From NCBI GenBank assembly GCA_965208835.1, contig OZ242358.1, positions 1,120,001 to 1,184,000 of the forward strand: a DNA stretch of 64,000 bases, given 5' to 3'. Positions 1 to 64,000 of this stretch are shown piece by piece (position 1 is the stretch's first letter; every line of letters starts with the position of its first letter). The position numbers and the translations under genes are program-made. Source of the DNA: Candidatus Latescibacterota bacterium (lineage in GTDB: Bacteria > Latescibacterota > UBA2968 > GCA-2709665). A model generated the notes under the pieces. It had not been told where the DNA came from and ran no database searches. It worked only from the letters and a program-made list of their open reading frames with translations.

Positions 1-1
1 G

Positions 2-88
2 GCACCCCTTCTGGAATGGATGCCCCCTGAGGTCCAGGTCCGCCCCCTTGCAGCGTATGAACACCTCTTGCAGGAGGTGGTGTCATGA
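2..88 (+). CDS. istA: IS21 transposase IstA, C-terminal tail (partial)
   Basis: Manual translation APLLEWMPPEVQVRPLAAYEHLLQEVVS*; EVxxRPLxxYE is typical of IstA ends; stop overlaps the istB start (ATGA). Confidence 0.8.
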   Translation, partial: APLLEWMPPEVQVRPLAAYEHLLQEVVS

Positions 89-867
89 GTGCCGCCGTAA
101 GCTACGAACGGGTGCGGGAACACCTGGGTGCCCTTTCCCTGGACGCCGCCCTATCCGCTTTGGATACCGTCCTCGAAGACGGGAACAAGCAAGACCGCAC
201 ACCCGTCGAGATCGTCGACGACCTGCTCACACGCGAACGCGACGAGCGCTTCCAGAGACGCATCCGCACCAACCTGCGCCTGTCGGGCATTGCCACGCCC
301 AAGACCCTCGAGGCCTTCGACTTTGACGCTCAGACACAGGTCCCGAAGAAAACCATCGATGAACTGGCCTGTCTGCGCTTCCTGCACCACGGTGAGAATG
401 TCCTGTTCTTAGGCCCTCCCGGCGTGGGGAAGTCCCACCTGGCCGTGGGCCTGGCACTCAAAGCCCTCGAAGCCGGACATCGCGTCTACTTCATTACCCT
501 GCACGACCTCGTCGCAAAATCCCGTATCGCCAAAAAGCGCGACCGACTCCATATCTTCCAAAACACGCTCACACGTCCCGACCTGCTCCTCCTCGACGAA
601 GTCGGCTACCTTCCCATTGAACAGCACGACGCCACCTTCCTCTTTGAGGTCGTCTCCAAACGCTACGACAAGGGCAAACCCATCATCCTCACTTCCAACA
701 AGTCCTATGCCGCATGGGGCGACTTCTTCCCCGATCCCGTCCTGGCCACCGCCCTGCTGGATCGACTCCTCCATCATGCCACCACCATCTCCATCCGCGG
801 AGACAGCTACCGCCTGCGACACCGCACAAAAGCAGGACTGTCTACACACTCGCAGCAACACACCTGA
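85..867 (+). CDS. istB: IS21 helper AAA+ ATPase IstB
   Basis: GPPGVGKS Walker A, LLLLDEVGY Walker B, TSNK, ALLDRLLHH, GDSYR. Confidence 0.97.
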   Translation: MSAAVSYERVREHLGALSLDAALSALDTVLEDGNKQDRTPVEIVDDLLTRERDERFQRRIRTNLRLSGIATPKTLEAFDFDAQTQVPKKTIDELACLRFLHHGENVLFLGPPGVGKSHLAVGLALKALEAGHRVYFITLHDLVAKSRIAKKRDRLHIFQNTLTRPDLLLLDEVGYLPIEQHDATFLFEVVSKRYDKGKPIILTSNKSYAAWGDFFPDPVLATALLDRLLHHATTISIRGDSYRLRHRTKAGLSTHSQQHT

Positions 868-943
868 AAAAAGGACCTGCTCATGCCACCCTGACCCACT
901 CTCCATCCTGTCTATTGTGTCCAAATTTAAACCGGTGCTTTTG

Positions 944-2404
944 TCAAAAACAAAACCGGTGTTGACAGTACCATTGCTCGGTTAAGATTCGCTGCTGCGG
1001 GAGGGTTAAGCCTGCGAGGGTAGCCACATTCCATCGATCACCAAGTCTACCAATTCGGGCGAATCCCAGTGGGCGACTGGTGGCAACGGCAGGTACATTC
1101 CGCATCCGTACGAAGTTTTCGAGAAGCGAAAGTGCGGTTCTAGCGGCTGTCTCATCACTCCATTCATCGAGTCCATCGACAAAAAGAAGGAGTCGCGAAT
1201 CCTGAATTGCTTGTTCGACCAAATGTATCAGTTCTTCTCTAACGCCTAACTTTGCAAACCAAGCCTTCAAGACATCAAGAAGCGAACACTTTGTTTCGGA
1301 CTCGCAGACCATCCGCGTCCACATGGCAAACGGTACCCACACAGGCAAGAACTGCCCCCAACGTCGCGCAAATGACTCATAACGAGGCTCGACACTAAGA
1401 AGATCAAGTAATAGACAACGCAGCAGTGTGCTTTTGCCCATCCCGGGGTCTCCGACCAAAACCGATTGGTTGGAGTCCGATAGCCACTCAATAGCGGAAC
1501 GGCGCACCTGGCGTATGACATCGTGTGTTCTACGGGATGACGAAAAATCGTCGGTTGACGTTTGAGAGCGCGCACGTGTGTTCTCAAGGGCATCAAACTG
1601 ATTGTTCCCGGATCGGGAGATTTGCGGCCCATCCAAGGTCTGTTGAGACTGATGAACCAGTTGCTCCTCAAGAATGTCCGGCGGAACAAATCGTTGAATT
1701 AAGGAAATTGGCTCAAGGTTGGAGTTGGGAGAAACTGCAAAAGACGGAAGACCCGGATCGGTGATTTCGAAATGGTGTGTATAGCAGTCTCGAAGTAGTT
1801 GGCGCAGTCGTATGACTTGCTCGGGACGTAAGTGATGTCCGGACAGTTTGTTTAGGGCTTCTTCACCACAGAATGCCCGTACCCATTCACGCCCGAAAAA
1901 ATCATCCACCAAATTAGGATGGTCTTTCAGTTGATTTGAAATCTGTGTGATCCCTAGCGGAAGGAATCGGATTTCGTGCTCACGAAGGCGATCACTTTGA
2001 GTCTCGATAATTGACGCAAGTTTAGCATCTTCCGTATTGATCGTAACAGCAAGTACAAACTCGTCTGTCTTTGGTGCCCACGAGCCGTTCAGAAAAGCGT
2101 TTACTGCTGCCTCGATTGAGTTCGCGTTAAACGATTGGCGTTGTTTACACTGCCAAACCGAATATTTCGAGGATCCCAATTTTCGGACGTAGATGTCTAT
2201 GCCCTCTTGCCGCTGTCCCTTAATTCCAAATTCTCGGCATCTTTCCACGTCACCGGAACACTGTGCAAGACGACAACACAACTTCTGAAACGCCTCCCAA
2301 TGCAGTTCATTCAGCGGTAGGATTTGAAGGCGGGTCTCAACAGGGGGCGGTTGGTGTGACTCACAAGGGACCCACACGCTTGTCAATGTCTTGGTCTCTG
2401 CCAT
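944..2404 (-). CDS. NACHT (STAND) NTPase with N-terminal restriction-endonuclease-like domain, C-terminally truncated by IS21
   Basis: GQRQEGIDIY...VWQCK (PD-QxK-like), Walker A GDPGMGKST, Walker B LLLFVDGLDE, ATSRP; the last residues (CQHRFCF) are read from the IS end. Confidence 0.85.
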   Translation of the reverse strand: MAETKTLTSVWVPCESHQPPPVETRLQILPLNELHWEAFQKLCCRLAQCSGDVERCREFGIKGQRQEGIDIYVRKLGSSKYSVWQCKQRQSFNANSIEAAVNAFLNGSWAPKTDEFVLAVTINTEDAKLASIIETQSDRLREHEIRFLPLGITQISNQLKDHPNLVDDFFGREWVRAFCGEEALNKLSGHHLRPEQVIRLRQLLRDCYTHHFEITDPGLPSFAVSPNSNLEPISLIQRFVPPDILEEQLVHQSQQTLDGPQISRSGNNQFDALENTRARSQTSTDDFSSSRRTHDVIRQVRRSAIEWLSDSNQSVLVGDPGMGKSTLLRCLLLDLLSVEPRYESFARRWGQFLPVWVPFAMWTRMVCESETKCSLLDVLKAWFAKLGVREELIHLVEQAIQDSRLLLFVDGLDEWSDETAARTALSLLENFVRMRNVPAVATSRPLGFARIGRLGDRWNVATLAGLTLPQQRILTEQWYCQHRFCF

Positions 2405-2639
2405 CGAAGTGATCCACGGATATCGTAGTTTGTGAAACCGCCGCGCAGGAATTGATCACCACCACAAAGGTTGGTCGCTACTTGGATTATCCGATCTAAC
2501 ATTATTAAGTTTGTTGATTCGTCTTTCCGCTAATTTAGCGGTACATCGCAATCGCAAGTAATGGAAGCGGCGCAGGTAGACTTGCGTGTAATCTCATATC
2601 TCTGTTCCACCGAGATTCGTATAATAATCCATTCCGTTG

Positions 2640-3028
2640 CTACAGATATGTACATTGATTTACGACGGCAGCGCCATAGGATTCGTGGATTCTCCGTCTG
2701 TCTATTAGATGCCTTTCCAATTTATCTATGAGCCCCATTAGTTCATTGACTTTGACGATGATGCGGTGTTGCTCTGCGAGAGGAGGCAGTGCGACGAGTA
2801 GGCTGGCAAGAGATTTCGAGTTCAGAGTTCTTCCTTTAATTGCTGCCTTGGACGATCCGATGGAAGAAAACAACGGCATGAACTGAAACAGGTAGTTTCC
2901 CGTATCACTAATGATCGGATACAAGGCGACAATAGCCTCGTTGTGGTAGGCGTCAACACCGAGTTTAGTGATTTTCCCAATGGTTAACTTGAAGCTCATT
3001 AGGATTGTACCACGAGATACCGGTGTGC
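2640..3028 (-). pseudogene. hsdS: Type I R-M specificity subunit HsdS, 3' fragment (rest of TRD2 plus conserved C-terminus)
   Basis: GTILMSFKLTIGK...HNEAI...ALPPLAEQHRIIVKVNELM; joins the 5' fragment in frame once the IS3 is removed. Confidence 0.9.
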
Positions 3029-3110
3029 CCTACGTGCCAATATAGAGTGAGACAACTCCCCCTCCGAGTTTAATGTCGTACAATGGGCGGAGAGGAGAGG
3101 AGAGGACGAG

Positions 3111-3578
3111 ATGAGGTCAAGAATCGATGTTGGAGACAACGGCAGCAAGGGGACTCTGGTTGTGGAGGTCCCGCGCGGGACCTCCACAACCACGAGGCCG
3201 GATCCGGAGGTGCCGGCGCGTGCGAAGCGTCGCCGGTTCACCGCCGGGTACAAGCTTCGCATCCTGGAAGAAGCGGACGCGTGCCGGGCCCCTGGTGAAG
3301 TCGGAGCGCTGCTGCGTCGCGAGGGGTTGTATTCCTCGCAGTTGACCCAGTGGCGTCGTGCGCGTCGTGAGGGGACGCTCAAGGCACTATCCAAGCCGCG
3401 GGGACCCAAGGGGCGGCGTCGTGACGAGGTCGCCGTCGAGAACGAGCAGCTGCGCAAGGAAAACGCCCGGCTGCGGCGACGACTGGAACAGGCGCAGACC
3501 ATCCTCGAGATCCAAAAAAAAGCCTCCGAGATCCTGGGCATCCCCCTGAACCGCCCGCCGGCCGACGACGACGTATGA
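3111..3578 (+). CDS. IS3 transposase OrfA (HTH)
   Basis: RRRFTAGYKLRILEEAD...LRREGLYSSQLTQWR plus coiled coil; A8 run at 3514-3521. Confidence 0.9.
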   Translation: MRSRIDVGDNGSKGTLVVEVPRGTSTTTRPDPEVPARAKRRRFTAGYKLRILEEADACRAPGEVGALLRREGLYSSQLTQWRRARREGTLKALSKPRGPKGRRRDEVAVENEQLRKENARLRRRLEQAQTILEIQKKASEILGIPLNRPPADDDV

Positions 3579-4588
3579 TACGTGCGGCCGAACATCTCGC
3601 CCCGAGTGTCGGGTTGGCTTCAGCATGCCGGGCATTGGGTGTGGCGCGAGCCTCTGTATACCGTCATCGCAAGCCACATCCAACGTGTCCGGGTCGGTCG
3701 CGACGGTCTTCGCCCCGTGCACTTTCTCCACAGGAGCGTCTCCGGGTCTTGGACATCCTGCACGAGGATCGCTTCGTGGACCGGGCACCGGCAGCCGTGT
3801 ATGCCGTGCTGCTGGAGGAAGGACGGTATGTCTGCTCGACCCGCACCATGTACCGGCTGCTTCACGATGCCCAGGAAGTGCGCGAGCGCCGCGACCAGCG
3901 CCGTCATCCACGTCTCGAACCACCCCGGTTGGTGGCCAGTGCGCCCAACCAGGTCTGGACGTGGGACATCACAAGGTTGCCGGGACCCCGAAAATGGGTG
4001 TCCTATCCCCTCTACGTCGTGCTGGATCTGTTCTCGCGATACGTGGTGGCCTGGATGGTCGCCAAAAGGGAGAGCGCCACGCTGGCCAAGCGCCTGATTA
4101 CCAACGCCTCCACGAAGCAGGGCATTCAACCCGGACAACTGACGTTGCACCAGGATCGCGGCGGACCGATGAAGGCGAAGACGTTTTCGCAAATGCTGAT
4201 CGACCTCGACATCCTGGCCAGCTACAGCAGACCTCGTGTATCGGACGACAACCCCTATTCCGAAAGCCAATTCAAAACACTCAAATACGCGCCGTCATAC
4301 CCCGGGCGCTTCACCGGTCCGGAGGAAGCGCGTACCTACTTCCAGGGCTTCTTTCCCTGGTACAACACCCAACACCGTCACAGCGGCTTGGGCTTGCTCA
4401 CACCCGATTCCGTGCATCACGGGATGACACAACAGCTGCAAGCCGCAAGACAACACGTGCTCGACCAGGCTTATCACAACCACCCTGAACGATTTGTCAG
4501 AGGCAAACCGAAACCACCACACGTTCCCAACGAAGTCTGGATTAACCAACCCAAGAACACCGTCGAATGGCACCATTTGCTACACTAA
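3575..4588 (+). CDS. IS3 transposase OrfB (rve DDE integrase core)
   Basis: PNQVWTWDIT, HQDRG, SDDNPYSESQFKTLKY. Confidence 0.95.
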   Translation: MIRAAEHLAPSVGLASACRALGVARASVYRHRKPHPTCPGRSRRSSPRALSPQERLRVLDILHEDRFVDRAPAAVYAVLLEEGRYVCSTRTMYRLLHDAQEVRERRDQRRHPRLEPPRLVASAPNQVWTWDITRLPGPRKWVSYPLYVVLDLFSRYVVAWMVAKRESATLAKRLITNASTKQGIQPGQLTLHQDRGGPMKAKTFSQMLIDLDILASYSRPRVSDDNPYSESQFKTLKYAPSYPGRFTGPEEARTYFQGFFPWYNTQHRHSGLGLLTPDSVHHGMTQQLQAARQHVLDQAYHNHPERFVRGKPKPPHVPNEVWINQPKNTVEWHHLLH

Positions 4589-4590
4589 AC

Positions 4591-5919
4591 TCACGCAAGA
4601 GTTGTCTCATTCTTATTGACAGGTTCCGTGCAACCGAAAACCTCCGAAGTCGCCTTAGTGGAAATTCGCTTCCTGGTTTCATAGACCACACCAAAGTGAT
4701 CCATGTCCGCTATACTCACCCAAGGATGGCCGCTTTCATCAGACCAATAGCTTCCATCTTTTGTTGGAGGTGTCTTGCCCATTGTGAAGTGTGCAATCCG
4801 TCCGAGCCTGACCCAAATCCATGAACTCGGAATTACCCAAGGAAGGTCCTGTTCGTCGATAGGCCGCAGTCTTCTCCTCAGTTTGGCGGCCAACTGAGAT
4901 CTTTCGAGGAGATTCGTAGCCGGTTCCTCCTGCGCATCCTGCGGCACTAGACGTCCCCGCACCCCAAGCTGAAGCACGGCTTCTCGTAGTGGAGCCAAGT
5001 CAGCAGGAGTCGTAAACAGCTCTTCCATACACTTGGCAACGCGCGTCCAAGCATTCCTCACCTGTTCGGTCGAATTGGCATTGCGAAGCTTATGGAGGGC
5101 CGAGTCCCGGGCCCCTGATCGAAGTTCCTCTCTTTTTCTTCGTGCATCCTCCAAAGGGTCAATAAGCCCCATCAACTCATCGACCTTGGCGACGATACGG
5201 TGTTGCTCACTTAATGGTGGGATCGATACCGGAATCAACGCGACTTTTTTGCCTGCCACTTCCTTAAATGTTGTACCAGAAGCTTGTGCGTCGATACCAG
5301 GACCTGCATATTTGAGAAACAGGTACAGATATTCCGACATTGCTGGGATAAAGGGCACGCAGGACTTAAAGCCCTGATTGGTGCTTAGTGGATTGGCTGC
5401 GATACCAACGTGCCCGATAGGCGCGCGACTCGAAAACAGCACCGAACCCCGCGGTAGCATCTGTGCGGATGATTTCCTGAGCCCCTCTGCGGAAATATCC
5501 CGCCTGCCTCGTTCGATATAACGAGAGGTCTGCCGCCGCATATCCGCTGGAGTTAGCCATGGTATGTCCTCACCATCACTCCAGTACCTCGGCTCACCAC
5601 TCTTGGGCGTACCTCCTCCGACGATACTTCCAACATCACCCAGACGTAGCCATCGCCAAGTCTTGGGTATTTTATATGGAGGTTGTTCAACTGGCACTCC
5701 AAGAGGGTAACGGGGCTTGGGAATAGTCTCTTCTGCAAGAAGCCGTTCCTTGCCTTCCTTTAGTTTGGCAGTGAATTTTTCCGGAGGTATCTCTTGGCAA
5801 TTTTGCGCTACGAGTCGTCCCCGCACTGCAAGCTCAAGTACAACTTCACGCAGTCGGTCCACGCCACCCGGCGCCTCCGCAATCGTATCAAAGAACTTAA
5901 TGAACTCCCCGGATGTCAT
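4591..5919 (-). CDS. hsdS: Type I R-M HsdS, 5' fragment (TRD1, central conserved region, start of TRD2), truncated by IS3
   Basis: LELAVRGRLV, IPKTWRWLRLGDVG, GGTPK, SSRAPIG, TNQGFKS, IPPLSEQHRIVAKVDELM; native sequence ends near 4630. Confidence 0.93.
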   Translation of the reverse strand: MTSGEFIKFFDTIAEAPGGVDRLREVVLELAVRGRLVAQNCQEIPPEKFTAKLKEGKERLLAEETIPKPRYPLGVPVEQPPYKIPKTWRWLRLGDVGSIVGGGTPKSGEPRYWSDGEDIPWLTPADMRRQTSRYIERGRRDISAEGLRKSSAQMLPRGSVLFSSRAPIGHVGIAANPLSTNQGFKSCVPFIPAMSEYLYLFLKYAGPGIDAQASGTTFKEVAGKKVALIPVSIPPLSEQHRIVAKVDELMGLIDPLEDARRKREELRSGARDSALHKLRNANSTEQVRNAWTRVAKCMEELFTTPADLAPLREAVLQLGVRGRLVPQDAQEEPATNLLERSQLAAKLRRRLRPIDEQDLPWVIPSSWIWVRLGRIAHFTMGKTPPTKDGSYWSDESGHPWVSIADMDHFGVVYETRKRISTKATSEVFGCTEPVNKNETTLA

Positions 5920-7424
5920 GTTGTCCGCTCCAACGCTTCAGCCAAAGCCGCCTTTAGCTGTTCACGTATGTCTGCCGCCGCCGCCCGTTCCTTTTCGTAC
6001 AATGCCAGTAACTCATCCGGGTCGCCATGACCGGCATCCGGCGTGTTGGGATTGGCGATGTCCAGGTTGAAGTTACGATCGAGAATGTCGTTTATGCCGA
6101 CTTTCCACGCGAACTCATTCTCAATCCGATTGCCCCACCACGCCTTCTCTGGCACAAATTCCTCGATTCTCATTGGCTTGGTCTTCGAGTAGGACTTGTA
6201 GCCTTCGGGGTAGGGATGCTCGTAGTACCAGACCTCGGTCGTAGGTCGACCCTTTTGGAAAAACAGCACATTGGTCTTGATCGACGTGTACGGCGCAAAA
6301 ACGCCATTGGGCAAGCGGACGATCGTATGAAGTTCGCATTCCGTGAGGAGGCGTTCCTTCAGACGGGTTTTCACCCCCTCACCAAACAGTGTGCCGTCAG
6401 GAAGAACCACAGCCGCTCGGCCACCGGGTTTGAGCATTTCGATTATAAGCAACAAGAAGAGATCTGCGGTTTCGCGGGTCCGGAATTGACGCGGGAAGTT
6501 CTGTTCAATGCCATCCTCCTCCATGCCTCCGAACGGCGGATTTGTGAGTACAACGGCCACCCGATCCCGCATGCTGATGTCGTGCAGCGGACGGGCAAGA
6601 GTGTTGTCATGGCGTATTCCCGTCGGGACATCAATGCCGTGCACGATCATATTGGTCGTACACAGCAAGTACGGGAGTGGCTTTTTCTCGACGCCGTGAA
6701 TGCTGGCCTGCAGTCGTTCTTCTTGTTCTGGCGTCTTAACGTCGTGTTGGCGTACATGCTTAATTGCACATGCCAAAAAACCACCCGTTCCACAGGCGGG
6801 GTCGAGAATGGATTCTCCTAGGCGAGGGTCCAACATGTCCACCGCAAATTGGGTTACCGCACGCGGAGTGTAGTATTCGCCGGCGTTGCCGGCACTCTGC
6901 AGATCTTTGAGGAGTTGCTCGTAGATGTTCCCAAACAGGTGACGATTCGAGGCGTCGTTGAAGTTGATAGTTTCTTCAATCCTATTGATTACCTGCCTCA
7001 GTAGGGTGCCGGACTTCATGTATTGATAAGCGTCCTCGAAGACATTTCGGACGAGACGCCGGCGTCGCAGACGCTTCTCATCTTGCGGGTTATCCAGGTC
7101 TATTTCCATACCTTTGAGAGCGGGAAAGAGGGTGTTGTTTACGAATGCAAGCAACTTCTCGCCGGTTTCGCCCTCCGGATCACTAGCCCAGGCGCTCCAG
7201 CGCAGATCATCGGCACGACGTATTTCGCCTTCTTCTCTCCAGGTTACGTCGACCAGGGGTGAGAAAAAGCCCTCTTCCACCACCTCCAGTTCCTGTTCCT
7301 TGTCGTTCCAAATCTTCAGGAACAATAGCCAGACGAGTTGCCCTATGCGCTGAGCATCGCCATCCACGCCGACGTCCTTGCGCATCGTGTCCTGGATGGA
7401 TTTAATCGTTGTCGATAGAGACAC
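5916..7424 (-). CDS. hsdM: Type I R-M N6-adenine methyltransferase HsdM
   Basis: GEYYTPR, DPACGTGGFL, TNPPFGG; GTG start at 7424 behind GAGG (the ORF track extends to 7439). Confidence 0.97.
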   Translation of the reverse strand: MSLSTTIKSIQDTMRKDVGVDGDAQRIGQLVWLLFLKIWNDKEQELEVVEEGFFSPLVDVTWREEGEIRRADDLRWSAWASDPEGETGEKLLAFVNNTLFPALKGMEIDLDNPQDEKRLRRRRLVRNVFEDAYQYMKSGTLLRQVINRIEETINFNDASNRHLFGNIYEQLLKDLQSAGNAGEYYTPRAVTQFAVDMLDPRLGESILDPACGTGGFLACAIKHVRQHDVKTPEQEERLQASIHGVEKKPLPYLLCTTNMIVHGIDVPTGIRHDNTLARPLHDISMRDRVAVVLTNPPFGGMEEDGIEQNFPRQFRTRETADLFLLLIIEMLKPGGRAAVVLPDGTLFGEGVKTRLKERLLTECELHTIVRLPNGVFAPYTSIKTNVLFFQKGRPTTEVWYYEHPYPEGYKSYSKTKPMRIEEFVPEKAWWGNRIENEFAWKVGINDILDRNFNLDIANPNTPDAGHGDPDELLALYEKERAAAADIREQLKAALAEALERTT

Positions 7425-7481
7425 GGCTGCGAACCTCACTTTTTCGATTTCAATTTGTAGATGACCTGACCTGCTCCTGTC

Positions 7482-9812
7482 CTATGCGGCGGTATTGTAG
7501 AGGGCCTTTTCCAGAAGCGTCACAGCCTTTACATATTCGTCTTTCCCGCCAAAGCGATTGATCAATTCAATCGGCGTGCCAAGTTCTGATAGTGGCTTCA
7601 CTCTAAGGACGCCAAGGTCTTCGACCGGGGTCAGACCCTCATCCGCGTACTTATCCAGCAAGGCGTCTAGTACGGCCCGCGCTTGGGAACCGTAAACAGT
7701 GAATACGTCACTCTTCCTCACTTTCTCGGCCCGCTCGCGACGGGTGAGAGGGGGCCGGCCATAGACGACGTAGCAGATGAGATCGAATACATCGAGTTCC
7801 CTGCTGACTTGCGCTCGCAACTCCTCTAACAGCAGCCCCTGCTCGCGCAGTTCGCTGATAACCGCGGCCTTGCGGTCGGCCTCCGACCAGCGCCTCAGGA
7901 AGTCGTCCAGGGTCGCGTACTCTGCCTGGACCGTACGCTTTGTGTAGTCGGTCAGAGATTCTGTGATCAGTCTTCCACTTCGATCGAGGTATTGAACGCG
8001 TTCTGCGATGACTTTTACTTCTACACCACTGACAACGTATTTCGTCGCTCCGGCCGTTGAAGGATCCTCTTCCTCCGTTGACTCAACGCCGTCCTCTCCG
8101 GAATCTGTCGCAGAGGAATGGCCGCTGGCAGGGTCGTATATAACGATCGGCTCTCCGTCAAAATCAGGGTCGGCGAACAATTCAGTGGCTTTCTTGAAGT
8201 CCATTATGCTGAACCAGAGCTTGCCTCCGTCCTCATGGATGCGGGTGCCGCGTCCGACGGTCTGCTTGAATTCGATCATCGACTCGATACGCTGATCGAG
8301 CACGATCAACTTGCAGGTCTTAACGTCCAGGCCCGTTGTCAAGAGCTTTGAGGTCGTGGCAATAACCGGATAGCGTCGCTCGGGATGAATAAAGTCGTCG
8401 AGTGCAAGTTTGCCCTCGTCACTGTCGCCCGTAATGCGAACAACGAACTTCGACGTGTTTTCAGATTCCTCTGGAATCCGTCTGCCCACTTCATTGACCA
8501 ACGCCGACCGCATCCTTTCGGCATGGTCGATATTCTCACAAAATACAATGGTCTTGCCGTATGGGTCGGTTTTCGCCAGGTGCTCTGCGACTTTTCCGGC
8601 AACACGCTTGGTGCGTTCGTTCAAGACAAGAATCCTGTCCATGTCGCGCTGGTTGTAGATCCTATCTTCAATCTCCTGCCCGAGGTCGTCAGTCATGCCC
8701 GCTGCGGGCCGCCATCCCAGCAGGTCCTTGTCCAGGTCTACCCGGACGACTTTGAATGGTGCGAGGTAACCGTCGTCAATACCTTGCTTGAGGCTGTAGG
8801 TATAGACCGCGTCTCCGAAATATGTCAGCGTACTGACGTCGGTGGTTTCCTTGGGTGTTGCGGTGAGGCCTAGCTGGATTGCCGGCTCGAAATAGTCGAG
8901 GATTTCCCTCCATGCGCTGGCTTCGCGTGCGCTGCCACGATGACACTCGTCGATGACAACGAGGTCGAAGAATTCCCGGCTGAACTGACGGTAGACGTTT
9001 TTTTCTTCTTCGTTTCCACTTACCGCCTGGTACAGCGCCACATAGACCTCGTAGCTTGGGTCCATATTGCGGTGCCGCACCTTTGTCATCACCGGACCGA
9101 ACGGTTTGAAGTCGTTGGTTATGGCGTGGTCAGCGAGAAAATTGCGATCCACAAGGAACAGCGCCCGCTTTACCTTGCCCGCATTCCACAATCTCCACAT
9201 GATCTGAAAGACATTATACGTCTTGCCAGAGCCGGTGGCCATAACCAGCAACACGCGGCGCTGTCCCTTAATGATGGCTTCCATGGCGCGTTGTATGGCG
9301 ACGCGTTGGTAGTATCTGGGACTCTTTCCGTCTGTATCGACATAATAGGGCTGAAGCGCCAGTTTGCCTGAGTCAGCATCCAGATTTCGCCAGGCCCTAT
9401 ATCGTTGCCACAATTCCTCCGGGGTGGGAAATTCGTCGAGTCCGATCTTCCTTTCTACCGGGTTCGAGTTTCCTGTGCGGTCATGAAACAGAAATCCGTC
9501 GCCGTTTGACGAGAACGCGAACGGCACGTCAAGGGCCTCCGCATAGCCCAGGGCCTGCTGCATTCCCGCTCCCACAGCGTGGTTGTTGTCCTTCGCTTCG
9601 ACCACAGCTAGCGGGAAGTTATTGTCGTATTGCAGCAGATAGTCGGCGCGCTTTTTCTTACCACGTACTCCTACATTGCCCCTTACGTTTACCCGGCCGG
9701 CGGTAAAGCCGTATTCCCGCCGGATCTGACGCGTGTTCCACTTTGCCTTCGAAATAGCAGGTGTGATGAAGGCGTCACAGATTTCGGCTTCGTTCATGTT
9801 TTTCTTGTTCAT
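7482..9812 (-). CDS. hsdR: Type I R-M endonuclease HsdR (EcoAI/EcoEI-like)
   Basis: ADYLL...VEAK nuclease motif, MATGSGKT, IDECHRGS, LTATP, QTVGRGTR; start set at MNKKN. Confidence 0.97.
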   Translation of the reverse strand: MNKKNMNEAEICDAFITPAISKAKWNTRQIRREYGFTAGRVNVRGNVGVRGKKKRADYLLQYDNNFPLAVVEAKDNNHAVGAGMQQALGYAEALDVPFAFSSNGDGFLFHDRTGNSNPVERKIGLDEFPTPEELWQRYRAWRNLDADSGKLALQPYYVDTDGKSPRYYQRVAIQRAMEAIIKGQRRVLLVMATGSGKTYNVFQIMWRLWNAGKVKRALFLVDRNFLADHAITNDFKPFGPVMTKVRHRNMDPSYEVYVALYQAVSGNEEEKNVYRQFSREFFDLVVIDECHRGSAREASAWREILDYFEPAIQLGLTATPKETTDVSTLTYFGDAVYTYSLKQGIDDGYLAPFKVVRVDLDKDLLGWRPAAGMTDDLGQEIEDRIYNQRDMDRILVLNERTKRVAGKVAEHLAKTDPYGKTIVFCENIDHAERMRSALVNEVGRRIPEESENTSKFVVRITGDSDEGKLALDDFIHPERRYPVIATTSKLLTTGLDVKTCKLIVLDQRIESMIEFKQTVGRGTRIHEDGGKLWFSIMDFKKATELFADPDFDGEPIVIYDPASGHSSATDSGEDGVESTEEEDPSTAGATKYVVSGVEVKVIAERVQYLDRSGRLITESLTDYTKRTVQAEYATLDDFLRRWSEADRKAAVISELREQGLLLEELRAQVSRELDVFDLICYVVYGRPPLTRRERAEKVRKSDVFTVYGSQARAVLDALLDKYADEGLTPVEDLGVLRVKPLSELGTPIELINRFGGKDEYVKAVTLLEKALYNTAA

Positions 9813-9862
9813 ACAGTGTCTTCTCTTGGCGGCGTTAAAACCGTCTAAAAATACAAAAAAAG

Positions 9863-10007
9863 CGTTGCATAACCACGATGTCATCCGGCTCGAAGCGGTC
9901 GACGAATGCGCTGGACTGTGTGCTGACCAGCACCTGGGCATGTCGGCTTACGGAACGAAACAGGGAGGCGATCACGTCCGCCGCGCACGGGTACAGTCCG
10001 ATTTCCG
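9863..10007 (-). pseudogene. Remnant of a paralog of the 11513-12613 ATPase
   Basis: EIGLYPCAADVIASLFRSVSRHAQVLVSTQSSAFVDRFEPDDIVVMQR aligns with ELGLDPCAVDVIATLFRSVSEHAQVLVSTQSSAFVDTFEADDIVVVQR; no start codon seen. Confidence 0.85.
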
Positions 10008-10071
10008 TTTTACGCTTGGTCTGTACGAAAATATCAAACTTGGCCGCGCGGCCTGTCTTTACCCGTTGGAT

Positions 10072-10377
10072 TTATTCAACTCGCTCCAGAACCCGCACCT
10101 CAGCCTGCAATCGTTCGCCCAGTCGGTCTCGTTCCAACTCCAGTTCGTAACGGGATTGAAGATTGAGCCAGAATTGACCGGTGGTCCCGAAAAAACGCGC
10201 CAGGCGCAGCGCGGTGTCCGGAGTTACGGCGCGTTTTCCATGCACGATCTCGTTAATTCGGCGAGGCGGAACAGAAATGTCTTTCGCAAGTCGATATTGA
10301 CTGATTCCCAGAGGGTTCAGGAATTCTTCGAGCAGGATTTCTCCCGGATGAATCGGTGGCATTGTGGCGGCAGGCAT
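10072..10377 (-). CDS. higA: HigA-family antitoxin (copy 1)
   Basis: PPIHPGEILLEEFL...RINEIVHGKRAVTPDTALRLARFFGT...FWLNLQ. Confidence 0.96.
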   Translation of the reverse strand: MPAATMPPIHPGEILLEEFLNPLGISQYRLAKDISVPPRRINEIVHGKRAVTPDTALRLARFFGTTGQFWLNLQSRYELELERDRLGERLQAEVRVLERVE

Positions 10378-10386
10378 AAATACCTC

Positions 10387-10668
10387 CTAATGGTAATCGA
10401 CGATCTCGACATGAGCTGCGCGACCCGCCTTCCAATCGAAGCAAATGCGCCATTGCTCATTTATTCGGATACTGTATTGTCCCATGCGATCTCCGGAGAG
10501 TCTCTCCAGCATGTTGCCCGGAGGCGAACGCAAGTCTTGCAATGAAGCGGCTGCGTCCAACAGAATGAGCTTCTTCAGGGCGGAGCGCGCTAACACTGCT
10601 GAGAATCTCCGCGTCCGCTCGCGACGGAAGACCCGCTCAGTATCCTTGTCACGGAAAGATTCTATCAT
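10387..10668 (-). CDS. higB: HigB (RelE-superfamily) toxin (copy 1)
   Basis: MIESF...PPGNMLERL...YSIRINEQWRICF...VEIVDYH; toxin upstream of antitoxin. Confidence 0.96.
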   Translation of the reverse strand: MIESFRDKDTERVFRRERTRRFSAVLARSALKKLILLDAAASLQDLRSPPGNMLERLSGDRMGQYSIRINEQWRICFDWKAGRAAHVEIVDYH

Positions 10669-10683
10669 TCTGTCGAACTATGG

Positions 10684-10712
10684 ATAATAACGCATTGCGT
10701 TAATAATGTCAA
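10684..10712 (-). promoter_or_regulatory. sigma70 promoter of higBA copy 1 with overlapping palindromic operator
   Basis: TTGACA-N17-TATTAT on the minus strand; TAACGCA-T-TGCGTTA at 10688-10702. Confidence 0.85.
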
Positions 10713-10965
10713 GTCCGACCGCATGCCGGATGGGATGAAACTCGTGCGATTTGCCACGAATGGGTATTGAAGCAACCAGGAGGGAATCGACTTACTCGTT
10801 TTTCAATGCGGGGTATGCCTGCCTACTCGAAGATCAACGAGCTCAAACACCTACCGCCTGCCGAACCGGACTTCGCGGGGTCGGGTTGGTCGTGAGACGC
10901 ATCTTTAAAGACTCCCTGTGCCTACGATACTTGAACTTTGCCCGTGATTCGCAAATGTTTCCGAT

Positions 10966-11454
10966 ATGGCCGGCAGGAAAACTGTCAATCGCCGGCGAAA
11001 GGTTCACCTTCCGACGCAGGTTGCCGACATGCAAATGGAATCCTGCCAAATGTTGAGCGAACGAATCGCGAGCCTGCTCGAACCTCGCCCGGAGGTTCTT
11101 GAGGCTTACCTGTACGGTTCTCACGCGCAGAGCCGGGCACAGCCCCACAGCGACATTGACGTCGCCGTTTACATCGATGAATCTGTCGCTGAAGAGGGCG
11201 CGTTCGGGTATCGGGCGCAGCTTATCACGGAGCTCATGGCCGGCCTCCATAGCAACGACATCAATCTCCTGATTCTCAACCAGGCCCCACCGGCTCTGTA
11301 CTACCAGGTGCTGCGCGACGGCATACGTGTCCTGTCCCGTGATGTGGCTGAGACAGCGACGCGGGAAGGGTACGCGGTTTCCCGATACTGCGACTTCGCT
11401 GCCCATCTTGCGAAAATGGATGAGGCGTGTCGTTTGGGCGCCTTGCGAGAATAG
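10966..11454 (+). CDS. Minimal nucleotidyltransferase (MntA-like); true start may be 11029
   Basis: AYLYGSHAQSRAQPHSDIDVAV (GS-X10-DxD), ILNQAPPALYYQVLRDG. Confidence 0.88.
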   Translation: MAGRKTVNRRRKVHLPTQVADMQMESCQMLSERIASLLEPRPEVLEAYLYGSHAQSRAQPHSDIDVAVYIDESVAEEGAFGYRAQLITELMAGLHSNDINLLILNQAPPALYYQVLRDGIRVLSRDVAETATREGYAVSRYCDFAAHLAKMDEACRLGALRE

Positions 11455-11512
11455 TCGAGCGCAATTCCCTTCCTGAGATACTCTGTTCGATCCTCCTGCA
11501 GAATTCGAACCC

Positions 11513-12613
11513 TCAATCCGTCCCTTCGTCGACGCTGTCCTTTTCCCAGATTTCTCCGAGGGCGTATTCCTCAACCCATGAGTCGAGTTCTTCGGCCTGG
11601 GGTCTCTCAAACTCCGTCGCTTCCTGATTTCGTTGCACAACCACGATATCGTCCGCCTCGAAGGTGTCGACGAATGCGCTGGACTGCGTGCTGACGAGTA
11701 CCTGGGCATGCTCGCTTACGGAACGAAACAGGGTGGCAATCACGTCGACCGCGCAGGGGTCCAGTCCAAGCTCCGGTTCGTCCACCACAATCAGGGTCGG
11801 CAGTTTCTCCGCAGGTTGCAACAAAAGCGAAATCAGACAGATGGCGCGCAGGGTGCCGTCCGAAAGCTGGTGAGGGCCGAAGACGAGATCCGACTCGCGA
11901 TGCCGCCAGTTGAGGATGATGTCTCTTGTATCGGCGGGCTCCAGATCGAAGTCATCGAAGAACGGCGCCACCTGACGGATGGTGGTGACAATGCGCCGGT
12001 AATCGGTTTCACTGGTGGACTTCAGCGCGTAGAGCATCGCAGCCAGGTTGCCCGCGTCGGGCTTGAGCCAGCGGTTATCCCCCATGTAACCGTATTGTCG
12101 GACTCTTGACGTCGGCGATGTATCGTGAAAGTGATAGACGCGGCAACGATTCAACAATGCCCGGAGCGTTCTCGCCGTGGGCTCCCCTCGTTCCGCCAAA
12201 TCCCCAATCTTCGTTTCCAGATGCCCGACGCCCAGCTCTACTGTCTTGGGGCTGGGATAGCCTTCCTGATGGAACGCAACCGTTTCTTCCGCGAAAATGA
12301 GAGAGTCGCCCGCGGCGTGGAATAGTCTCATATGGTAGGTGTCCATTCCGTTCTCCACCTCGAACACCATTCTCGCTTCCAGCTGTGGGGTCACTCTCGG
12401 GCCGAAGTGCAGATTTCCGGTGGCCCGACCCGTGGCGCCGATGTGCTGCTGGAGGCGTACGGCCATCAGCTCATTCACCAGCTTGAAAAAGGCGATGAGA
12501 TTGCTCTTGCCGGCTCCGTTGGCGCCGATGAGGACGTTGAGCGGTCTGAGTTCCAACCCCATCTCTTTAATGGACCGGAACCCCTTGATCTCCACATTTT
12601 TCAGCGTTGTCAT
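11513..12613 (-). CDS. ABC/AAA ATPase (AAA_21, AbiEii/RloA-like, defence-associated)
   Basis: IKGFRSI, GANGAGKSN, YHFHDTS, LSDGTLR, VVDEPELGL. Confidence 0.88.
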   Translation of the reverse strand: MTTLKNVEIKGFRSIKEMGLELRPLNVLIGANGAGKSNLIAFFKLVNELMAVRLQQHIGATGRATGNLHFGPRVTPQLEARMVFEVENGMDTYHMRLFHAAGDSLIFAEETVAFHQEGYPSPKTVELGVGHLETKIGDLAERGEPTARTLRALLNRCRVYHFHDTSPTSRVRQYGYMGDNRWLKPDAGNLAAMLYALKSTSETDYRRIVTTIRQVAPFFDDFDLEPADTRDIILNWRHRESDLVFGPHQLSDGTLRAICLISLLLQPAEKLPTLIVVDEPELGLDPCAVDVIATLFRSVSEHAQVLVSTQSSAFVDTFEADDIVVVQRNQEATEFERPQAEELDSWVEEYALGEIWEKDSVDEGTD

Positions 12614-12828
12614 CGCAATTCCCTCATTTACCAGGCTGTCGAAGACATCTGGCAGAATGCAATTCTCGTGAATCCTTTATCGCTCTGAAGTCGTACTTAC
12701 CCTGAACACCGCATTGGGAGTTAGGTTTACACAGTGTGGTTCCGGCAGAGTTAAACACCAGGTAGCTTTGGAGGTGACGCGGAAATCGACCCTACGATCG
12801 CCCATAGACTATGTACACACTATTAGGT

Positions 12829-13134
12829 CTAATCCGCTCGCTCGAGGACCCGCACTTCGGCCTGCAATCGTTCTCCGAGGCGGTCTCTTTCCAACTCCAG
12901 TTCGAAGCGAGATTGAAGATTGAGCCAGAATTGACCTGTGGTCCCGAAAAAACGCGCCAGGCGCAGCGCGGTGTCCGGCGTAACGGCGCGTTTCCCATGC
13001 ACAATCTCATTAATTCGACGAGGCGGCACAGAGATGTCTTTCGCAAGTCGATATTGGCTTATTCCCAGAGGATTCAGGAATTCCTCAAGCAGAACTTCAC
13101 CGGGATGAATCGGTGGCATCGTGGCGGCAGGCAT
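12829..13134 (-). CDS. higA: HigA-family antitoxin (copy 2)
   Basis: Differs from copy 1 at 4 of 101 residues. Confidence 0.96.
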   Translation of the reverse strand: MPAATMPPIHPGEVLLEEFLNPLGISQYRLAKDISVPPRRINEIVHGKRAVTPDTALRLARFFGTTGQFWLNLQSRFELELERDRLGERLQAEVRVLERAD

Positions 13135-13143
13135 GAACACCTC

Positions 13144-13425
13144 CTAATGATAGTCGACTATTTCGACGTTGGCAGGGCGCCCCGCCTTCCAATCGAAACA
13201 AATGCGCCATTGCTCATTAATGCGGATACTGTATTGACCCATTCGATTTCCGACAAGCCTCTCCAGCATGTTGCCTGGCGGCGACCGCAAGTCTTGTATT
13301 GAAGCGGCTGCGTCCAACAGAATGAGCTTCCTCAGCGCGGAGCGCGCTAACGCTCCGGAGAATCTCCGCGTCCGCTCGCGACGGAAAACTCGCTCAGTAT
13401 CCCTGTCACGGAATGATTCTATCAT
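13144..13425 (-). CDS. higB: HigB toxin (copy 2)
   Basis: Differs from copy 1 at 9 of 93 residues. Confidence 0.96.
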   Translation of the reverse strand: MIESFRDRDTERVFRRERTRRFSGALARSALRKLILLDAAASIQDLRSPPGNMLERLVGNRMGQYSIRINEQWRICFDWKAGRPANVEIVDYH

Positions 13426-13440
13426 TCTATCGAACTATCG

Positions 13441-13469
13441 ATAATAACGCATTGCGTTAATAAAGTCAA
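13441..13469 (-). promoter_or_regulatory. sigma70 promoter of higBA copy 2 with identical palindromic operator
   Basis: TTGACT-N17-TATTAT; TAACGCATTGCGTTA at 13445-13459. Confidence 0.85.
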
Positions 13470-13599
13470 GCCCTACTGCATGGCAAATTGGACGAGACCC
13501 GTGCAACTTGCCAGTAATGGGTATTGAAGAAACCTGGAGGGAATCGACCTACCTGAATTTCAAACCGGGTATGCCGACCTTCTCAACGATCAACCGCTC

Positions 13600-16500
13600 T
13601 TAAAACACGTACCGCATACCGATCTGGACTTCGCGGGGGTCGCCGAGGCCGGACTGGACGGTGCCGTCGAAGTTGAACAGCAAGCCCGCGCTGGAGGGGT
13701 CGCGGTAGTTGTCCGTGTTGAGCAGGTTGAAGATCTCCACGATGGCTTCCAGAGTGCCGTTGCCCACGGGAATGGGACGCGTGAGGCGTACGTCCCAGGA
13801 GAAGAATCCGTGGTCCTTGCGCAGGGTGTTGCGCTGGACGATGCTGCCGTCCGCGCAGATGCGATCGGACGCGGGCCCCCACGGATTTGTCGAATGCTTT
13901 GTAGAAGCCCGGTTATTGCCGCCGCAGGCAGCTGAGACCGGCTGTGGTGAATAGAGGCTCACGCGATTGTTCATATAGATGTCGCCGGGCAGAACGGCGA
14001 GCGCCCAGGCATTGAAGCGGTGTCGCTGGTCGCGGTCGGACCAGCCCCACTCCCGATCCAGCCGGGTCGGATCGACGTAGCGGAACGTGAAGGGGTCGCG
14101 TTCGTTGTCGTCGTCGGACCTGTCCCAGGACATCGTATAGTTCGCCTGGAACTGCAGGTCGTCGTTTACCATCTGCCGCAGCCCCAGACTCAGGCCGCGG
14201 TATCGCGACCGCGCAGTACTTTCGACAACGGTGAGGTTGCCGATGCCATTGCCTCCCTCCGGCCCGAGACCGGTTGACCATGGAGATCCGAATACGGCGT
14301 CGTTGCGGTTGACGAAACGCGTGAGATTGTCGGTACGGGCGTAGGTAAAGTCGATGGATCCCACAAGACCGGCCGCTTGAAACTCGTGCTCGATACCCGC
14401 GTTCAGGCTGATGGTCCGCGGATTTTCGAAGCGCTCATCAAAGACATAAATGGCGGGCTGAAAGGGGTCGCCTTTGGGCGATGGCAGCAACTCTCCGTAT
14501 GTCGGCGGCGGCCCCAGGACCGGCGTCAACTCGCTCGACCGGTAGAGGGATTGCCCTCGCGAGCCATTTGTGGAGCGGGTGCTGGCCAGATTCAGTCCGG
14601 GTATGCGGGCGTAATAGATCCCCGCGCTGGCGCGCAGGAGTGTCCTGTTGTCGCCGTGCGTGTCAAAAGCCAGTCCGATTCTCGGCTGGATCATGTCGAG
14701 GTCGGAGGGAATCCTGCCGTTGGACGGGAACCTTTGTGCTCCCTCGTCGTTGGTCAACGTCTTGCCGATGAAATCGGCGAAGAAGACCCGGGAAGGATCG
14801 GTAATCGGGTCCGGCTGGATCTGCGCCTCCCAGCGCAGTCCATAGTTGACCGTCAGTCTGCCGGAAGCCTGCCAGCTGTCCTGTACGAACAGCGCCAATT
14901 CGTGCTGCGGGATGCTCTGTGTTCCCGCTTCCTCCACGGACAGCCCGCCCACGCCGGCCTGTTCCAGGTAGAACAGCACCGGTCCCGTAATCCTCGCGCC
15001 ATCGGGGCATTGTCCGTCGATACTGAAATTGCCGTTGGAGCACTCGACGTAGCGATTGCCCTTTTCGACGAAGTTGAGAAACCCGTCCACCGAGTTGAAG
15101 ATGTACCGTCCGTTGGCGAAGCCGATGAAGGTCTGCACGGATTCGACGCGGTTCCACTCGACGCCGGCCTTGAACAGGTGGCCGCCCCTGGCAAAGGAGA
15201 TATTGTTGAGCAGCTGGACGCGGGAGTCGTAGTACTCCACCGGGATGAAGAAGGGCATCCCGAAGCGATACCCGTATTCAAAGTCCATGGCGGTATCGGG
15301 GAAGGGGCGCCCCGTATAGGGGTTAATCGGACCCTCGTAGGGACGCGGACGGTCCTCGCGTGAGACCTGGAACCGGAATTCATTGATGGTGCTCGGCGAC
15401 AGAAGCGATACCAGGCTGCCGTTGAAGGCGTGCGACCAGTCTTTCTCAATCGCATTGGCGCTGCGCGCCCAGGAGTCCACGTCGAAGGTGCCGTTTTCCT
15501 GTTCGGACCATGTGTAGTTGTATTTAAAGGTGGCGGAGTGGTCCCTCGACAGGCGAAGGTCTACCTTGGCCAGAAAGGCGCGGGCGTCGTTTGTACGATC
15601 GATCGGACCATAGTCGCCATTCAATGCCCCTTCGAAACCCGTGTCCATAAAGGCTCGCAGCCCGGGGTCCATGCGTGCCGCGTCGCTCTGCCGGGTGTCT
15701 CTCAACACCTGCTGGTCGTACGCCGCGAAGAAGAACGCCTTATCCCGCTTCAGGGGACCGCCGAGCGTGAACCCGAACTGTCCCTGCCTGAAGCTGGGCC
15801 TGCGTTCCGTGCCGTTGTGCCTCGCGATTTCGGAGAGCGCGTCGTGCTTGCCGAAGAAGTGCGCCGATCCGCTGAGCGTGTTCGTGCCCGATTTGGTGAT
15901 GACATTGACGAAGCCGCCGCTGGAGCGACCGAACTCCGCGTTGGCGCCCTGGGGGACGACGACGATTTCCGCGACGGCGTCCAGATTGAAGGTGAAGGCC
16001 GGGCGCTGCCCCCCGCGCTGCTCGCCGAAAAACGGGTTGTTGAAATCCGCGCCGTCCACCGAGATGTTGTTGTGGATGCCGCGCTGCCCGCCGATCGTGA
16101 GTTCGTCTCCATCGGGACCCTGGACGATGCTCACGCCGGGGGTCAGGAGCGTGAGGTTGAGGAAGTTGCGCCCGTTGTTGGGAAGGTCCTGTACGGCTTC
16201 CTCAGGAAGACGGGTGGCTGTCTCGGTCCGCGTAACGTCCACGGCCGGCCTTCTGGCCACGACGACGAACTCCTCCATTTCAATAATCATCTTGATGACC
16301 AGATCAACGGTCTCTCCTACCCGGACCTGCACTCCGGTTTGTCGGGCTTCTGACCATCCCTCCGCGCGTACCGTCACGTCGTAGAACCCGAGAGGCAGCA
16401 GGGTGGCGGTGAACAGGCCCGCTTCGGATGACGCCAGGACACGCCGGTAATTGGTACCGGCTTCCCTTAGGATGACGGTGGCGCCTTCGATGGGACTGTT

Positions 16501-16638
16501 GAACTGATCGCATACGAAACCCCGGATCACCCCCGTTGTGGCCTGGGACTGGGCTCCCGCCGTGCCGCTTACCAGGGCAATTAACAGCAGTACGAGGGAT
16601 AGCGTGCGACCGGGGGTTTGTCGTTTGCGTGGGGTCAT
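13600..16638 (-). CDS. TonB-dependent receptor, Oar-like, with N-terminal carboxypeptidase-regulatory-like domain
   Basis: Signal peptide, LPNNGRNFLNLTLLTPGV, AEFGRSSGGFVNVITKSGTN, QDSW...NYGLRWE, EIFNLLN, C-terminal Phe. Confidence 0.93.
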   Translation of the reverse strand: MTPRKRQTPGRTLSLVLLLIALVSGTAGAQSQATTGVIRGFVCDQFNSPIEGATVILREAGTNYRRVLASSEAGLFTATLLPLGFYDVTVRAEGWSEARQTGVQVRVGETVDLVIKMIIEMEEFVVVARRPAVDVTRTETATRLPEEAVQDLPNNGRNFLNLTLLTPGVSIVQGPDGDELTIGGQRGIHNNISVDGADFNNPFFGEQRGGQRPAFTFNLDAVAEIVVVPQGANAEFGRSSGGFVNVITKSGTNTLSGSAHFFGKHDALSEIARHNGTERRPSFRQGQFGFTLGGPLKRDKAFFFAAYDQQVLRDTRQSDAARMDPGLRAFMDTGFEGALNGDYGPIDRTNDARAFLAKVDLRLSRDHSATFKYNYTWSEQENGTFDVDSWARSANAIEKDWSHAFNGSLVSLLSPSTINEFRFQVSREDRPRPYEGPINPYTGRPFPDTAMDFEYGYRFGMPFFIPVEYYDSRVQLLNNISFARGGHLFKAGVEWNRVESVQTFIGFANGRYIFNSVDGFLNFVEKGNRYVECSNGNFSIDGQCPDGARITGPVLFYLEQAGVGGLSVEEAGTQSIPQHELALFVQDSWQASGRLTVNYGLRWEAQIQPDPITDPSRVFFADFIGKTLTNDEGAQRFPSNGRIPSDLDMIQPRIGLAFDTHGDNRTLLRASAGIYYARIPGLNLASTRSTNGSRGQSLYRSSELTPVLGPPPTYGELLPSPKGDPFQPAIYVFDERFENPRTISLNAGIEHEFQAAGLVGSIDFTYARTDNLTRFVNRNDAVFGSPWSTGLGPEGGNGIGNLTVVESTARSRYRGLSLGLRQMVNDDLQFQANYTMSWDRSDDDNERDPFTFRYVDPTRLDREWGWSDRDQRHRFNAWALAVLPGDIYMNNRVSLYSPQPVSAACGGNNRASTKHSTNPWGPASDRICADGSIVQRNTLRKDHGFFSWDVRLTRPIPVGNGTLEAIVEIFNLLNTDNYRDPSSAGLLFNFDGTVQSGLGDPREVQIGMRYVF

Positions 16639-16843
16639 ATCAGTAGATCAGGCGTTGGCTGTTGTGTGAGGTTAAGAAGCACTTCGTCAATTGCCAGGCA
16701 CAGAAACCGGTGAATATTGTGTCGACCACGCTACCTGGTCTTCTGTTGAAAGCAACCGCGTGCTCTCCGGGAGAGAACGGGCAGATGCGGAGGACGGGAC
16801 GCGCTAAACGCACGGGTCCTATCACATTCATTCGGCATTTGGG

Positions 16844-16877
16844 GTTTTATCCTCTCCATCCTGTGTATACATGTAAA
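16844..16877 (-). repeat. Short TTACATG..ACAGGAT..GGAT repeat, copy 1
   Basis: Reverse complement tttacatgtatacacaggatggagaggataaa resembles 18736-18766. Confidence 0.45.
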
Positions 16878-16963
16878 ATTTCGCATTTTGAATTTGGTTA
16901 GACAATAAAAAAAGCGACTTATCGTCGCCCTTGATTATTCCAATCCCCTCACATGTGCTTCTC

Positions 16964-17476
16964 TTACGCCGCCGAGCCCGGCCGTCGTAATTCGACGCGC
17001 CCGTGTTCGAGCAGCGTGACCACCCTGGCCTCCGAACACTGCATCCGCTCTGCAATTTCAGTTATGGTTTTGCCCTCGTCCTGATAAAGGCGTACCACCT
17101 CCGTTCTGTCGATCCCCGGCACGTATCCCTTGTTTCCTTTAAACCCGGCGTGTTTTGTGACCTGTATATCTCCAGTAACCTCCACCTGACAGGCCAGGCG
17201 CAAATTACCCTTCAGCAGCAGAAAGCGCAGGTTTTCCCTTGCGCCCTTCACGGTGAGTCCGTCCTGCGGGACAACCTCGACCGTGCAGGTCCCACACAGC
17301 CCGTTGCCTTCGCAATTCATGAAGCGGGTGATTCCGTTGTACAGACCGATATCGTTATCGATTGCCAGTTGCCGGAGGTTGGTGTGCGGTTTGCACTCGA
17401 TCGTTTTGTCCCAGTTCGTGAACGTAACCTTGCAGACCTTCTTGCGCTCCGGCAGACTTCCAACAAATGTGGACAT
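16964..17476 (-). CDS. 2Fe-2S ferredoxin fused to a C-terminal helix-turn-helix
   Basis: CEGNGLCGTC...RLACQ; C-terminus VVRLYQDEGKTITEIAERMQCSEARVVTLL. Confidence 0.85.
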   Translation of the reverse strand: MSTFVGSLPERKKVCKVTFTNWDKTIECKPHTNLRQLAIDNDIGLYNGITRFMNCEGNGLCGTCTVEVVPQDGLTVKGARENLRFLLLKGNLRLACQVEVTGDIQVTKHAGFKGNKGYVPGIDRTEVVRLYQDEGKTITEIAERMQCSEARVVTLLEHGRVELRRPGSAA

Positions 17477-17488
17477 TGGAACCCTTAA

Positions 17489-17527
17489 AGAAGCTGTCAG
17501 CTTTCAGCCGTCAGCTATCAGCAAAAA
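17489..17527 (+). repeat. Heptamer tandem repeat (TCAGCNN)
   Basis: agctgtcagctttcagccgtcagctatcagc; a short similar motif lies at ~22387. Confidence 0.6.
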
Positions 17528-17823
17528 GCTCAGAGGCGATGATATCTTGAATCGACGTCCGCGCTCTTTAATTGCGGTTGTAGGACCGACCCTTGTGGTC
17601 AACCGTGCCTTCCCGTCTCCCCACGTGCTTCTACCTTCTCACGGCCTACAAGGTATCGTTTTTCGCCTTTGTACACAAGCGGAAAACGGCGTCGCGGGCA
17701 ATCCCGTCGAAAACCGTCTGAAATGTGCGCAAACCGATCGAATTTGGTATATTAGGGTACTTCTGAAGGGCAGGCCCCTTCGACGAACGCCGCTATCGGA
17801 AACAGCGAGGATGCGCAAACCCC

Positions 17824-18726
17824 ATGGACGAAAAAGAAACGAAGTCGACTCCATCCGGCGAGACGGCCGTGCGCCAGGCCGTTACCTCCCATCCAAGGCT
17901 GTTCGAAAACAACCGGTACGTCTATCCGGTACTCTCGCGGCGCTCCGGCGGCATCTCCGTCGGCATCAATCTGAATCCCGACAAGATCTGCAACTTCGAC
18001 TGCATCTACTGCCAGGTGGACCGCACGGTCCCGCCCGCGCTGCGCGATGTGGACGAAGACCGGATCATCCGCGAACTCACTGCACTGCTTGACGACGCAC
18101 TTTCCGGCGGCCTCTTTCAACACCCGTCCTTCCGGAGTATTCCAGACCAGCTGAAACGGATCAACGACATCGCATTCTCCGGCGACGGCGAGCCGACAAC
18201 CTATCCCAGGTTCCGGGAAATCGTGGAAAAAACCGCCGACGTCAAACGTGAATTCGACCTGCCGGAGGTTAAAATCACCGCAATCACCAACTGTACACGC
18301 TTCCATGTCCCGGCGGTTCTGGACGCATTTGAAGTCATGCACAAGAATAACGGCGAAGTCTGGGCCAAGCTGGAAGCGGGCACGGCCGAATACTACCACC
18401 TGGTAGAACGTACGAAGATTTCTTTCCAGCGGATCGTGGACAATCTGAATCTGGCCGCGCGACGGTGGCCCCTTGTGATCCAGAGCCTGTTCATGCGCGT
18501 TCACGGCCAGCCGCCCCCCGACAACGAAATCCTCGCCTTCTGCAACGTCCTGTCCGACCTCCTGGTACAGGGTGGGCAGCTCAAAAACATCCAGATCTAC
18601 ACGGTTGCCCGAGAACCCGCCGAATCGTACGTCACCGCCCTGAGCGACGCCGAAGTCAACCGCATCGCCCAGACCACGCGCGAAAACCTGCCCGGCATCC
18701 CCGTCGAGTCCTACTACGGCGCCTGA
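17824..18726 (+). CDS. Radical SAM Fe-S oxidoreductase (COG0731-like)
   Basis: YPVLSRRSGGISVGINL, CNFDCIYC, FSGDGEPT. Confidence 0.92.
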   Translation: MDEKETKSTPSGETAVRQAVTSHPRLFENNRYVYPVLSRRSGGISVGINLNPDKICNFDCIYCQVDRTVPPALRDVDEDRIIRELTALLDDALSGGLFQHPSFRSIPDQLKRINDIAFSGDGEPTTYPRFREIVEKTADVKREFDLPEVKITAITNCTRFHVPAVLDAFEVMHKNNGEVWAKLEAGTAEYYHLVERTKISFQRIVDNLNLAARRWPLVIQSLFMRVHGQPPPDNEILAFCNVLSDLLVQGGQLKNIQIYTVAREPAESYVTALSDAEVNRIAQTTRENLPGIPVESYYGA

Positions 18727-18735
18727 ATCGCAGAA

Positions 18736-18766
18736 TCTTACATGGATGGACAGGATAAACGGGATT
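18736..18766 (+). repeat. Short TTACATG..ACAGGAT..GGAT repeat, copy 2
   Basis: cttacatggatggacaggataaacgggatt just after the radical SAM stop. Confidence 0.45.
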
Positions 18767-19005
18767 GAAGAGGCATGATTCTGGTCCTGTCAATCTGACG
18801 TATATGAGTTTTCTGCGCTTCCGCACTCACGTCGCCAAGCTGCGCCCAGGCGACCGAATCGTGCTTGGGAGTTCGGCAGGCCGACGATGGACCTCTTGCC
18901 AGCGTCGCTCAATTCCTGATCCCGAGTCGATGTCCCTGGCCTTCCAGAAATCACATCCTCGCCCGGGGGCCCAGTCCACGGTCGGGCGCGAGCTCCTGAG
19001 CCGCT

Positions 19006-19024
19006 CCCTGAGCCTGTCGAAGGG
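19006..19024 (+). repeat. REP-like motif CCCTGAGCCTGTCGAAGGG
   Basis: Same family as the inverted pair at 46897-46980. Confidence 0.6.
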
Positions 19025-19069
19025 TCGGCGAGGGTGTTCCCTCTGGTTACCGACATTGGAGGTAAAGAC

Positions 19070-19312
19070 ATGAAAGCCCGTTTGCAGAGTTGGGGCAATG
19101 ATCTTGTCCTGCGTATTCCCCTGCCACTTGCCAGCCAGATTGGACTTAAGCCAGATACACCGGTCGAGCTATCGCTGCGCGGCAGGAAGCTGGTCATCGA
19201 ACCAGCGAGCGCGTCCGACTTGAATCTGGACGACCTGCTGGCTCGTGTGACCAAGGACAACATGCACGGTGAGGTGGGTACCGGACCTCCTGCTGGCCGC
19301 GAAGTCTGGTGA
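19070..19312 (+). CDS. mazE: MazE/AbrB-family antitoxin
   Basis: MKARLQSWGNDLVLRIP...LDDLLARVTKDNMHGEVGTGPPAGREVW; GGAGG RBS. Confidence 0.92.
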   Translation: MKARLQSWGNDLVLRIPLPLASQIGLKPDTPVELSLRGRKLVIEPASASDLNLDDLLARVTKDNMHGEVGTGPPAGREVW

Positions 19313-19380
19313 GACCCGTCGAGCAGGTGCCATAGCGCCACGATGCGATCTGGCGAAAGGATGACCCTCGGTATGAAGGC
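19309..19380 (+). pseudogene. mazF: Decayed mazF N-terminus
   Basis: GTGA overlap with the mazE stop; reads VRPVEQVP*RHDAIWRKDDPR, resembling MazF YVPxRGDxIWxxFDP. Confidence 0.55.
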
Positions 19381-19398
19381 CCGAATCGAATTTCGGCC

Positions 19399-19434
19399 TT
19401 GACATTCTTTCGCTAATTACACATATTAAGTGTG
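19399..19434 (+). promoter_or_regulatory. sigma70 promoter and possible operator of phd-vapC
   Basis: TTGACA-N17-CATATT; ACAC-N7-GTGT across the -10; AAGGAGG RBS follows. Confidence 0.7.
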
Positions 19435-19451
19435 CACTTTAAGGAGGTATC

Positions 19452-19697
19452 ATGAAGGCGACAATACTGGACCTGAGACGACGCATGAAAGACGTCTTGC
19501 TCGCACTCGATCGCAGCGAGACCGTCACCATCTACTATCGAGGCAAGGAGAAGGCGATCCTGTCGCCCAGCCTGAAGCGCACGAAAAAATCAGTAGAGGA
19601 CCATTCAGCCTTTGGGATGTGGCGGGACAGGAAAGATATGACGGACGTGGACGCTTACGTTCGCAATCTGAGAAAAGGCCGGCTGGATGATCTTTGA
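19452..19697 (+). CDS. Phd/YefM-family antitoxin
   Basis: MKATILDLRR...ETVTIYYRGKEKAIL...AFGMWRDR; overlaps the PIN toxin gene. Confidence 0.85.
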   Translation: MKATILDLRRRMKDVLLALDRSETVTIYYRGKEKAILSPSLKRTKKSVEDHSAFGMWRDRKDMTDVDAYVRNLRKGRLDDL

Positions 19698-20076
19698 TAC
19701 CGATGTTCTGATCTGGGTCTTCAGGGGCCATGCAGGGGCAGCGCAGCTTGTAGAAGGGCAAGATGAACGTCGGATATCGCTCGTTACGTACGCGGAACTG
19801 ATCCAGGGTGCGCGGAACAGGCAGGAATTGAGGGAAATCAAGTACTTCCTCAAAGATCACGCCTTTCAGACCTTGCCGTTCACTGAAAACATCGGACACA
19901 GAGCATCCGTGTATATGGAAGAGTATACCCTCAAGACCACGCTTTCTCTGGCGGATGCCCTCATCGCGGCAACGGCCGTCGAACATCACCTGACACTCTG
20001 CACCGCTAACAAGAAACACTACGGCGCAGTGAACGAACTCGATTTGAGAGCCTTTCAGCCGCGACCGGATAGTTGA
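19687..20076 (+). CDS. vapC: VapC PIN-domain toxin
   Basis: MIFDTDVLI, ELIQG, LADALIAATA, TANKKHY. Confidence 0.93.
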   Translation: MIFDTDVLIWVFRGHAGAAQLVEGQDERRISLVTYAELIQGARNRQELREIKYFLKDHAFQTLPFTENIGHRASVYMEEYTLKTTLSLADALIAATAVEHHLTLCTANKKHYGAVNELDLRAFQPRPDS

Positions 20077-20160
20077 TCAGGCTCCGCATAGTCTATAGGG
20101 AATCCGATGGAATCGGGATTGCCCCGAGACTTTGCAGACCCCAAAGCAGTCAAGATCCAC

Positions 20161-20198
20161 AAAAAGCCCAACGGCGACGCTCGAGCCGTTGGGCTTTT
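20161..20198. terminator. Bidirectional intrinsic terminator
   Basis: aaaagcccaacggc-loop-gccgttgggctttt between convergent units. Confidence 0.8.
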
Positions 20199-20391
20199 GG
20201 CATTGTTCCACCTGACGAACACCTCAAAACAGGCCTACCCGAACACATTCCTCCAATAGTGCAGCTGAACGTCGCGGAGTCTTCCGGGCTGTCAATCTTG
20301 GGGTTGCGGCGTACCGGGATGGCGGCGCGAAATACCAGTTCGCGCTACGGTCGAACCGCGGATAACGCGGAAACCGCGACAGGCTTCCTGT

Positions 20392-21174
20392 CTACGGCCA
20401 GACCTGCGGGAAGTGTTTTCCCTCCATCAGCGCCCCGTCCTCGACCTCCACGAAGGGTTTCATCACGTGCTGTCCTGAGGCCACGAAGCGCGTCTCGTGG
20501 GTCATGTAATGGATGGCAATGGCGCGACGGGGGCGGCTGCTGGTGTTTGCGTGCGACCCGTGCCAGGTCAGCGCGTGGTGGTAGTGTACCTCGCCCTTTT
20601 TCACGGGACACCGGACGATTTCCACGCGGTGTCCGTTCCACTCCCCGGGCATGTCCTCGTAGTTCTTGACCGACCGGATGAAGTCGATCTGGTTTCCCCA
20701 CTTGTGGGAACCGGGGACCATACTCATACATCCGTTCGACTCGCCCACGTCGTCCAGCGCCACCCAGGCGCTCACCTCCGTCATCGGTGCAAGAATCGGC
20801 CACAGCGGCGCATCCTGGTGCCACATGGTGACGCCGCCCCGCTCCGCTGGCTTGTACTGGATCTGATCGTGCCAGACGCGCAATCGAGCAGCGCCAGTCA
20901 GCTGCGCCACATCCTCAACGACCCTGCGCATACCTGTGAGTTCGCGAAACGGATCGCTCGCGGCCCAGATATTGACAATCTGCCAGACGGGCGTTTCCGG
21001 ATTCTGGTTCAGGTTTCGCAGATGAACGGGCTGCGGAACGTCCGACCGGTCGCGGTCCTCAATCACACGGTCCAGTTCGCGTCGCAGCGTTTCCACCTGC
21101 CCGTCGTCCAGCAGGCGCCCGCCGTTCAGGAATCCTCTTTCGTGAAACCTGGTGATTTGTGTTTCGGTCAGCAT
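20392..21174 (-). CDS. Phytanoyl-CoA dioxygenase (PhyH) family Fe(II)/2OG dioxygenase
   Basis: WHQD, WVALDDV...NGCM...PGSHK, HGSHANTS...RR. Confidence 0.95.
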   Translation of the reverse strand: MLTETQITRFHERGFLNGGRLLDDGQVETLRRELDRVIEDRDRSDVPQPVHLRNLNQNPETPVWQIVNIWAASDPFRELTGMRRVVEDVAQLTGAARLRVWHDQIQYKPAERGGVTMWHQDAPLWPILAPMTEVSAWVALDDVGESNGCMSMVPGSHKWGNQIDFIRSVKNYEDMPGEWNGHRVEIVRCPVKKGEVHYHHALTWHGSHANTSSRPRRAIAIHYMTHETRFVASGQHVMKPFVEVEDGALMEGKHFPQVWP

Positions 21175-21217
21175 GGGGCCAACGCACCTTCAGGGTGGGA
21201 AATCGTGTGAGTCCAGG

Positions 21218-22030
21218 TTACGGCGAACCTGCCAGGATCGGATGAACAGGGTGTTCCCAGGGCCCGCCCGCCGCCATCTCTTCTCCGGCCCCTGCCGCTT
21301 CCGTTCCGCCGGTAAAACGCACGTAGTCGGGTATGTAGATGATCGCGAACGCCCGCCGCGGCCTGTCCGTCAGGTTGGCGCCCGCGTGATGAAAGTTGCA
21401 GCCGTGATGAAAGGTCACCCCGCCCGCGGCCATCTCCATCGCGACGGGCTCGGCCACCTCGTGCCCCTTCTCCGCCATCTTCTCCACGATGCTTTCACCT
21501 GCCACCCCGAGCGCGATCGGTTCCTGCGGGCCCAGCTTGTGCGAGCCGGGAACAAAGTGAAGGCACCCGTTTTCAACAGTCACGTCGTCCACCGCCACCC
21601 ATGCCGAAAGCGCGCCGTCCGGCTCCATGGGCCAGTAGGGCATGTCCTGGTGCCAGTTGGTCGCGCGGCTGCCGGACCCGCCGGGTTTGACCATGGCGTG
21701 GTCGTGATAGATCCGCACGTGGCGGCACGCAGAGAGGCGCCGCGCGGTTTCGGCCAGGGCATGGTTGAACGAATAGGCTTTCACTTCCGTAAAATCCGTC
21801 CAGAGGTTCACCATCTGGTTGAAGACCTTCTCGTACGCTTCGGACCTCCGTCCGCCGTCCGGTGCGCCGAGAATCCGCTCCCTGTTGGTCTCGATGGCCC
21901 GGTCGACGGCATCTCGGAGAGCGGCAATCTCGTCTCTCGAAAAGAACTCCGGATACCTTATGTATCCGTTTTCTTGATAGAATGCCATGTCGTCCGGCGT
22001 TGCGGGGCTTTGTTTTTCCTCAATGGACAT
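21218..22030 (-). CDS. PhyH family Fe(II)/2OG dioxygenase
   Basis: WHQDMPYWP, ENGCLHFVPGSH, HHAGANLTDRPRR. Confidence 0.95.
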   Translation of the reverse strand: MSIEEKQSPATPDDMAFYQENGYIRYPEFFSRDEIAALRDAVDRAIETNRERILGAPDGGRRSEAYEKVFNQMVNLWTDFTEVKAYSFNHALAETARRLSACRHVRIYHDHAMVKPGGSGSRATNWHQDMPYWPMEPDGALSAWVAVDDVTVENGCLHFVPGSHKLGPQEPIALGVAGESIVEKMAEKGHEVAEPVAMEMAAGGVTFHHGCNFHHAGANLTDRPRRAFAIIYIPDYVRFTGGTEAAGAGEEMAAGGPWEHPVHPILAGSP

Positions 22031-22181
22031 TGTCGTTTCCCTGATTCACATGCCGTGTGCATCCACGTACCGAAAAAACCGCCGGTAATCGATGCACCAA
22101 AATACACAACGCGGGCATAAGTACCAACGGAATTCTTCGGAATGTCAAGCTACGTGAGCCTCAGTACTCCCGGCCGGTTTT

Positions 22182-22367
22182 TCAATACGCGATTCGATGT
22201 TTGTCCCGGACGAGCAACCGGTAACCCACGTAGATCAACAAGATCGGAACGGCAAGCTTGATCGCGAACCAGATCAACCCCAGCGCGATTCCGATGAGTC
22301 CGCCCAGCATAATCAGAGCCACGAATCCGCCGAAAGCCAACAAACAGAAACCAAGAAATTTGGCCAT
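22182..22367 (-). CDS. Small two-TM membrane protein downstream of pspA (LiaI-like role inferred)
   Basis: 61 aa, strongly hydrophobic; GAGG RBS. Confidence 0.8.
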   Translation of the reverse strand: MAKFLGFCLLAFGGFVALIMLGGLIGIALGLIWFAIKLAVPILLIYVGYRLLVRDKHRIAY

Positions 22368-22401
22368 TGAATTTTCCTCAGAAGAAAGCTGTCAGCTAAA
22401 T

Positions 22402-22536
22402 GCGGGAAGACGTAAGCCGGGAGACGGGAGAAGGAATCATTGCCGATCTGCTCATCCTCTATGCCTGCGGCGAAAGTTGAAACCCATCGAATCGGGTCAT
22501 CTCTTACGTCTCACCTCTTGCCTCTAACCGCTTTTT
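22402..22536 (+). repeat. MITE-like repeat family C, copy 1 (AGACG heptamer ends)
   Basis: ggaagacgtaag..agacgg..gccgatctgct..ctctatgcctgcgg core matches the reverse complement of 57785-57919; overlaps the pspA stop. Confidence 0.8.
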
Positions 22537-23184
22537 CAACTCCCGCAACTGTGCGTCGATCCGTTCCCTACGGGCCATTTTCTCCAGGCATTCGTCCTCG
22601 TCCGGGTTGCCGCCGGTGATTTCCTCGTAAACCTCGGCAGCGGCTTCTTCGTGGTCAACCCGCCGGCAGAGTTCGTCGAACCGTTCAAACGCTTCGTTGC
22701 GAATCCGGATGGGGGATCCTGCGGCTGAAACCTGCGCTCGCGCCGCGCGGCTTCTGGCGACGAGGGTCCTCTGCCGCGCCCTGGCATCGTTGAGACGGAC
22801 CTTCAAGCGCGCGCATTGCCCCTTGAGCTGTTCAGATACCCTCCCGGCCTCGGCCATGGCCTTCTCAATCTCATCGGCTTCCGCATCCACCTCGGTCTTT
22901 CGCTCAAGCGCCAGACGGGCGAGGTCGTCGTTCCCCTGTGAGACGGCGCGTTCGGCGGTCCGGTCCCAGGCCGCCGCGTCCGCTCTCCGCGCCTTAAGTC
23001 TTCGTTCGAGAAGCCGCTGGCCGGCCATGGCATCCGCCACGGCGGCAGTGGCGTCGTTCACCGCGTTCTCCATCTCCGTCATCATGAGACGCGACATCTT
23101 CTCCGGGTCCTCCATCCGGTTCAGCAGATCGTCCACGTCCGCCCGAATAATGTTCGCGATTCTCGACAATGTCCCTGTGGCCAT
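22504..23184 (-). CDS. pspA: PspA/IM30 family protein
   Basis: LSRIANIIRADVDDLLNRMEDPEKM, DDLARLALERK, long coiled coil. Confidence 0.93.
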   Translation of the reverse strand: MATGTLSRIANIIRADVDDLLNRMEDPEKMSRLMMTEMENAVNDATAAVADAMAGQRLLERRLKARRADAAAWDRTAERAVSQGNDDLARLALERKTEVDAEADEIEKAMAEAGRVSEQLKGQCARLKVRLNDARARQRTLVARSRAARAQVSAAGSPIRIRNEAFERFDELCRRVDHEEAAAEVYEEITGGNPDEDECLEKMARRERIDAQLRELKKRLEARGET

Positions 23185-23256
23185 GCCGGTCTCCTTTCAA
23201 TGGTTGGTGAGGTGTTTCCTCCCGGGAATGTCCTTTGCCGCGCTGCCTATGGACAA

Positions 23257-23272
23257 TACAAATGTCGTGCCA
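23257..23272 (-). promoter_or_regulatory. sigma54-type -24/-12 promoter of pspA with an AT-rich (IHF-like) tract upstream
   Basis: TGGCAC-GACAT-TTGTA on the minus strand; AT-rich 23283-23330. Confidence 0.7.
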
Positions 23273-23558
23273 AGAATCCCGTTTATGATTAAATGATTGG
23301 TTTATAATAATTTATTAAAAAACGATAAAAGAAACCGTCCGGGATATTGGCGTGATACGCCATCCCGAACGGCCGAATGCACCTATACAGAAAAAGGAAG
23401 AAGGAAAAAGGAAAGAACACTTTCCCGTATTATGCCCTCGATGCCGGACTTTCGCTCATGGGTAAACAGGAATGGATCACGAAAGAGGGCGCGAAACCGG
23501 TGCGGTGCGGCGGGGGACCGCTCCCATCTATCTTCTTTTGTCTACTCACGTTTTGACG

Positions 23559-24674
23559 TCAGGATGCCGCAGGGGCTCCCGCCAAGGACCTCGCCCCGTG
23601 CGACGGCTTGCCACCGGAACGGCGGGCCTGAATCAGTTCAGATACGACGCTGATGGCGATTTCCTCCGGGGAATCCGCGCCAATGTCCAGTCCAATGGGC
23701 GCGTGTATCTCATCAAGACGCTCCCTGCTGATTCCCTTCGCCTCCAGTTCCTTCCACATCAACGCGATCTTGCGCCTGCTGCCGATCATGCCAATGTAGG
23801 CGGCGTCGGTCCGGACCGCCTGCTCCACAACCGGCTTGTCGTGCTGGTGTCCTCTGGTCACCGCGACAATATAGGACAGGTCATCGATTACCAGGTGTTC
23901 GAATGCCGTTTCCATCTCCAGCGTGAGCGTCTCATCCGCCATGGGAAAGCGCTCCCTGTTGGCGAACATGGGACGGTCGTCGATAACGACGATTCGAAAA
24001 CCCACGGTGACAGCAATACGGGCGATGGCGAACGAAACGTGCCCGCCGCCGAACAGGTAGAGCGTGGGCTCCGGGCAGATCGACTCCATGAAGACCTTCA
24101 GCGGGGTGGCGGATTCGTCCACGTCCAGCGATACGACCTCGAGCAGGTCCTCCGGAATCGTATCCATTTCAGCCACTTCGCCCAGGACCACGGTGTCGGC
24201 CTCCGGCGATCCCAGCGAACCCACGACGGTCCCGTCGGCGCGCACCAGCAGCTTGGCGCTCCATTTCGAGGGATCCCCTCCGGACACGAGCGTGGCCAGC
24301 ACTGCGGACTCCCGGGCCCTGCGGACCTCTGCCACGGTCTCGAGTACCGTCTCGGACCGGCCCCTGTACAGCGGCTCCGTGAAGATCTCGACGTTACCGC
24401 CGCAATTCAACCCGTTTTCGCCGGCGTGTTCCTCGGTCAATATAAAACGCTGAAGCGTGGGTACGCCCGTCTCCATCACGTCGCGGGCTTCAGCCCATAC
24501 ATCCGCCTCGAGGCAGCCGCCGCCAACCGTACCCACGATCTCGCCATCGGGACGCACCAGCATCTTGGCCTTCTTGCTCATCGGCAAGGATCCCTTGCTG
24601 GAGACAATCGTCGACAGCGCCGCATTCTCTCCCGACGAAATCATGTCCAGGGCTTCTGAGAATACGTCCTTCAT
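23559..24674 (-). CDS. xdhC: XdhC/CoxF family molybdo-hydroxylase maturation factor
   Basis: GTVGGGCLE, GLNCGG, LFGGGHV, IDDR, TRGHQHD, YIGMIGSRRK, HAPIGLDIGA. Confidence 0.93.
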   Translation of the reverse strand: MKDVFSEALDMISSGENAALSTIVSSKGSLPMSKKAKMLVRPDGEIVGTVGGGCLEADVWAEARDVMETGVPTLQRFILTEEHAGENGLNCGGNVEIFTEPLYRGRSETVLETVAEVRRARESAVLATLVSGGDPSKWSAKLLVRADGTVVGSLGSPEADTVVLGEVAEMDTIPEDLLEVVSLDVDESATPLKVFMESICPEPTLYLFGGGHVSFAIARIAVTVGFRIVVIDDRPMFANRERFPMADETLTLEMETAFEHLVIDDLSYIVAVTRGHQHDKPVVEQAVRTDAAYIGMIGSRRKIALMWKELEAKGISRERLDEIHAPIGLDIGADSPEEIAISVVSELIQARRSGGKPSHGARSLAGAPAAS

Positions 24675-24751
24675 CGGAACCACCTCCTTAAAGACCGCTT
24701 CTCAATTCCGGATGCCGGATTGGGACTCCGTGCAATTGTGCATCGAAAGCA

Positions 24752-25915
24752 TTATCGCCAGACCGAACGCAACGTTTTCGCCAGCTGTACGAGACTCTCC
24801 AGATTGTGCGCGGCCATGAAATGATCCAGATACGGTAAGGCCGTTTTCATGCCAAGGCAAAGCGGCTGGTAACCAGGGCTGCCCAAGAGGGGGTTCAGCC
24901 ACATCAGTTTATGAACGCGCCGCCGCAGCCGCTCCATCTCCCGCCGCATGAGGTCCGCGTCTCCGCGGTCCCAACCGTCGCTGACAATGATCATGACGGT
25001 TTTGGCTTTCAACATCTCACGGGCAAACCGGTCGTTGAACTCCCGCAGGCAGCCGCCGATATCGGTCCCGCCGGCCCAATCGTGAACCGTGTCCGCCACC
25101 TCCCGGAGCGACTCCTCCACGCTCTTGTTCTTCAGCAGCCTGGAGATGGGGGTCATCCGCGTGGAGAATACCCCAACCTCCACGTCGCGGATTTCCCGCT
25201 TCAGCGCGTAGATGAGCTGAATCAGAAACTGGCTGTAGCAGTCCATCGATCCGCTGACGTCGCACAGCAGCATCAGCTTCGTTTTCTTGATCCGCCGCCG
25301 GCGCCTGGCAAGGGCCACGCCGTCCCGTCCGTAAAGCGCGTTCCTCCGCCAGGTCCTCCTGAAGTCGATCTCCACGCCCCGCTTCTGCGGCTCCCTCCGT
25401 CTGCTGCGTCGGTTGGCGATGATGTCGACGATCTGTGCGATGACCTGCCTGGCCTTTTCGATTTCCTTGTCGCTCATGGCGGCCAGGTCCTTGCGCATCA
25501 ACGCTTCGTCGGGGCTGTACCCGATCTCGTCGGAGTCTCCCTCGCCGTCCGTGTCTTCCTCTTCCTCTGTCGCGGTTTCGACCGGTTCGTCGAGTTGGTC
25601 CGACACTTCCAGGTTCTGGTCGTCCGCTTCTTCGTCGGCGACCTCCATATCAAGGGTCCGGACGGGGGCACTCCAGAATGCATGAAATACCCGGTCGAAT
25701 GTCTCCAGATCGTCGAAACGGGAAACCAGCGTGGCGCGCGCGGCGGCGTAGAAATCCCCGCGCCGGCCGATATCGATGAATCTGAAACTCTGGCAGAAGT
25801 CGATCAGATTGCCGGAGTTCACATCCACGCCCGCCCTGTGCAACGCGCGCGAAAAGGCCACCACCCGGCCCATCATGCTCCCGTCTTCAACCCGTACCGG
25901 ATTCATTCCGTCCAA
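24752..25915 (-). CDS. coxE: CoxE-like VWA domain protein
   Basis: LLCDVSGSM, WAGGTDIG, VSDGWDRG, WLNPL. Confidence 0.92.
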   Translation of the reverse strand: MDGMNPVRVEDGSMMGRVVAFSRALHRAGVDVNSGNLIDFCQSFRFIDIGRRGDFYAAARATLVSRFDDLETFDRVFHAFWSAPVRTLDMEVADEEADDQNLEVSDQLDEPVETATEEEEDTDGEGDSDEIGYSPDEALMRKDLAAMSDKEIEKARQVIAQIVDIIANRRSRRREPQKRGVEIDFRRTWRRNALYGRDGVALARRRRRIKKTKLMLLCDVSGSMDCYSQFLIQLIYALKREIRDVEVGVFSTRMTPISRLLKNKSVEESLREVADTVHDWAGGTDIGGCLREFNDRFAREMLKAKTVMIIVSDGWDRGDADLMRREMERLRRRVHKLMWLNPLLGSPGYQPLCLGMKTALPYLDHFMAAHNLESLVQLAKTLRSVWR

Positions 25916-25947
25916 CCCATGGAAAGGTCTCTAGGTCCGACTTGTCG

Positions 25948-26898
25948 TCAATTTTTCAAACGCATTGCCCGATCCTTAAGCGCCCGCGCCTTTTCGATAA
26001 TCTGCGGCAGGCCATCTTCCTGGAGTTTCTCGATGTCCTCCTTGTACTTCAGCACGCAGCCGAGTGTGGCGTTAACGGTATCGGAATCGAGTTCGTCGAT
26101 TTCCATCTGCATCAGCGCAAGCGCCCAATCGATGGTCTCCGCAATGCCCGGCCGCTTGTAGAAATCGCGTGTGCGCATCAGTTGCATGAACCCGCAGACC
26201 TGCTGCGCCAGCCCCGTCTGAATGCGGGGAACCCGCGAGGCGACGATTTCCATCTCTTTCTTGAACGTGGGATAGTCGATCCACAGGTAGAGGCAGCGCC
26301 GTTTGAGCGCATCGTGCAACTCGCGCGTACGGTTGGAGGTGAGCACGACGAACGGCACTTTCTGGGCGGTGATCGTGCCGATTTCGGGAATGGTAATCTG
26401 GAAATCCGACAATACTTCCAGCAGAAAGGCTTCGAACTCTTCGTCGGACCGGTCCACCTCGTCGATCAACAGTACCGGCGGGTTGCTTCCGCTGCCCTGG
26501 ATGGCCCGGAGAAGCGGCCGTTTCAAAAGAAAATCCTCGCTGAAGATGCTGCGGCCGATCTCCTGCTTTTCTATGCCCCGGGCCTCTTCCAGGCGCATCT
26601 CCAGCATCTGCCTCGGGTAATTCCATTCGTACAGGGCCGTATTAGCGTCCAGCCCTTCGTAACACTGCAACCGGATCAGATCCGTTTCCAGGATCTGCGC
26701 CATGACCTTGGCGACTTCTGTCTTGCCTACGCCCGGCTCACCCTCCAGAAATATCGGTTTTCCCAGCGCCACGGCCAGATAGACCGTTGTGGCCAGCGTC
26801 CGATCCGCGATATATCCCTCCCCACCAAACCGCGCCTCGACTTCCTCTATTGACTTTAACATCCGACCCGTATCTCCCCTTTCACAGAAGCTGCCCAA
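25948..26898 (-). CDS. coxD: CoxD-like MoxR AAA+ ATPase (start may be 26862)
   Basis: LEGEPGVGKT, RLQCYEGLD, LYEWNY, LLIDEVDR, ELHDALKRRC. Confidence 0.93.
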   Translation of the reverse strand: MGSFCERGDTGRMLKSIEEVEARFGGEGYIADRTLATTVYLAVALGKPIFLEGEPGVGKTEVAKVMAQILETDLIRLQCYEGLDANTALYEWNYPRQMLEMRLEEARGIEKQEIGRSIFSEDFLLKRPLLRAIQGSGSNPPVLLIDEVDRSDEEFEAFLLEVLSDFQITIPEIGTITAQKVPFVVLTSNRTRELHDALKRRCLYLWIDYPTFKKEMEIVASRVPRIQTGLAQQVCGFMQLMRTRDFYKRPGIAETIDWALALMQMEIDELDSDTVNATLGCVLKYKEDIEKLQEDGLPQIIEKARALKDRAMRLKN

Positions 26899-26910
26899 GG
26901 GCCGACCATT

Positions 26911-27444
26911 TTAACGGTCGCTATCCGCGTATCGCGCCAGCCATGCGCGAAGCGCCTCGACCGTGCTACGAAATGCAAGTTCGGACCAGGGAATCCGCCC
27001 CGGAGGGTACGTCCGCACCTCCAGCGTCTCGTAATTCCCCTTCAGTTCGCCTCCGACCACGACGCCCGTGTACACGACCAGGACCGCAGTCACGTTCGGG
27101 TAGGAATAGACGCCGAGCAGGTCTTCGATTTCGACTTCCAGCCCCACCTCTTCCATTGCTTCCCGGGCCGCCGCGGCTTCCACCTGTTCGCCCCGATCGA
27201 CGTATCCGCCGGGAAAGACCCACTTTCCAATCCCGGGTTCGATGCCCCGCTTCAGGAGCACGACCTCATCTTCCAGCGTCACAATCACGCCGGCCGCCAC
27301 TTTGGGGTCCAGGTAAACCACGAACCCACAGGCCGGACAGACGGGGCGGCTATGGCCTTCGACCGGTTTCAGCACCAGCGCCGCGCTGCATCGTTCGCAG
27401 AAGCGGACGCCGCCCGGGTGATGCGCGTTGTGATCGCTCGCCAC
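26911..27444 (-). CDS. NUDIX hydrolase with N-terminal zinc ribbon
   Basis: CERC...CPAC; PGGYVDRGEQVEAAAAREAMEEVG. Confidence 0.93.
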   Translation of the reverse strand: MASDHNAHHPGGVRFCERCSAALVLKPVEGHSRPVCPACGFVVYLDPKVAAGVIVTLEDEVVLLKRGIEPGIGKWVFPGGYVDRGEQVEAAAAREAMEEVGLEVEIEDLLGVYSYPNVTAVLVVYTGVVVGGELKGNYETLEVRTYPPGRIPWSELAFRSTVEALRAWLARYADSDR

Positions 27445-27536
27445 AGAGAAGAAACCCTCCGGGAGAATGGGCCCGATCGTCTAAATATACGGGATTGGAA
27501 CCGCTTCACAAGCCTTTTTCACTTCCTGGAGGGCGT

Positions 27537-27570
27537 AAAAAAAACCGCAGCCTTTACCAGGCATGCGGTT
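27537..27570 (-). terminator. Intrinsic terminator after phoU
   Basis: Minus strand aaccgcatgcctggtaaaggctgcggtttttttt. Confidence 0.75.
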
Positions 27571-27655
27571 CCGAACTCGGACCTGCTCGGACAAGGATCG
27601 CCGCCGTCATGGAGATGCCGATCCTCCCGCCGCGCGGGCCCACTCTCATGATCCG

Positions 27656-28336
27656 TTATTCCTCTTCGCCGATATTCTCCTTCTGGTGCCGCACAATCCG
27701 CCCCTGCACCAGATAGACCGCGTTTTCGGCGATATTGGACGCGTGGTCGCCCATTCGCTCCAGGTGCCGGGAAACCAGAATCAGATGAATCGCACGATCG
27801 ATGGCGTCCGTTTCCGCGCGATAATGGAGATACGTGAGCAACTCCCTGAAAATCTGGTCCCGCAAGCCGTCCACCACGTCGTCTCGCCGGCGCACGTCGT
27901 TCGCCAGGTCCACGTTTCGGTTTACAAACGCGTCGAGCGCATCCTTGACCATGCCCCGGACGAGTTCCGCCATCCTGGGTATATCGATAAGCGGTTTCAG
28001 CGGGGAGGTTCGGTTGAGTACAAAGGCGCGTTGCGCGATATTCACCGACTGATCGTTGATCCTCTCGAGGTCGTAGTTGATCTTCATGACAGTCGCGATC
28101 AAGCGCAGATCCCCGGCCACGGGCTGGGTCACCGCCAGCAGCTTCAGTAAATCCTCCTCAATTGTCACTTCCCATTCATCGATTGTCTTCCCGCCGGAAA
28201 TCACGGCGCCCGCCAGATCATTGTCTCTATCCACCAGACTCTTGACGGCGTGTGCAATGGACTCTTCGACGGCCCCGCCCATCTTCAGCAGCTCGCTCTT
28301 CAGATGCTCCAGCCTCTGATCAAGTGTCCGTTCCAT
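27656..28336 (-). CDS. phoU: Phosphate signalling protein PhoU
   Basis: QPVAGDLR, DLERIND, HLERMGDHASNIAE. Confidence 0.97.
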   Translation of the reverse strand: MERTLDQRLEHLKSELLKMGGAVEESIAHAVKSLVDRDNDLAGAVISGGKTIDEWEVTIEEDLLKLLAVTQPVAGDLRLIATVMKINYDLERINDQSVNIAQRAFVLNRTSPLKPLIDIPRMAELVRGMVKDALDAFVNRNVDLANDVRRRDDVVDGLRDQIFRELLTYLHYRAETDAIDRAIHLILVSRHLERMGDHASNIAENAVYLVQGRIVRHQKENIGEEE

Positions 28337-28387
28337 AAGGCATCCTATCTGATGATTTCCCCTCGAAATTTCCGTACGGTGTTTCCA

Positions 28388-29182
28388 CTAACCGAACCTG
28401 CCCGTCACATAATCCTCGGTCTGCTTCAGCCTGGGATTCGTGAACATCTCTTCGGTCCGCGAGTGTTCCACGAGCGTTCCCAGGTAGAAGAAAGCCGTCC
28501 AGTCCGAAATACGGGAAGCCTGCTGGAGGTTGTGGGTTACAATCGCAATGGTATACTGTTTCTTCAGCTCTTCGATCGTCTCCTCAATTCGTCCGGTCGC
28601 GATGGGGTCGAGCGCCGAACAGGGTTCATCCATCAGTATCACGGAAGGCTCCACGGCGATCGCCCGCGCGATGCAAAGCCGCTGCTGCTGCCCTCCGGAG
28701 AGTCCGAGCGCCGACTCTTCGAGGCGATCCTTGACCTCGTCCCAGAGCGCCGCCGCTCGGAGGCTTCGCTCTGCCACCTCGTCCAGAACGGGCCGCCGAT
28801 TCTCTCCCGCGATTCGCAATCCGTACACCACGTTTTCGTAGATCGACTTGGGGAAGGGATTCGACTTCTGAAACACCATCCCCACCAGCCGTCGAAGTGA
28901 AATCACATCGAAGCCGTGGGCGTAAATGTCCTCACCTTCGATCCGAACCGCGCCTTCAATCCTCACTGTTTCGATCAGGTCGTTTAACCGGTTCATACAT
29001 CGCAGCAGCGTCGACTTACCGCAACCCGACGGCCCGATAAACGCGGTGACGTTATGTCGAGGCACCGTCAGGCTGACATCGTGCAATGCCTGGGCTTCAC
29101 TGTAGTACAGGCTCAGAGACTCGACTTCGACAACCGGATTCTCAATTTCCGAGTTATCCCGCGCCGTTGTTTCCGCGTCCAT
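28388..29182 (-). CDS. pstB: Phosphate ABC transporter ATPase PstB
   Basis: [42 protein letters not shown]. Confidence 0.98.
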
Positions 29183-29264
29183 CCTTGTTGACTCCTGGTT
29201 GAATGATCCTCTCGAAAACCGTCCGGATGATGCATCTCGATGGTTCGTTCGAGAGGGAAAGTCG

Positions 29265-30869
29265 TTACAGACCGATCTTCTGGTATCGTTTGCGCAAACG
29301 GGACCGGACCTGGATCGCGGTCAGGTTCAGTGCGAGTACGATGAACATCAGAAGCAGGGTTGTGGTATAGACCATCGGACGGGCCGCCTCCACGTTGGGC
29401 GACTGGAAGCCGACGTCAAAGATGTGGAAACCCAGGTGCATGAACTTACGCTCCAGGTGGAAAAAAGGCCAGGCGCCATCCACGGGCAGCGTAGGCGCAA
29501 GCTTGACCACGCCCGTAATCATCAACGGCGCCACTTCCCCCGCGCCCCTGGCCACCACGAGAACGATACCCGTCAAAATGCCCGGCAGCGCCGCGGGAAG
29601 GACCACCCGCCAGATGGTCTGAAACTGGGTGGCGCCCAGCGCAAGCGAGCCCTCCCGTACATCTCCGGGAACGGACGCCAGGGCCTCCTCCGAAGCCACA
29701 ATCATTACCGGTACGGTCAGAAGAGCCAGGGTCAGCGACGCCCAGAGGATCCCGCCGGTGCCGAACGTGGGGGCGGGCAACGCCTCCGGAAAGAAAAGCC
29801 GGTCCAGGTTGCCGCCGACTCCGTATACGAAGAATCCCAGACCGAACATTCCGAAGACAATCGAAGGCACTCCCGCGAGGTTGTTCACTGCGATCCGGAT
29901 CGCCCGAACAAGCGGACCCTGGCGGGCATATTCCCGCAGGTAAAGTGCCGCCATCACCCCGAACGGCACGGCCGCCAAACTCATCAGAATGACCATCATT
30001 ACGGTACCGAAGATCGCGGGGAACACGCCGCCTTCGGTGTTGGATTCGCGAGGTTCGGCAGACAGGAATTCCCAGACCCGATCCAGGTACACACCCGTCT
30101 TGCCCAAGGCGCTCAGACTGTTCGGCCGATACGCGCGTACGACGTCCGCAACCGCCACCCGTCGTATCTCCCCGCCCGCCAGCCGGACATCCAGCTGCGG
30201 GACTTCGCTTTCGGTCCTCAGTCGGTTCAGCTCGGCTGCGAGAGATTCGTACCGCTTCCAGTATTTGCGGTTTTTCGCGTCGAGTTGAGATACCTGTTCC
30301 TGCCGCGTGTCCGGAGCCAGTTCAAGCCTTTTCTTTTCAAGGCGAAGCCGCTCGATACGCCGGCTGAGTTCCGATATGGCGTTGTGCTCGATGTCGCGGA
30401 CCTGATCCAGAAGGGCGTTCGTTTGCAGCAACTGCTTCTGAAACGCCGCCCAGCCGGCCGAACCGCCTCCGGCCACCTTGTCTTCGCCCTCGTACACGCT
30501 GTCAAGAAAGCCGAACAGTTGTCCCCATTCCCGCCGCTCGAATATTACCGCGTCAACAGGCAGTGTTCGTTCCAGTATCCGTGACTCGTCGACCCACCTG
30601 AAGTCAACGCCGTACGCGTCCCGGTTCGCCACCTTCAATTGGACCCGGTATTCCCCGTCGCGGTCGGGGATCTCCTGCCGGTCCCAGATCTGCCCCATCA
30701 CGAGGGCGCCGCCGTTGAGACGAAGCGCCGTCAGTTCGGAAGGCCAGAAATAACCCAGTCCGTTATATACGACCAGGCCGATCAATCCCACGATCATCAG
30801 GACGCAGAAGGCGAGCGCGCCGCCCGTCAGCCAGATATACGCCTGCCCTGACTTCCAGAAACCGTTCAT
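29265..30869 (-). CDS. pstA: Phosphate ABC permease PstA (long form)
   Basis: [39 protein letters not shown]. Confidence 0.96.
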
Positions 30870-30913
30870 CAATTCACTCCAGACCCGCTTTGCGGGCAAT
30901 CCGGGCGCGGAAC

Positions 30914-33166
30914 CTATATCCTGCTGTACCGTTCGCGGAGCCGTTGCCGCACGATTTCCGCTAGGGTGTTGACGACGAACGTCACTGCCGCAAGCAGTAC
31001 GCCGGTCAGAAAGAGTATACGGTAGAGGGTGCCCTCATGCGGCGCCTCGGGAATTTCCACGGCAATGTTGGCCGACATGGTGCGCATCCCGTTGAAGATG
31101 CTCCAGTCCATAATGGGGGTATTTCCGGTGGCCATGAGGACAATCATCGTTTCGCCGACCGCCCGTCCGAAGCCAATCATCGTGGCGGAAAAAATGCCCG
31201 GGCTGGCCGTGGGGAGTACCACGCGAACGGCCGTCTGCCACGGCGTTGCGCCCAGTGCCAGGGATCCGGCCCTCAGGTGCGAAGGTACGCTTGTCAGCGC
31301 GTCTTCACAGATTGTATAGATGATGGGGATCACGGCAAAACCCATCGCGAAACCTACAACCAGGCAGTTCCGCTGGTCATAGCGGGTATCTGCGGAATCC
31401 GCCAGCCAGCGCTGGAAATCGCCTCCCCAGAGCGCGCCCTCCATCCAGGGCCCGAGCACCAGAGCCAGCCAGATACCCAGGAGAGACACCAACACGTAGA
31501 ACACCTCAGGTCCCGGCAGCCGGTTCTTCAGCTGGCCGGGCAGCCTGGACCAGATCCAGGAAGCGGAGATTATCGTCAGCGCCACAGTCGGCAACAGCAA
31601 CAGGACCCCCACTACCTGGCGATCCAGCAATGGCGCCAGCCAGAGACCACCCAGAAACCCGAGAATCACGCTTGGCAGCGACGCCATTAACTCCACCGTG
31701 GGTTTGACCACGTTTCGCACTCGCGGATGGGCGAACTCGGACGTATAGATGGCGGCGAGTACCGCCAGTGGCAGTGCGAAAAACATCGCGTAAAATGTCC
31801 CCTTCGCCGTGCCGTACGCCAGAGGGATTATACTCAATTTGGGCTCGAACTCGTCGGTACCTCCGGTGGACTGCCAGACAAACTCGGGTTCGGTATATCC
31901 CTCGTACCAGACCTTGCCGAACAACGTCTTGAACGTTACTTCGGGATGCGGATTGGACAACCGATAGTGGTTCAACCGTCCGTCGCCGTCCAGGCACAGG
32001 AACCCGTCGGCCTTGGGTGCAAACGTCAATCCGGTTACGTTCGATCCACTCGCCACGCTGAAGAACGTCTGTGCGGACGTCATGTGATGCAGCATCACGT
32101 GTCCGCCGGCGCTGCCCGTCAGAAACTGTTTGTCGCGCGCGGATGGCGCGATGGCGCTCACCGCCGCGCGATGCGAACGAAAGGCGTGGATCTTGCGAAA
32201 TGACGCGAAGACACTGCTGTCGGGACCGCGTACCGGAAACCATGCGCTGACCTGACCGCCGGCGTCGCCCACAACCACCGATACGTCGCCAAGTACAAAC
32301 GCGAGGGCCGTAATCGCCCGGTCCGAAGCACGAAAACGCTGTACGAGGGGCGGCGGCGCCTTGAGGTCCGTTATGTCCCAGCAATAAACTTCTCCGCGAT
32401 CCGTGCCGGCCAGAAGAAGCCGACCGTTTCCGTCCACCAGCACGGCTGTTGGCCTGCCGTCGAGCTCAGCCGTCAGGTCGTAAGCATACGTCTCGAGTTT
32501 CCCTCCGCCCAGCAGGGTCCTCTTTTGCGCCATCCCCACCACCAGCAGCCGTTCCGACGCCGTGATCCCCGCCGCGGTCGACCGACGCTCCCCGTCGTTT
32601 CGATATGCAACCCGGGTGACGGGTTCACCTTCCGGGTCCAGCGCCACGTTAACCTGAATGTCCAACTCTGGCGTGACAAAACGTCTGCCTTCCGGGTAAG
32701 TCACACGGTAGTTGACCTTAACCGCGACAACGCGACCGTCCGACATACCCAGGCCGAGGTATCCGTCCGTCAGCGATGGGCACACCGACACCACGCGGCG
32801 ATCCTGAAAGATGTCGCCGCGTTCCCGACGAATGGTCTCACCCGTTGCCAGACGGATGAAATCGATCCCTTCCGGCCGCACCAGATACGCAACTTCGCGA
32901 TATGGATCGGCGCCTGCTTCCAGCGGGCTTTGATCCTGACTGCCGTCCACGGTGTGGCTGCTCACGATCGTAGCAGGCGCCGGCGAGAGGAAGAGCGGAT
33001 AGGCTTCCCGCAACACAAATGCCAGTATGCCCAGCACAACCAGGATCACGCCCACACCACCCACGGCGATCATCCATCGGCCAACACGGTCCATTGTACG
33101 GGCCGCTTGCGTAATGCCCGGCAGGGTTCCGGACTTCTCTGCTTTTGTGTCATTCGGTTGCGCCAT
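30914..33166 (-). CDS. pstC: Phosphate ABC permease PstC with WD40-like periplasmic insertion
   Basis: GKVWYEGY...EFEPKLS, KPTVELMASLPSV, GRAVGETMIVLMATGN. Confidence 0.94.
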   Translation of the reverse strand: MAQPNDTKAEKSGTLPGITQAARTMDRVGRWMIAVGGVGVILVVLGILAFVLREAYPLFLSPAPATIVSSHTVDGSQDQSPLEAGADPYREVAYLVRPEGIDFIRLATGETIRRERGDIFQDRRVVSVCPSLTDGYLGLGMSDGRVVAVKVNYRVTYPEGRRFVTPELDIQVNVALDPEGEPVTRVAYRNDGERRSTAAGITASERLLVVGMAQKRTLLGGGKLETYAYDLTAELDGRPTAVLVDGNGRLLLAGTDRGEVYCWDITDLKAPPPLVQRFRASDRAITALAFVLGDVSVVVGDAGGQVSAWFPVRGPDSSVFASFRKIHAFRSHRAAVSAIAPSARDKQFLTGSAGGHVMLHHMTSAQTFFSVASGSNVTGLTFAPKADGFLCLDGDGRLNHYRLSNPHPEVTFKTLFGKVWYEGYTEPEFVWQSTGGTDEFEPKLSIIPLAYGTAKGTFYAMFFALPLAVLAAIYTSEFAHPRVRNVVKPTVELMASLPSVILGFLGGLWLAPLLDRQVVGVLLLLPTVALTIISASWIWSRLPGQLKNRLPGPEVFYVLVSLLGIWLALVLGPWMEGALWGGDFQRWLADSADTRYDQRNCLVVGFAMGFAVIPIIYTICEDALTSVPSHLRAGSLALGATPWQTAVRVVLPTASPGIFSATMIGFGRAVGETMIVLMATGNTPIMDWSIFNGMRTMSANIAVEIPEAPHEGTLYRILFLTGVLLAAVTFVVNTLAEIVRQRLRERYSRI

Positions 33167-33219
33167 TCGCCAAACCCTGAATTGACCCTTCGAGAACGAA
33201 GGAGCCGTTCACCCGCACA

Positions 33220-34197
33220 CTACATGCCGTCCGCTTCGAGCTTCGCCAGTTCTTCTTCTGCGACTTCAAATGGTACCGGCATGTAACCATCCTTGATTGC
33301 GACTTCCTGACCCTCTTTCGAAAAAATGTACCTGCAGAACTCTCGCACCATTGGGTCGAGCGGCCTGCCAGGTGCCTTGTTAATGTAGATAAACAAAAAC
33401 CGGCCGAGCGGATAGGTGCCGTCGAGGACATTCTCCATGCTGGCGTCACTGTATCCATCCGAGGGATCATCCGCGAGAGGTACCACACGCACGTCCGACG
33501 TCCTGTATCCGATTCCGCTGTAACCGATTCCGAACCGGTCTTCCGCGACTCCCTGCACGACGGAAGCCGATCCGGGCTGTTCCTTGACCTCATCCTTGAA
33601 ATCGCCCTTGGAAAGGGCGTTCTTCTTGAAGAAACCATACGTGCCGGACGCAGAATTCCGACCGTACATGCTGATCAGCGCCATTGCGTGATCGCCGGTC
33701 CAACCCGCTTCACTCCAACGTTGTATGTCGTCCGGATGCCCTCGTCGGCGTGTCTTCGAAAAAATCGCATCCACCTGCTGCAGTGTCAATCCTCTAACGG
33801 GATTGTCCTTGTTGACGAAGACCGCCAGGGCATCGAGCGCAGTCCGCAACGGCGTGGGCGGGTACCCGAACGCCTGCTCGAACTTGTCCACCTCCGTGGC
33901 CTTCATCGCGCGTGACATCGGCCCGAACTGCGCAGTGCCTTCGATCAGCGCGGGCGGCGCCGTACTGGACCCCTTGCCTTCAATCTGGACGTTCACGGCC
34001 GGATAGTACTTGCGAAAGCCCTCAAGCCACAGCGCCATCAGGTTGTTCATGGTATCCGATCCGATGCTGCTGGCGCTACCCGAAATTCCTCGCACTTTCG
34101 TGTAAGCCGGAATTCGCGGATCGACCTCAAGCGTCTGTGCCTGGGCCGGAACCACGGTGACAATCAGCGAAATTACAACGACAATAGTACGCATCAT
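33220..34197 (-). CDS. pstS: Phosphate-binding protein PstS
   Basis: SIGSDTM, EGKGSSTAPPAL, GRNSASGTY, GYSGIGY. Confidence 0.96.
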   Translation of the reverse strand: MMRTIVVVISLIVTVVPAQAQTLEVDPRIPAYTKVRGISGSASSIGSDTMNNLMALWLEGFRKYYPAVNVQIEGKGSSTAPPALIEGTAQFGPMSRAMKATEVDKFEQAFGYPPTPLRTALDALAVFVNKDNPVRGLTLQQVDAIFSKTRRRGHPDDIQRWSEAGWTGDHAMALISMYGRNSASGTYGFFKKNALSKGDFKDEVKEQPGSASVVQGVAEDRFGIGYSGIGYRTSDVRVVPLADDPSDGYSDASMENVLDGTYPLGRFLFIYINKAPGRPLDPMVREFCRYIFSKEGQEVAIKDGYMPVPFEVAEEELAKLEADGM

Positions 34198-34377
34198 CCC
34201 TTCTGTGCCTCCCGATTATGCAGGTTCTTCGTCGGATTGAATACGAACGATCGATTTATATGGCGAATGTTACAATCTCTCTTCAACAACGCAGGAAATC
34301 GCAAAACACCGGCAGAGGCGCATCGAACAATGGTCATAACGAACGGGCGGAACAGGCATGAAGGGGTTCATGTGCTA

Positions 34378-35352
34378 TTAGAATCTGTAGCACACCGTCA
34401 TCCGGGGAATCACTTCGGTATCTGCGTCCGAGGACCGGTTTATCGTCGCCACCACATTGGGCATGATGTGGATGTTCCTGGCAGGCACGACGTCGACTCC
34501 GCCAATAATCATGTACTCCTCGTCCTGCTCCGTGCTCCGGTTTGGATCGAAAAAGTCCAGGCGCCCGAATACATCGACCCCGGGTTTCACGTTGACGGCG
34601 CCGAAGGCGGAGACGCCTCGAATCTGTAAGTCGTCGCCTGCCAGCGCTTTTCTATTATTTCGGACGAATCCCTCTAAACCGAAACGGATGTTCTCGACGG
34701 ACGTACCCAGCATCCCGGCTAATGTGACGCGGTCTTTTCCTCCGGGTTTGCCTTCCCAGTCGAAGTAGACCGTGGCTTCAACGATGTCCGCGGGTTTCAG
34801 ATGAAGCAGGGAGTACACTTTCTTTCCGTTGTCCGCCTCCGGACGCTGGCCGCTGCCGTTTCCGAACATCAGATGGGCGTTCACTCTGCCTGCACCGTCC
34901 AACTTGCCCTTGAATCCAACTCCGATGTCCGCGGAAGAACCGATCTTGCGCTTGTCCATGATTGTCTTTTCGATTGATCGGTAACCCCATATTCGCTCGG
35001 AAACATTCCAGGTGGGCGTGCCGAACAGCCCCATATATACCGTCCGTCCGTTTGAACGGTATCGCAAATAACCGTGTTTCACGAACGGCCTCATCTTGTC
35101 CTCGCCGCCAAATCCCGCATCGTTTGCTTCGTAGCGCACCCGTCCGGACCAGCGGTCATTCCATTTGAGGTCGTAGGTCAGATAGATCCTTCGGAATTTG
35201 AAACCGTTTTCGTTCTTGTCCGTTCCGGCGACAACGAAATAATAATCGCCGAAGGCAACCCCTTTAATTTTGCCTTCGGCGCCCTCCAAAGACCCGAAAA
35301 GACCCAGACTCAACAACGCGGCGATTCCCAGGACAATCACCTTCATCGGCAT
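34378..35352 (-). CDS. Outer-membrane porin heading the pst operon (OprO/P-like role inferred)
   Basis: Signal peptide, FKFRRIYLTYD, PFVKHGYL, amphipathic strands, C-terminal Phe. Confidence 0.8.
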   Translation of the reverse strand: MPMKVIVLGIAALLSLGLFGSLEGAEGKIKGVAFGDYYFVVAGTDKNENGFKFRRIYLTYDLKWNDRWSGRVRYEANDAGFGGEDKMRPFVKHGYLRYRSNGRTVYMGLFGTPTWNVSERIWGYRSIEKTIMDKRKIGSSADIGVGFKGKLDGAGRVNAHLMFGNGSGQRPEADNGKKVYSLLHLKPADIVEATVYFDWEGKPGGKDRVTLAGMLGTSVENIRFGLEGFVRNNRKALAGDDLQIRGVSAFGAVNVKPGVDVFGRLDFFDPNRSTEQDEEYMIIGGVDVVPARNIHIMPNVVATINRSSDADTEVIPRMTVCYRF

Positions 35353-35519
35353 AGCTCCTCCCCGTATTGGCGGCTAATCGGCCCGGACTTCCTTCCAGGC
35401 GGTACTTGCGTTTTCCCAGATTTCTCGCACCGACGCGGCGACTCGACTGCCAGGGCTGGAGCGCGGTTCCGTCGACGTCGGGATAATTAAATTTGAATGT
35501 ATCAATTCAGGTTGGTCCA

Positions 35520-35575
35520 AATATGCGGCCCTTCAGTTACGAAATGGTCACTCTTGTGTTACAAAATGGTTACGA
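35520..35575 (-). promoter_or_regulatory. Pho-box-like array and -10 for porin-pstSCAB-phoU
   Basis: GTTAC/GTCAC/GTTAC/GTTAC at 35536, 35547, 35558, 35569 (exact 11-bp period); CATATT 10 bp downstream on the minus strand. Confidence 0.8.
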
Positions 35576-35871
35576 TGTCGGGTCCTGGCGTCCCGCGGTG
35601 GAACCGCGCTGCGTTTCTGCGCCGGTTCATCCCATCTGGCGCCGTTGCGGAGGGATATCACTTCAGCGCGCCGTCGGTCTTTCTTGTCTTTTGCATCGGT
35701 TCAACGTATTCTTATACCAACAACTTATGCTCGATTTGGGATTGGCGTACGCCACCTTTCTCCGTCAACGGGGCGGTAGAGCGGGTGAAAGCGGAATCGT
35801 CGTTGGGCTTCACGAATTGAAACAGCTGTCCGGAGCGTACATCCCGGGCGAGCTCTGATGGATAACCAGGT

Positions 35872-37407
35872 ATGAAAAGCAAGGTATGTACACTGCGTCT
35901 GCCGGCATCGGTCAATCCACGCAGCGTATGGAACGAGGCCGTCGGCTCCCATTCCTGCGAACCGATGGACGACACAGTGCACGTCCAGACCTTTTTCGAC
36001 ACCTTCGACTGGCGCCTCTTCAACAGGAACCTGGTACTGTTACATGAAAACGACCGTTACCTTCTCTACAGCCTGCCGGACCGTGAAACCGTCGCATCGC
36101 TCAGCCTGCCGCGCGGAACCGGACCGGTATACAGCACGGATTTTCCCGAGGGACCACTGAAGGAAATCCTTCGGGCGCATTTGAGCGTACGGGCGCTCTT
36201 GCCACTCGCGCGCGCAAGAACCCGCAGGCAGACCGTGCGCGTTCTGAACCGGAACGAAAAAACCGTTGTTGTCGCAAGGCTCGAACAGGCCAGGGTGGCG
36301 GACGCCGCGCGTAACGGACAACCGCTCAATACGGTGGCGCTGCGGCCGGTCCGTGGATATGAGAAACATCTGCGACGGCTGAACCGGTCCCTGCGTGACG
36401 CCGGCGCGGAACCCCAGACCGAAGACCTGTTCCACGCAGCCACGCGGGCGGCCGGCAGGAAACCGGGAGACTATACCTCGAAACTTACTATCGTGCTGGA
36501 GCCCGACCTGAACGGCGCAGAGGCCGCGAGGCGGATTCTGGGGCACCTATTAAGGACGATCAGGCGCAACGAAGCGGGCATTAAGGAGGACATCGATACC
36601 GAATTCCTTCACGATTTCAGGGTGGGCATCCGGCGTACCCGATCGGCGCTCAGCCAGATCAAATCCGTTCTTCCGGAAGTCCCCCTCGGCCGCTTCCGCA
36701 AGGACTTTACATATCTAGGAAAACTCACCAACCGCCTTCGCGATCTGGACGTCGCCCTTCTCAAACAGGAGACGTACCGGTCTCTTCTGCCTGGATATCT
36801 GCGCTCACGGCTGGATCCGCTATTCGAATCCCTGCGGGCGGAACGTACGGAAGAACATCGTCGGCTGGTCGCCGCCCTGGACGGCGCCCGGTACCGGAAA
36901 ATCGCCGCGGACTGGGAGGCGTTTCTGAAAGGCCGGCGGGAGTCCGTTTCGCCGGACAATGCGGAAGCACCTGCGAAAGGGCTGGCGCAGAGGTTTATTG
37001 GCAAGAGATACGGTCGCGTGATCGAACTGGGAGCCGCGATTGATGCGTCCACGCCGGACGCCGACCTGCACCGGCTTCGGATCGAGTGCAAGAAACTGCG
37101 ATACCTCCTCGAGTTTTTCTCGTCGCTTTTTCCTGCTGAAGAGATCCGCATGATTGTCGACCACCTCAAGAGCCTGCAGGACAACCTGGGCGACTTTAAC
37201 GACGCTTCCGTTCAACAGGCCGACCTGAAAAAATACCTGCGTGCGTTGCCCTCGGAAAAAACTCATCCGGAAACCTTCGCCGCCATCGGCGGGCTCATCG
37301 GCTGCCTTTACCGCGAGCAGCAAAACGTCCGAGCGGCGTTTTCGAAGACCTTCGCGGAGTTCAACCGGGCGGAGGTTGCCGCCACGTTCCGACGCCTGTT
37401 CGCCTGA
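35872..37407 (+). CDS. CHAD-domain polyphosphate-binding protein
   Basis: FFDTFDWRL N-domain; LHDFRVGIRRTRS, RDLDV, LHRLRIECKKLRY, LQDNLGDFND. Confidence 0.93.
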   Translation: MKSKVCTLRLPASVNPRSVWNEAVGSHSCEPMDDTVHVQTFFDTFDWRLFNRNLVLLHENDRYLLYSLPDRETVASLSLPRGTGPVYSTDFPEGPLKEILRAHLSVRALLPLARARTRRQTVRVLNRNEKTVVVARLEQARVADAARNGQPLNTVALRPVRGYEKHLRRLNRSLRDAGAEPQTEDLFHAATRAAGRKPGDYTSKLTIVLEPDLNGAEAARRILGHLLRTIRRNEAGIKEDIDTEFLHDFRVGIRRTRSALSQIKSVLPEVPLGRFRKDFTYLGKLTNRLRDLDVALLKQETYRSLLPGYLRSRLDPLFESLRAERTEEHRRLVAALDGARYRKIAADWEAFLKGRRESVSPDNAEAPAKGLAQRFIGKRYGRVIELGAAIDASTPDADLHRLRIECKKLRYLLEFFSSLFPAEEIRMIVDHLKSLQDNLGDFNDASVQQADLKKYLRALPSEKTHPETFAAIGGLIGCLYREQQNVRAAFSKTFAEFNRAEVAATFRRLFA

Positions 37408-37620
37408 CGGGAGAAAGCCAACCTGGATTCGTCGTTTTTTGGTGACACAAAACCGTATATACGCCAGTATATAAACACGATTTGACTTCGGATTACCAGG
37501 ATACTTCAGGTCACTGGACGCGAACTGCAAAAACGTCGTTTCGGACGACCTTTATGCCCCGTTTCGGGAGTCTTCGTCGCGTCACCGCGTTGCTGTCTTT
37601 TTTGAATTGGGGCTGATTTC

Positions 37621-38370
37621 ATGGCAACAGTCGCCCTTTACAACATCAAGGGCGGGGTGGGGAAGACCGCTGCGGCGGTAAACCTGGCCTACCTCGCCGC
37701 GCGCGATGGCGCACAGACCATTCTGTTTGATCTGGATCCCCAGGGATCGGCGGCGTTCTACTTTCGCATCAAACCCTCAAGAAAACTCCCCGGGCGAAAA
37801 TTTCTTCGCGGGGGGCGAAGGATAGAGAAACGCATACGCGGTACCGACTACGAAAACCTGGACCTGCTTCCGTCAAACCTGTCGTTCAGAAACCTGGACA
37901 CGACGCTGAGTAAGCTCAAGGGCTCCCCAAAGCGGCTCCGTCGTATACTGAAACCCTATCGCAAGACATACGACTTCATCTTTCTCGACTGTCCCCCGGG
38001 CATCGGCCTGGTGTCGGAAAACATGCTCTTTGCATCCGACATCGTGCTGGTGCCCTGTATTCCAACCACGTTATCCATGCGTACCTATGACCAGCTGGTG
38101 CGGTTCTTCGGATCCAAAGGCCGGGACGTCTCCCGGATCTACCCGTTCTTCGCCATGGTCGAAAAACGGAAACGAATGCACAGCGAACATCTGGCTGCCG
38201 GGAGGGAACGGGAACACCGATTTCTGGATACGCAGATTCCCTACGCATCGGAAGTCGAAAAAATGGGCATCCGCCGGGAACCGGTTCCATGTTTCGCTCC
38301 GGGCTCGCCTGCCGCGAACGCGTATCAGGATCTCTGGCTTGAACTGAAGGCGATCGTGCAGAGCTGCTGA
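37621..38370 (+). CDS. ParA/MinD-family ATPase
   Basis: KGGVGKT deviant Walker A, DLDPQG, LDCPPG. Confidence 0.93.
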   Translation: MATVALYNIKGGVGKTAAAVNLAYLAARDGAQTILFDLDPQGSAAFYFRIKPSRKLPGRKFLRGGRRIEKRIRGTDYENLDLLPSNLSFRNLDTTLSKLKGSPKRLRRILKPYRKTYDFIFLDCPPGIGLVSENMLFASDIVLVPCIPTTLSMRTYDQLVRFFGSKGRDVSRIYPFFAMVEKRKRMHSEHLAAGREREHRFLDTQIPYASEVEKMGIRREPVPCFAPGSPAANAYQDLWLELKAIVQSC

Positions 38371-38507
38371 AAGGCGCCTGCGAAATTCGTCAAACCCCCG
38401 AGCAACAATGACTTGCAAGCGCGATTCCGATTGACTGAGGCATTGTGTTGGCTTATCTTGGCGCTTTCCGGATGTCCATGGCGTAGCTCAACCACGAGAA
38501 TCGCAGT

Positions 38508-40619
38508 ATGAAACTGGACGATCCAAAACTGTATACCAACCGGGAAATTTCCTGGCTTCGTTTTAATGAACGAGTGCTCGAGGAAGCCCGGGACCCGAGG
38601 AATCCTCTGCTGGAGAGGGTGAAATTCCTCGCCATCGTGGCAAACAACCTGGACGAGTTCTTCGAGATCCGCGTTGCAGGATTGCTGCAGCAGATGGAAG
38701 CCGGGGTTCCCGATGCCGGTCCCGACGGGCTGTTGCCCGAAGAGCTGTACGAAGCCGTTTCCACTGAAGCCCACCGGATGGTCGGTGAACAATATGCCTG
38801 CTGGAACGACGAGCTGTTGCCCGCGCTGAAAGAGGCCGATGTGCATATCCGTTCGTTGCAGGAACTCAATGCCGCTGAACAGGAATTCATCCGGGACTAC
38901 TGGCTGGATGAACTGCATCCGGTCATCACGCCCCTCACCGTCAACCCGGCCCATCCTTTTCCACGCGTGGTGAACAAGTCGCTTTGCCTGGCCGTATCGC
39001 TCAAGGACAGCGAGGGCGACACCCTGTTCGGGGTCGTTACGGTTCCGCGCGTGCTGCCCCGTCTCATCCGTCTGCCCAGAGAAGACGAGGTCCGGCGCGT
39101 GGATTACGTGTTTCTGGCGGACCTCGTACGCGCGCACATCCCCGAGCTTTACCGCGGTTATGAGATACTGGGCACTGCCGCGTTTCGTATCACGCGCAAC
39201 AGCGACCTCTACCTCGATGAAGAAGAAGCCGACGACCTTCTCCTGGCCATCGAAGATGAACTCAAACGCAGACGCAAGGGCGATACGGTACGGCTGGAAA
39301 TCGACGCGGCGGCGCCTAAACAGATCGAACGGAGGCTGCGGGCGATTTATCATCTTCGCGAAAAACAGGTCTACCGCGTCAACGGACCGGTCAATCTCAA
39401 TCGCCTGATGATGCTCTATGCGGCCACGAGACGTCCGGACCTGAAGGATGCGCCGTACCATCCGGCGGAATACCCCTTCGCCGAAGATCTCGACCAGCTC
39501 TTCGCCGAGATCCGGCAACGGGACATCCTGCTGCACCATCCATACGACTCGTTTTATCCGGTCGTTCAGTTTATTCAGTCCGCCGCGCGGGACCCGGACG
39601 TATTGGCCATTAAACAGACTCTTTATCGTACGACCGAAGACTCTCCCATTATGGATGCGCTGCTCAAAGCTGCGGAGGCGGGCAAAGAGGTTACCGTAAT
39701 TGTGGAACTCAAGGCCCGGTTCGACGAGGCTTCCAATATCCGATGGGCTCGGCAGCTGCAGGATGCCGGCGTATACGTCGCGTACGGCGTGGTCGGCCTA
39801 AAAACGCACTGCAAGCTCTCCATGCTGGTCCGTCGTGAGTCGGATGGTCTTCGCCGGTACGCCCACATCGGTACGGGCAACTACAACGCTACGACGGCGC
39901 GGATATATACGGATCTGGGTCTGATGACTGCCAGGGAAGACATCACCAGCGACGTGGCCGAGGTATTCAACCTGCTCACCACCCAATCTGAACGACCTGA
40001 AGTCAGGAAGCTGCTTGTCGCGCCATTCAATATGATGGATTCCATTCTGGCCAAAATCGATCGGGAGATTGAACACGCCAGGGCCGGACGACCCGCCCGC
40101 ATCGTCTGCAAAATGAACTCGCTTCAGGATGCAAGGGTCGCGCGAGCGCTCTACAAGGCTTCCCAGAATGGCGTTGACGTCGACCTGATCGTCCGTGGGA
40201 TTTGCTGTATTCGTCCCGGCATTCCCGGTATCAGCGATCGCATTCGCGTAAGAAGCATCGTCGGGCGTTATCTCGAGCACAGCCGCATTTACATGTTCGA
40301 AAACGGATCCAAGCCCGAGATATATACCGGGAGCGCGGACTGGATGCCTCGCAATCTCCGGCGACGTGTGGAAATCCTCTGCCCCATCGAAGATCCGGTA
40401 CTCATCCGGAAGATTCAGTCCTGGATTCTCTCCCCGTGCCTGGCGGATAATATCAAAGCGCGTGAAGTTCTGCCGGACGGCGACCATCGCCGCGTGGAAA
40501 CCACGAACGGACGGACACCCATTTCGTCACAGGAGATTCTGATGGGGCTGGCCAGAGGAGAACAGTTCGAGATTCCGGACTTCTTCGCCGCCAACGGGCC
40601 GGCCCAAACCTCCGCTTGA
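38508..40619 (+). CDS. ppk1: Polyphosphate kinase 1
   Basis: NREISWLRFNERVL, LLHHPYDSF, KQTLYRT, ELKARFDE, KTHCK, GTGNYN, SIVGRYLEHSR. Confidence 0.98.
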   Translation: MKLDDPKLYTNREISWLRFNERVLEEARDPRNPLLERVKFLAIVANNLDEFFEIRVAGLLQQMEAGVPDAGPDGLLPEELYEAVSTEAHRMVGEQYACWNDELLPALKEADVHIRSLQELNAAEQEFIRDYWLDELHPVITPLTVNPAHPFPRVVNKSLCLAVSLKDSEGDTLFGVVTVPRVLPRLIRLPREDEVRRVDYVFLADLVRAHIPELYRGYEILGTAAFRITRNSDLYLDEEEADDLLLAIEDELKRRRKGDTVRLEIDAAAPKQIERRLRAIYHLREKQVYRVNGPVNLNRLMMLYAATRRPDLKDAPYHPAEYPFAEDLDQLFAEIRQRDILLHHPYDSFYPVVQFIQSAARDPDVLAIKQTLYRTTEDSPIMDALLKAAEAGKEVTVIVELKARFDEASNIRWARQLQDAGVYVAYGVVGLKTHCKLSMLVRRESDGLRRYAHIGTGNYNATTARIYTDLGLMTAREDITSDVAEVFNLLTTQSERPEVRKLLVAPFNMMDSILAKIDREIEHARAGRPARIVCKMNSLQDARVARALYKASQNGVDVDLIVRGICCIRPGIPGISDRIRVRSIVGRYLEHSRIYMFENGSKPEIYTGSADWMPRNLRRRVEILCPIEDPVLIRKIQSWILSPCLADNIKAREVLPDGDHRRVETTNGRTPISSQEILMGLARGEQFEIPDFFAANGPAQTSA

Positions 40620-40622
40620 TAC

Positions 40623-40660
40623 AAAAAAAGACGGGGGACGCTTTTGCGATCCCCCGTCTT
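40623..40660. terminator. Terminator hairpin between convergent ppk1 and phoR
   Basis: aagacgggggacgc-tttt-gcgatcccccgtctt with a U tract on the minus strand. Confidence 0.8.
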
Positions 40661-40679
40661 CATTTCGTTCGCTCTGTTA

Positions 40680-40843
40680 AGAAGCTGTCTTAAAATCCCC
40701 AGCGGTCTTCGCGCGGCTGCAAAAGCGCCGGTCGGCGTTGGTCAAATCCACCCGTATAGGCAAATAGGGGCGGATTTTCCCGCCTTGACCGCCAATTTTT
40801 CGCTCGCGCTCGGGAACTCACCGGTAATTTTAAAACAGCTTCT
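40680..40843 (+). mobile_element. MITE family A, copy 1
   Basis: TIRs agaagctgtcttaaaat / attttaaaacagcttct; nearly identical to 43741-43928; overlaps the phoR stop. Confidence 0.85.
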
Positions 40844-42281
40844 AAGCAATCGGCAATGTGAAGCCGAACGTCGAGCCCGAACCGAGTACGCTCTTTGCGT
40901 AAACCCGTTCTCCGTGGGATTCGATGATATGACGGACGATCGAGAGCCCCAGACCGGTTCCACCCAGACTCCTCGAACGTCCCTTTTCCACACGGTAAAA
41001 CCGTTCGAACACGCGCGGCAGCGAATCCGAAGGAATTCCGATACCGTTATCCACGACCTCCAGCACCACAACTCCGGCCGGCCTTGAAACAGAGTCCGCG
41101 CGGTCGGCTTCCGCCGCAAGAACAAACCCCGGCGTGTTGTCCGAGCCCGCGACATCCTCGTCCTTGCCGAACCGCCTGACAGCAACCCGCACCCTTCCGC
41201 CCCGCGGTGTATATTTCACCGCATTGTCCAGCAGGTTTACCACAGCCTGCTCAATCAACCTCGGGTCGCCTCGAACCGACAGTTCATCCGGAATCGCCAC
41301 CAAAACCGCAATGCCCTTGTCGGCGGCCTGTTGTCGGATTGAGTCGTACGCCCGGTCTACCGCCCGCCGGATTGCGAAGTCCTGCATTTCAACCGTCAGA
41401 CGGTCGGACTGCAGCCGTGAGAGGTCCAGCAGGTCTTCCAGCAGCAGCAGTAGCCGGTCTGAATGCGCGAGTATGGTCTGCACAAATCGATCGGCGCTGG
41501 CGCGGTCTTCAAGCGCGCCGTCGGCCAGCGTATCCGCGCACCCTTTGATGGCCGTCAGCGGGGTACGTATTTCATGGGATACATTGGCCACGAAATCCTT
41601 GCGCGCACGCTCCAGCCGATGCAATTCCGTCGTGTCGTAGAAAACCGCCACCACACCCATTCCCGCGCCCTCCCTGCGAACCGGTCCGACGTGTACGTCG
41701 AAGTGTCGTTCGGGCATACCTGAGGTCGTCATCGGATGCGTCAGGGCCTCTCCGGTTTTCAGGGTATGTTCGATCGCCTCCTGGACCCCTACGTCGCGGA
41801 TCATTTCCACCGGGGGTCGGCCTGCCGTGGTGGAAGTCACGCCGAAGAAGCGCTCGAAGGTGCGGTTGGTCAGCAGAACCCGGCCGTCGCGTCCCGTAAC
41901 AAGGATCCCCGCGGTAATGTCCGCGAGGATCGTCTCAAGTCGCGATTTTTCTCCGAGGATGTCCGCGATCCGGTCCCGGATCTGCTGCCGCGTTGAATCC
42001 AGTGCCCTTGCGAGATCCCTGATTTCTCGCGGCGAGGCGTCGGACGGAACCCTTTCATCGAAGTCGCCCGCCCCTATGGAGCGCGCGACCCCGGTCAGTT
42101 TCCGCAATGGCCGCGACACCGATCGGGAGACACTATAGGTCAGCAGCAGCGCCAGGGCCAGCCCCAGCAAAGTGGCCAGCAGGATTTCGTGAACCGTACG
42201 GTTTACGTACAGATGCACGGTTACCGTGGCAATAGCGATCACCGCCGCACAGAGCAGCATCAGCCGCCAATGCAGTCGCAT
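40842..42281 (-). CDS. phoR: Sensor histidine kinase PhoR (TM-HAMP-PAS-HisKA-HATPase)
   Basis: DFVANVSHEIRTPLT, NLLDNAVKYT, DNGIGIP, FERFYRV, GGTGLGL; Pho cluster context. Confidence 0.9.
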   Translation of the reverse strand: MRLHWRLMLLCAAVIAIATVTVHLYVNRTVHEILLATLLGLALALLLTYSVSRSVSRPLRKLTGVARSIGAGDFDERVPSDASPREIRDLARALDSTRQQIRDRIADILGEKSRLETILADITAGILVTGRDGRVLLTNRTFERFFGVTSTTAGRPPVEMIRDVGVQEAIEHTLKTGEALTHPMTTSGMPERHFDVHVGPVRREGAGMGVVAVFYDTTELHRLERARKDFVANVSHEIRTPLTAIKGCADTLADGALEDRASADRFVQTILAHSDRLLLLLEDLLDLSRLQSDRLTVEMQDFAIRRAVDRAYDSIRQQAADKGIAVLVAIPDELSVRGDPRLIEQAVVNLLDNAVKYTPRGGRVRVAVRRFGKDEDVAGSDNTPGFVLAAEADRADSVSRPAGVVVLEVVDNGIGIPSDSLPRVFERFYRVEKGRSRSLGGTGLGLSIVRHIIESHGERVYAKSVLGSGSTFGFTLPIA

Positions 42282-43729
42282 CTCACGCGCTTTCCTCCGG
42301 CGAACCCGTTGTATTCGTCAAGGAACCACTCGGCCTGTTTGGTCATAAAGACGCCGATCTCCTCGCCCTTGAAGCCGAATGATATCATTAGCCTTCCAAA
42401 ATACATGTCCGTAATGAGGACTTCCATGTTGATCGTCTGGTCGTCGATCCACGCGGCCGAGGCCTGGCACTCGTATTCGACGCCTGGGATCGAGCCAATC
42501 TGCTCGCCGAAGTAGTTGCGTTGCGGGAACCTGCCGGACAGCATGCGCCCGATACCGAACCGCAGCACGTTGTCGCCCTGACCGTTGGTGTACTCCCACG
42601 TGCCCCGGTCGTCTTCGAAGGACAGGCGCATGCGGGTGATCCCCATCGGGTTGTCCTCCAAAACATACCAGGTTCCGTGGACGTCCGAGGCCGCCGCCGA
42701 GTCGCGTCCTCCTGGGACCGGCAGGACTTCCAGCCGGGTGATTGTATCGGAGAGTTCCGCATGTGCGTCGGGATCCTCCGGAAGCGGCGCGTCCGAAAGG
42801 TGGGGAAGGAGTTCCTCGCGCACCACGGTGGAAATGCCGCTGCCGGACGGCGCGCCCTGCGTGTCGGAGATGCACGCGAACAGAAACGCCCGGTCTGGAA
42901 AACAAACCGCGATCTGACTACCCATCCCGCGGAACGAGAATCCGTTCTCATTCTCACGCCAGATCTGATACCCGTATCCGCAATTGCCTCGGATGGCGTT
43001 GTCGATCTGTCTGGCGGTCGCGGCTCTCACGTACTCCTCGGGCAGGACCCTTTCGTCGCCCCACGTGCCTCCGTTCATACATGCCAGCGCGACTCTGGCC
43101 AGATCGCGAAGCGTGCAGATGACACCCGACCCGCCCCACGACACGCCCTCGGGCGTACGGATGCACCACGCATCGGCAGAGAAACCGATCCGATCCAGGA
43201 AACGCGGTCGCATATAGTCCAGAAAGGGCATGCCTGAAAGCCGTTCGACCACGGCCGTTAGCACCACGGTTGCCGCCGTGTCGTAAGAAAAGATCGTTCC
43301 GGGAGGATGAGAGGGGGGTCGGTTGAAGAAGGTCCATACCCAGTCAGGATCGTCGCGTGTATAGGTAGTTCGCGAATGGGGGGTCGACATCGTCAGGAGA
43401 TCCCGGACAGTCGAGGCTGAAAGCCACGGATGAAGGTCTTCGGGCACTTTGTCCGGAAAGTAGTCCGCGACCCGATCATCGAGGGCGAGCATGCCTTCGT
43501 CGATCATCAGTCCGACAGCCAGCGCCACGAAGCTCTTGCTGACGGAATACATACGGTGCTTGCGCTCAGCCGTCCACGGGGCCCAGTAACCCTCAGCCGC
43601 GATTTTGTTGTGAAGCGCAAGCAGGAACCCGTGCATGCAAATGCGCTCAGAATCGACCCGCTTGAGGAAATTCAGGACCGCCCGTGAGGGTATCCCCAGG
43701 CTCTCAGATGAAGGCGCCAATGTAAACAT
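42260..43729 (-). CDS. Serine hydrolase (class C beta-lactamase / NylB-like)
   Basis: YSVSKS (SxxK), TVRDLLTM, PGTIFSY, YGYQIW, FRGMGSQ. Confidence 0.9.
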   Translation of the reverse strand: MFTLAPSSESLGIPSRAVLNFLKRVDSERICMHGFLLALHNKIAAEGYWAPWTAERKHRMYSVSKSFVALAVGLMIDEGMLALDDRVADYFPDKVPEDLHPWLSASTVRDLLTMSTPHSRTTYTRDDPDWVWTFFNRPPSHPPGTIFSYDTAATVVLTAVVERLSGMPFLDYMRPRFLDRIGFSADAWCIRTPEGVSWGGSGVICTLRDLARVALACMNGGTWGDERVLPEEYVRAATARQIDNAIRGNCGYGYQIWRENENGFSFRGMGSQIAVCFPDRAFLFACISDTQGAPSGSGISTVVREELLPHLSDAPLPEDPDAHAELSDTITRLEVLPVPGGRDSAAASDVHGTWYVLEDNPMGITRMRLSFEDDRGTWEYTNGQGDNVLRFGIGRMLSGRFPQRNYFGEQIGSIPGVEYECQASAAWIDDQTINMEVLITDMYFGRLMISFGFKGEEIGVFMTKQAEWFLDEYNGFAGGKRVRCDCIGG

Positions 43730-43740
43730 CCCAATCCCCC

Positions 43741-43928
43741 AGAAGCTGTCTTAAAATTCCCAGCGGTCTTCGCGCGGCTGCAAAAGCGCCGGTCGGCGTT
43801 GGTCAAACCCACCCGTCTTACGAGATCGAGGCTGCGCTTGCTCGCCTCTCATAGGCGGGTTCTCCCGCCTTGACCGCCACTTCTTCGCTCGCGCTCGGGA
43901 GCTCACCGGTAATTTTAAAACAGCTTCT
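43741..43928 (+). mobile_element. MITE family A, copy 2
   Basis: Same TIRs and arms as copy 1 with a longer central loop; overlaps the phoB stop. Confidence 0.85.
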
Positions 43929-44632
43929 CAGTGTTCTTCCATGAATCGGTAACCTACGCCTCGAACCGTCTCCACCATTTCGCTGGCGCCGCCCAGCTTC
44001 TCCCGAAGTCGCCGGATATGCGTATCCACGGTCCGGCCGTAACCGGCGTAATCGTAACCCCAGACGGTGTTCAGCAGTTCTTCGCGGGACTGCACGCGCC
44101 CCCTGCGCTCTGCCAGCGTAGCCAACAGACTGAATTCGGTGGATGTCAACGCCAGTACGTCGCCGTCCACGGTTACCCTGTGGGCGGCTTTGTCGATGGA
44201 AAGAGGACCGAATGTCATCGCGTCCGCATCCGACTCTTCCCCTACTGAATCCCGCCCTTCCGCCAGCCGCCTCAGGATGGCCTGGATGCGCAGCGTCAGT
44301 TCACGGACGGAAAACGGTTTTACGACATAGTCGTCCGCTCCCAGCTCCAGCCCGACGACACGGTCGACTTCCTCGGCGCGCGCGGTCAGCATGAGAATGG
44401 GCAGGTCCCGGGTTTCTGCATCCTGCTTCAGCATCCTGCAGACTTCCAGCCCGTCCATGCCCGGCAGCATGACGTCCAGTACGACCAGATCGGGAAGCTC
44501 GTTCCGGATCAATTCGAGCGCCGCCTCGCCTGAATCGACGGCAGCCACGGTAAAGCCCGCCTTCTCAAGGTTGTACGAGACGATCTCCTGAATATCGACT
44601 TCGTCTTCAACCACCAGAATGTTGCCTGTCAT
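43928..44632 (-). CDS. phoB: OmpR/PhoB-family response regulator PhoB
   Basis: ILVVEDE, LDVMLPG, GLELGADDY, RTVDTHIRRLREKL, TVRGVGY. Confidence 0.9.
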   Translation of the reverse strand: MTGNILVVEDEVDIQEIVSYNLEKAGFTVAAVDSGEAALELIRNELPDLVVLDVMLPGMDGLEVCRMLKQDAETRDLPILMLTARAEEVDRVVGLELGADDYVVKPFSVRELTLRIQAILRRLAEGRDSVGEESDADAMTFGPLSIDKAAHRVTVDGDVLALTSTEFSLLATLAERRGRVQSREELLNTVWGYDYAGYGRTVDTHIRRLREKLGGASEMVETVRGVGYRFMEEH

Positions 44633-44862
44633 GGATGCCCTCGCATGAGCAACAGTCCCGTCGCCTGCCGGGTATCTGGACGTCAACGCCTCTCCAGTTT
44701 CCAATATACAAAAAGGAACAAGACGGGCAATGCTCCAGTGGCCAGTATTGAGCTACCGGCCGAAATAAACCCCGTTTGCCCACCACGCAGGATATCAACG
44801 AGACAGGAGGACACTCCGAATGATGCGGCGAATGGGTGTATTCATGCTCCCGGGAAAGGAAT

Positions 44863-46827
44863 CTATACGGGAGAAAAGGAAATCTCGCCCGGCCAGGGGT
44901 CACAGCGCCCCAATCGGACGGACACCGTGTCTCCGGGCGCCACGTCAGCGGAAGCCCTGATATCCGTCTGAAACGCAAAATCCAGCACTTCAACGCGTAG
45001 AGTCCGCTCGCGCTTATCCAGCACCACGGCTTCAAACACTCCTCCTACGCGATCCTGCAGATAACGGAACAGCCAGTACCGCTCCCGCTGCCGCTCGATG
45101 CGGATCAGGTTGCGCATCCGTTCTTCAGATTCGAAAACCACACGCTGGATGCGTTCATTGTCATAAGGAAGAGGCTGATCCAGCAGATACGCCCCCACCT
45201 GACGTTGAACGGCCAGGTCCGTGTACCGGCGCAACGGCGAAGTGGCCTGGCAATACGCATCCACACCCAGTCCGCCGTGCGGTTCCGGCGTCAGGCTTAT
45301 CGACGCCCGCCGCATTCGGCGCAGCACCCTGTACCGGCGTAGTACCTCGTTCTCCGCGTCGCTGAAATCCGCCGGTTCCGGCGCCGCCTGAACACGGTAC
45401 ACCACCGGAATATCCCGGTCCCGGCAGAACCTCGCCATCGCCGTGTTGGCCATTACCATCATCTCGCTCACGAGGAGGTTTGCAGGGGACCTGCCGTCCT
45501 GCAACGATACCTGGACATCCCCGTTATCCGTTATCCGGATCCGCCGATTCGGGTGTTCCACGTCTATTGCGCCGTTTTGCAGGCGCTCTATGCAGTGCCA
45601 CTCGGCTACCGTTTGCAGTTCCGAAAGATCACCGTGCAGTGCATGGGACGGATCCGCCAGAATTCCGTCCGCGGCTTCATACGATAGCTTTTCACGGCAT
45701 CGTACGACCGACGGGACGATTTCAACGCATTTGACCGACCCATCCGTGGAAACGTCGAAAAGCTGACTGAGAGCCAGCCGCGGCGCGCCCGGACGCAGAC
45801 TGCCCAGATCGCTCGACACCGTCTCAGGAAACATGGGAATCTTCCGGTCCGGGAAGTAGAGGCTCGACACCCTCGAGGCCGCTTCGCGGTCCGCTTCCGA
45901 ATCCAGGGGTACCAGCCCTGCAACGTCGGTGATGTGTACGCCAACCTGCCTGGTTCCGTCGGGTCGCATCAAAACCGACACGCCGTCGTCCATGTCGGTC
46001 GTTGCCGCGTCGTCGACCGCGTAAACCGCGAGGTTCGTGAAATCCCTGCGCCGTCCGTCGTCCAGCAGCGGAGACAAACGCAAACCGTCCAACGCCTCGA
46101 TGACAACCTCCGGAAAATCGACCGGCACGTCGGCGCGGATCAAATCCAGGTGTTCATCCGGACCCCAAACGCCGTCGCGGACAAGCCGATTGAAAACAGT
46201 GTGCGGGGCCACCCGCGCGCCCGCCATCCGTTCCACCCAGTCCGCGTGGACACTCCTCTCATGGCGTAAGACGTAATCCTTGAGCCGATCGACCCATCCT
46301 TCGACCGACTCCGTCGGTTCCTCCCTGCATTCGTGCAGCCAGCGCCGAAATCGGGCCCTTTCCTCGACACGCGCTGCCTGACGGACCACAGCGGCCTGTC
46401 GAGCCCGGACCTCTTCCTCGCTCAAAGCGCGGTACCCGTCCCCCCGCCTTTCCGCCTCGAAATAGAGGTTCTGCTCGAGATGTACCAGCAGCGCGGCCCG
46501 CTGATGGGCCGTAACATTTCCGCTGAAAAAGAGATCCGCCAATTCATCCACGGTCCAGGCATCCGCGTCATCACGAAGCAGTTCCCATGTATCCTCGAGA
46601 TCTATGCCTGTGCTCTGCTCCTCCGCGCGCGCCATCCATTCGGCCGCGCCGGTCCAGTCATCGGCGGTTTCACCTGTGCGGAGCAGCACGTTCTCGACCG
46701 GCGTGGTCATTGTTTCCTTCCGGGCTGTCGCGAAACGCAGTTTTCCGCCACGCGAAGACAGGCACACCCCCGCCATCAACCGGTTGCGGTATCGAAAAAA
46801 GGCAATCTCGTTTTCCATGACATCCAT
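44863..46827 (-). CDS. Ribonuclease II/R (RNB domain)
   Basis: VDDAATTDMDDG, GVHITDV, EMMVMAN, HGGLG...ATSPLRRYTDL, C-terminal S1; start uncertain (46818-46899). Confidence 0.93.
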   Translation of the reverse strand: MDVMENEIAFFRYRNRLMAGVCLSSRGGKLRFATARKETMTTPVENVLLRTGETADDWTGAAEWMARAEEQSTGIDLEDTWELLRDDADAWTVDELADLFFSGNVTAHQRAALLVHLEQNLYFEAERRGDGYRALSEEEVRARQAAVVRQAARVEERARFRRWLHECREEPTESVEGWVDRLKDYVLRHERSVHADWVERMAGARVAPHTVFNRLVRDGVWGPDEHLDLIRADVPVDFPEVVIEALDGLRLSPLLDDGRRRDFTNLAVYAVDDAATTDMDDGVSVLMRPDGTRQVGVHITDVAGLVPLDSEADREAASRVSSLYFPDRKIPMFPETVSSDLGSLRPGAPRLALSQLFDVSTDGSVKCVEIVPSVVRCREKLSYEAADGILADPSHALHGDLSELQTVAEWHCIERLQNGAIDVEHPNRRIRITDNGDVQVSLQDGRSPANLLVSEMMVMANTAMARFCRDRDIPVVYRVQAAPEPADFSDAENEVLRRYRVLRRMRRASISLTPEPHGGLGVDAYCQATSPLRRYTDLAVQRQVGAYLLDQPLPYDNERIQRVVFESEERMRNLIRIERQRERYWLFRYLQDRVGGVFEAVVLDKRERTLRVEVLDFAFQTDIRASADVAPGDTVSVRLGRCDPWPGEISFSPV

Positions 46828-46896
46828 ATCAGTGTCCGGTCCCGAGAATATCCGACTATTCTCCCGCCCAGTTATCCGGTCTCGCTGAAACGCGGT

Positions 46897-46980
46897 CATT
46901 GAGCTTGTCGAAATGCCCGCGTTCCATTATCCGTACGGGTCCATTAAGCAATCCTGCGCCGAACCTTCGACAAGCTCAGG
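46897..46980. repeat. REP-like inverted pair (TGAGCTTGTCGAA / TTCGACAAGCTCA)
   Basis: Perfect 13-bp IR at 46900-46912 and 46966-46978. Confidence 0.75.
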
Positions 46981-47011
46981 GGGCGGCTCTGCGTATCCGG
47001 CGCGCAACGGA

Positions 47012-47395
47012 CTATTGTTGCGGCTTTCTGGCGACCACGTCGATTTCCACCAGGATTTCCGGCAGGACGGACTGCACCGTGGTCCTGGCCGGCCGGACAC
47101 CCGTAAAGAACTCCGAATACACCCCATTGAAGGCGGCGAAATCGCCGATATCCGCCAGGTGGCACGTCGACTTGACCACGTCTTCCATGGTGCAACCGGC
47201 CTCGCGCAGGACCTTCCGGATATGCTCCAGCGTCGTGCGCGTCTGTGTCTCTATGTCATCCCCGATCACCTCGCCCGTGGCCAGATCCAGCGACGCATGC
47301 CCGCTCACGTAGACCCAGCCATCCGCTTCCACCGCCGCCGAATACGCCCCGGTATCCACCTGTTTGTCGGGGTGTTTGATCTCCCGTTTTCCCAT
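47012..47395 (-). CDS. RidA family imine deaminase
   Basis: YSAAV, YVSG, DFAAFNGVYSEFF, RPARTTV, VEID. Confidence 0.93.
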   Translation of the reverse strand: MGKREIKHPDKQVDTGAYSAAVEADGWVYVSGHASLDLATGEVIGDDIETQTRTTLEHIRKVLREAGCTMEDVVKSTCHLADIGDFAAFNGVYSEFFTGVRPARTTVQSVLPEILVEIDVVARKPQQ

Positions 47396-47584
47396 GGTTC
47401 CGCCTCCCCTGGTAGAGTATCCCTTGATTGTATTGACGCGTCAATATAGCGAATTCCCATGTATCTATCCAGCCGGATCTGCGTATCGGAATATTGCCCC
47501 GATGCGCCTTGCGTTTCGCCGACGAGGGCTTTATCTTTCCAGAATCTGCGGTGTCCGGAAGGACTCCTTCGCGTCTTGCGACTT

Positions 47585-47637
47585 CCGGGCGCCTTGCGAG
47601 CCGGGCGAAGGCCGCTGGGAATTTTAAAACAGCTTCT
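47585..47637 (-). repeat. MITE family A, partial divergent copy 3
   Basis: Reverse complement agaagctgttttaaaattcccagcggccttcgcccggct; second TIR not found. Confidence 0.7.
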
Positions 47638-47652
47638 GAGGAGAAACGCCAC

Positions 47653-49641
47653 GTGGCTACCGTTGCAGATCAGACCTCCGAAGCCATACTCGACGTGCGC
47701 CTGGCCGAGTCCCGTCACGTACACACGCCATGGACACTGGCTTCCTATTCTTCCCTGAAGGCCTGGAAAACCCGCGCCGCGCAGATTCGCCGCCACATCC
47801 TCGTTGTCGCGGGTCTATATCCGCTGCCTGAGAAGAGCCCCCTCAATGCGCACATTTTCGGTCGTGTGGAACGCGGGGGCTATTCCGTGGAGAAAGTCTT
47901 CTTCGAGTCGTTGCCGGGGTTCCTGGTGTGCGGTAACCTGTACCGTCCGGCTGACGATGGACCCCACCCGGGGATCGCCTGCCCGCACGGCCACTGCCGC
48001 CACGGCCGCCTTGAGAACGACGACGCGTCCTTTGCTTCCATACCGGGCCGATGCATCAATCTGGCTCGACAGGGCCACGTTGTTTTTTCATACGACATGG
48101 CGGGGTACAACGACAGCAGCCAGATCGAGCATCGGGAGTTCGGCGGACGCAGGGAAGACCTGTGGGGAATCGGCGTCCTGGGGCTGCAGCTTTGGAACAG
48201 CATCCGCGTTATCGACTTTCTGCAGGCGCTGCCAGATGTGGACCCGGGCCGGATCGGCTGCACGGGCGCTTCGGGCGGCGGCACCCAGACGTTCCTGCTG
48301 GCGGCTGTGGACAACAGGGTCGGGGTGGCGGCCCCGGTCAATATGATTTCGGCCCATATGCAAGGCGGATGCAACTGCGAAAACCAGGGCCATCTCCGCC
48401 TGGATATCAACAACGTCGAGATCGCGGCCGCCATGGCGCCGCGCCCTCTCTTCCTGGTTTCCGCCTCGGGCGACTGGACGTGCAACACGCCCGAGCTGGA
48501 ATACCCTGCAATACGGGAAATCTACAGATTGTACGACGCCGCGGACAGCGTCGCGACCGCACAGGTCGATGCCGGGCACAACTATAACCGCGAGAGTCGC
48601 GAATTCGTCTACCGATGGTTCGGCCGGTGGTTGCTGGGCAGGGACGAGCCATTCCAGGAAACTCCCTTCACCGTCGAACCCGATGAGGGACTGCTGGTTT
48701 TCCATGACCGGAAGCCGCCCGCCGGCGCGCTGGATTCAGACGGACTCACGAGATCGTTGATCGCCCGGTCCGAGTCGCGCCTTAATGACACCCTGCCCGA
48801 CACCGCTGCCTCCCTTCGCAGGTTCAAGGAGCGGATGGCGCCGGCGCTCCGGCATGCTGTCGCGGCCCGATACCCGAAGTCGCCGCATTCCAGGGATTTG
48901 GGGCGAACAAGAAGCAGGAGACATATCGTCCAGCGGCTCCTTCTCGGCAGGCCCGATTTCGGCGACCGCGTTCCGGCGCGGCTGTTTCTGCCGCGATACG
49001 GACAGGAGAAGTCGCAGGGCACACTGCTGGTACACCCCTGCGGCACCGACGCCCTCTCCGACCCCGAGAGCGGCAGGCCCGGCCCTGCCGTCAACGACCT
49101 GCTCCGAAGGGGCCAGCGGGTTCTGACCATCAGCCCGTTCCTGGTTGGCGCATCGTCCTCAAACACCGGTCTCCGGGACACCGAGGTGCCGCATTTCCAT
49201 ACCTACAACGCCAGCGACGCATCCTGTAGAATACAGGACATCCTCACGGCCCTGGCCTATCTCCAGCGCCGCGAAGACGTGACCGTCTGCCATCTGGCGG
49301 GCATGGGCGAGGCCGGACTTTGGTGCCTGTTCGCACGGGCTCTCGCGCCTGACATCGGGCGCACGATCGTCGACGGACACCGTTTCCAAGCCGGCGACGA
49401 CGCGCATTGGGCCGAACACCTCTTCATCCCTGCAGTCCGCGCCGCGGGCGACCTTCGCACGGCCGCCGCGCTTATCGCCCCTTCACCGCTCTATGTTCAC
49501 AATGCCGGCAACGACTTCCCCGCGGACGATTTCCATTCGTGTTACCGCGCCGCCGACGCCTGCCCGGAACTGCGGATCTCTTCGCGCCGTGTCAACCGGA
49601 CCGCGTTGCACGATTGGCTTACGAATCCCCCACTCCCTTAG
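47653..49641 (+). CDS. Acetyl-xylan-esterase-like alpha/beta hydrolase (tandem domains)
   Basis: YSVEKVFFES, CPHGH, GCTGASGGGTQT, GHNYN; GTG start behind GAGGAG. Confidence 0.87.
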   Translation: MATVADQTSEAILDVRLAESRHVHTPWTLASYSSLKAWKTRAAQIRRHILVVAGLYPLPEKSPLNAHIFGRVERGGYSVEKVFFESLPGFLVCGNLYRPADDGPHPGIACPHGHCRHGRLENDDASFASIPGRCINLARQGHVVFSYDMAGYNDSSQIEHREFGGRREDLWGIGVLGLQLWNSIRVIDFLQALPDVDPGRIGCTGASGGGTQTFLLAAVDNRVGVAAPVNMISAHMQGGCNCENQGHLRLDINNVEIAAAMAPRPLFLVSASGDWTCNTPELEYPAIREIYRLYDAADSVATAQVDAGHNYNRESREFVYRWFGRWLLGRDEPFQETPFTVEPDEGLLVFHDRKPPAGALDSDGLTRSLIARSESRLNDTLPDTAASLRRFKERMAPALRHAVAARYPKSPHSRDLGRTRSRRHIVQRLLLGRPDFGDRVPARLFLPRYGQEKSQGTLLVHPCGTDALSDPESGRPGPAVNDLLRRGQRVLTISPFLVGASSSNTGLRDTEVPHFHTYNASDASCRIQDILTALAYLQRREDVTVCHLAGMGEAGLWCLFARALAPDIGRTIVDGHRFQAGDDAHWAEHLFIPAVRAAGDLRTAAALIAPSPLYVHNAGNDFPADDFHSCYRAADACPELRISSRRVNRTALHDWLTNPPLP

Positions 49642-49804
49642 CAGCCCGTTGAAAAAGCCCATCCGGGCTGCAGCCGGCCCTTGCGGTCGAAATACTACGT
49701 TGCGCTCGCTCGCCGAATCACAGGATGGGACTCGGTCGCGCGCCTTGTCTTCGACCACAATGGCTCGGCCTCACCTGCAGAGCGACTTTATCAACGGACT
49801 GTTA
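49639..49804 (+). mobile_element. MITE family B, copy 1
   Basis: TIRs tagcagcccgttgaaaaag / ctttatcaacggactgtta; begins on the esterase TAG stop. Confidence 0.8.
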
Positions 49805-49818
49805 ACCTGGACGCCTGA

Positions 49819-51129
49819 ATGAAGATCGCCCACATTTCCGACTTCCATCTCCGCCACCATCTTCCGGGCACCTCCACCATATCCCGGCGCCTAAGCCGGC
49901 ACATGCCGGAGCTGATAACGCAGGCGGTGGGCCGCATTCGCGGGGAATCCCCCGACCTCGTCGTCGTTACCGGCGACCTGGCCGACCACCCGTTTTACGG
50001 GATGCACGACGAGGAGCTTATCGCCCTCGCCGAAAAAGATCTCCGCCTGATCCGGGAATACTTTGCGTCTCTGACATGTCCCGTCGCCTGGCTCTACGGC
50101 AACCACGACCATCCGGAGTCCTTCCACCGTGTTTACGGCGACCTTCCGGCGGATTTCCACGTTGCCGGGCATCGCGTTCTGCTGTTTTTCGACGATGAAG
50201 TGGAAAGCAACTTTCCCCAGCGCATGGGGAAGCAGCGCGAACGCTTTCTCGCCGCGATGAACGACGACGACCCGTCGCCGCAGGTCCACCTTCAGCACTA
50301 CCTCGTCGCGCCGGAGCGCGAGGGCGGCTATCCCCACGCCTACAGGGAAGCCGGCAGCCTCAAGGCGGCCCTTCTGGCCGACAGCCGGGTGCGCCTGGTA
50401 CTCAGCGGTCACTATCACAAAGGGGACAGCCTGTTCAGGGAAGGCCACGTTCACTTCGCCAATGCGCCTGCGTTCGGGGAGCCGCCGCATCCGTTTCGCA
50501 TCTACGACCTGAGCGGGACAGGCATCGATCAACACGAATTTGAACTGCGTTCGACGGAAGGGCGAAGACGCAGGGCGGTCTTTCTGGATCGCGACGGCAC
50601 CCTCAGCCCCGCTCCCGCCTACCGCACGGGTCCGGACGCCTTCAGCCTTCTGCCGGGCGCAGCGGAAGCACTTGCGAAGTTGAAGCGCGCCGGATACGCC
50701 CTGGTCGTTGTCTCGAACCAGACCGCCGTCGGACAGGGGTACGTCACCACCGAAACCGTCGGTGCCGTGAACGACCGCATGGCCGCGCTGCTTGGACCTT
50801 CCGGCGTGGAACTGGACGGGGTCTACTGCCGCTATGGCGGTCCGAACGCCGTCCTGCCGGAACATCGAAACGTCCCGGCGGAAACCAAGCCCAGCCCCGC
50901 GATGCTGCATGCCGCAGCCGAAGACCTCAATCTGGACCTTTCCTCGTCCTTCATGGTCGGCGACCGGAAGACCGACGTGGACGCCGGGCGCAACGCCGAA
51001 TGCCGCGCGTCGATCCTGGTGAAGACGGGTTCCGGTCCGGAAGCGCTGGCCAAGATGCCTCCCGGACACGCGGATTTCGTCGCCGGCGATCTCGCCGCCG
51101 CCGTGGACTGGATTATGGAGAACGGATGA
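49819..51129 (+). CDS. Calcineurin-like metallophosphoesterase fused to a HAD-IIIA (GmhB-like) phosphatase
   Basis: HISDFH, TGDL, GNHD, SGHYH; then FLDRDGTL, VVSNQ, KPSPAML, MVGDRKTD. Confidence 0.9.
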   Translation: MKIAHISDFHLRHHLPGTSTISRRLSRHMPELITQAVGRIRGESPDLVVVTGDLADHPFYGMHDEELIALAEKDLRLIREYFASLTCPVAWLYGNHDHPESFHRVYGDLPADFHVAGHRVLLFFDDEVESNFPQRMGKQRERFLAAMNDDDPSPQVHLQHYLVAPEREGGYPHAYREAGSLKAALLADSRVRLVLSGHYHKGDSLFREGHVHFANAPAFGEPPHPFRIYDLSGTGIDQHEFELRSTEGRRRRAVFLDRDGTLSPAPAYRTGPDAFSLLPGAAEALAKLKRAGYALVVVSNQTAVGQGYVTTETVGAVNDRMAALLGPSGVELDGVYCRYGGPNAVLPEHRNVPAETKPSPAMLHAAAEDLNLDLSSSFMVGDRKTDVDAGRNAECRASILVKTGSGPEALAKMPPGHADFVAGDLAAAVDWIMENG

Positions 51130-51752
51130 TGGCCCTACCCTCTCTTCGATCGGTTCTGATGATCCTGATTCCGGTGGCACTCGTCGCCTCGCTTGTCGGT
51201 TTTATGCTCGACGGGTATTCGCGGGAACTGGACCGCCTTCTCGGCACGGTGCCGGATGCCCCTGCAACGTCCGGCCTCCCTTCCATTCTGGACAGGGTCG
51301 CCGACTCGCTTTCGACCGCGGACCTTGCCCGGCTGCTTGCCGATCAACTGGCGCCTCCGGATGGCCCGGATCCTGCAGGCGGGATCAAGCGCGCCTGCTA
51401 CGCCTTCCTGATCGCCCGCAAATACAAAAAAGAAAGCCTGCAGGCTTTCTTTTTCGACCGGACGCCCTTCGCCGTGACACGCAATATTTCGGTGCCAGGT
51501 TTTGCGCGCGCCGCACGAGCCTATTTCGGCGTATCTCCTGAGCAGCTGACGACGGGAGAAGCCATCCTGCTGTTCCATCTCGCCCGCTTTCCCGATGCGC
51601 CGGCGCCGGTGACCGACCCGGAACGCGCCATCGAGCTCCGGAACCGTCTGCTGCTGGAACTCATGGACGGCAAGTTGATCACGACCGCGCAGTACCGCGC
51701 TGAATCCATCCGCCCCCTCACTCTGGCCGGCAGCCATCCGGCCGTGTGGTGA
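51126..51752 (+). CDS. Membrane-anchored degenerate transglycosylase (GT51-like) protein
   Basis: N-terminal TM; GFARAARAYFGVSPEQLTTGEAILL...PERAIELRNRLL; ATGA coupling to the upstream gene. Confidence 0.7.
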   Translation: MMALPSLRSVLMILIPVALVASLVGFMLDGYSRELDRLLGTVPDAPATSGLPSILDRVADSLSTADLARLLADQLAPPDGPDPAGGIKRACYAFLIARKYKKESLQAFFFDRTPFAVTRNISVPGFARAARAYFGVSPEQLTTGEAILLFHLARFPDAPAPVTDPERAIELRNRLLLELMDGKLITTAQYRAESIRPLTLAGSHPAVW

Positions 51753-52005
51753 CAGACCGTTCGCCCGAGCGGACGGTGCGCGTCCACGGCGTCACCACGG
51801 GACTGGACACCAGATAATACGGGCCTCTATCCGAGTATCTCCACCTGCCGGGAGGGAGAAGCAGGCTGAGTACGCGACAGAGGCCCGCGTCCTGGTTCAT
51901 GGAAAGTTTATCCGATTACTGATCAAGAGTCAAGACCCTGCGTTGGATATCCGGGGTTTCTTATATCTTCGGTCGCAGCCATGCACTCAGGATTGAGATG
52001 AGGTA

Positions 52006-52752
52006 CTATCGTACCAACTCAATACGGACCACGTTTTTTACGTTCGCGCACCTGTCGTCCGTTTCGGGAATGAACAGTCGTATAGGTCCACCGAGTCTTT
52101 CCGGTAACGGATGTTCGCCGATGCGGTAAACGAGGATGCCGTTTTCGACTGCGGAAGCGAGGGAGACCCGGGCAAAGAATCCGTCGTCGGCCGAATGAAA
52201 AACGGCCTGACTCGCCCCGTCGCCCACGGCCGCGTCTCTCAGAAGTTCGGCGACGGAAACCGCGGATCCTCGGCGACCGGGAATGATGCGGCCTACGTCC
52301 TCGATCTGCTCGGAAACACTTCGCAGGTCCGCGTACGTGAAGACTATGGGTCCGGGTAGACATCCGTCAACTGTCAGCAATGGCGCACCGGCGTCACTGT
52401 GCAGCCCCGATACCGTCTGGTCGATGTAGTCCTGCGCGATATCGACCAGACGCGCGTCGTAGCCTACCGTTGGCGTGACGTGGACTTCCGTATTGGCGTG
52501 GTCGTCGTGAAACCTCTCCACGCGCTGCCGGAGACGACGGAGCAGCTGTTTGTCCTCGCGAAACAGGAACGGCAGGACCGCGATCCGCTTCATTCCGCGC
52601 TGCACGCAGGCCGCCAGCGCGTCTTCGATCGAGGGACGGCCATCCAGAACGCCCGCCTCAGCCGCAATTCCCCGGTGCGTAAGCGCATCCACAACCTGTA
52701 TCAGGCAGTTGTCATCCGCGCGCGGCGCGACCAGTATCGTGGCCTGGGTCAT
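52006..52752 (-). CDS. CbiX/SirB-like domain fused to a molybdopterin-oxidoreductase-like domain
   Basis: PSIEDALAAC...IAVLPFLF...VGYDARL; C-terminus LPERLGGPIRLFIP...CANVKNVVRIEL. Confidence 0.7.
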   Translation of the reverse strand: MTQATILVAPRADDNCLIQVVDALTHRGIAAEAGVLDGRPSIEDALAACVQRGMKRIAVLPFLFREDKQLLRRLRQRVERFHDDHANTEVHVTPTVGYDARLVDIAQDYIDQTVSGLHSDAGAPLLTVDGCLPGPIVFTYADLRSVSEQIEDVGRIIPGRRGSAVSVAELLRDAAVGDGASQAVFHSADDGFFARVSLASAVENGILVYRIGEHPLPERLGGPIRLFIPETDDRCANVKNVVRIELVR

Positions 52753-52848
52753 CGTTCATCTCCGTATGTCGGCGCTTTTCGTAGTTAATGTTCCCGTGGA
52801 CTCCGTATTGTCGCTCAATCTTCGCGCTTTGTCGGGTGCCGGTTTTTC

Positions 52849-52986
52849 ATGATGCCAGTCTTCGACGACCTCCCAATCATCATTCGTATTGTACTGCTGA
52901 TCTCCTCGGCCCTGATTCTCGTTGTCGGCGCCGGTCTGTTCTGGCGAATGGTGAAAACCCTGATCGGAAAGAAAGACCGCCGCTGA
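52849..52986 (+). CDS. 45-aa single-pass membrane protein (below the ORF-track cut-off)
   Basis: MMPVFDDLPIIIRIVLLISSALILVVGAGLFWRMVKTLIGKKDRR*; GC-rich third positions, TM helix plus basic tail. Confidence 0.7.
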   Translation: MMPVFDDLPIIIRIVLLISSALILVVGAGLFWRMVKTLIGKKDRR

Positions 52987-52989
52987 CAC

Positions 52990-53059
52990 ACCTGCCGCGA
53001 CGTCCTTCCCGATCTCAGCCGAAGTCATATAGAGCTGCGACAGGCTTCCTCGAACTCAT
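52990..53059 (-). pseudogene. Possible decayed hicA N-terminus
   Basis: MSSRKPVAALYDFG*DREGRRGR resembles HicA MSSRExIxxLxxxGWxxxRxRGSH. Confidence 0.35.
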
Positions 53060-53106
53060 TAGTCCGCATTCGGTAACGTCGTCACCACTCAAGTGAGTCA
53101 CGATGA

Positions 53107-53135
53107 ACACACACAAGTGTGTGTGGACATGTCAA
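53107..53135 (-). promoter_or_regulatory. Palindrome ACACACAC-AA-GTGTGTGT next to a TTGACA -35
   Basis: Perfect 8-bp IR at 53107-53124; TTGACA at 53135-53130; no good -10. Confidence 0.5.
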
Positions 53136-53187
53136 TTCACTTATTTTTCGATAGTTCCTTACATTTCCACGTCGCGGCACTGGAAGT

Positions 53188-53466
53188 TTACTCGGTTTTG
53201 TTCGAAGCCTGTTCCAGCTCGCTCCGGGCATAGTAGAGCGCCAGGACTTCGAGAGCGTTGATGAGGTATACGTCGCGCGCGTGGCTGTCCAGGGTCTCGG
53301 CCATCTGTTTCGCGAGCGCGGGGATTTCGGCTTCCATGTCGGCCTTCATTTCGTCCCAGCCGGACAGGCGACCGTGTTTTTCGCGGCATGACTCCCGGGC
53401 GGCCTGGTAGATGGCCCTGGCCAGTCTGCGCGGGTCTCCGTCGAGGTGGATCTGGGATTCGTTCAT
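53188..53466 (-). CDS. Hypothetical helical protein (92 aa)
   Basis: MNESQIHLDGDPRRLARAIYQAARE...; codon usage fits neighbours; same strand as the upstream gene. Confidence 0.65.
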   Translation of the reverse strand: MNESQIHLDGDPRRLARAIYQAARESCREKHGRLSGWDEMKADMEAEIPALAKQMAETLDSHARDVYLINALEVLALYYARSELEQASNKTE

Positions 53467-53490
53467 TGTGTTTATGTGTTTACGCAGAAT

Positions 53491-53517
53491 GTAAGGGCAG
53501 GTTTCAAACCTGCCCCT
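53491..53517. repeat. REP palindrome (GTAG-type)
   Basis: gtaagggcaggtttcaaacctgcccct. Confidence 0.7.
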
Positions 53518-53525
53518 TCTGTTTT

Positions 53526-56500
53526 CTATGTTCCGCCCGACCCGACCGGCTCGAAGAGGACCGTATCGCCGACGACGTAGTCCGCGATCTGAACCCATGC
53601 CCCGGTCGCCAGATTCTGAAGTCGGTCGCCGTCGCCTCTGTTGGGGTCGACGTGGACCGTCGTGCGCACGGGGCCGGGCGGCCAGGAGCGCTCGTTACTC
53701 GCGTTGGAGATCACCGCCCAGTCGTCGTTTGCGCCGGTCTGGATCCGCGTGCCGTTGAGGTTGCCCGATTTCGCCAGGATATGATAGCCGAAGTCGATTC
53801 TGCCGCCTTCGGCCGCGACCACCTTCGCGCGACCTAGGATCGAGGTGACGTCCAGCGTCAGGCGAAGCATCGGGTCGCCAAAGGGCTCAACGGCTTCGAC
53901 GCGGTAGCTGTGGGCGCGTTCGTCGGGATTGACGGCAACGCGGTCCCCGGCGGCAACGCCCTCCAGGCCCTCCACGTCGATTGTACAGGCGTCCCGGTCC
54001 AGAGCGACGATGCGGCCAATCTGCCGCGCCCGATCGACTGAAACCGGGGTGACTGAGTCGCGGAACGCGGAAGCGCCCACGGTCGATATCCGCCCGTCGA
54101 CCACGGCAGCGAGTGCGCCGTGCAACGTGACGCCGTCTTCGAAGCGCGTGGCGTCGCTCGGTCCCGCGACGGGCGACCAGTAAATGGCGATTTGCCTGCC
54201 CTGTGCCGTGTTCAGCCTGACGCCGACGGCAGATGGAGACTGCGCGGAAACGGCGACCGCTTCGGCAAGCGTCGGTTCGGCGATTCGGGGCTCGAATACA
54301 AGATCGACGCAGGTGGTGTCTTCCTGCGGCGTCCGCCGCCAGAGGACGGGATGATACAGGTAGTTGGACTCTTCGGGGGTCCCCATGGCCTGCGCCGCGC
54401 GGGCCGTGAAAAGGCGGGTTCCGGGAGAGACGTTGATCTGATGGAGATCCAGCTGGACGGCGGGTTCGGCCTGCGAACGCCATCCGCCGCTGAAGGCGTC
54501 GGGCGCCTGGCCGGTCGAGACGTCGTCCATGTACGCCAGAGCGGTATGGTCCGGGTGAGGAAGGTCGTCCGTCTGCGCGCGTTTGACCCGGGGACCGGCG
54601 ACGGTTCCGGTTTGCGGCTGAAGTCCCGCGTTGTCTGACCGAAATTCGCCTTCCAGCCCCCGGCAGGTGCGCCAGTGTTCCGCGCCTCCCGTGATCCGCG
54701 AAAGATCGATGAGTACGACGCCCTCGCCGTCGGTCTCAACAAGGGCGATGAGGCGGCGGAACGTAACCCCGAGCTTGCGCCAGCCTCGCGACTCCTCGTG
54801 CGTCCATCGATGCGCCTCGACGTCCAGTACCTGCAGCCCGTCGACAAACAGGCTGCGCACCAGGCGCCCCCGGCCGGCCGTTTGGGGTTCGCCCGCGGGC
54901 AGGTCGGACCAGACGGTGTTATGGGTTGCCCAGTGGGACTCCCACGGGGACATGCTCGCCCAGGACTGGGGGTATCCCAGGTCGGTCAGGAAGGGACGCT
55001 CGAACGCGAACAACTGCACGTCCAGAAGGTCCCGGTGGCGGTGGTGGAGGGTATCCCCGTACACGATGCCGGCCGCGGCGCGTTCGGGCGCTTCGGGCGT
55101 ACGGAGGACCGCGATGCCGACACCGTCGTGGACCGTTGGACCGAGAGCCCGGTGCCGCCTGTTCTCTGCAGCCGACCGGATTTCCCGCACGAGCGGATCA
55201 TTCGTAAATGCAACGGCACGTTCAAGAAGACTCGGATCCATCGGCGGGTGGAAGAGGTCGTCGTCCAGACGGATGGTGCCCTCTCCCTTGAATCCCGCGG
55301 AACCCGGCGCGGACCCGTCCCCGAACTGGAAATACGATTTTCCGCACATCGTGATTTCGTGCAGCGCGCGGGGCACGTGCGCCGCGCGGCGATCCTCGAA
55401 GAGCGAGGGGAAGTCAGACTCGGGGTAGGCCTCCGGCTGCCGGTCGCGCAGATGACGAAGGTGGTGCTCCAGGTCGAACAAGCCGTCGCTGTGTATGGAG
55501 TTATAACCTCCCGTAGCCTCCTGTGGCGTGCCGTCCGGGAAGAAGTCGTTGGTGGTGAAGACCCGCAGCGTGTCCGGCCCCTCGTCGTAGACCCAATCCA
55601 TCACGTCCCGCGCATCGGGTCGGTCCAGGCAGCGCAGCACGATGAGCGCGCCCTGGCTTTCTCTCGGAAGGTTGCTGGACGCGCCCCGGTCAAGTGTGAC
55701 CTGGAGCAGCGCGGCCAGCATCTCTTCCGTGAGTTGACAGGCGTCTTCCGGGGTCTGAACGGAGAGACCCATGGACTGCGCCCGTTCGACGAGTTCGCGA
55801 TCTTCGCGCATCAACGGCCAGACCGTATCGTAGGCCAGCGCGAGGCTCTCGATCAGATACGGGGTGTCGATGCTGTAACGGATGCTGCCCTTGGCCCGCA
55901 GCGCCTGCACAGGGTCGGGTTCGTCCGCCCAGTCCGGCTGGCCCCAGTCCCAGGGTTCTTCCACGCCTTTCGAGGGACCGTATCGGAACTGGGGCACGGA
56001 GGCCACGTATAGCTCTTCCACTGCATAACGCAGCAATATCAGTCCGAGTTGCCGCGCGCGCGCTTCATCGAACCCGCCGGCGCGGAGGGCGTTCGTCATC
56101 GTGTCAATTCCGGAATTACAGCTTCGGCATTGGTCCCGGTGATAGGTGGCGGCGAAGAGGTAGATGTGGCCTTCGGCGTCGAAAAAGCCGAACCCGTCAT
56201 CCGGATATTCGCCCGACAAATAGTCTTCGTTCGCCAGGTCGTTGCTCGGATAGACCGAACCGCAGTTGGGGCATTCGGACTTGAAATCACACGGCAGGTG
56301 GCTGCGCACCCAAGGATAGAAACCGCTGTATTTGAAGATCGCCGTCCCGCAATTCGGACAACCCTGGTGGCAGTTGGCGAAGTGGGCCTTGGGCAGTTCC
56401 GCGCCGGGGAGCTGTGCCCAAAGGATCTCGTCCGTTTGGGAGGACCACCACTCGACGGTCCTGTCGTCGAGACGTTCCGATACGGGTTCGTCCTGCAGCG

Positions 56501-56846
56501 TCTGGCGGGTCTTTGTCGGCTTGTAATTGCTCTCCAAAGGCCAGCGGCGTGGCCACCGCGCGCCGTTGTAGGTGTGCGGCCGGCGCAGGTCGTCCAGGGT
56601 GCTCACACGGATGGTCGTTTTCGCTGCCCCGCCTCCTTGTGTGGCGCGCAGGGTGTAGTCCCCTGCCTGCCGGGGCGATCGCAGATAGTGGTAGAGCGCG
56701 CCATCCCGTTCGGACCACCTCGTGGCGATCGTCTCGAAAGGATCGGCGGACAGTGTGACGCCGTCGCCGGCCGCCTGAACGGGCAGGCGGAAGCTGCGTC
56801 CCGGGAGGATGACCCTGGGGCGCCAGGGTATCGCTGGATCTGACAT
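53526..56846 (-). CDS. Large heparinase II/III-like (polysaccharide lyase-fold) protein with CxxC pairs
   Basis: EATGGYN, QFGDG, HHRHRDLLDVQLFAF...TDLGYP...HNTV; CPNC twice. Confidence 0.7.
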   Translation of the reverse strand: MSDPAIPWRPRVILPGRSFRLPVQAAGDGVTLSADPFETIATRWSERDGALYHYLRSPRQAGDYTLRATQGGGAAKTTIRVSTLDDLRRPHTYNGARWPRRWPLESNYKPTKTRQTLQDEPVSERLDDRTVEWWSSQTDEILWAQLPGAELPKAHFANCHQGCPNCGTAIFKYSGFYPWVRSHLPCDFKSECPNCGSVYPSNDLANEDYLSGEYPDDGFGFFDAEGHIYLFAATYHRDQCRSCNSGIDTMTNALRAGGFDEARARQLGLILLRYAVEELYVASVPQFRYGPSKGVEEPWDWGQPDWADEPDPVQALRAKGSIRYSIDTPYLIESLALAYDTVWPLMREDRELVERAQSMGLSVQTPEDACQLTEEMLAALLQVTLDRGASSNLPRESQGALIVLRCLDRPDARDVMDWVYDEGPDTLRVFTTNDFFPDGTPQEATGGYNSIHSDGLFDLEHHLRHLRDRQPEAYPESDFPSLFEDRRAAHVPRALHEITMCGKSYFQFGDGSAPGSAGFKGEGTIRLDDDLFHPPMDPSLLERAVAFTNDPLVREIRSAAENRRHRALGPTVHDGVGIAVLRTPEAPERAAAGIVYGDTLHHRHRDLLDVQLFAFERPFLTDLGYPQSWASMSPWESHWATHNTVWSDLPAGEPQTAGRGRLVRSLFVDGLQVLDVEAHRWTHEESRGWRKLGVTFRRLIALVETDGEGVVLIDLSRITGGAEHWRTCRGLEGEFRSDNAGLQPQTGTVAGPRVKRAQTDDLPHPDHTALAYMDDVSTGQAPDAFSGGWRSQAEPAVQLDLHQINVSPGTRLFTARAAQAMGTPEESNYLYHPVLWRRTPQEDTTCVDLVFEPRIAEPTLAEAVAVSAQSPSAVGVRLNTAQGRQIAIYWSPVAGPSDATRFEDGVTLHGALAAVVDGRISTVGASAFRDSVTPVSVDRARQIGRIVALDRDACTIDVEGLEGVAAGDRVAVNPDERAHSYRVEAVEPFGDPMLRLTLDVTSILGRAKVVAAEGGRIDFGYHILAKSGNLNGTRIQTGANDDWAVISNASNERSWPPGPVRTTVHVDPNRGDGDRLQNLATGAWVQIADYVVGDTVLFEPVGSGGT

Positions 56847-56906
56847 GGCGAAGTTCCTCGGTAAAGATTAACTGGGGTCTGGGCGAGAACGAATCCGGCT
56901 TCTCGG

Positions 56907-57743
56907 TCACACCGCCATTTTGGCCCTGACAGCGGCATGGCAGCGGTAGTTGATCAGCCGGAAGTCGTCGTAGACGAAGTCGTCGATGGTCTTCTGGCCA
57001 CGGTCCTCAATGTGAAGTCGTGGTAGCGGAAACGGGTCGCGGGACAGTTGCTCCATGACCGCGTCCAGGTGATTCATATAGATGTGCGCATCGGCCAGCG
57101 TGTGGATGAATTCGCCGGGTTCGAGGCCGGTGACTCCGGCGACCATGTGCAGCAGGAGTGAGTAGGAGGCGATGTTAAGCGGGACCCCGAGAAACATGTC
57201 GCAGGACCGCTGGTACATCAGGAGGGACAGTCTGCCTTCCGCAACGTTGAACTGGAAGAAGGAATGGCAGGGAGGAAGGGCGACGTCCCCGGGCGCGACT
57301 TCCGCGGCATTCCAGGCATTCACGATCATGCGCCTGGAGTCCGGGTTGCTGCGGATCAGATCAATCGCTTCCCGCAACTGGTCGACGTTCCTCTCTGCTC
57401 CACGCCAGTGCCGCCACTGCACACCGTAGATGCGGCCCATCGAGCCGCTGTTGTCGCGCTGACCGAGTCTCTTGAGGTAGTCCTCGTAGTTGCCGTCCCA
57501 GAGTCTGTTGTAGGGATAGATCTTCTTGAGGTCATTGATGTTGTCGGATCCCGAAATAAACCAGAGAAGCTCCGAGAGCATGGATTTCCACACGAGTTTT
57601 TTCGTCGTGACAGCGGGGAATCCGTCTCTCATATCGTACCGAGCCTGGAGGCCGAAACAGGAGATCGTTCCGACGCCGGTCCTGTCCTCTTTTCTGACGC
57701 CGTGATCCAGAATATATCGTAGTTGATCGAGGTATTGTTTCAT
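56907..57743 (-). CDS. thyA: Thymidylate synthase
   Basis: DRTGVGT, ELLWF, YGVQWR, ALPPCH, YQRSCDMFLGVPLNIASY, DAHIY. Confidence 0.98.
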   Translation of the reverse strand: MKQYLDQLRYILDHGVRKEDRTGVGTISCFGLQARYDMRDGFPAVTTKKLVWKSMLSELLWFISGSDNINDLKKIYPYNRLWDGNYEDYLKRLGQRDNSGSMGRIYGVQWRHWRGAERNVDQLREAIDLIRSNPDSRRMIVNAWNAAEVAPGDVALPPCHSFFQFNVAEGRLSLLMYQRSCDMFLGVPLNIASYSLLLHMVAGVTGLEPGEFIHTLADAHIYMNHLDAVMEQLSRDPFPLPRLHIEDRGQKTIDDFVYDDFRLINYRCHAAVRAKMAV

Positions 57744-57784
57744 TATATTTCAGTCTGAATAGCCTTCGGCTGGCTGAAGTCGCC

Positions 57785-57919
57785 AAAAAGCGGTGAGACG
57801 GGAGCCGGAAGAGGGGAGAGATTGCCTGCCCTGTGAGGTTTCAGTTCAGACCGCAGGCATAGAGAAAGAGCAGATCGGGCAAGGATTTCCTCTACCGTCT
57901 ACCGTCTTACGTCTTCCGC
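57785..57919 (-). repeat. MITE-like repeat family C, copy 2
   Basis: Matches 22402-22536 in the opposite orientation; overlaps the folA stop. Confidence 0.8.
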
Positions 57920-58374
57920 CTTTCATAGACGCACAGGGTGAATTCGGCGCGTTCTTCTTCCTTTACCAGTCGCCATTCGCTCTCGTCGAATTCAGGGAAG
58001 CAGGTGTCGCCGTCGTAGTCGCCCCTGATCCGCGAGAGATACATTCGATCCGTGTGGGGAATGGACTGCCGGTATATCTCGGCGCCGCCCGCGCTGAACA
58101 CGGGTTTCCCGTAGGACCTTGCTTTTTTGAGCGCCGCTTCGAAAGTGCGGCAGACGTCGACGCCGGGAGTCTCCGGAAATGTACGGCTGACGATGACGTG
58201 GGGGCGGTTCGGCAGGGGCCTGCAGCCGATGGATTCAAAGGTCTTGCGGCCCATGATGAGTACGCCGCCGGTGGTGATTTTTTTGAAATGCCCGAGATCC
58301 TCGGAGACGTGCCATGGCATGGAATTGCCTTTACCGATCACCCCGTTGTCGGCTATGGCGGCGATGAGAGTCAT
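57907..58374 (-). CDS. folA: Dihydrofolate reductase
   Basis: NGVIG...MPW...DLGHFK, MGRKTFESIG, PLPNR, GGAEIY, GDTCFP. Confidence 0.97.
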   Translation of the reverse strand: MTLIAAIADNGVIGKGNSMPWHVSEDLGHFKKITTGGVLIMGRKTFESIGCRPLPNRPHVIVSRTFPETPGVDVCRTFEAALKKARSYGKPVFSAGGAEIYRQSIPHTDRMYLSRIRGDYDGDTCFPEFDESEWRLVKEEERAEFTLCVYERRKT

Positions 58375-59714
58375 GGGGGCCCCGGCGCGGCGATATCCAG
58401 CAGTCGCGGGGCAGCCTTCGACCGTCCGATGAGGTCGTGATCGAGCGCGTCGGTTATTTCAACGTCAGTGAATTCGCCGACCCGCGCTTCTCCTGAAACG
58501 AAGACCTCGCCATCGATCTCGGGAGCGTCCATTCGCGTTCGGCCGATATAGTCGCAGGAAGAATCGTCCGAGGGACGATCAATCAGCACGCGAAGGCTCC
58601 GGCCTACGTATCCGGCGGTGATATCGGAGGATATGACAGCCTGGAGGCTGAGGATTCGGTCAAGCCGATCCCGTTTTTCGTCTTCCGGCACGTCGTCCTC
58701 GAGGAGACCCGCACGAGTGCCTTCCTCGTGCGAGTAGAGGAAGCCGACCAGCCGGTTGAAGCGGATTTCCTCGATGAAATCAAGAAGCTCCTGTACGTGT
58801 TCCTCTCTCTCGCCGGGAAACCCGGCGATCACGGAGGAACGCAGGGCCAGGCCGGGCACCCTTTCCCGTAGTCTTCGGATCAGCGCCCGCGTGTTTTCCA
58901 CCGTGGCGCCGCGATTCATCGCCTTGAGCATGGTATTGGAAGCATGCTGGATGGGCATATCCACGTACGCGCACAGCTTTTCCTCCCGCGCCAGGAGGTC
59001 GATCAGATCGTCGCGCCAGCCGGTGGGGTACGTGTAGAGCAGGCGGATCCATTCGAGCCCATCGATCCGCACGAGTTCGCGCAGGAGGTCGACCAGCCGC
59101 GGACGGCCGTAGAGGTCTGCGCCGTAACGCATGGTATCCTGGGCGATAAGCGCGATCTCTTTCACGCCGGCGGCGGCCATGCGCCATGCTTCTGCGACCA
59201 GGACCTCGATGGTCTCGCTGCGGTTGGCGCCCCGGATTCCGGGAATGGCGCAGAATGCGCACGTCCGGTCGCAGCCGTCGGAGATGCGCAGGTAGGCCCA
59301 GTGATTGGGGGTGAGCAGGTGACGTGCGCCCTCGTCGCGGTAGACACGAGGTCTGGAGATGCCGAGCAGCCGGTCGCAGTGGGAGACGATCTCGCTTTCG
59401 CCGGCTAGACCGACGACCAGGTCCGCCTCGGGGATTTCCGCTTCGAGTTCGTCCCGATAGCGTTCGGCCAGGCATCCGGTGAGAATCAGGCCCTTGCAGT
59501 TCCCGGATTCCTTGTAGTCAGCGGCCTCGAGGGCAGTGGAGATCGACTCCTCCTTGGCCGGTTCGATGAATCCGCACGTGTTTACAACGATGATGTCCGC
59601 GTTATCGGGATCTTCGGCCACCACGTAATCGTTGCATTCCAGCAGCCGGTGCATACGTTCCGAGTCGACGGTATTCTTCGGACATCCGAGCGTTATAAGG
59701 TTTACTGAGGGCAT
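58371..59714 (-). CDS. rimO: Ribosomal protein S12 methylthiotransferase RimO
   Basis: LGCPKNTVDSE, NTCGFI...KEESI, CDRTCAFC, DAPEIDG (TRAM). Confidence 0.97.
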   Translation of the reverse strand: MPSVNLITLGCPKNTVDSERMHRLLECNDYVVAEDPDNADIIVVNTCGFIEPAKEESISTALEAADYKESGNCKGLILTGCLAERYRDELEAEIPEADLVVGLAGESEIVSHCDRLLGISRPRVYRDEGARHLLTPNHWAYLRISDGCDRTCAFCAIPGIRGANRSETIEVLVAEAWRMAAAGVKEIALIAQDTMRYGADLYGRPRLVDLLRELVRIDGLEWIRLLYTYPTGWRDDLIDLLAREEKLCAYVDMPIQHASNTMLKAMNRGATVENTRALIRRLRERVPGLALRSSVIAGFPGEREEHVQELLDFIEEIRFNRLVGFLYSHEEGTRAGLLEDDVPEDEKRDRLDRILSLQAVISSDITAGYVGRSLRVLIDRPSDDSSCDYIGRTRMDAPEIDGEVFVSGEARVGEFTDVEITDALDHDLIGRSKAAPRLLDIAAPGPP

Positions 59715-59850
59715 TGGGAATTCCCCGGCACGACAGGTGGCGGGCGGACGCCATCGCTTCTGAGCGAAATGGCCGAAGGACCTGAAGAAAAAATGGTCGA
59801 TGCGCTTAATTTTGTCAAGCGGAAGATGGGTGGAGAACCCGAAGGCGCGT

Positions 59851-61077
59851 ATGAGAAATTTGATCATTCAATGGATTCCCTGCGGCTGGTTCGTACTGCT
59901 GGCAGGAGTCCTGCCTCTGGCTGCGCAGTCGTCGGAAGTGGACATTGAGCTGGTCCGTATTGACAGCGGCGAGGCGTCGGTCAGCCCCTATTGGGGTTAC
60001 AACGCGCCAAAGCTGGTGTTTGACGGCGACCACTATTACACGCTCGGCAGATGGGGGCCGCGCCAGGATACCGCCACGGGGATCGTCTATCGCAGCGGCG
60101 AAGCCGGTTGGGAAATCTTCTTCGAGTGGGGTGGGCTACACCATCAGCCGGGGATGGTCTTGCTGGACTCAAGACGGCGCCTCGTACTCATCCACGCGCG
60201 TCGCGACTCCGGACCCCGGATTCTGCATCAGCGCAAACGCGGAAGCCCGCACGGATTTGAGGAACTGACTTTGCCGAAAGGGCTGGATCGCGCGGGCTAT
60301 ATCGGGGCGGGCATGGATGGCGATCGGCTTGTCCTCGGATATATCGGCAGGCCGGGGTCCTATTCGTTTCAGGTCGCGTGGGTCGACCTGGAGTCCGGTT
60401 TCTGGGCAGGGCCGTTCGTCCTGGCGCGGGAGCAGCGTTCGAAGGAACCGTGGACGACGTGGCTGTACCCGCTGATCGTCCCGGACGGCGAGGGTTTCCA
60501 TCTCGTCGTAAGCAACAACGCATATCGCAGTCCTTATTACAACCGAATCAACTATCTGTATGTGCCATATGGAGACCCGGCGTCAGCCATCGCAGAGGTG
60601 GTCGCAGACGTCGATCCATTCAAGCAAAACCTGGCCTTCGCCCAGGCGATCCGGCGGGCGGCCGACGGCGCATTGTTAGTCTCGGCCACGCGCCGATCCG
60701 GCAAGGGGAGGAACCGGCTGATCGTCTTTCGGCGGGATCCCGATGTGCGCCGGTGGAAGACGGTATTCACTGGAAGCGCGGGAGTCGCAGCGATCTTCGA
60801 AAGTCCACACGAGCAAGGGCGTATGTGGATGTCCAGCACCGCGGGAAACGCCCTCCGCTTGTACCGCGGCGAAGATGATGGCCGAAGATGGCGCGCGGTC
60901 GTCCTGGAAGGCTTCGAGGATTTCGGACTGAGGAACACTTTCTTCCTCTATGGAATCTCACCTGCCAGCGGAAGCCTGATACCCGATGAGCCATGCGCGG
61001 TGTTCAGCAGCGGAACGCTTCCGGAAGTTGACCTCTGGTTCGTTCGAATCCGTACCTCTGAACGGCATCTGAGGTGA
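59851..61077 (+). CDS. Secreted hypothetical protein, probable beta-propeller
   Basis: Signal peptide (WFVLLAGVLPLAA), beta-rich, BNR-like EDDGRRW. Confidence 0.65.
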   Translation: MRNLIIQWIPCGWFVLLAGVLPLAAQSSEVDIELVRIDSGEASVSPYWGYNAPKLVFDGDHYYTLGRWGPRQDTATGIVYRSGEAGWEIFFEWGGLHHQPGMVLLDSRRRLVLIHARRDSGPRILHQRKRGSPHGFEELTLPKGLDRAGYIGAGMDGDRLVLGYIGRPGSYSFQVAWVDLESGFWAGPFVLAREQRSKEPWTTWLYPLIVPDGEGFHLVVSNNAYRSPYYNRINYLYVPYGDPASAIAEVVADVDPFKQNLAFAQAIRRAADGALLVSATRRSGKGRNRLIVFRRDPDVRRWKTVFTGSAGVAAIFESPHEQGRMWMSSTAGNALRLYRGEDDGRRWRAVVLEGFEDFGLRNTFFLYGISPASGSLIPDEPCAVFSSGTLPEVDLWFVRIRTSERHLR

Positions 61078-61208
61078 CCGGCTGCGAGGTATTCCGGGTG
61101 CGAGGGAACGCGACGCAACCCGCGAAATGTCCGCCCGCATCCGTGGAAATGCGGGGCTCCTGGCAGGGATTCCGGGAATTTGAAAGGGGTCAGGAACAGG
61201 GTTCTTTC

Positions 61209-61236
61209 TTGACAAGCGGCGTCTGACTGGTATATT
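61209..61236 (+). promoter_or_regulatory. sigma70 promoter upstream of rpmB
   Basis: TTGACA-N16-TATATT with TGn extension. Confidence 0.7.
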
Positions 61237-61369
61237 TGTTCTGGCTATGAAGCGCCTCTCCGCGGCGTCTTGCCTTTTTTAGGACGGCAGGCGGGAACGT
61301 GGGCGCGGATTGACATCAGCTTCACCATGACAGAGCAAGTTCAATTGGGATATACCGGAGGCACTGGTA

Positions 61370-61561
61370 ATGGCTGCAAGATGCGACATTTGCGGGAAGG
61401 GGCCGATGGTCGGCAACCACGTCAGTCACGCCAACAATAAAAAGAGACGGCGGTTCAATCCAAATCTCAGACGTGTGCGTGCGACGGTTAACGGCACAAC
61501 CAGAAGGATCAAGGTCTGCACGAAGTGCATTAAGCTCGGCCTTGTGATGAAAGCCGCATGA
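61370..61561 (+). CDS. rpmB: 50S ribosomal protein L28 (zinc-ribbon form)
   Basis: [27 protein letters not shown]...VCTKC. Confidence 0.98.
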
Positions 61562-61643
61562 CGCAGCACTGAGGTCGTCAGATCCTCTCTCACGGATCCC
61601 CCGGGCAAAGGGTCGGAGAATCCCGGGAGCGGATTCCAAGCCG

Positions 61644-61685
61644 AAAAAACTCACCTTTTGTTTCCAGGTGGGTTTTTTTATTTTT
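61644..61685 (+). terminator. Intrinsic terminator after rpmB
   Basis: aaaaaactcacct-loop-aggtgggttttttattttt. Confidence 0.7.
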
Positions 61686-61769
61686 ATCGACGGCGCGGGC
61701 TCCTGGCGCCAACCCTGCGTGCGTTGTACGGCAATCGGACCGGATATTACCGACGGGAAAGCGCTCTGT

Positions 61770-63902
61770 ATGGATTACTTTCGCGGCAAACGCTATCTGA
61801 ATACGCTGCAGGACTGGGAAAGGGACGGGACGGCGGCGGGTACGCCGGAAGACTATCTGCCCCGGATGCGGGCTTTGTTGCACCGGACGGGAAATCCACA
61901 GAAAGACTTTCCGTCGGTCATCGTGGGCGGTACCAACGGCAAGGGGACGGTCGCGAGCGTCCTGGCCGCCCTGCTTCAGACATGCGGCCGCCGGACCGGT
62001 ATCTACTCCTCCCCCCACCTGCATACCATCCGCGAACGCATCCGGATCGACGGCCGGATCCTCGATAAGGATGACTGGGCGCAAAGGATTTCCGACCTCT
62101 ACGACCGAACGCGCGGATTTGAAGCGGAGGGGTACGGTTGCTTCACAAAGTTCGAGGCGTTGACGGCGCTGGCGACGTCTATGTTCGCAGATGCCGGCGT
62201 CGACATCGGCGTATTCGAGGTGGGCCTTGGCGGCCGTTACGACGCGACCAATGCCTGGGATGCCGGCGTGGCCGTCCTGACGCAAATCGATCTCGACCAT
62301 ACCGAAATTCTGGGCGATACGGTGGAGGCGATCGCGCTGGACAAGCTCGAAATCGCCCGTGCCGGCAGGCCGCTCTTCACCCCGGCCACACAGAAACCCG
62401 AAGTGCTCGCGCTATTGCGTCGCGAGTGTCGTGAGCGGGGCGTTGATCTTCGCGTTGTCGGCGGCGAAACGGACGGGGATTGGCGTTGGGAAGCGCGGGA
62501 ACTCCCGCTTCCGGCGATGCCGGACCGGGGGTCGGTATTCCGGAAGAACGCCCGGCTGGCGATCGCGGTCGGGCGCCACCTTATGGGGAAGGACCTTACA
62601 GATGCCCGGATCGTGGATGCCCTGACCGGACTCGAACTGCCGGGAAGGTTCGAGGCGGCGCGAGGAACGCCCCCGATCGTGCTGGACGGCGCACACAACC
62701 CTTCCGGCGCGGCGGCCCTCGCGGGCGATTTGGGCAGGATGTCGAAGAGGTGGACGTTTGTGGTGGGGGTAAACTCGGGTCACGACGCCGGGGGGATACT
62801 CGAGGCGATCCAGCCGCTGGCGGAGAAGCTGGTTTTGACGAGGTCTGATCACCCCAAAGCCCTGGCCGTCGACAAGCTCCGCCAATGCCTGCCCGCGGGG
62901 CTTTCCGCCTGTTGCGCGCCGGACGTCGTGGAAGCGCTGGGGCGTGCGGGGTTGCGGGAGGGAAATCCCGTCTGTATCATGGGATCCCTGCATCTCGTCG
63001 GCAGGGCGCGCGAAGCGCTGGGGCTGCCATGTGAGCGGGACGGATTCGGGGAAGACCTGCACCGCGAGAGTCTGGCGTGCCTCGCGAAAGCCTGCGCAAA
63101 CCTGGACCTTCCGATTGAACCGGCATCGGATGACGGAAATCTGTTCCGTATCCGGCCGCCAGGACGCGGGCCGGTCTACTTTCTGCGCAACAGGCATCCG
63201 TTCAACGACTACGTGGCGGCCCGCCTTGCGGAAGACAAGGCATATCAGTACGAGCTGTTTACGGTGGCCGGGCTTCCGGTTCCGGAAACGATGGTGGCAT
63301 TCAATCCATTTGCGGATGAGCGGTTTTCGCGCTACCGGACCCATGCGTCCGTCGACGCGGTCATCGAGGAGGTTGAACTCCGGTTCACCTATCCCGTAGT
63401 CGTAAAGCGGAACAAGGGGTCGCTTGCCCAGGGTGTTTTCCTGGAGGGAGACCGGTTTGCGCTGGAGAAACGCCTGCGAACGCTATTCGAACACAGCGGT
63501 TTTCTCGACAATTTGATCCTGGTTCAGGAGCACATCAGCGGGCCGGAGTATCGGATCGTTGCCGCCCGGGATGAATTGCTGCTGGCATACGAGAAAGTCA
63601 ATGCATCGCCGTGCGGCGACCTGAACCCGCTGCACGGGTCAACCGGATTCGCAAAGCGGGTGGATGCACCTGAAACGCTGGAAGGGCTGTCTCGGGTCAC
63701 GGCGGGCGTATCGGGTGTGATCGAACTGGGGTTCTTTGCAATCGATGTGATTCGGTCCCCGGCAGGGTTCCAGGTGATCGAAATCAACCCGAACCCGATG
63801 TGTTACTTCTATAATCTGCATAACGGGCGATCGGATTTCGTCGGCATCTACGAAAAGCTGATTCGAGAGCATCTGCAGATCTCGAAACCGACGCCGGCGT
63901 AG
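61770..63902 (+). CDS. folC: FolC (folylpolyglutamate/dihydrofolate synthase) fused to a C-terminal ATP-grasp domain
   Basis: GTNGKGT, YSSPHL...ERI, FEALT, EVGLGGRYDATN, DLDH, PGRFE, DGAHN; then EDKAYQY, YPVVVK...GSLAQGV, VQEHI, AIDVI, IEINPNP. Confidence 0.88.
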   Translation: MDYFRGKRYLNTLQDWERDGTAAGTPEDYLPRMRALLHRTGNPQKDFPSVIVGGTNGKGTVASVLAALLQTCGRRTGIYSSPHLHTIRERIRIDGRILDKDDWAQRISDLYDRTRGFEAEGYGCFTKFEALTALATSMFADAGVDIGVFEVGLGGRYDATNAWDAGVAVLTQIDLDHTEILGDTVEAIALDKLEIARAGRPLFTPATQKPEVLALLRRECRERGVDLRVVGGETDGDWRWEARELPLPAMPDRGSVFRKNARLAIAVGRHLMGKDLTDARIVDALTGLELPGRFEAARGTPPIVLDGAHNPSGAAALAGDLGRMSKRWTFVVGVNSGHDAGGILEAIQPLAEKLVLTRSDHPKALAVDKLRQCLPAGLSACCAPDVVEALGRAGLREGNPVCIMGSLHLVGRAREALGLPCERDGFGEDLHRESLACLAKACANLDLPIEPASDDGNLFRIRPPGRGPVYFLRNRHPFNDYVAARLAEDKAYQYELFTVAGLPVPETMVAFNPFADERFSRYRTHASVDAVIEEVELRFTYPVVVKRNKGSLAQGVFLEGDRFALEKRLRTLFEHSGFLDNLILVQEHISGPEYRIVAARDELLLAYEKVNASPCGDLNPLHGSTGFAKRVDAPETLEGLSRVTAGVSGVIELGFFAIDVIRSPAGFQVIEINPNPMCYFYNLHNGRSDFVGIYEKLIREHLQISKPTPA

Positions 63903-63984
63903 CCGTCCGTTGACCAGGCCGCTCCGCGGTATTTCGACCGCAAGGGCCGGCTGCGGCCCGGATGGCATTTTCAACGGGCTGGCA
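63900..63984 (-). mobile_element. MITE family B, internally deleted copy 2
   Basis: Reverse complement gccagcccgttgaaaatgccatccgggccgcagccggcccttgcggtcgaaatac matches 49640-49697; sits on the folC TAG stop. Confidence 0.78.
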
Positions 63985-64000
63985 GGACGCGAACCGGAGC

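Follow-up and report, generated by a model that had tools for sequence, protein, structure and literature searches.

What does a ParA-type ATPase do when it is encoded between a CHAD protein and a polyphosphate kinase, amid genes for phosphate uptake and sensing? We addressed this question in a 64,000-nt window (the whole stretch of DNA that was analyzed) from a Candidatus Latescibacterota bacterium (assembly GCA_965208835.1, contig OZ242358.1, positions 1,120,001-1,184,000). The features concerned are, by position in the window and strand:

27656..28336, minus: phoU (Pfam PhoU; NCBIfam TIGR02135, 207 bits, cut-off 130)
28388..29182, minus: pstB (NCBIfam TIGR00972, 395 bits, cut-off 343)
29265..30899, minus: pstA, long form, 544 aa (NCBIfam TIGR00974, 253 bits, cut-off 193)
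30914..33166, minus: pstC, long form, 750 aa (NCBIfam TIGR02138, 220 bits, cut-off 196)
33220..34197, minus: pstS (NCBIfam TIGR02136, 238 bits, cut-off 207)
34378..35352, minus: phosphate-selective porin O/P-like gene (Pfam Porin_O_P, partial match, 22.9 bits, cut-off 20.9)
35536..35573, plus: four GTYAC direct repeats, candidate PhoB site (repeat search against shuffles)
35872..37407, plus: partner protein, CYTH-like and CHAD, 511 aa (Pfam CHAD; CtCHAD profile match)
37416..37613, no strand: spacer of about 195 bp between the CHAD and parA genes (alignment with relatives)
37621..38370, plus: ParA-type ATPase of the CHAD-linked family, 249 aa (Pfam P-loop domains, KGGVGKT)
38508..40619, plus: ppk1, 703 aa (Pfam; NCBIfam TIGR03705)
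40842..42281, minus: phoR-like sensor histidine kinase, HAMP-PAS-HisKA-HATPase (Pfam)
43928..44704, minus: phoB-like response regulator (Pfam)

Genomic organization

ORF calls and Pfam searches place the CHAD protein, the ParA-type ATPase and PPK1 in one co-oriented trio (35872-40619), which is divergent from the porin-pstSCAB-phoU genes upstream and convergent with the phoR/phoB-like genes downstream. This agrees with the sequence-only reading of the locus, which had described a co-oriented CHAD-ParA-ppk1 set divergent from a pst operon; pstS, pstC, pstA, pstB and phoU all exceed their NCBIfam cut-offs. The product of ppk1 scores 927 bits with TIGR03705 (‘polyphosphate kinase 1’; cut-off 466) and contains all four PPK1 Pfam domains. 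The same reading called the downstream genes phoBR, which stands for their orientation and the type of their best matches but not at the level of NCBIfam equivalogs, as the kinase (PnpS, 367 bits, cut-off 400; PhoR, 271 bits, cut-off 334) and the regulator (PhoB TIGR02154, 263 bits, cut-off 296) both remain below the cut-offs. A beta-lactamase-fold gene sits between these two genes. In the long PstC, residues ~230-420 give weak WD40/beta-propeller-like Pfam matches, every one below cut-off.

The divergent intergenic region between the pst and CHAD genes contains the GTYAC repeats, exactly 11 bp apart, as a Pho-box-like array with two overlapping three-repeat matches where 0.03 are expected (100 shuffles). 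This array, a candidate PhoB site by its sequence, is present in two of 88 loci (L001 and L003), between their porin and CHAD matches. Two other candidates in the window were rejected: a small ORF upstream of the CHAD gene (35493-35858) is no convincing third component, since relatives match it piecewise and in different frames, and 61668-63902 is no cyanophycin synthetase, NCBIfam giving FolC plus a RimK-like domain instead.

Within the trio, the intergenic gaps are 213 bp (CHAD to ParA) and 137 bp (ParA to ppk1). Alignment shows that the ~195-bp spacer (GC 0.48) is missing in the four closest relatives, in which the CHAD/ParA gap is 18 bp. No second copy of the spacer was found in the window or in 80 related loci, it has no Rfam match, and promoter and terminator scans performed no better than shuffles.

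Conservation of the CHAD-ParA pair

Linkage was scored among the best 80 related loci, requiring a same-strand CHAD gene whose end lies no more than 300 bp before the ParA gene. It was found in 74 of them, spanning 14 of 15 named phyla, and an adjacency repeated this often is not a chance arrangement. The two genes are typically in contact, with a median gap of -1 bp among 66 called pairs (34 overlapping, 57 at most 30 bp apart); the 213-bp gap in the window breaks this usual translational coupling. PPK1 lies within the 8-kb flanks in only 12 of the 80 loci, four of which belong to close relatives of the window. The synteny of CHAD, parA and ppk1 put forward earlier thus extends across genomes for the first two genes but not for the third, and ppk1 does not belong to the conserved unit, which is CHAD-ParA.

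Other neighbors recur around the pair, namely PPK2 (11 loci), CYTH (12), PPX (5), SixA-like (16) and pst/pho genes (19). The module is present on at least three Paracoccus replicons, the annotated ones of which show the order hypothetical-CHAD-AAA ATPase-CYTH-NUDIX, and four Chlorobiota loci (L029, L046, L055, L062) bear the pair as well. Six of the 80 ParA family members have no CHAD neighbor, and Thiodictyon has one partner-like CHAD gene without an adjoining ParA. The distances of ParA and partner co-vary (r = 0.68-0.72; none of 1000 permutations as high), as expected from co-inherited neighbors, and this mirror-tree correlation does not discriminate which domain of the partner co-varies with ParA.

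The CHAD partner protein

The partner encodes a Pfam CHAD domain (residues 222-450; 199 bits, cut-off 25.6), as do all 55 partners compared. Its earlier designation as a CHAD protein is right about this domain but incomplete, as the protein has two parts, a putative, degenerate CYTH-like N-terminal domain (~1-205) and CHAD (~206-511). The C-terminal 310 residues resemble CtCHAD of Chlorobium tepidum (Q8KE09) and the CHAD of ‘phosin’ proteins, and the partner family profile matches the CtCHAD structures (3e0s, 6qv7/6qva) at an E-value of about 1e-112. According to the parts of the CtCHAD study covered here, residues 208-522 bind polyphosphate (polyP) and mutations of His253, Arg256, Arg260 and Arg296 weaken binding (PMC6537752). 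Their counterparts H247, R250, R254 and R290 are invariant in the 55 partners, and the polyP binding attributed to CHAD in the sequence-only reading is supported for this family by its match with CtCHAD. The same parts deal with the CHAD fragment 208-522 only and mention neither a role of the N-terminal domain nor the downstream ParA gene.

The order of a putative CYTH-like domain followed by CHAD is that of YgiF-type CYTH-CHAD inorganic triphosphatases. In contrast to these, the N-terminal domain has no Pfam CYTH match in any of the 55 partners (E ≤ 0.01; none at E ≤ 10 in the window protein) and lacks the ExExK motif in the alignment; a canonical CYTH-CHAD gene of Paraburkholderia has no ParA neighbor. 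Comparison with hhalign against CYTH domains fused to ParA gives a probability of 53% (E = 1.4e-4, 169 columns), with DTFDW aligned with the FFDT motif and bona fide CYTH scoring the same, while no similarity to stand-alone CYTH was found (probability 0.2%). Language-model features of the Methylotuvimicrobium buryatense orthologue return CYTH in 29 of the 30 nearest clusters (score 0.92). Ahead of the first conserved strand there are 6 residues (median), about one of them Lys or Arg; by sequence, the partners are devoid of the long, charged, disordered N-terminal peptide that is typical of ParA partners.

The ParA-type ATPase

Pfam assigns AAA_31/CbiA/ParA-type P-loop domains to the ATPase. 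The motif NIKGGVGKT (residues 8-16) represents a deviant Walker A with the signature lysine, and K10, G11, G12, G14, K15, T16, D37, D39 and D123 are invariant in 55 ATPase sequences; we take D37/D39 to be the Walker A’ (DxD) and D123 the Walker B. The protein thus has the motifs predicted of a ParA/MinD ATPase with an intact KGGVGKT, as had been proposed. A defense-system assignment was dropped, PADLOC giving only a Walker A match.

Among solved structures the nearest are Soj/ParA proteins, and the alignment with them (8ray, H. pylori Soj and Thermus Soj included) spans the entire length of the family; relatives are named ‘chromosome partitioning protein’ in some sources. Both points would suit a regular partition ParA of a chromosome or plasmid, lying beside polyP genes by accident. 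However, the called ORFs of the window (90 aa or longer), several of which have no Pfam match at all, contain no ParB domain, which upholds the absence of a parB partner noted before, and no min genes were found in the window. The ATPase reaches no NCBIfam cut-off and scores far below all ParA/MinD/RepA/SopA models (ParA_partition NF041546, 80 bits, cut-off 180; MinD TIGR01968, 39 bits, cut-off 213). In the tree, a single clade (SH-aLRT 99, branch length 4.95) unites 94 rows and excludes six plasmid ParAs and E. coli MinD, as expected if these ParAs are a lineage of their own, and plasmid ParAs in a spread sample are at most 36.5% identical, a Paracoccus match aside. Taken with the CHAD adjacency, this makes an accidental partition ParA extremely improbable. 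Searched at E ≤ 1e-30, the family has matches in 385 clusters (50% identity).

The ATPase is also strongly basic. Its pI of 9.95 and net charge of +16.7 (family median 9.5 and +11) compare with pI 5.1-7.1 and net charges of -9 to 0 for seven outgroup ParA/MinD proteins, and thirteen basic positions, with Lys/Arg in 75% or more of the family, are not conserved among the outgroups. This positive charge could mean that ParA itself binds polyP rather than DNA. ParA would then act on the granule, binding polyP directly and forming with CHAD an ATP-regulated coat or tether that governs granule fusion, growth, enzyme access or static DNA attachment, with no travelling gradient. The short N-terminal tails of the partners, which provide no long stimulating peptide, point the same way, as does the covalent joining of ParA to CHAD or CYTH in some lineages. 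On the other hand, both 8ray and Thermus Soj have an arginine opposite R183, so that R183/K184 occupy the Soj-type arginine site; this arginine presumably binds DNA in Soj. We consider such a granule coat rather unlikely.

Gene fusions and neighboring enzymes

Two clean in-frame CHAD-ParA fusions were found (P0290 and P0297). P0198 and eight of 11 Pfam-flagged CHAD-ParA fusions were discarded as strong evidence for their Arg-rich, frameshift-like junctions, and P0350 was not accepted as a clean fusion, its order being reversed and its CHAD partial. ParA-CYTH fusions form at least 17 clusters, and ParA is also fused to a sucrose-phosphatase-like (SPP-like) and to a solute-binding-like (SBP_bac_3) domain. 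The covalent fusions to CYTH, SPP-like or SBP_bac_3 domains are easier to reconcile with a tether or an enzyme-linked function than with a classical two-component ratchet and, together with the positive charge of ParA, may leave room for non-positioning roles.

One such role would be in polyP or triphosphate turnover, with the ATPase as a subunit that regulates or assembles a complex of CYTH, NUDIX, SixA-like, PPK2 and PPX proteins, without any spatial function. Intact CYTH genes (EIERKF motif) adjoin the pair in 12 of the 80 loci, the ExExK at the CYTH start is kept in 15 of 17 ParA-CYTH fusions, and PPK2, PPX and SixA-like genes are recurrent nearby; moreover, the SIMIBI/ParA-MinD class includes non-positioning ATPases too. 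Yet the enzymes differ from locus to locus, whereas the sole nearly constant neighbor is a non-enzymatic CHAD protein, whose own CYTH-like domain is without ExExK. The signature lysine, Walker A’, Walker B and full-length Soj-like alignment are likewise those of dimerizing positioning ATPases. We therefore regard a turnover subunit as improbable.

A candidate granule-positioning module

The reading that we prefer, and to which we give an even chance, is that ParA and the preceding CHAD gene constitute a conserved two-gene module acting on polyP granules by McdAB-like positioning, the positioning role being deduced from sequence. The partner would bind polyP through its CHAD domain, a step demonstrated for the matching Chlorobium protein. 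The ATPase would be a Soj-like, dimerizing Walker-type protein with an unusually basic surface, whose ATP-bound dimers would attach to a polyanionic matrix, with the nucleoid as the likeliest one. Contact with the granule-bound CHAD protein would trigger ATP hydrolysis and release, and the resulting zones of ParA depletion would space the granules and share them out between daughter cells, in the way that McdAB handles carboxysomes. The location of the module and ppk1 between pst/pho genes, behind a Pho-box-like array, suggests that granule synthesis and organization would be co-induced by the phosphate response. Several findings count against this reading, namely the basic charge of ParA, its fusions to CYTH, SPP-like or SBP_bac_3 domains, the short tails of the partners, the ParA and CHAD genes that occur without each other, the spacer in the window, and the spacing of granules without ParA in Synechococcus elongatus and through AlgP in Pseudomonas aeruginosa.

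A broader version of this proposal, which we hold more tentatively and would put slightly short of even, is a widespread ATP-driven polyP-granule system in at least 14 phyla, in which a polybasic Soj-like ParA and a CYTH-like/CHAD adaptor space, partition or remodel the condensate, the same ParA family being re-wired by fusion (CYTH, sucrose-phosphatase-like, solute-binding-like) and perhaps using polyP as a matrix besides DNA.

The proposed module shares with McdA/McdB a ParB-less ParA-type ATPase encoded beside a binder of a non-DNA cargo, and the putative logic of a matrix-bound ATPase with a cargo-bound stimulator. It differs in its cargo, which would be a granule of inorganic polymer, in its partner, a folded CYTH-like/CHAD protein that is not of the McdB type, in its strongly basic ATPase and in its polyP/Pho neighbors; McdA (6noo) also matches the family profile less well (E = 3e-13) than the Soj-type 8ray (1e-34). 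With Soj/ParA-Spo0J/ParB (type Ib) systems it has size, fold class, deviant Walker A and the R183-aligned arginine in common, but ParB and parS were not found here, every NCBIfam partition model is missed, the clade is separate and the partner is a polyP-binding protein. AlgP of Pseudomonas aeruginosa and PhaM/PhaF/PhaH also space storage granules by linkage to DNA; these are single DNA-binding proteins, for which a 2025 review gives ATP dependence as unknown (PMC13052382), whereas the module includes an ATPase.

Significance

The sequence-only reading knew of no characterized system of this kind, and we found no description or proposed function of one in the literature searched; the gene order alone is printed for Acidithiobacillus in two papers (2019 and 2024), without a functional proposal. 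A ParA/MinD cargo survey and a review mention neither polyphosphate nor CHAD (PMC10241942, PMC11407121). In the same 2025 review, AlgP is the sole polyP-granule entry, with ATP dependence ‘unknown’ and the Caulobacter proteins unidentified (PMC13052382), and a 2026 mBio paper states that for E. coli and Caulobacter the mechanism has yet to be defined and that it is McdAB-independent in Synechococcus (PMC13556221). ParA is not a general requirement for spacing, since granules are spaced without need of ParA in Synechococcus elongatus (PMC13556221) and depend on AlgP in P. aeruginosa (PMC9239181).

How polyP granules are placed and inherited in bacteria is an open question, for which the CHAD-ParA module is a concrete, testable candidate. 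It occurs in culturable hosts, including Methylotuvimicrobium buryatense 5G (L050), Paracoccus marcusii, P. aestuarii, Chlorobiaceae (L046, L055; the family from which CtCHAD originates) and, from the literature, Acidithiobacillus. Among current candidates for an energy-driven machine that organizes polyP granules, the CHAD-linked ParA ranks first. If this holds true, an inorganic polymer would join the list of ParA-type ATPase cargos, and the protein of which the CHAD part has been crystallized would gain a role for its uncharacterized N-terminal half. The re-wiring of the ParA family by fusion to other modules would suggest a wider repertoire of ParAs that serve metabolic assemblies through adaptors.

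Organization of the locus

Three co-oriented genes form the core of the locus (ORF listing and Pfam):

35872-37407, + strand: CHAD protein of 511 aa, with the CHAD domain at residues 222-450 (ORF listing, Pfam)
37621-38370, + strand: ParA/MinD-type P-loop ATPase of 249 aa, hereafter ParA (ORF listing, Pfam)
38508-40619, + strand: PPK1 (NCBIfam TIGR03705, 927 bits; cut-off 466)

The ATPase carries the motif NIKGGVGKT at residues 8-16, and Pfam revealed no ParB domain in the called ORFs of ≥90 aa across the 64-kb window, several of which have no Pfam match. The sequence-only reading of a ParA with an intact KGGVGKT motif and no parB partner is thus confirmed for these ORFs. Upstream of the CHAD gene and divergent from it lie a porin O/P-like gene and pstS, pstC, pstA, pstB, and phoU, the latter five all exceeding their NCBIfam cut-offs. 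Downstream of ppk1, in convergent orientation, are genes for a histidine kinase with HAMP and PAS domains and for a regulator of the OmpR type. Their top NCBIfam hits, to PnpS/PhoR and PhoB, all fall under the equivalog cut-offs, hence the names phoR-like and phoB-like used here. The layout read earlier as divergent pst and convergent phoBR therefore stands, except that phoR and phoB keep this weaker naming.

The divergent intergenic region (519 bp) contains four GTYAC repeats with an exact 11-bp spacing (35536-35573). The three-repeat pattern gives two overlapping matches against 0.03 expected (100 shuffles) and recurs in two of 88 loci (L001 and L003), between their porin and CHAD matches. 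PhoB sites are built from direct repeats with an 11-bp period, and membership of the locus in the Pho regulon is plausible but unproven.

The closest relatives of the window are Latescibacterota MAGs, with L001 sharing 93% identity in ParA and 96% in PPK1. The CHAD-to-ParA gap of 213 bp is an outlier among the called pairs and results from some 195 bp of inserted sequence (37416-37613) that is missing from the four closest relatives, where the gap is 18 bp. This insertion has a GC content of 0.48 (about 0.58 in its surroundings). It occurs once in the window, is not repeated in the 80 loci, and matches nothing in Rfam.

Several other features were observed in the window. A beta-lactamase-fold gene (42260-43729) separates the phoR-like gene from the phoB-like one and shares 22 bp with the start of the kinase gene, and a metallophosphoesterase-HAD fusion protein is encoded further along (49819-51129). 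Both pstC (30914-33166, 750 aa) and pstA (29265-30899, 544 aa) greatly exceed the typical length; residues ~230-420 of PstC show weak WD40/beta-propeller-like similarity in Pfam, always under cut-off, and L030 and L050 likewise contain long pstC matches. Mobile and defence genes cluster at 85-9941, where an IS21 IstB-like ATPase, a NACHT-domain protein, and an rve integrase are encoded together with the S, M, and R subunits of a type I restriction-modification system. In a 744-aa protein (61668-63902), FolC, over its NCBIfam cut-off, is joined to a RimK-like ATP-grasp domain at the C-terminus.

Conservation of the CHAD-ParA pair

A profile search of genome contigs, using an alignment of 31 family members, matched at least 600 stretches, 592 of which encode a relative. 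Synteny was counted in the best 80 of the at least 592 relatives (48-93% identity). A CHAD match on the same strand, ending ≤300 bp upstream of the ParA match, was found in 74 of these 80 loci. By phylum, as labelled in the sequence records, 14 of 15 are positive (Spirochaetota 0/1), as are all six unassigned loci; these counts are not phylogenetically independent, since some loci are close kin (L001-L004 to the window; L010, L018, L019, and L020 to each other). The 66 full-length called pairs have a median gap of -1 bp: 34 overlap, 57 are ≤30 bp apart, and one exceeds 100 bp.

No upstream CHAD match was found in six of the 80 loci (L023, L064, L068, L070, L071, and L076), for whose upstream ORFs Pfam gave Pirin, OmpA, a GGDEF regulator, MFS, no match, and inositol monophosphatase. 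L068, L071, and L076 form a subclade nested among CHAD-linked Methylococcaceae and have lost the CHAD neighbour; in L068 (8831-11338) and L076 (8793-11297) a glycogen phosphorylase gene directly follows ParA.

In annotated records of three Paracoccus replicons, the order hypothetical-CHAD-'AAA family ATPase'-CYTH-NUDIX is found with 1- to 5-bp junctions (L081, 6299-9651; L090, 3636-7070; L091, 3570-7531), in P. marcusii about 1.5 kb downstream of pstA-pstB-phoU-phoB. The small upstream ORF (62-67 aa) is annotated in all three species, and in P. liaowanqingii a shortened ATPase gene precedes an IS256 transposase. No ParA gene lies beside the partner-like CHAD gene of plasmid pTs417 of Ca. Thiodictyon syntrophicum (L089, 4881-6467), nor does one adjoin the canonical 'CYTH and CHAD' gene in Paraburkholderia. 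The L089 match spans 92% of the window protein, with pstB-pstS nearby. Two loci labelled as archaeal (L074, Methanophagales; L077, Halobacteria archaeon) have a bacterial-type CHAD-ParA pair accompanied by PPK1 or pst/pho genes. The ParAs of both group within bacterial sequences, which could reflect mis-binning or gene transfer.

For the best 80 loci, 1032 called neighbour proteins were clustered and the representatives scanned.

Recurrent neighbours in the best 80 loci
SixA-like histidine phosphatase: 16/80 loci
Stand-alone CYTH: 12/80 loci
PPK1: 12/80 loci
PPK2: 11/80 loci (15 genes)
PhoR-like: 10/80 loci
PhoB-like: 10/80 loci
PstB: 9/80 loci
PstC/A: 9/80 loci
PstS: 7/80 loci
Metallophosphoesterase: 6/80 loci
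PPX: 5/80 loci
RNase T-like: 5/80 loci

At least one of PPK1, PPK2, PPX, and CYTH occurs in 28 of the 80; by our own rough estimate, a single-copy gene would fall in a random 13 kb of a 4-Mb genome in about 0.3% of cases. Four of the 12 loci with PPK1 within the fetched flanks are L001-L004, and PPK1 is placed upstream of CHAD (six), downstream of ParA (five), or downstream on the opposite strand (one). The conserved core is CHAD-ParA, with ppk1 and the Pho genes as a lineage-specific setting. The CHAD-ParA-ppk1 synteny expected earlier is thus retained for its first two genes only, and the proposal of a polyP-granule positioning system inside the Pho regulon is partly supported and sharpened to this core.

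The partner protein

The profile of 55 partners, the CHAD proteins encoded directly upstream of ParA, matches PDB entries 3e0s and 6qv7/6qva with E ~1e-112 over profile positions 201-513. These entries represent CtCHAD, residues 208-522 of Chlorobium tepidum Q8KE09, which Lorenzo-Orts et al. crystallised with polyP; they also showed that mutations at His253, Arg256, Arg260, and Arg296 weaken polyP binding (PMC6537752). Their counterparts H247, R250, R254, and R290 are invariant in 55/55 partners. The cargo-binding step, polyP binding by CHAD, which was listed earlier as known, is therefore experimentally grounded for a closely matching protein.

The N-terminal ~205 residues are also conserved (invariant D43, R107, K130, and G162; motifs DTFDWRL and PVRGY). 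Pfam gave no match for this domain of the window protein at E≤10 and no CYTH match in any of the 55 partners, and hhalign gave a probability of 0.2% against the stand-alone CYTH neighbours. Against ParA-fused CYTH domains, hhalign gave 53% (E = 1.4e-4, 169 columns), with DTFDW falling on the FFDT motif of CYTH; genuine CYTH does equally well against this set. By language-model features, residues 1-195 of the M. buryatense orthologue have CYTH as 29 of the 30 nearest clusters (score 0.92). On this mixed evidence, we read the N-domain as a putative degenerate CYTH domain without the ExExK motif.

ParA as a discrete family

A word-indexed protein search gave 120 proteins among the matches listed (53-99% identity), and an exhaustive search of 1.84 billion representatives gave 385 clusters at E≤1e-30 versus 9059 at E≤1e-10. 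The window ParA reaches none of the curated NCBIfam models (ParA_partition, 80 bits, cut-off 180; RepA, 66, cut-off 348; MinD, 39, cut-off 213; BcsQ, 49, cut-off 158). In a comparison with solved structures, the alignment spans the whole family profile (2-244) for 8ray, a 'ParA family protein' (E = 1.4e-34), and for Soj of H. pylori (E = 1.3e-26) and Thermus (E = 2.3e-23), whereas matches to McdA (3e-13) and MinD are weaker; the family is thus closer to Soj/ParA structures.

A quick tree of 101 rows built with IQ-TREE places the 94 family rows together in a single clade (SH-aLRT 99; stem length 4.95, with a long-branch warning). The seven sequences outside are six plasmid ParAs, two of which adjoin a ParB gene, and E. 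coli MinD; named chromosomal Soj, McdA, ParC/PpfA, FlhG, and MipZ are not among them. The expectation that these ParAs group together and apart from plasmid ParA was therefore borne out against this outgroup. The gene order folD-ppk-parA-CHAD has been printed for Acidithiobacillus, where ParA is described solely as a plasmid or chromosome partition protein (PMC10892726, 2024; PMC6416229, 2019). We consider an ordinary partition ParA very unlikely.

ParA charge and fusions

For the 80 family ParAs analyzed, the medians are 9.5 for pI and +11 for net charge (window ParA: pI 9.95, +16.7), compared with pI 5.1-7.1 and charges of -9 to 0 in the seven outgroup proteins. Thirteen positions are ≥75% Lys/Arg in the family and unconserved in the outgroups (R49, K51, K55, R63, R66, R73, R90, K100, R108, R183, K184, K214, and R219). 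An arginine of 8ray and Thermus Soj aligns with R183; we take it to be Soj's DNA-binding arginine.

Fusions were searched among proteins >436 aa (150 at E≤1e-30, 120 listed), with architectures from precomputed Pfam domains.

ParA fusions among the matches listed
ParA + CYTH: 11 clusters
ParA + CHAD: 11 clusters
ParA + sucrose-phosphatase-like HAD: 10 clusters (P0274-P0282, P0124)
ParA + SBP_bac_3 solute-binding-like: 15 clusters (P0298-P0321)

Many other long ParAs (440-535 aa) have unnamed C-terminal extensions. One fused HAD domain exceeds the TIGR02471 cut-off (NCBIfam). ExExK is kept at the CYTH start in 15 of 17 ParA-CYTH fusions checked, and the tree unites these fusions with four 'long' forms in one clade (98) beside Acidobacteriota. 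Seven CHAD fusions among the matches listed have complete CHAD and ParA domains, but a clean passage from the C-terminus of CHAD to the N-terminus of ParA is seen in P0290 and P0297 alone. We do not count as strong evidence P0287, P0289, P0291-P0293, P0296, P0302, and P0329, whose Arg-rich junctions look like out-of-frame translation, the likewise suspect P0198, and P0350, in which ParA comes first and CHAD is only partial.

The basic charge and the covalent fusions would also be consistent with a polyP coat or tether regulated by ATP, which we regard as rather unlikely, or with an enzyme-linked role for ParA, which appears improbable.

A candidate ParA-type system for polyP granules

Of the readings considered, the likeliest, at about even odds, is a system of two components in which a ParA-type ATPase serves polyP granules and the CHAD protein is its partner on the granule. 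It rests on the linkage, on the family identity, on ATPase motifs that are intact, and on the binding of polyP shown for the matching CHAD domain. The CHAD protein would sit on the granule as the partner of ParA, ParA would contact it and act on a matrix, and granule positioning would be the outcome. Known ParA partners have been described with a long charged N-terminal peptide (PMC10241942), whereas the CHAD partners lack one (median tail of six residues), which counts against positioning.

Our full-text literature searches, which covered openly available papers, found none proposing a ParA for polyP granules, in line with the earlier remark that no such system is known to have been characterised. 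Two overviews of ParA/MinD cargos, one a survey and one a review, contain neither 'polyphosphate' nor 'CHAD' (PMC10241942, PMC11407121). Reviews and recent papers describe the mechanism of polyP-granule positioning as unknown or ParA-independent (PMC11894788, PMC13052382, PMC13556221). The conserved CHAD-ParA module makes the question of how polyP granules are positioned testable.
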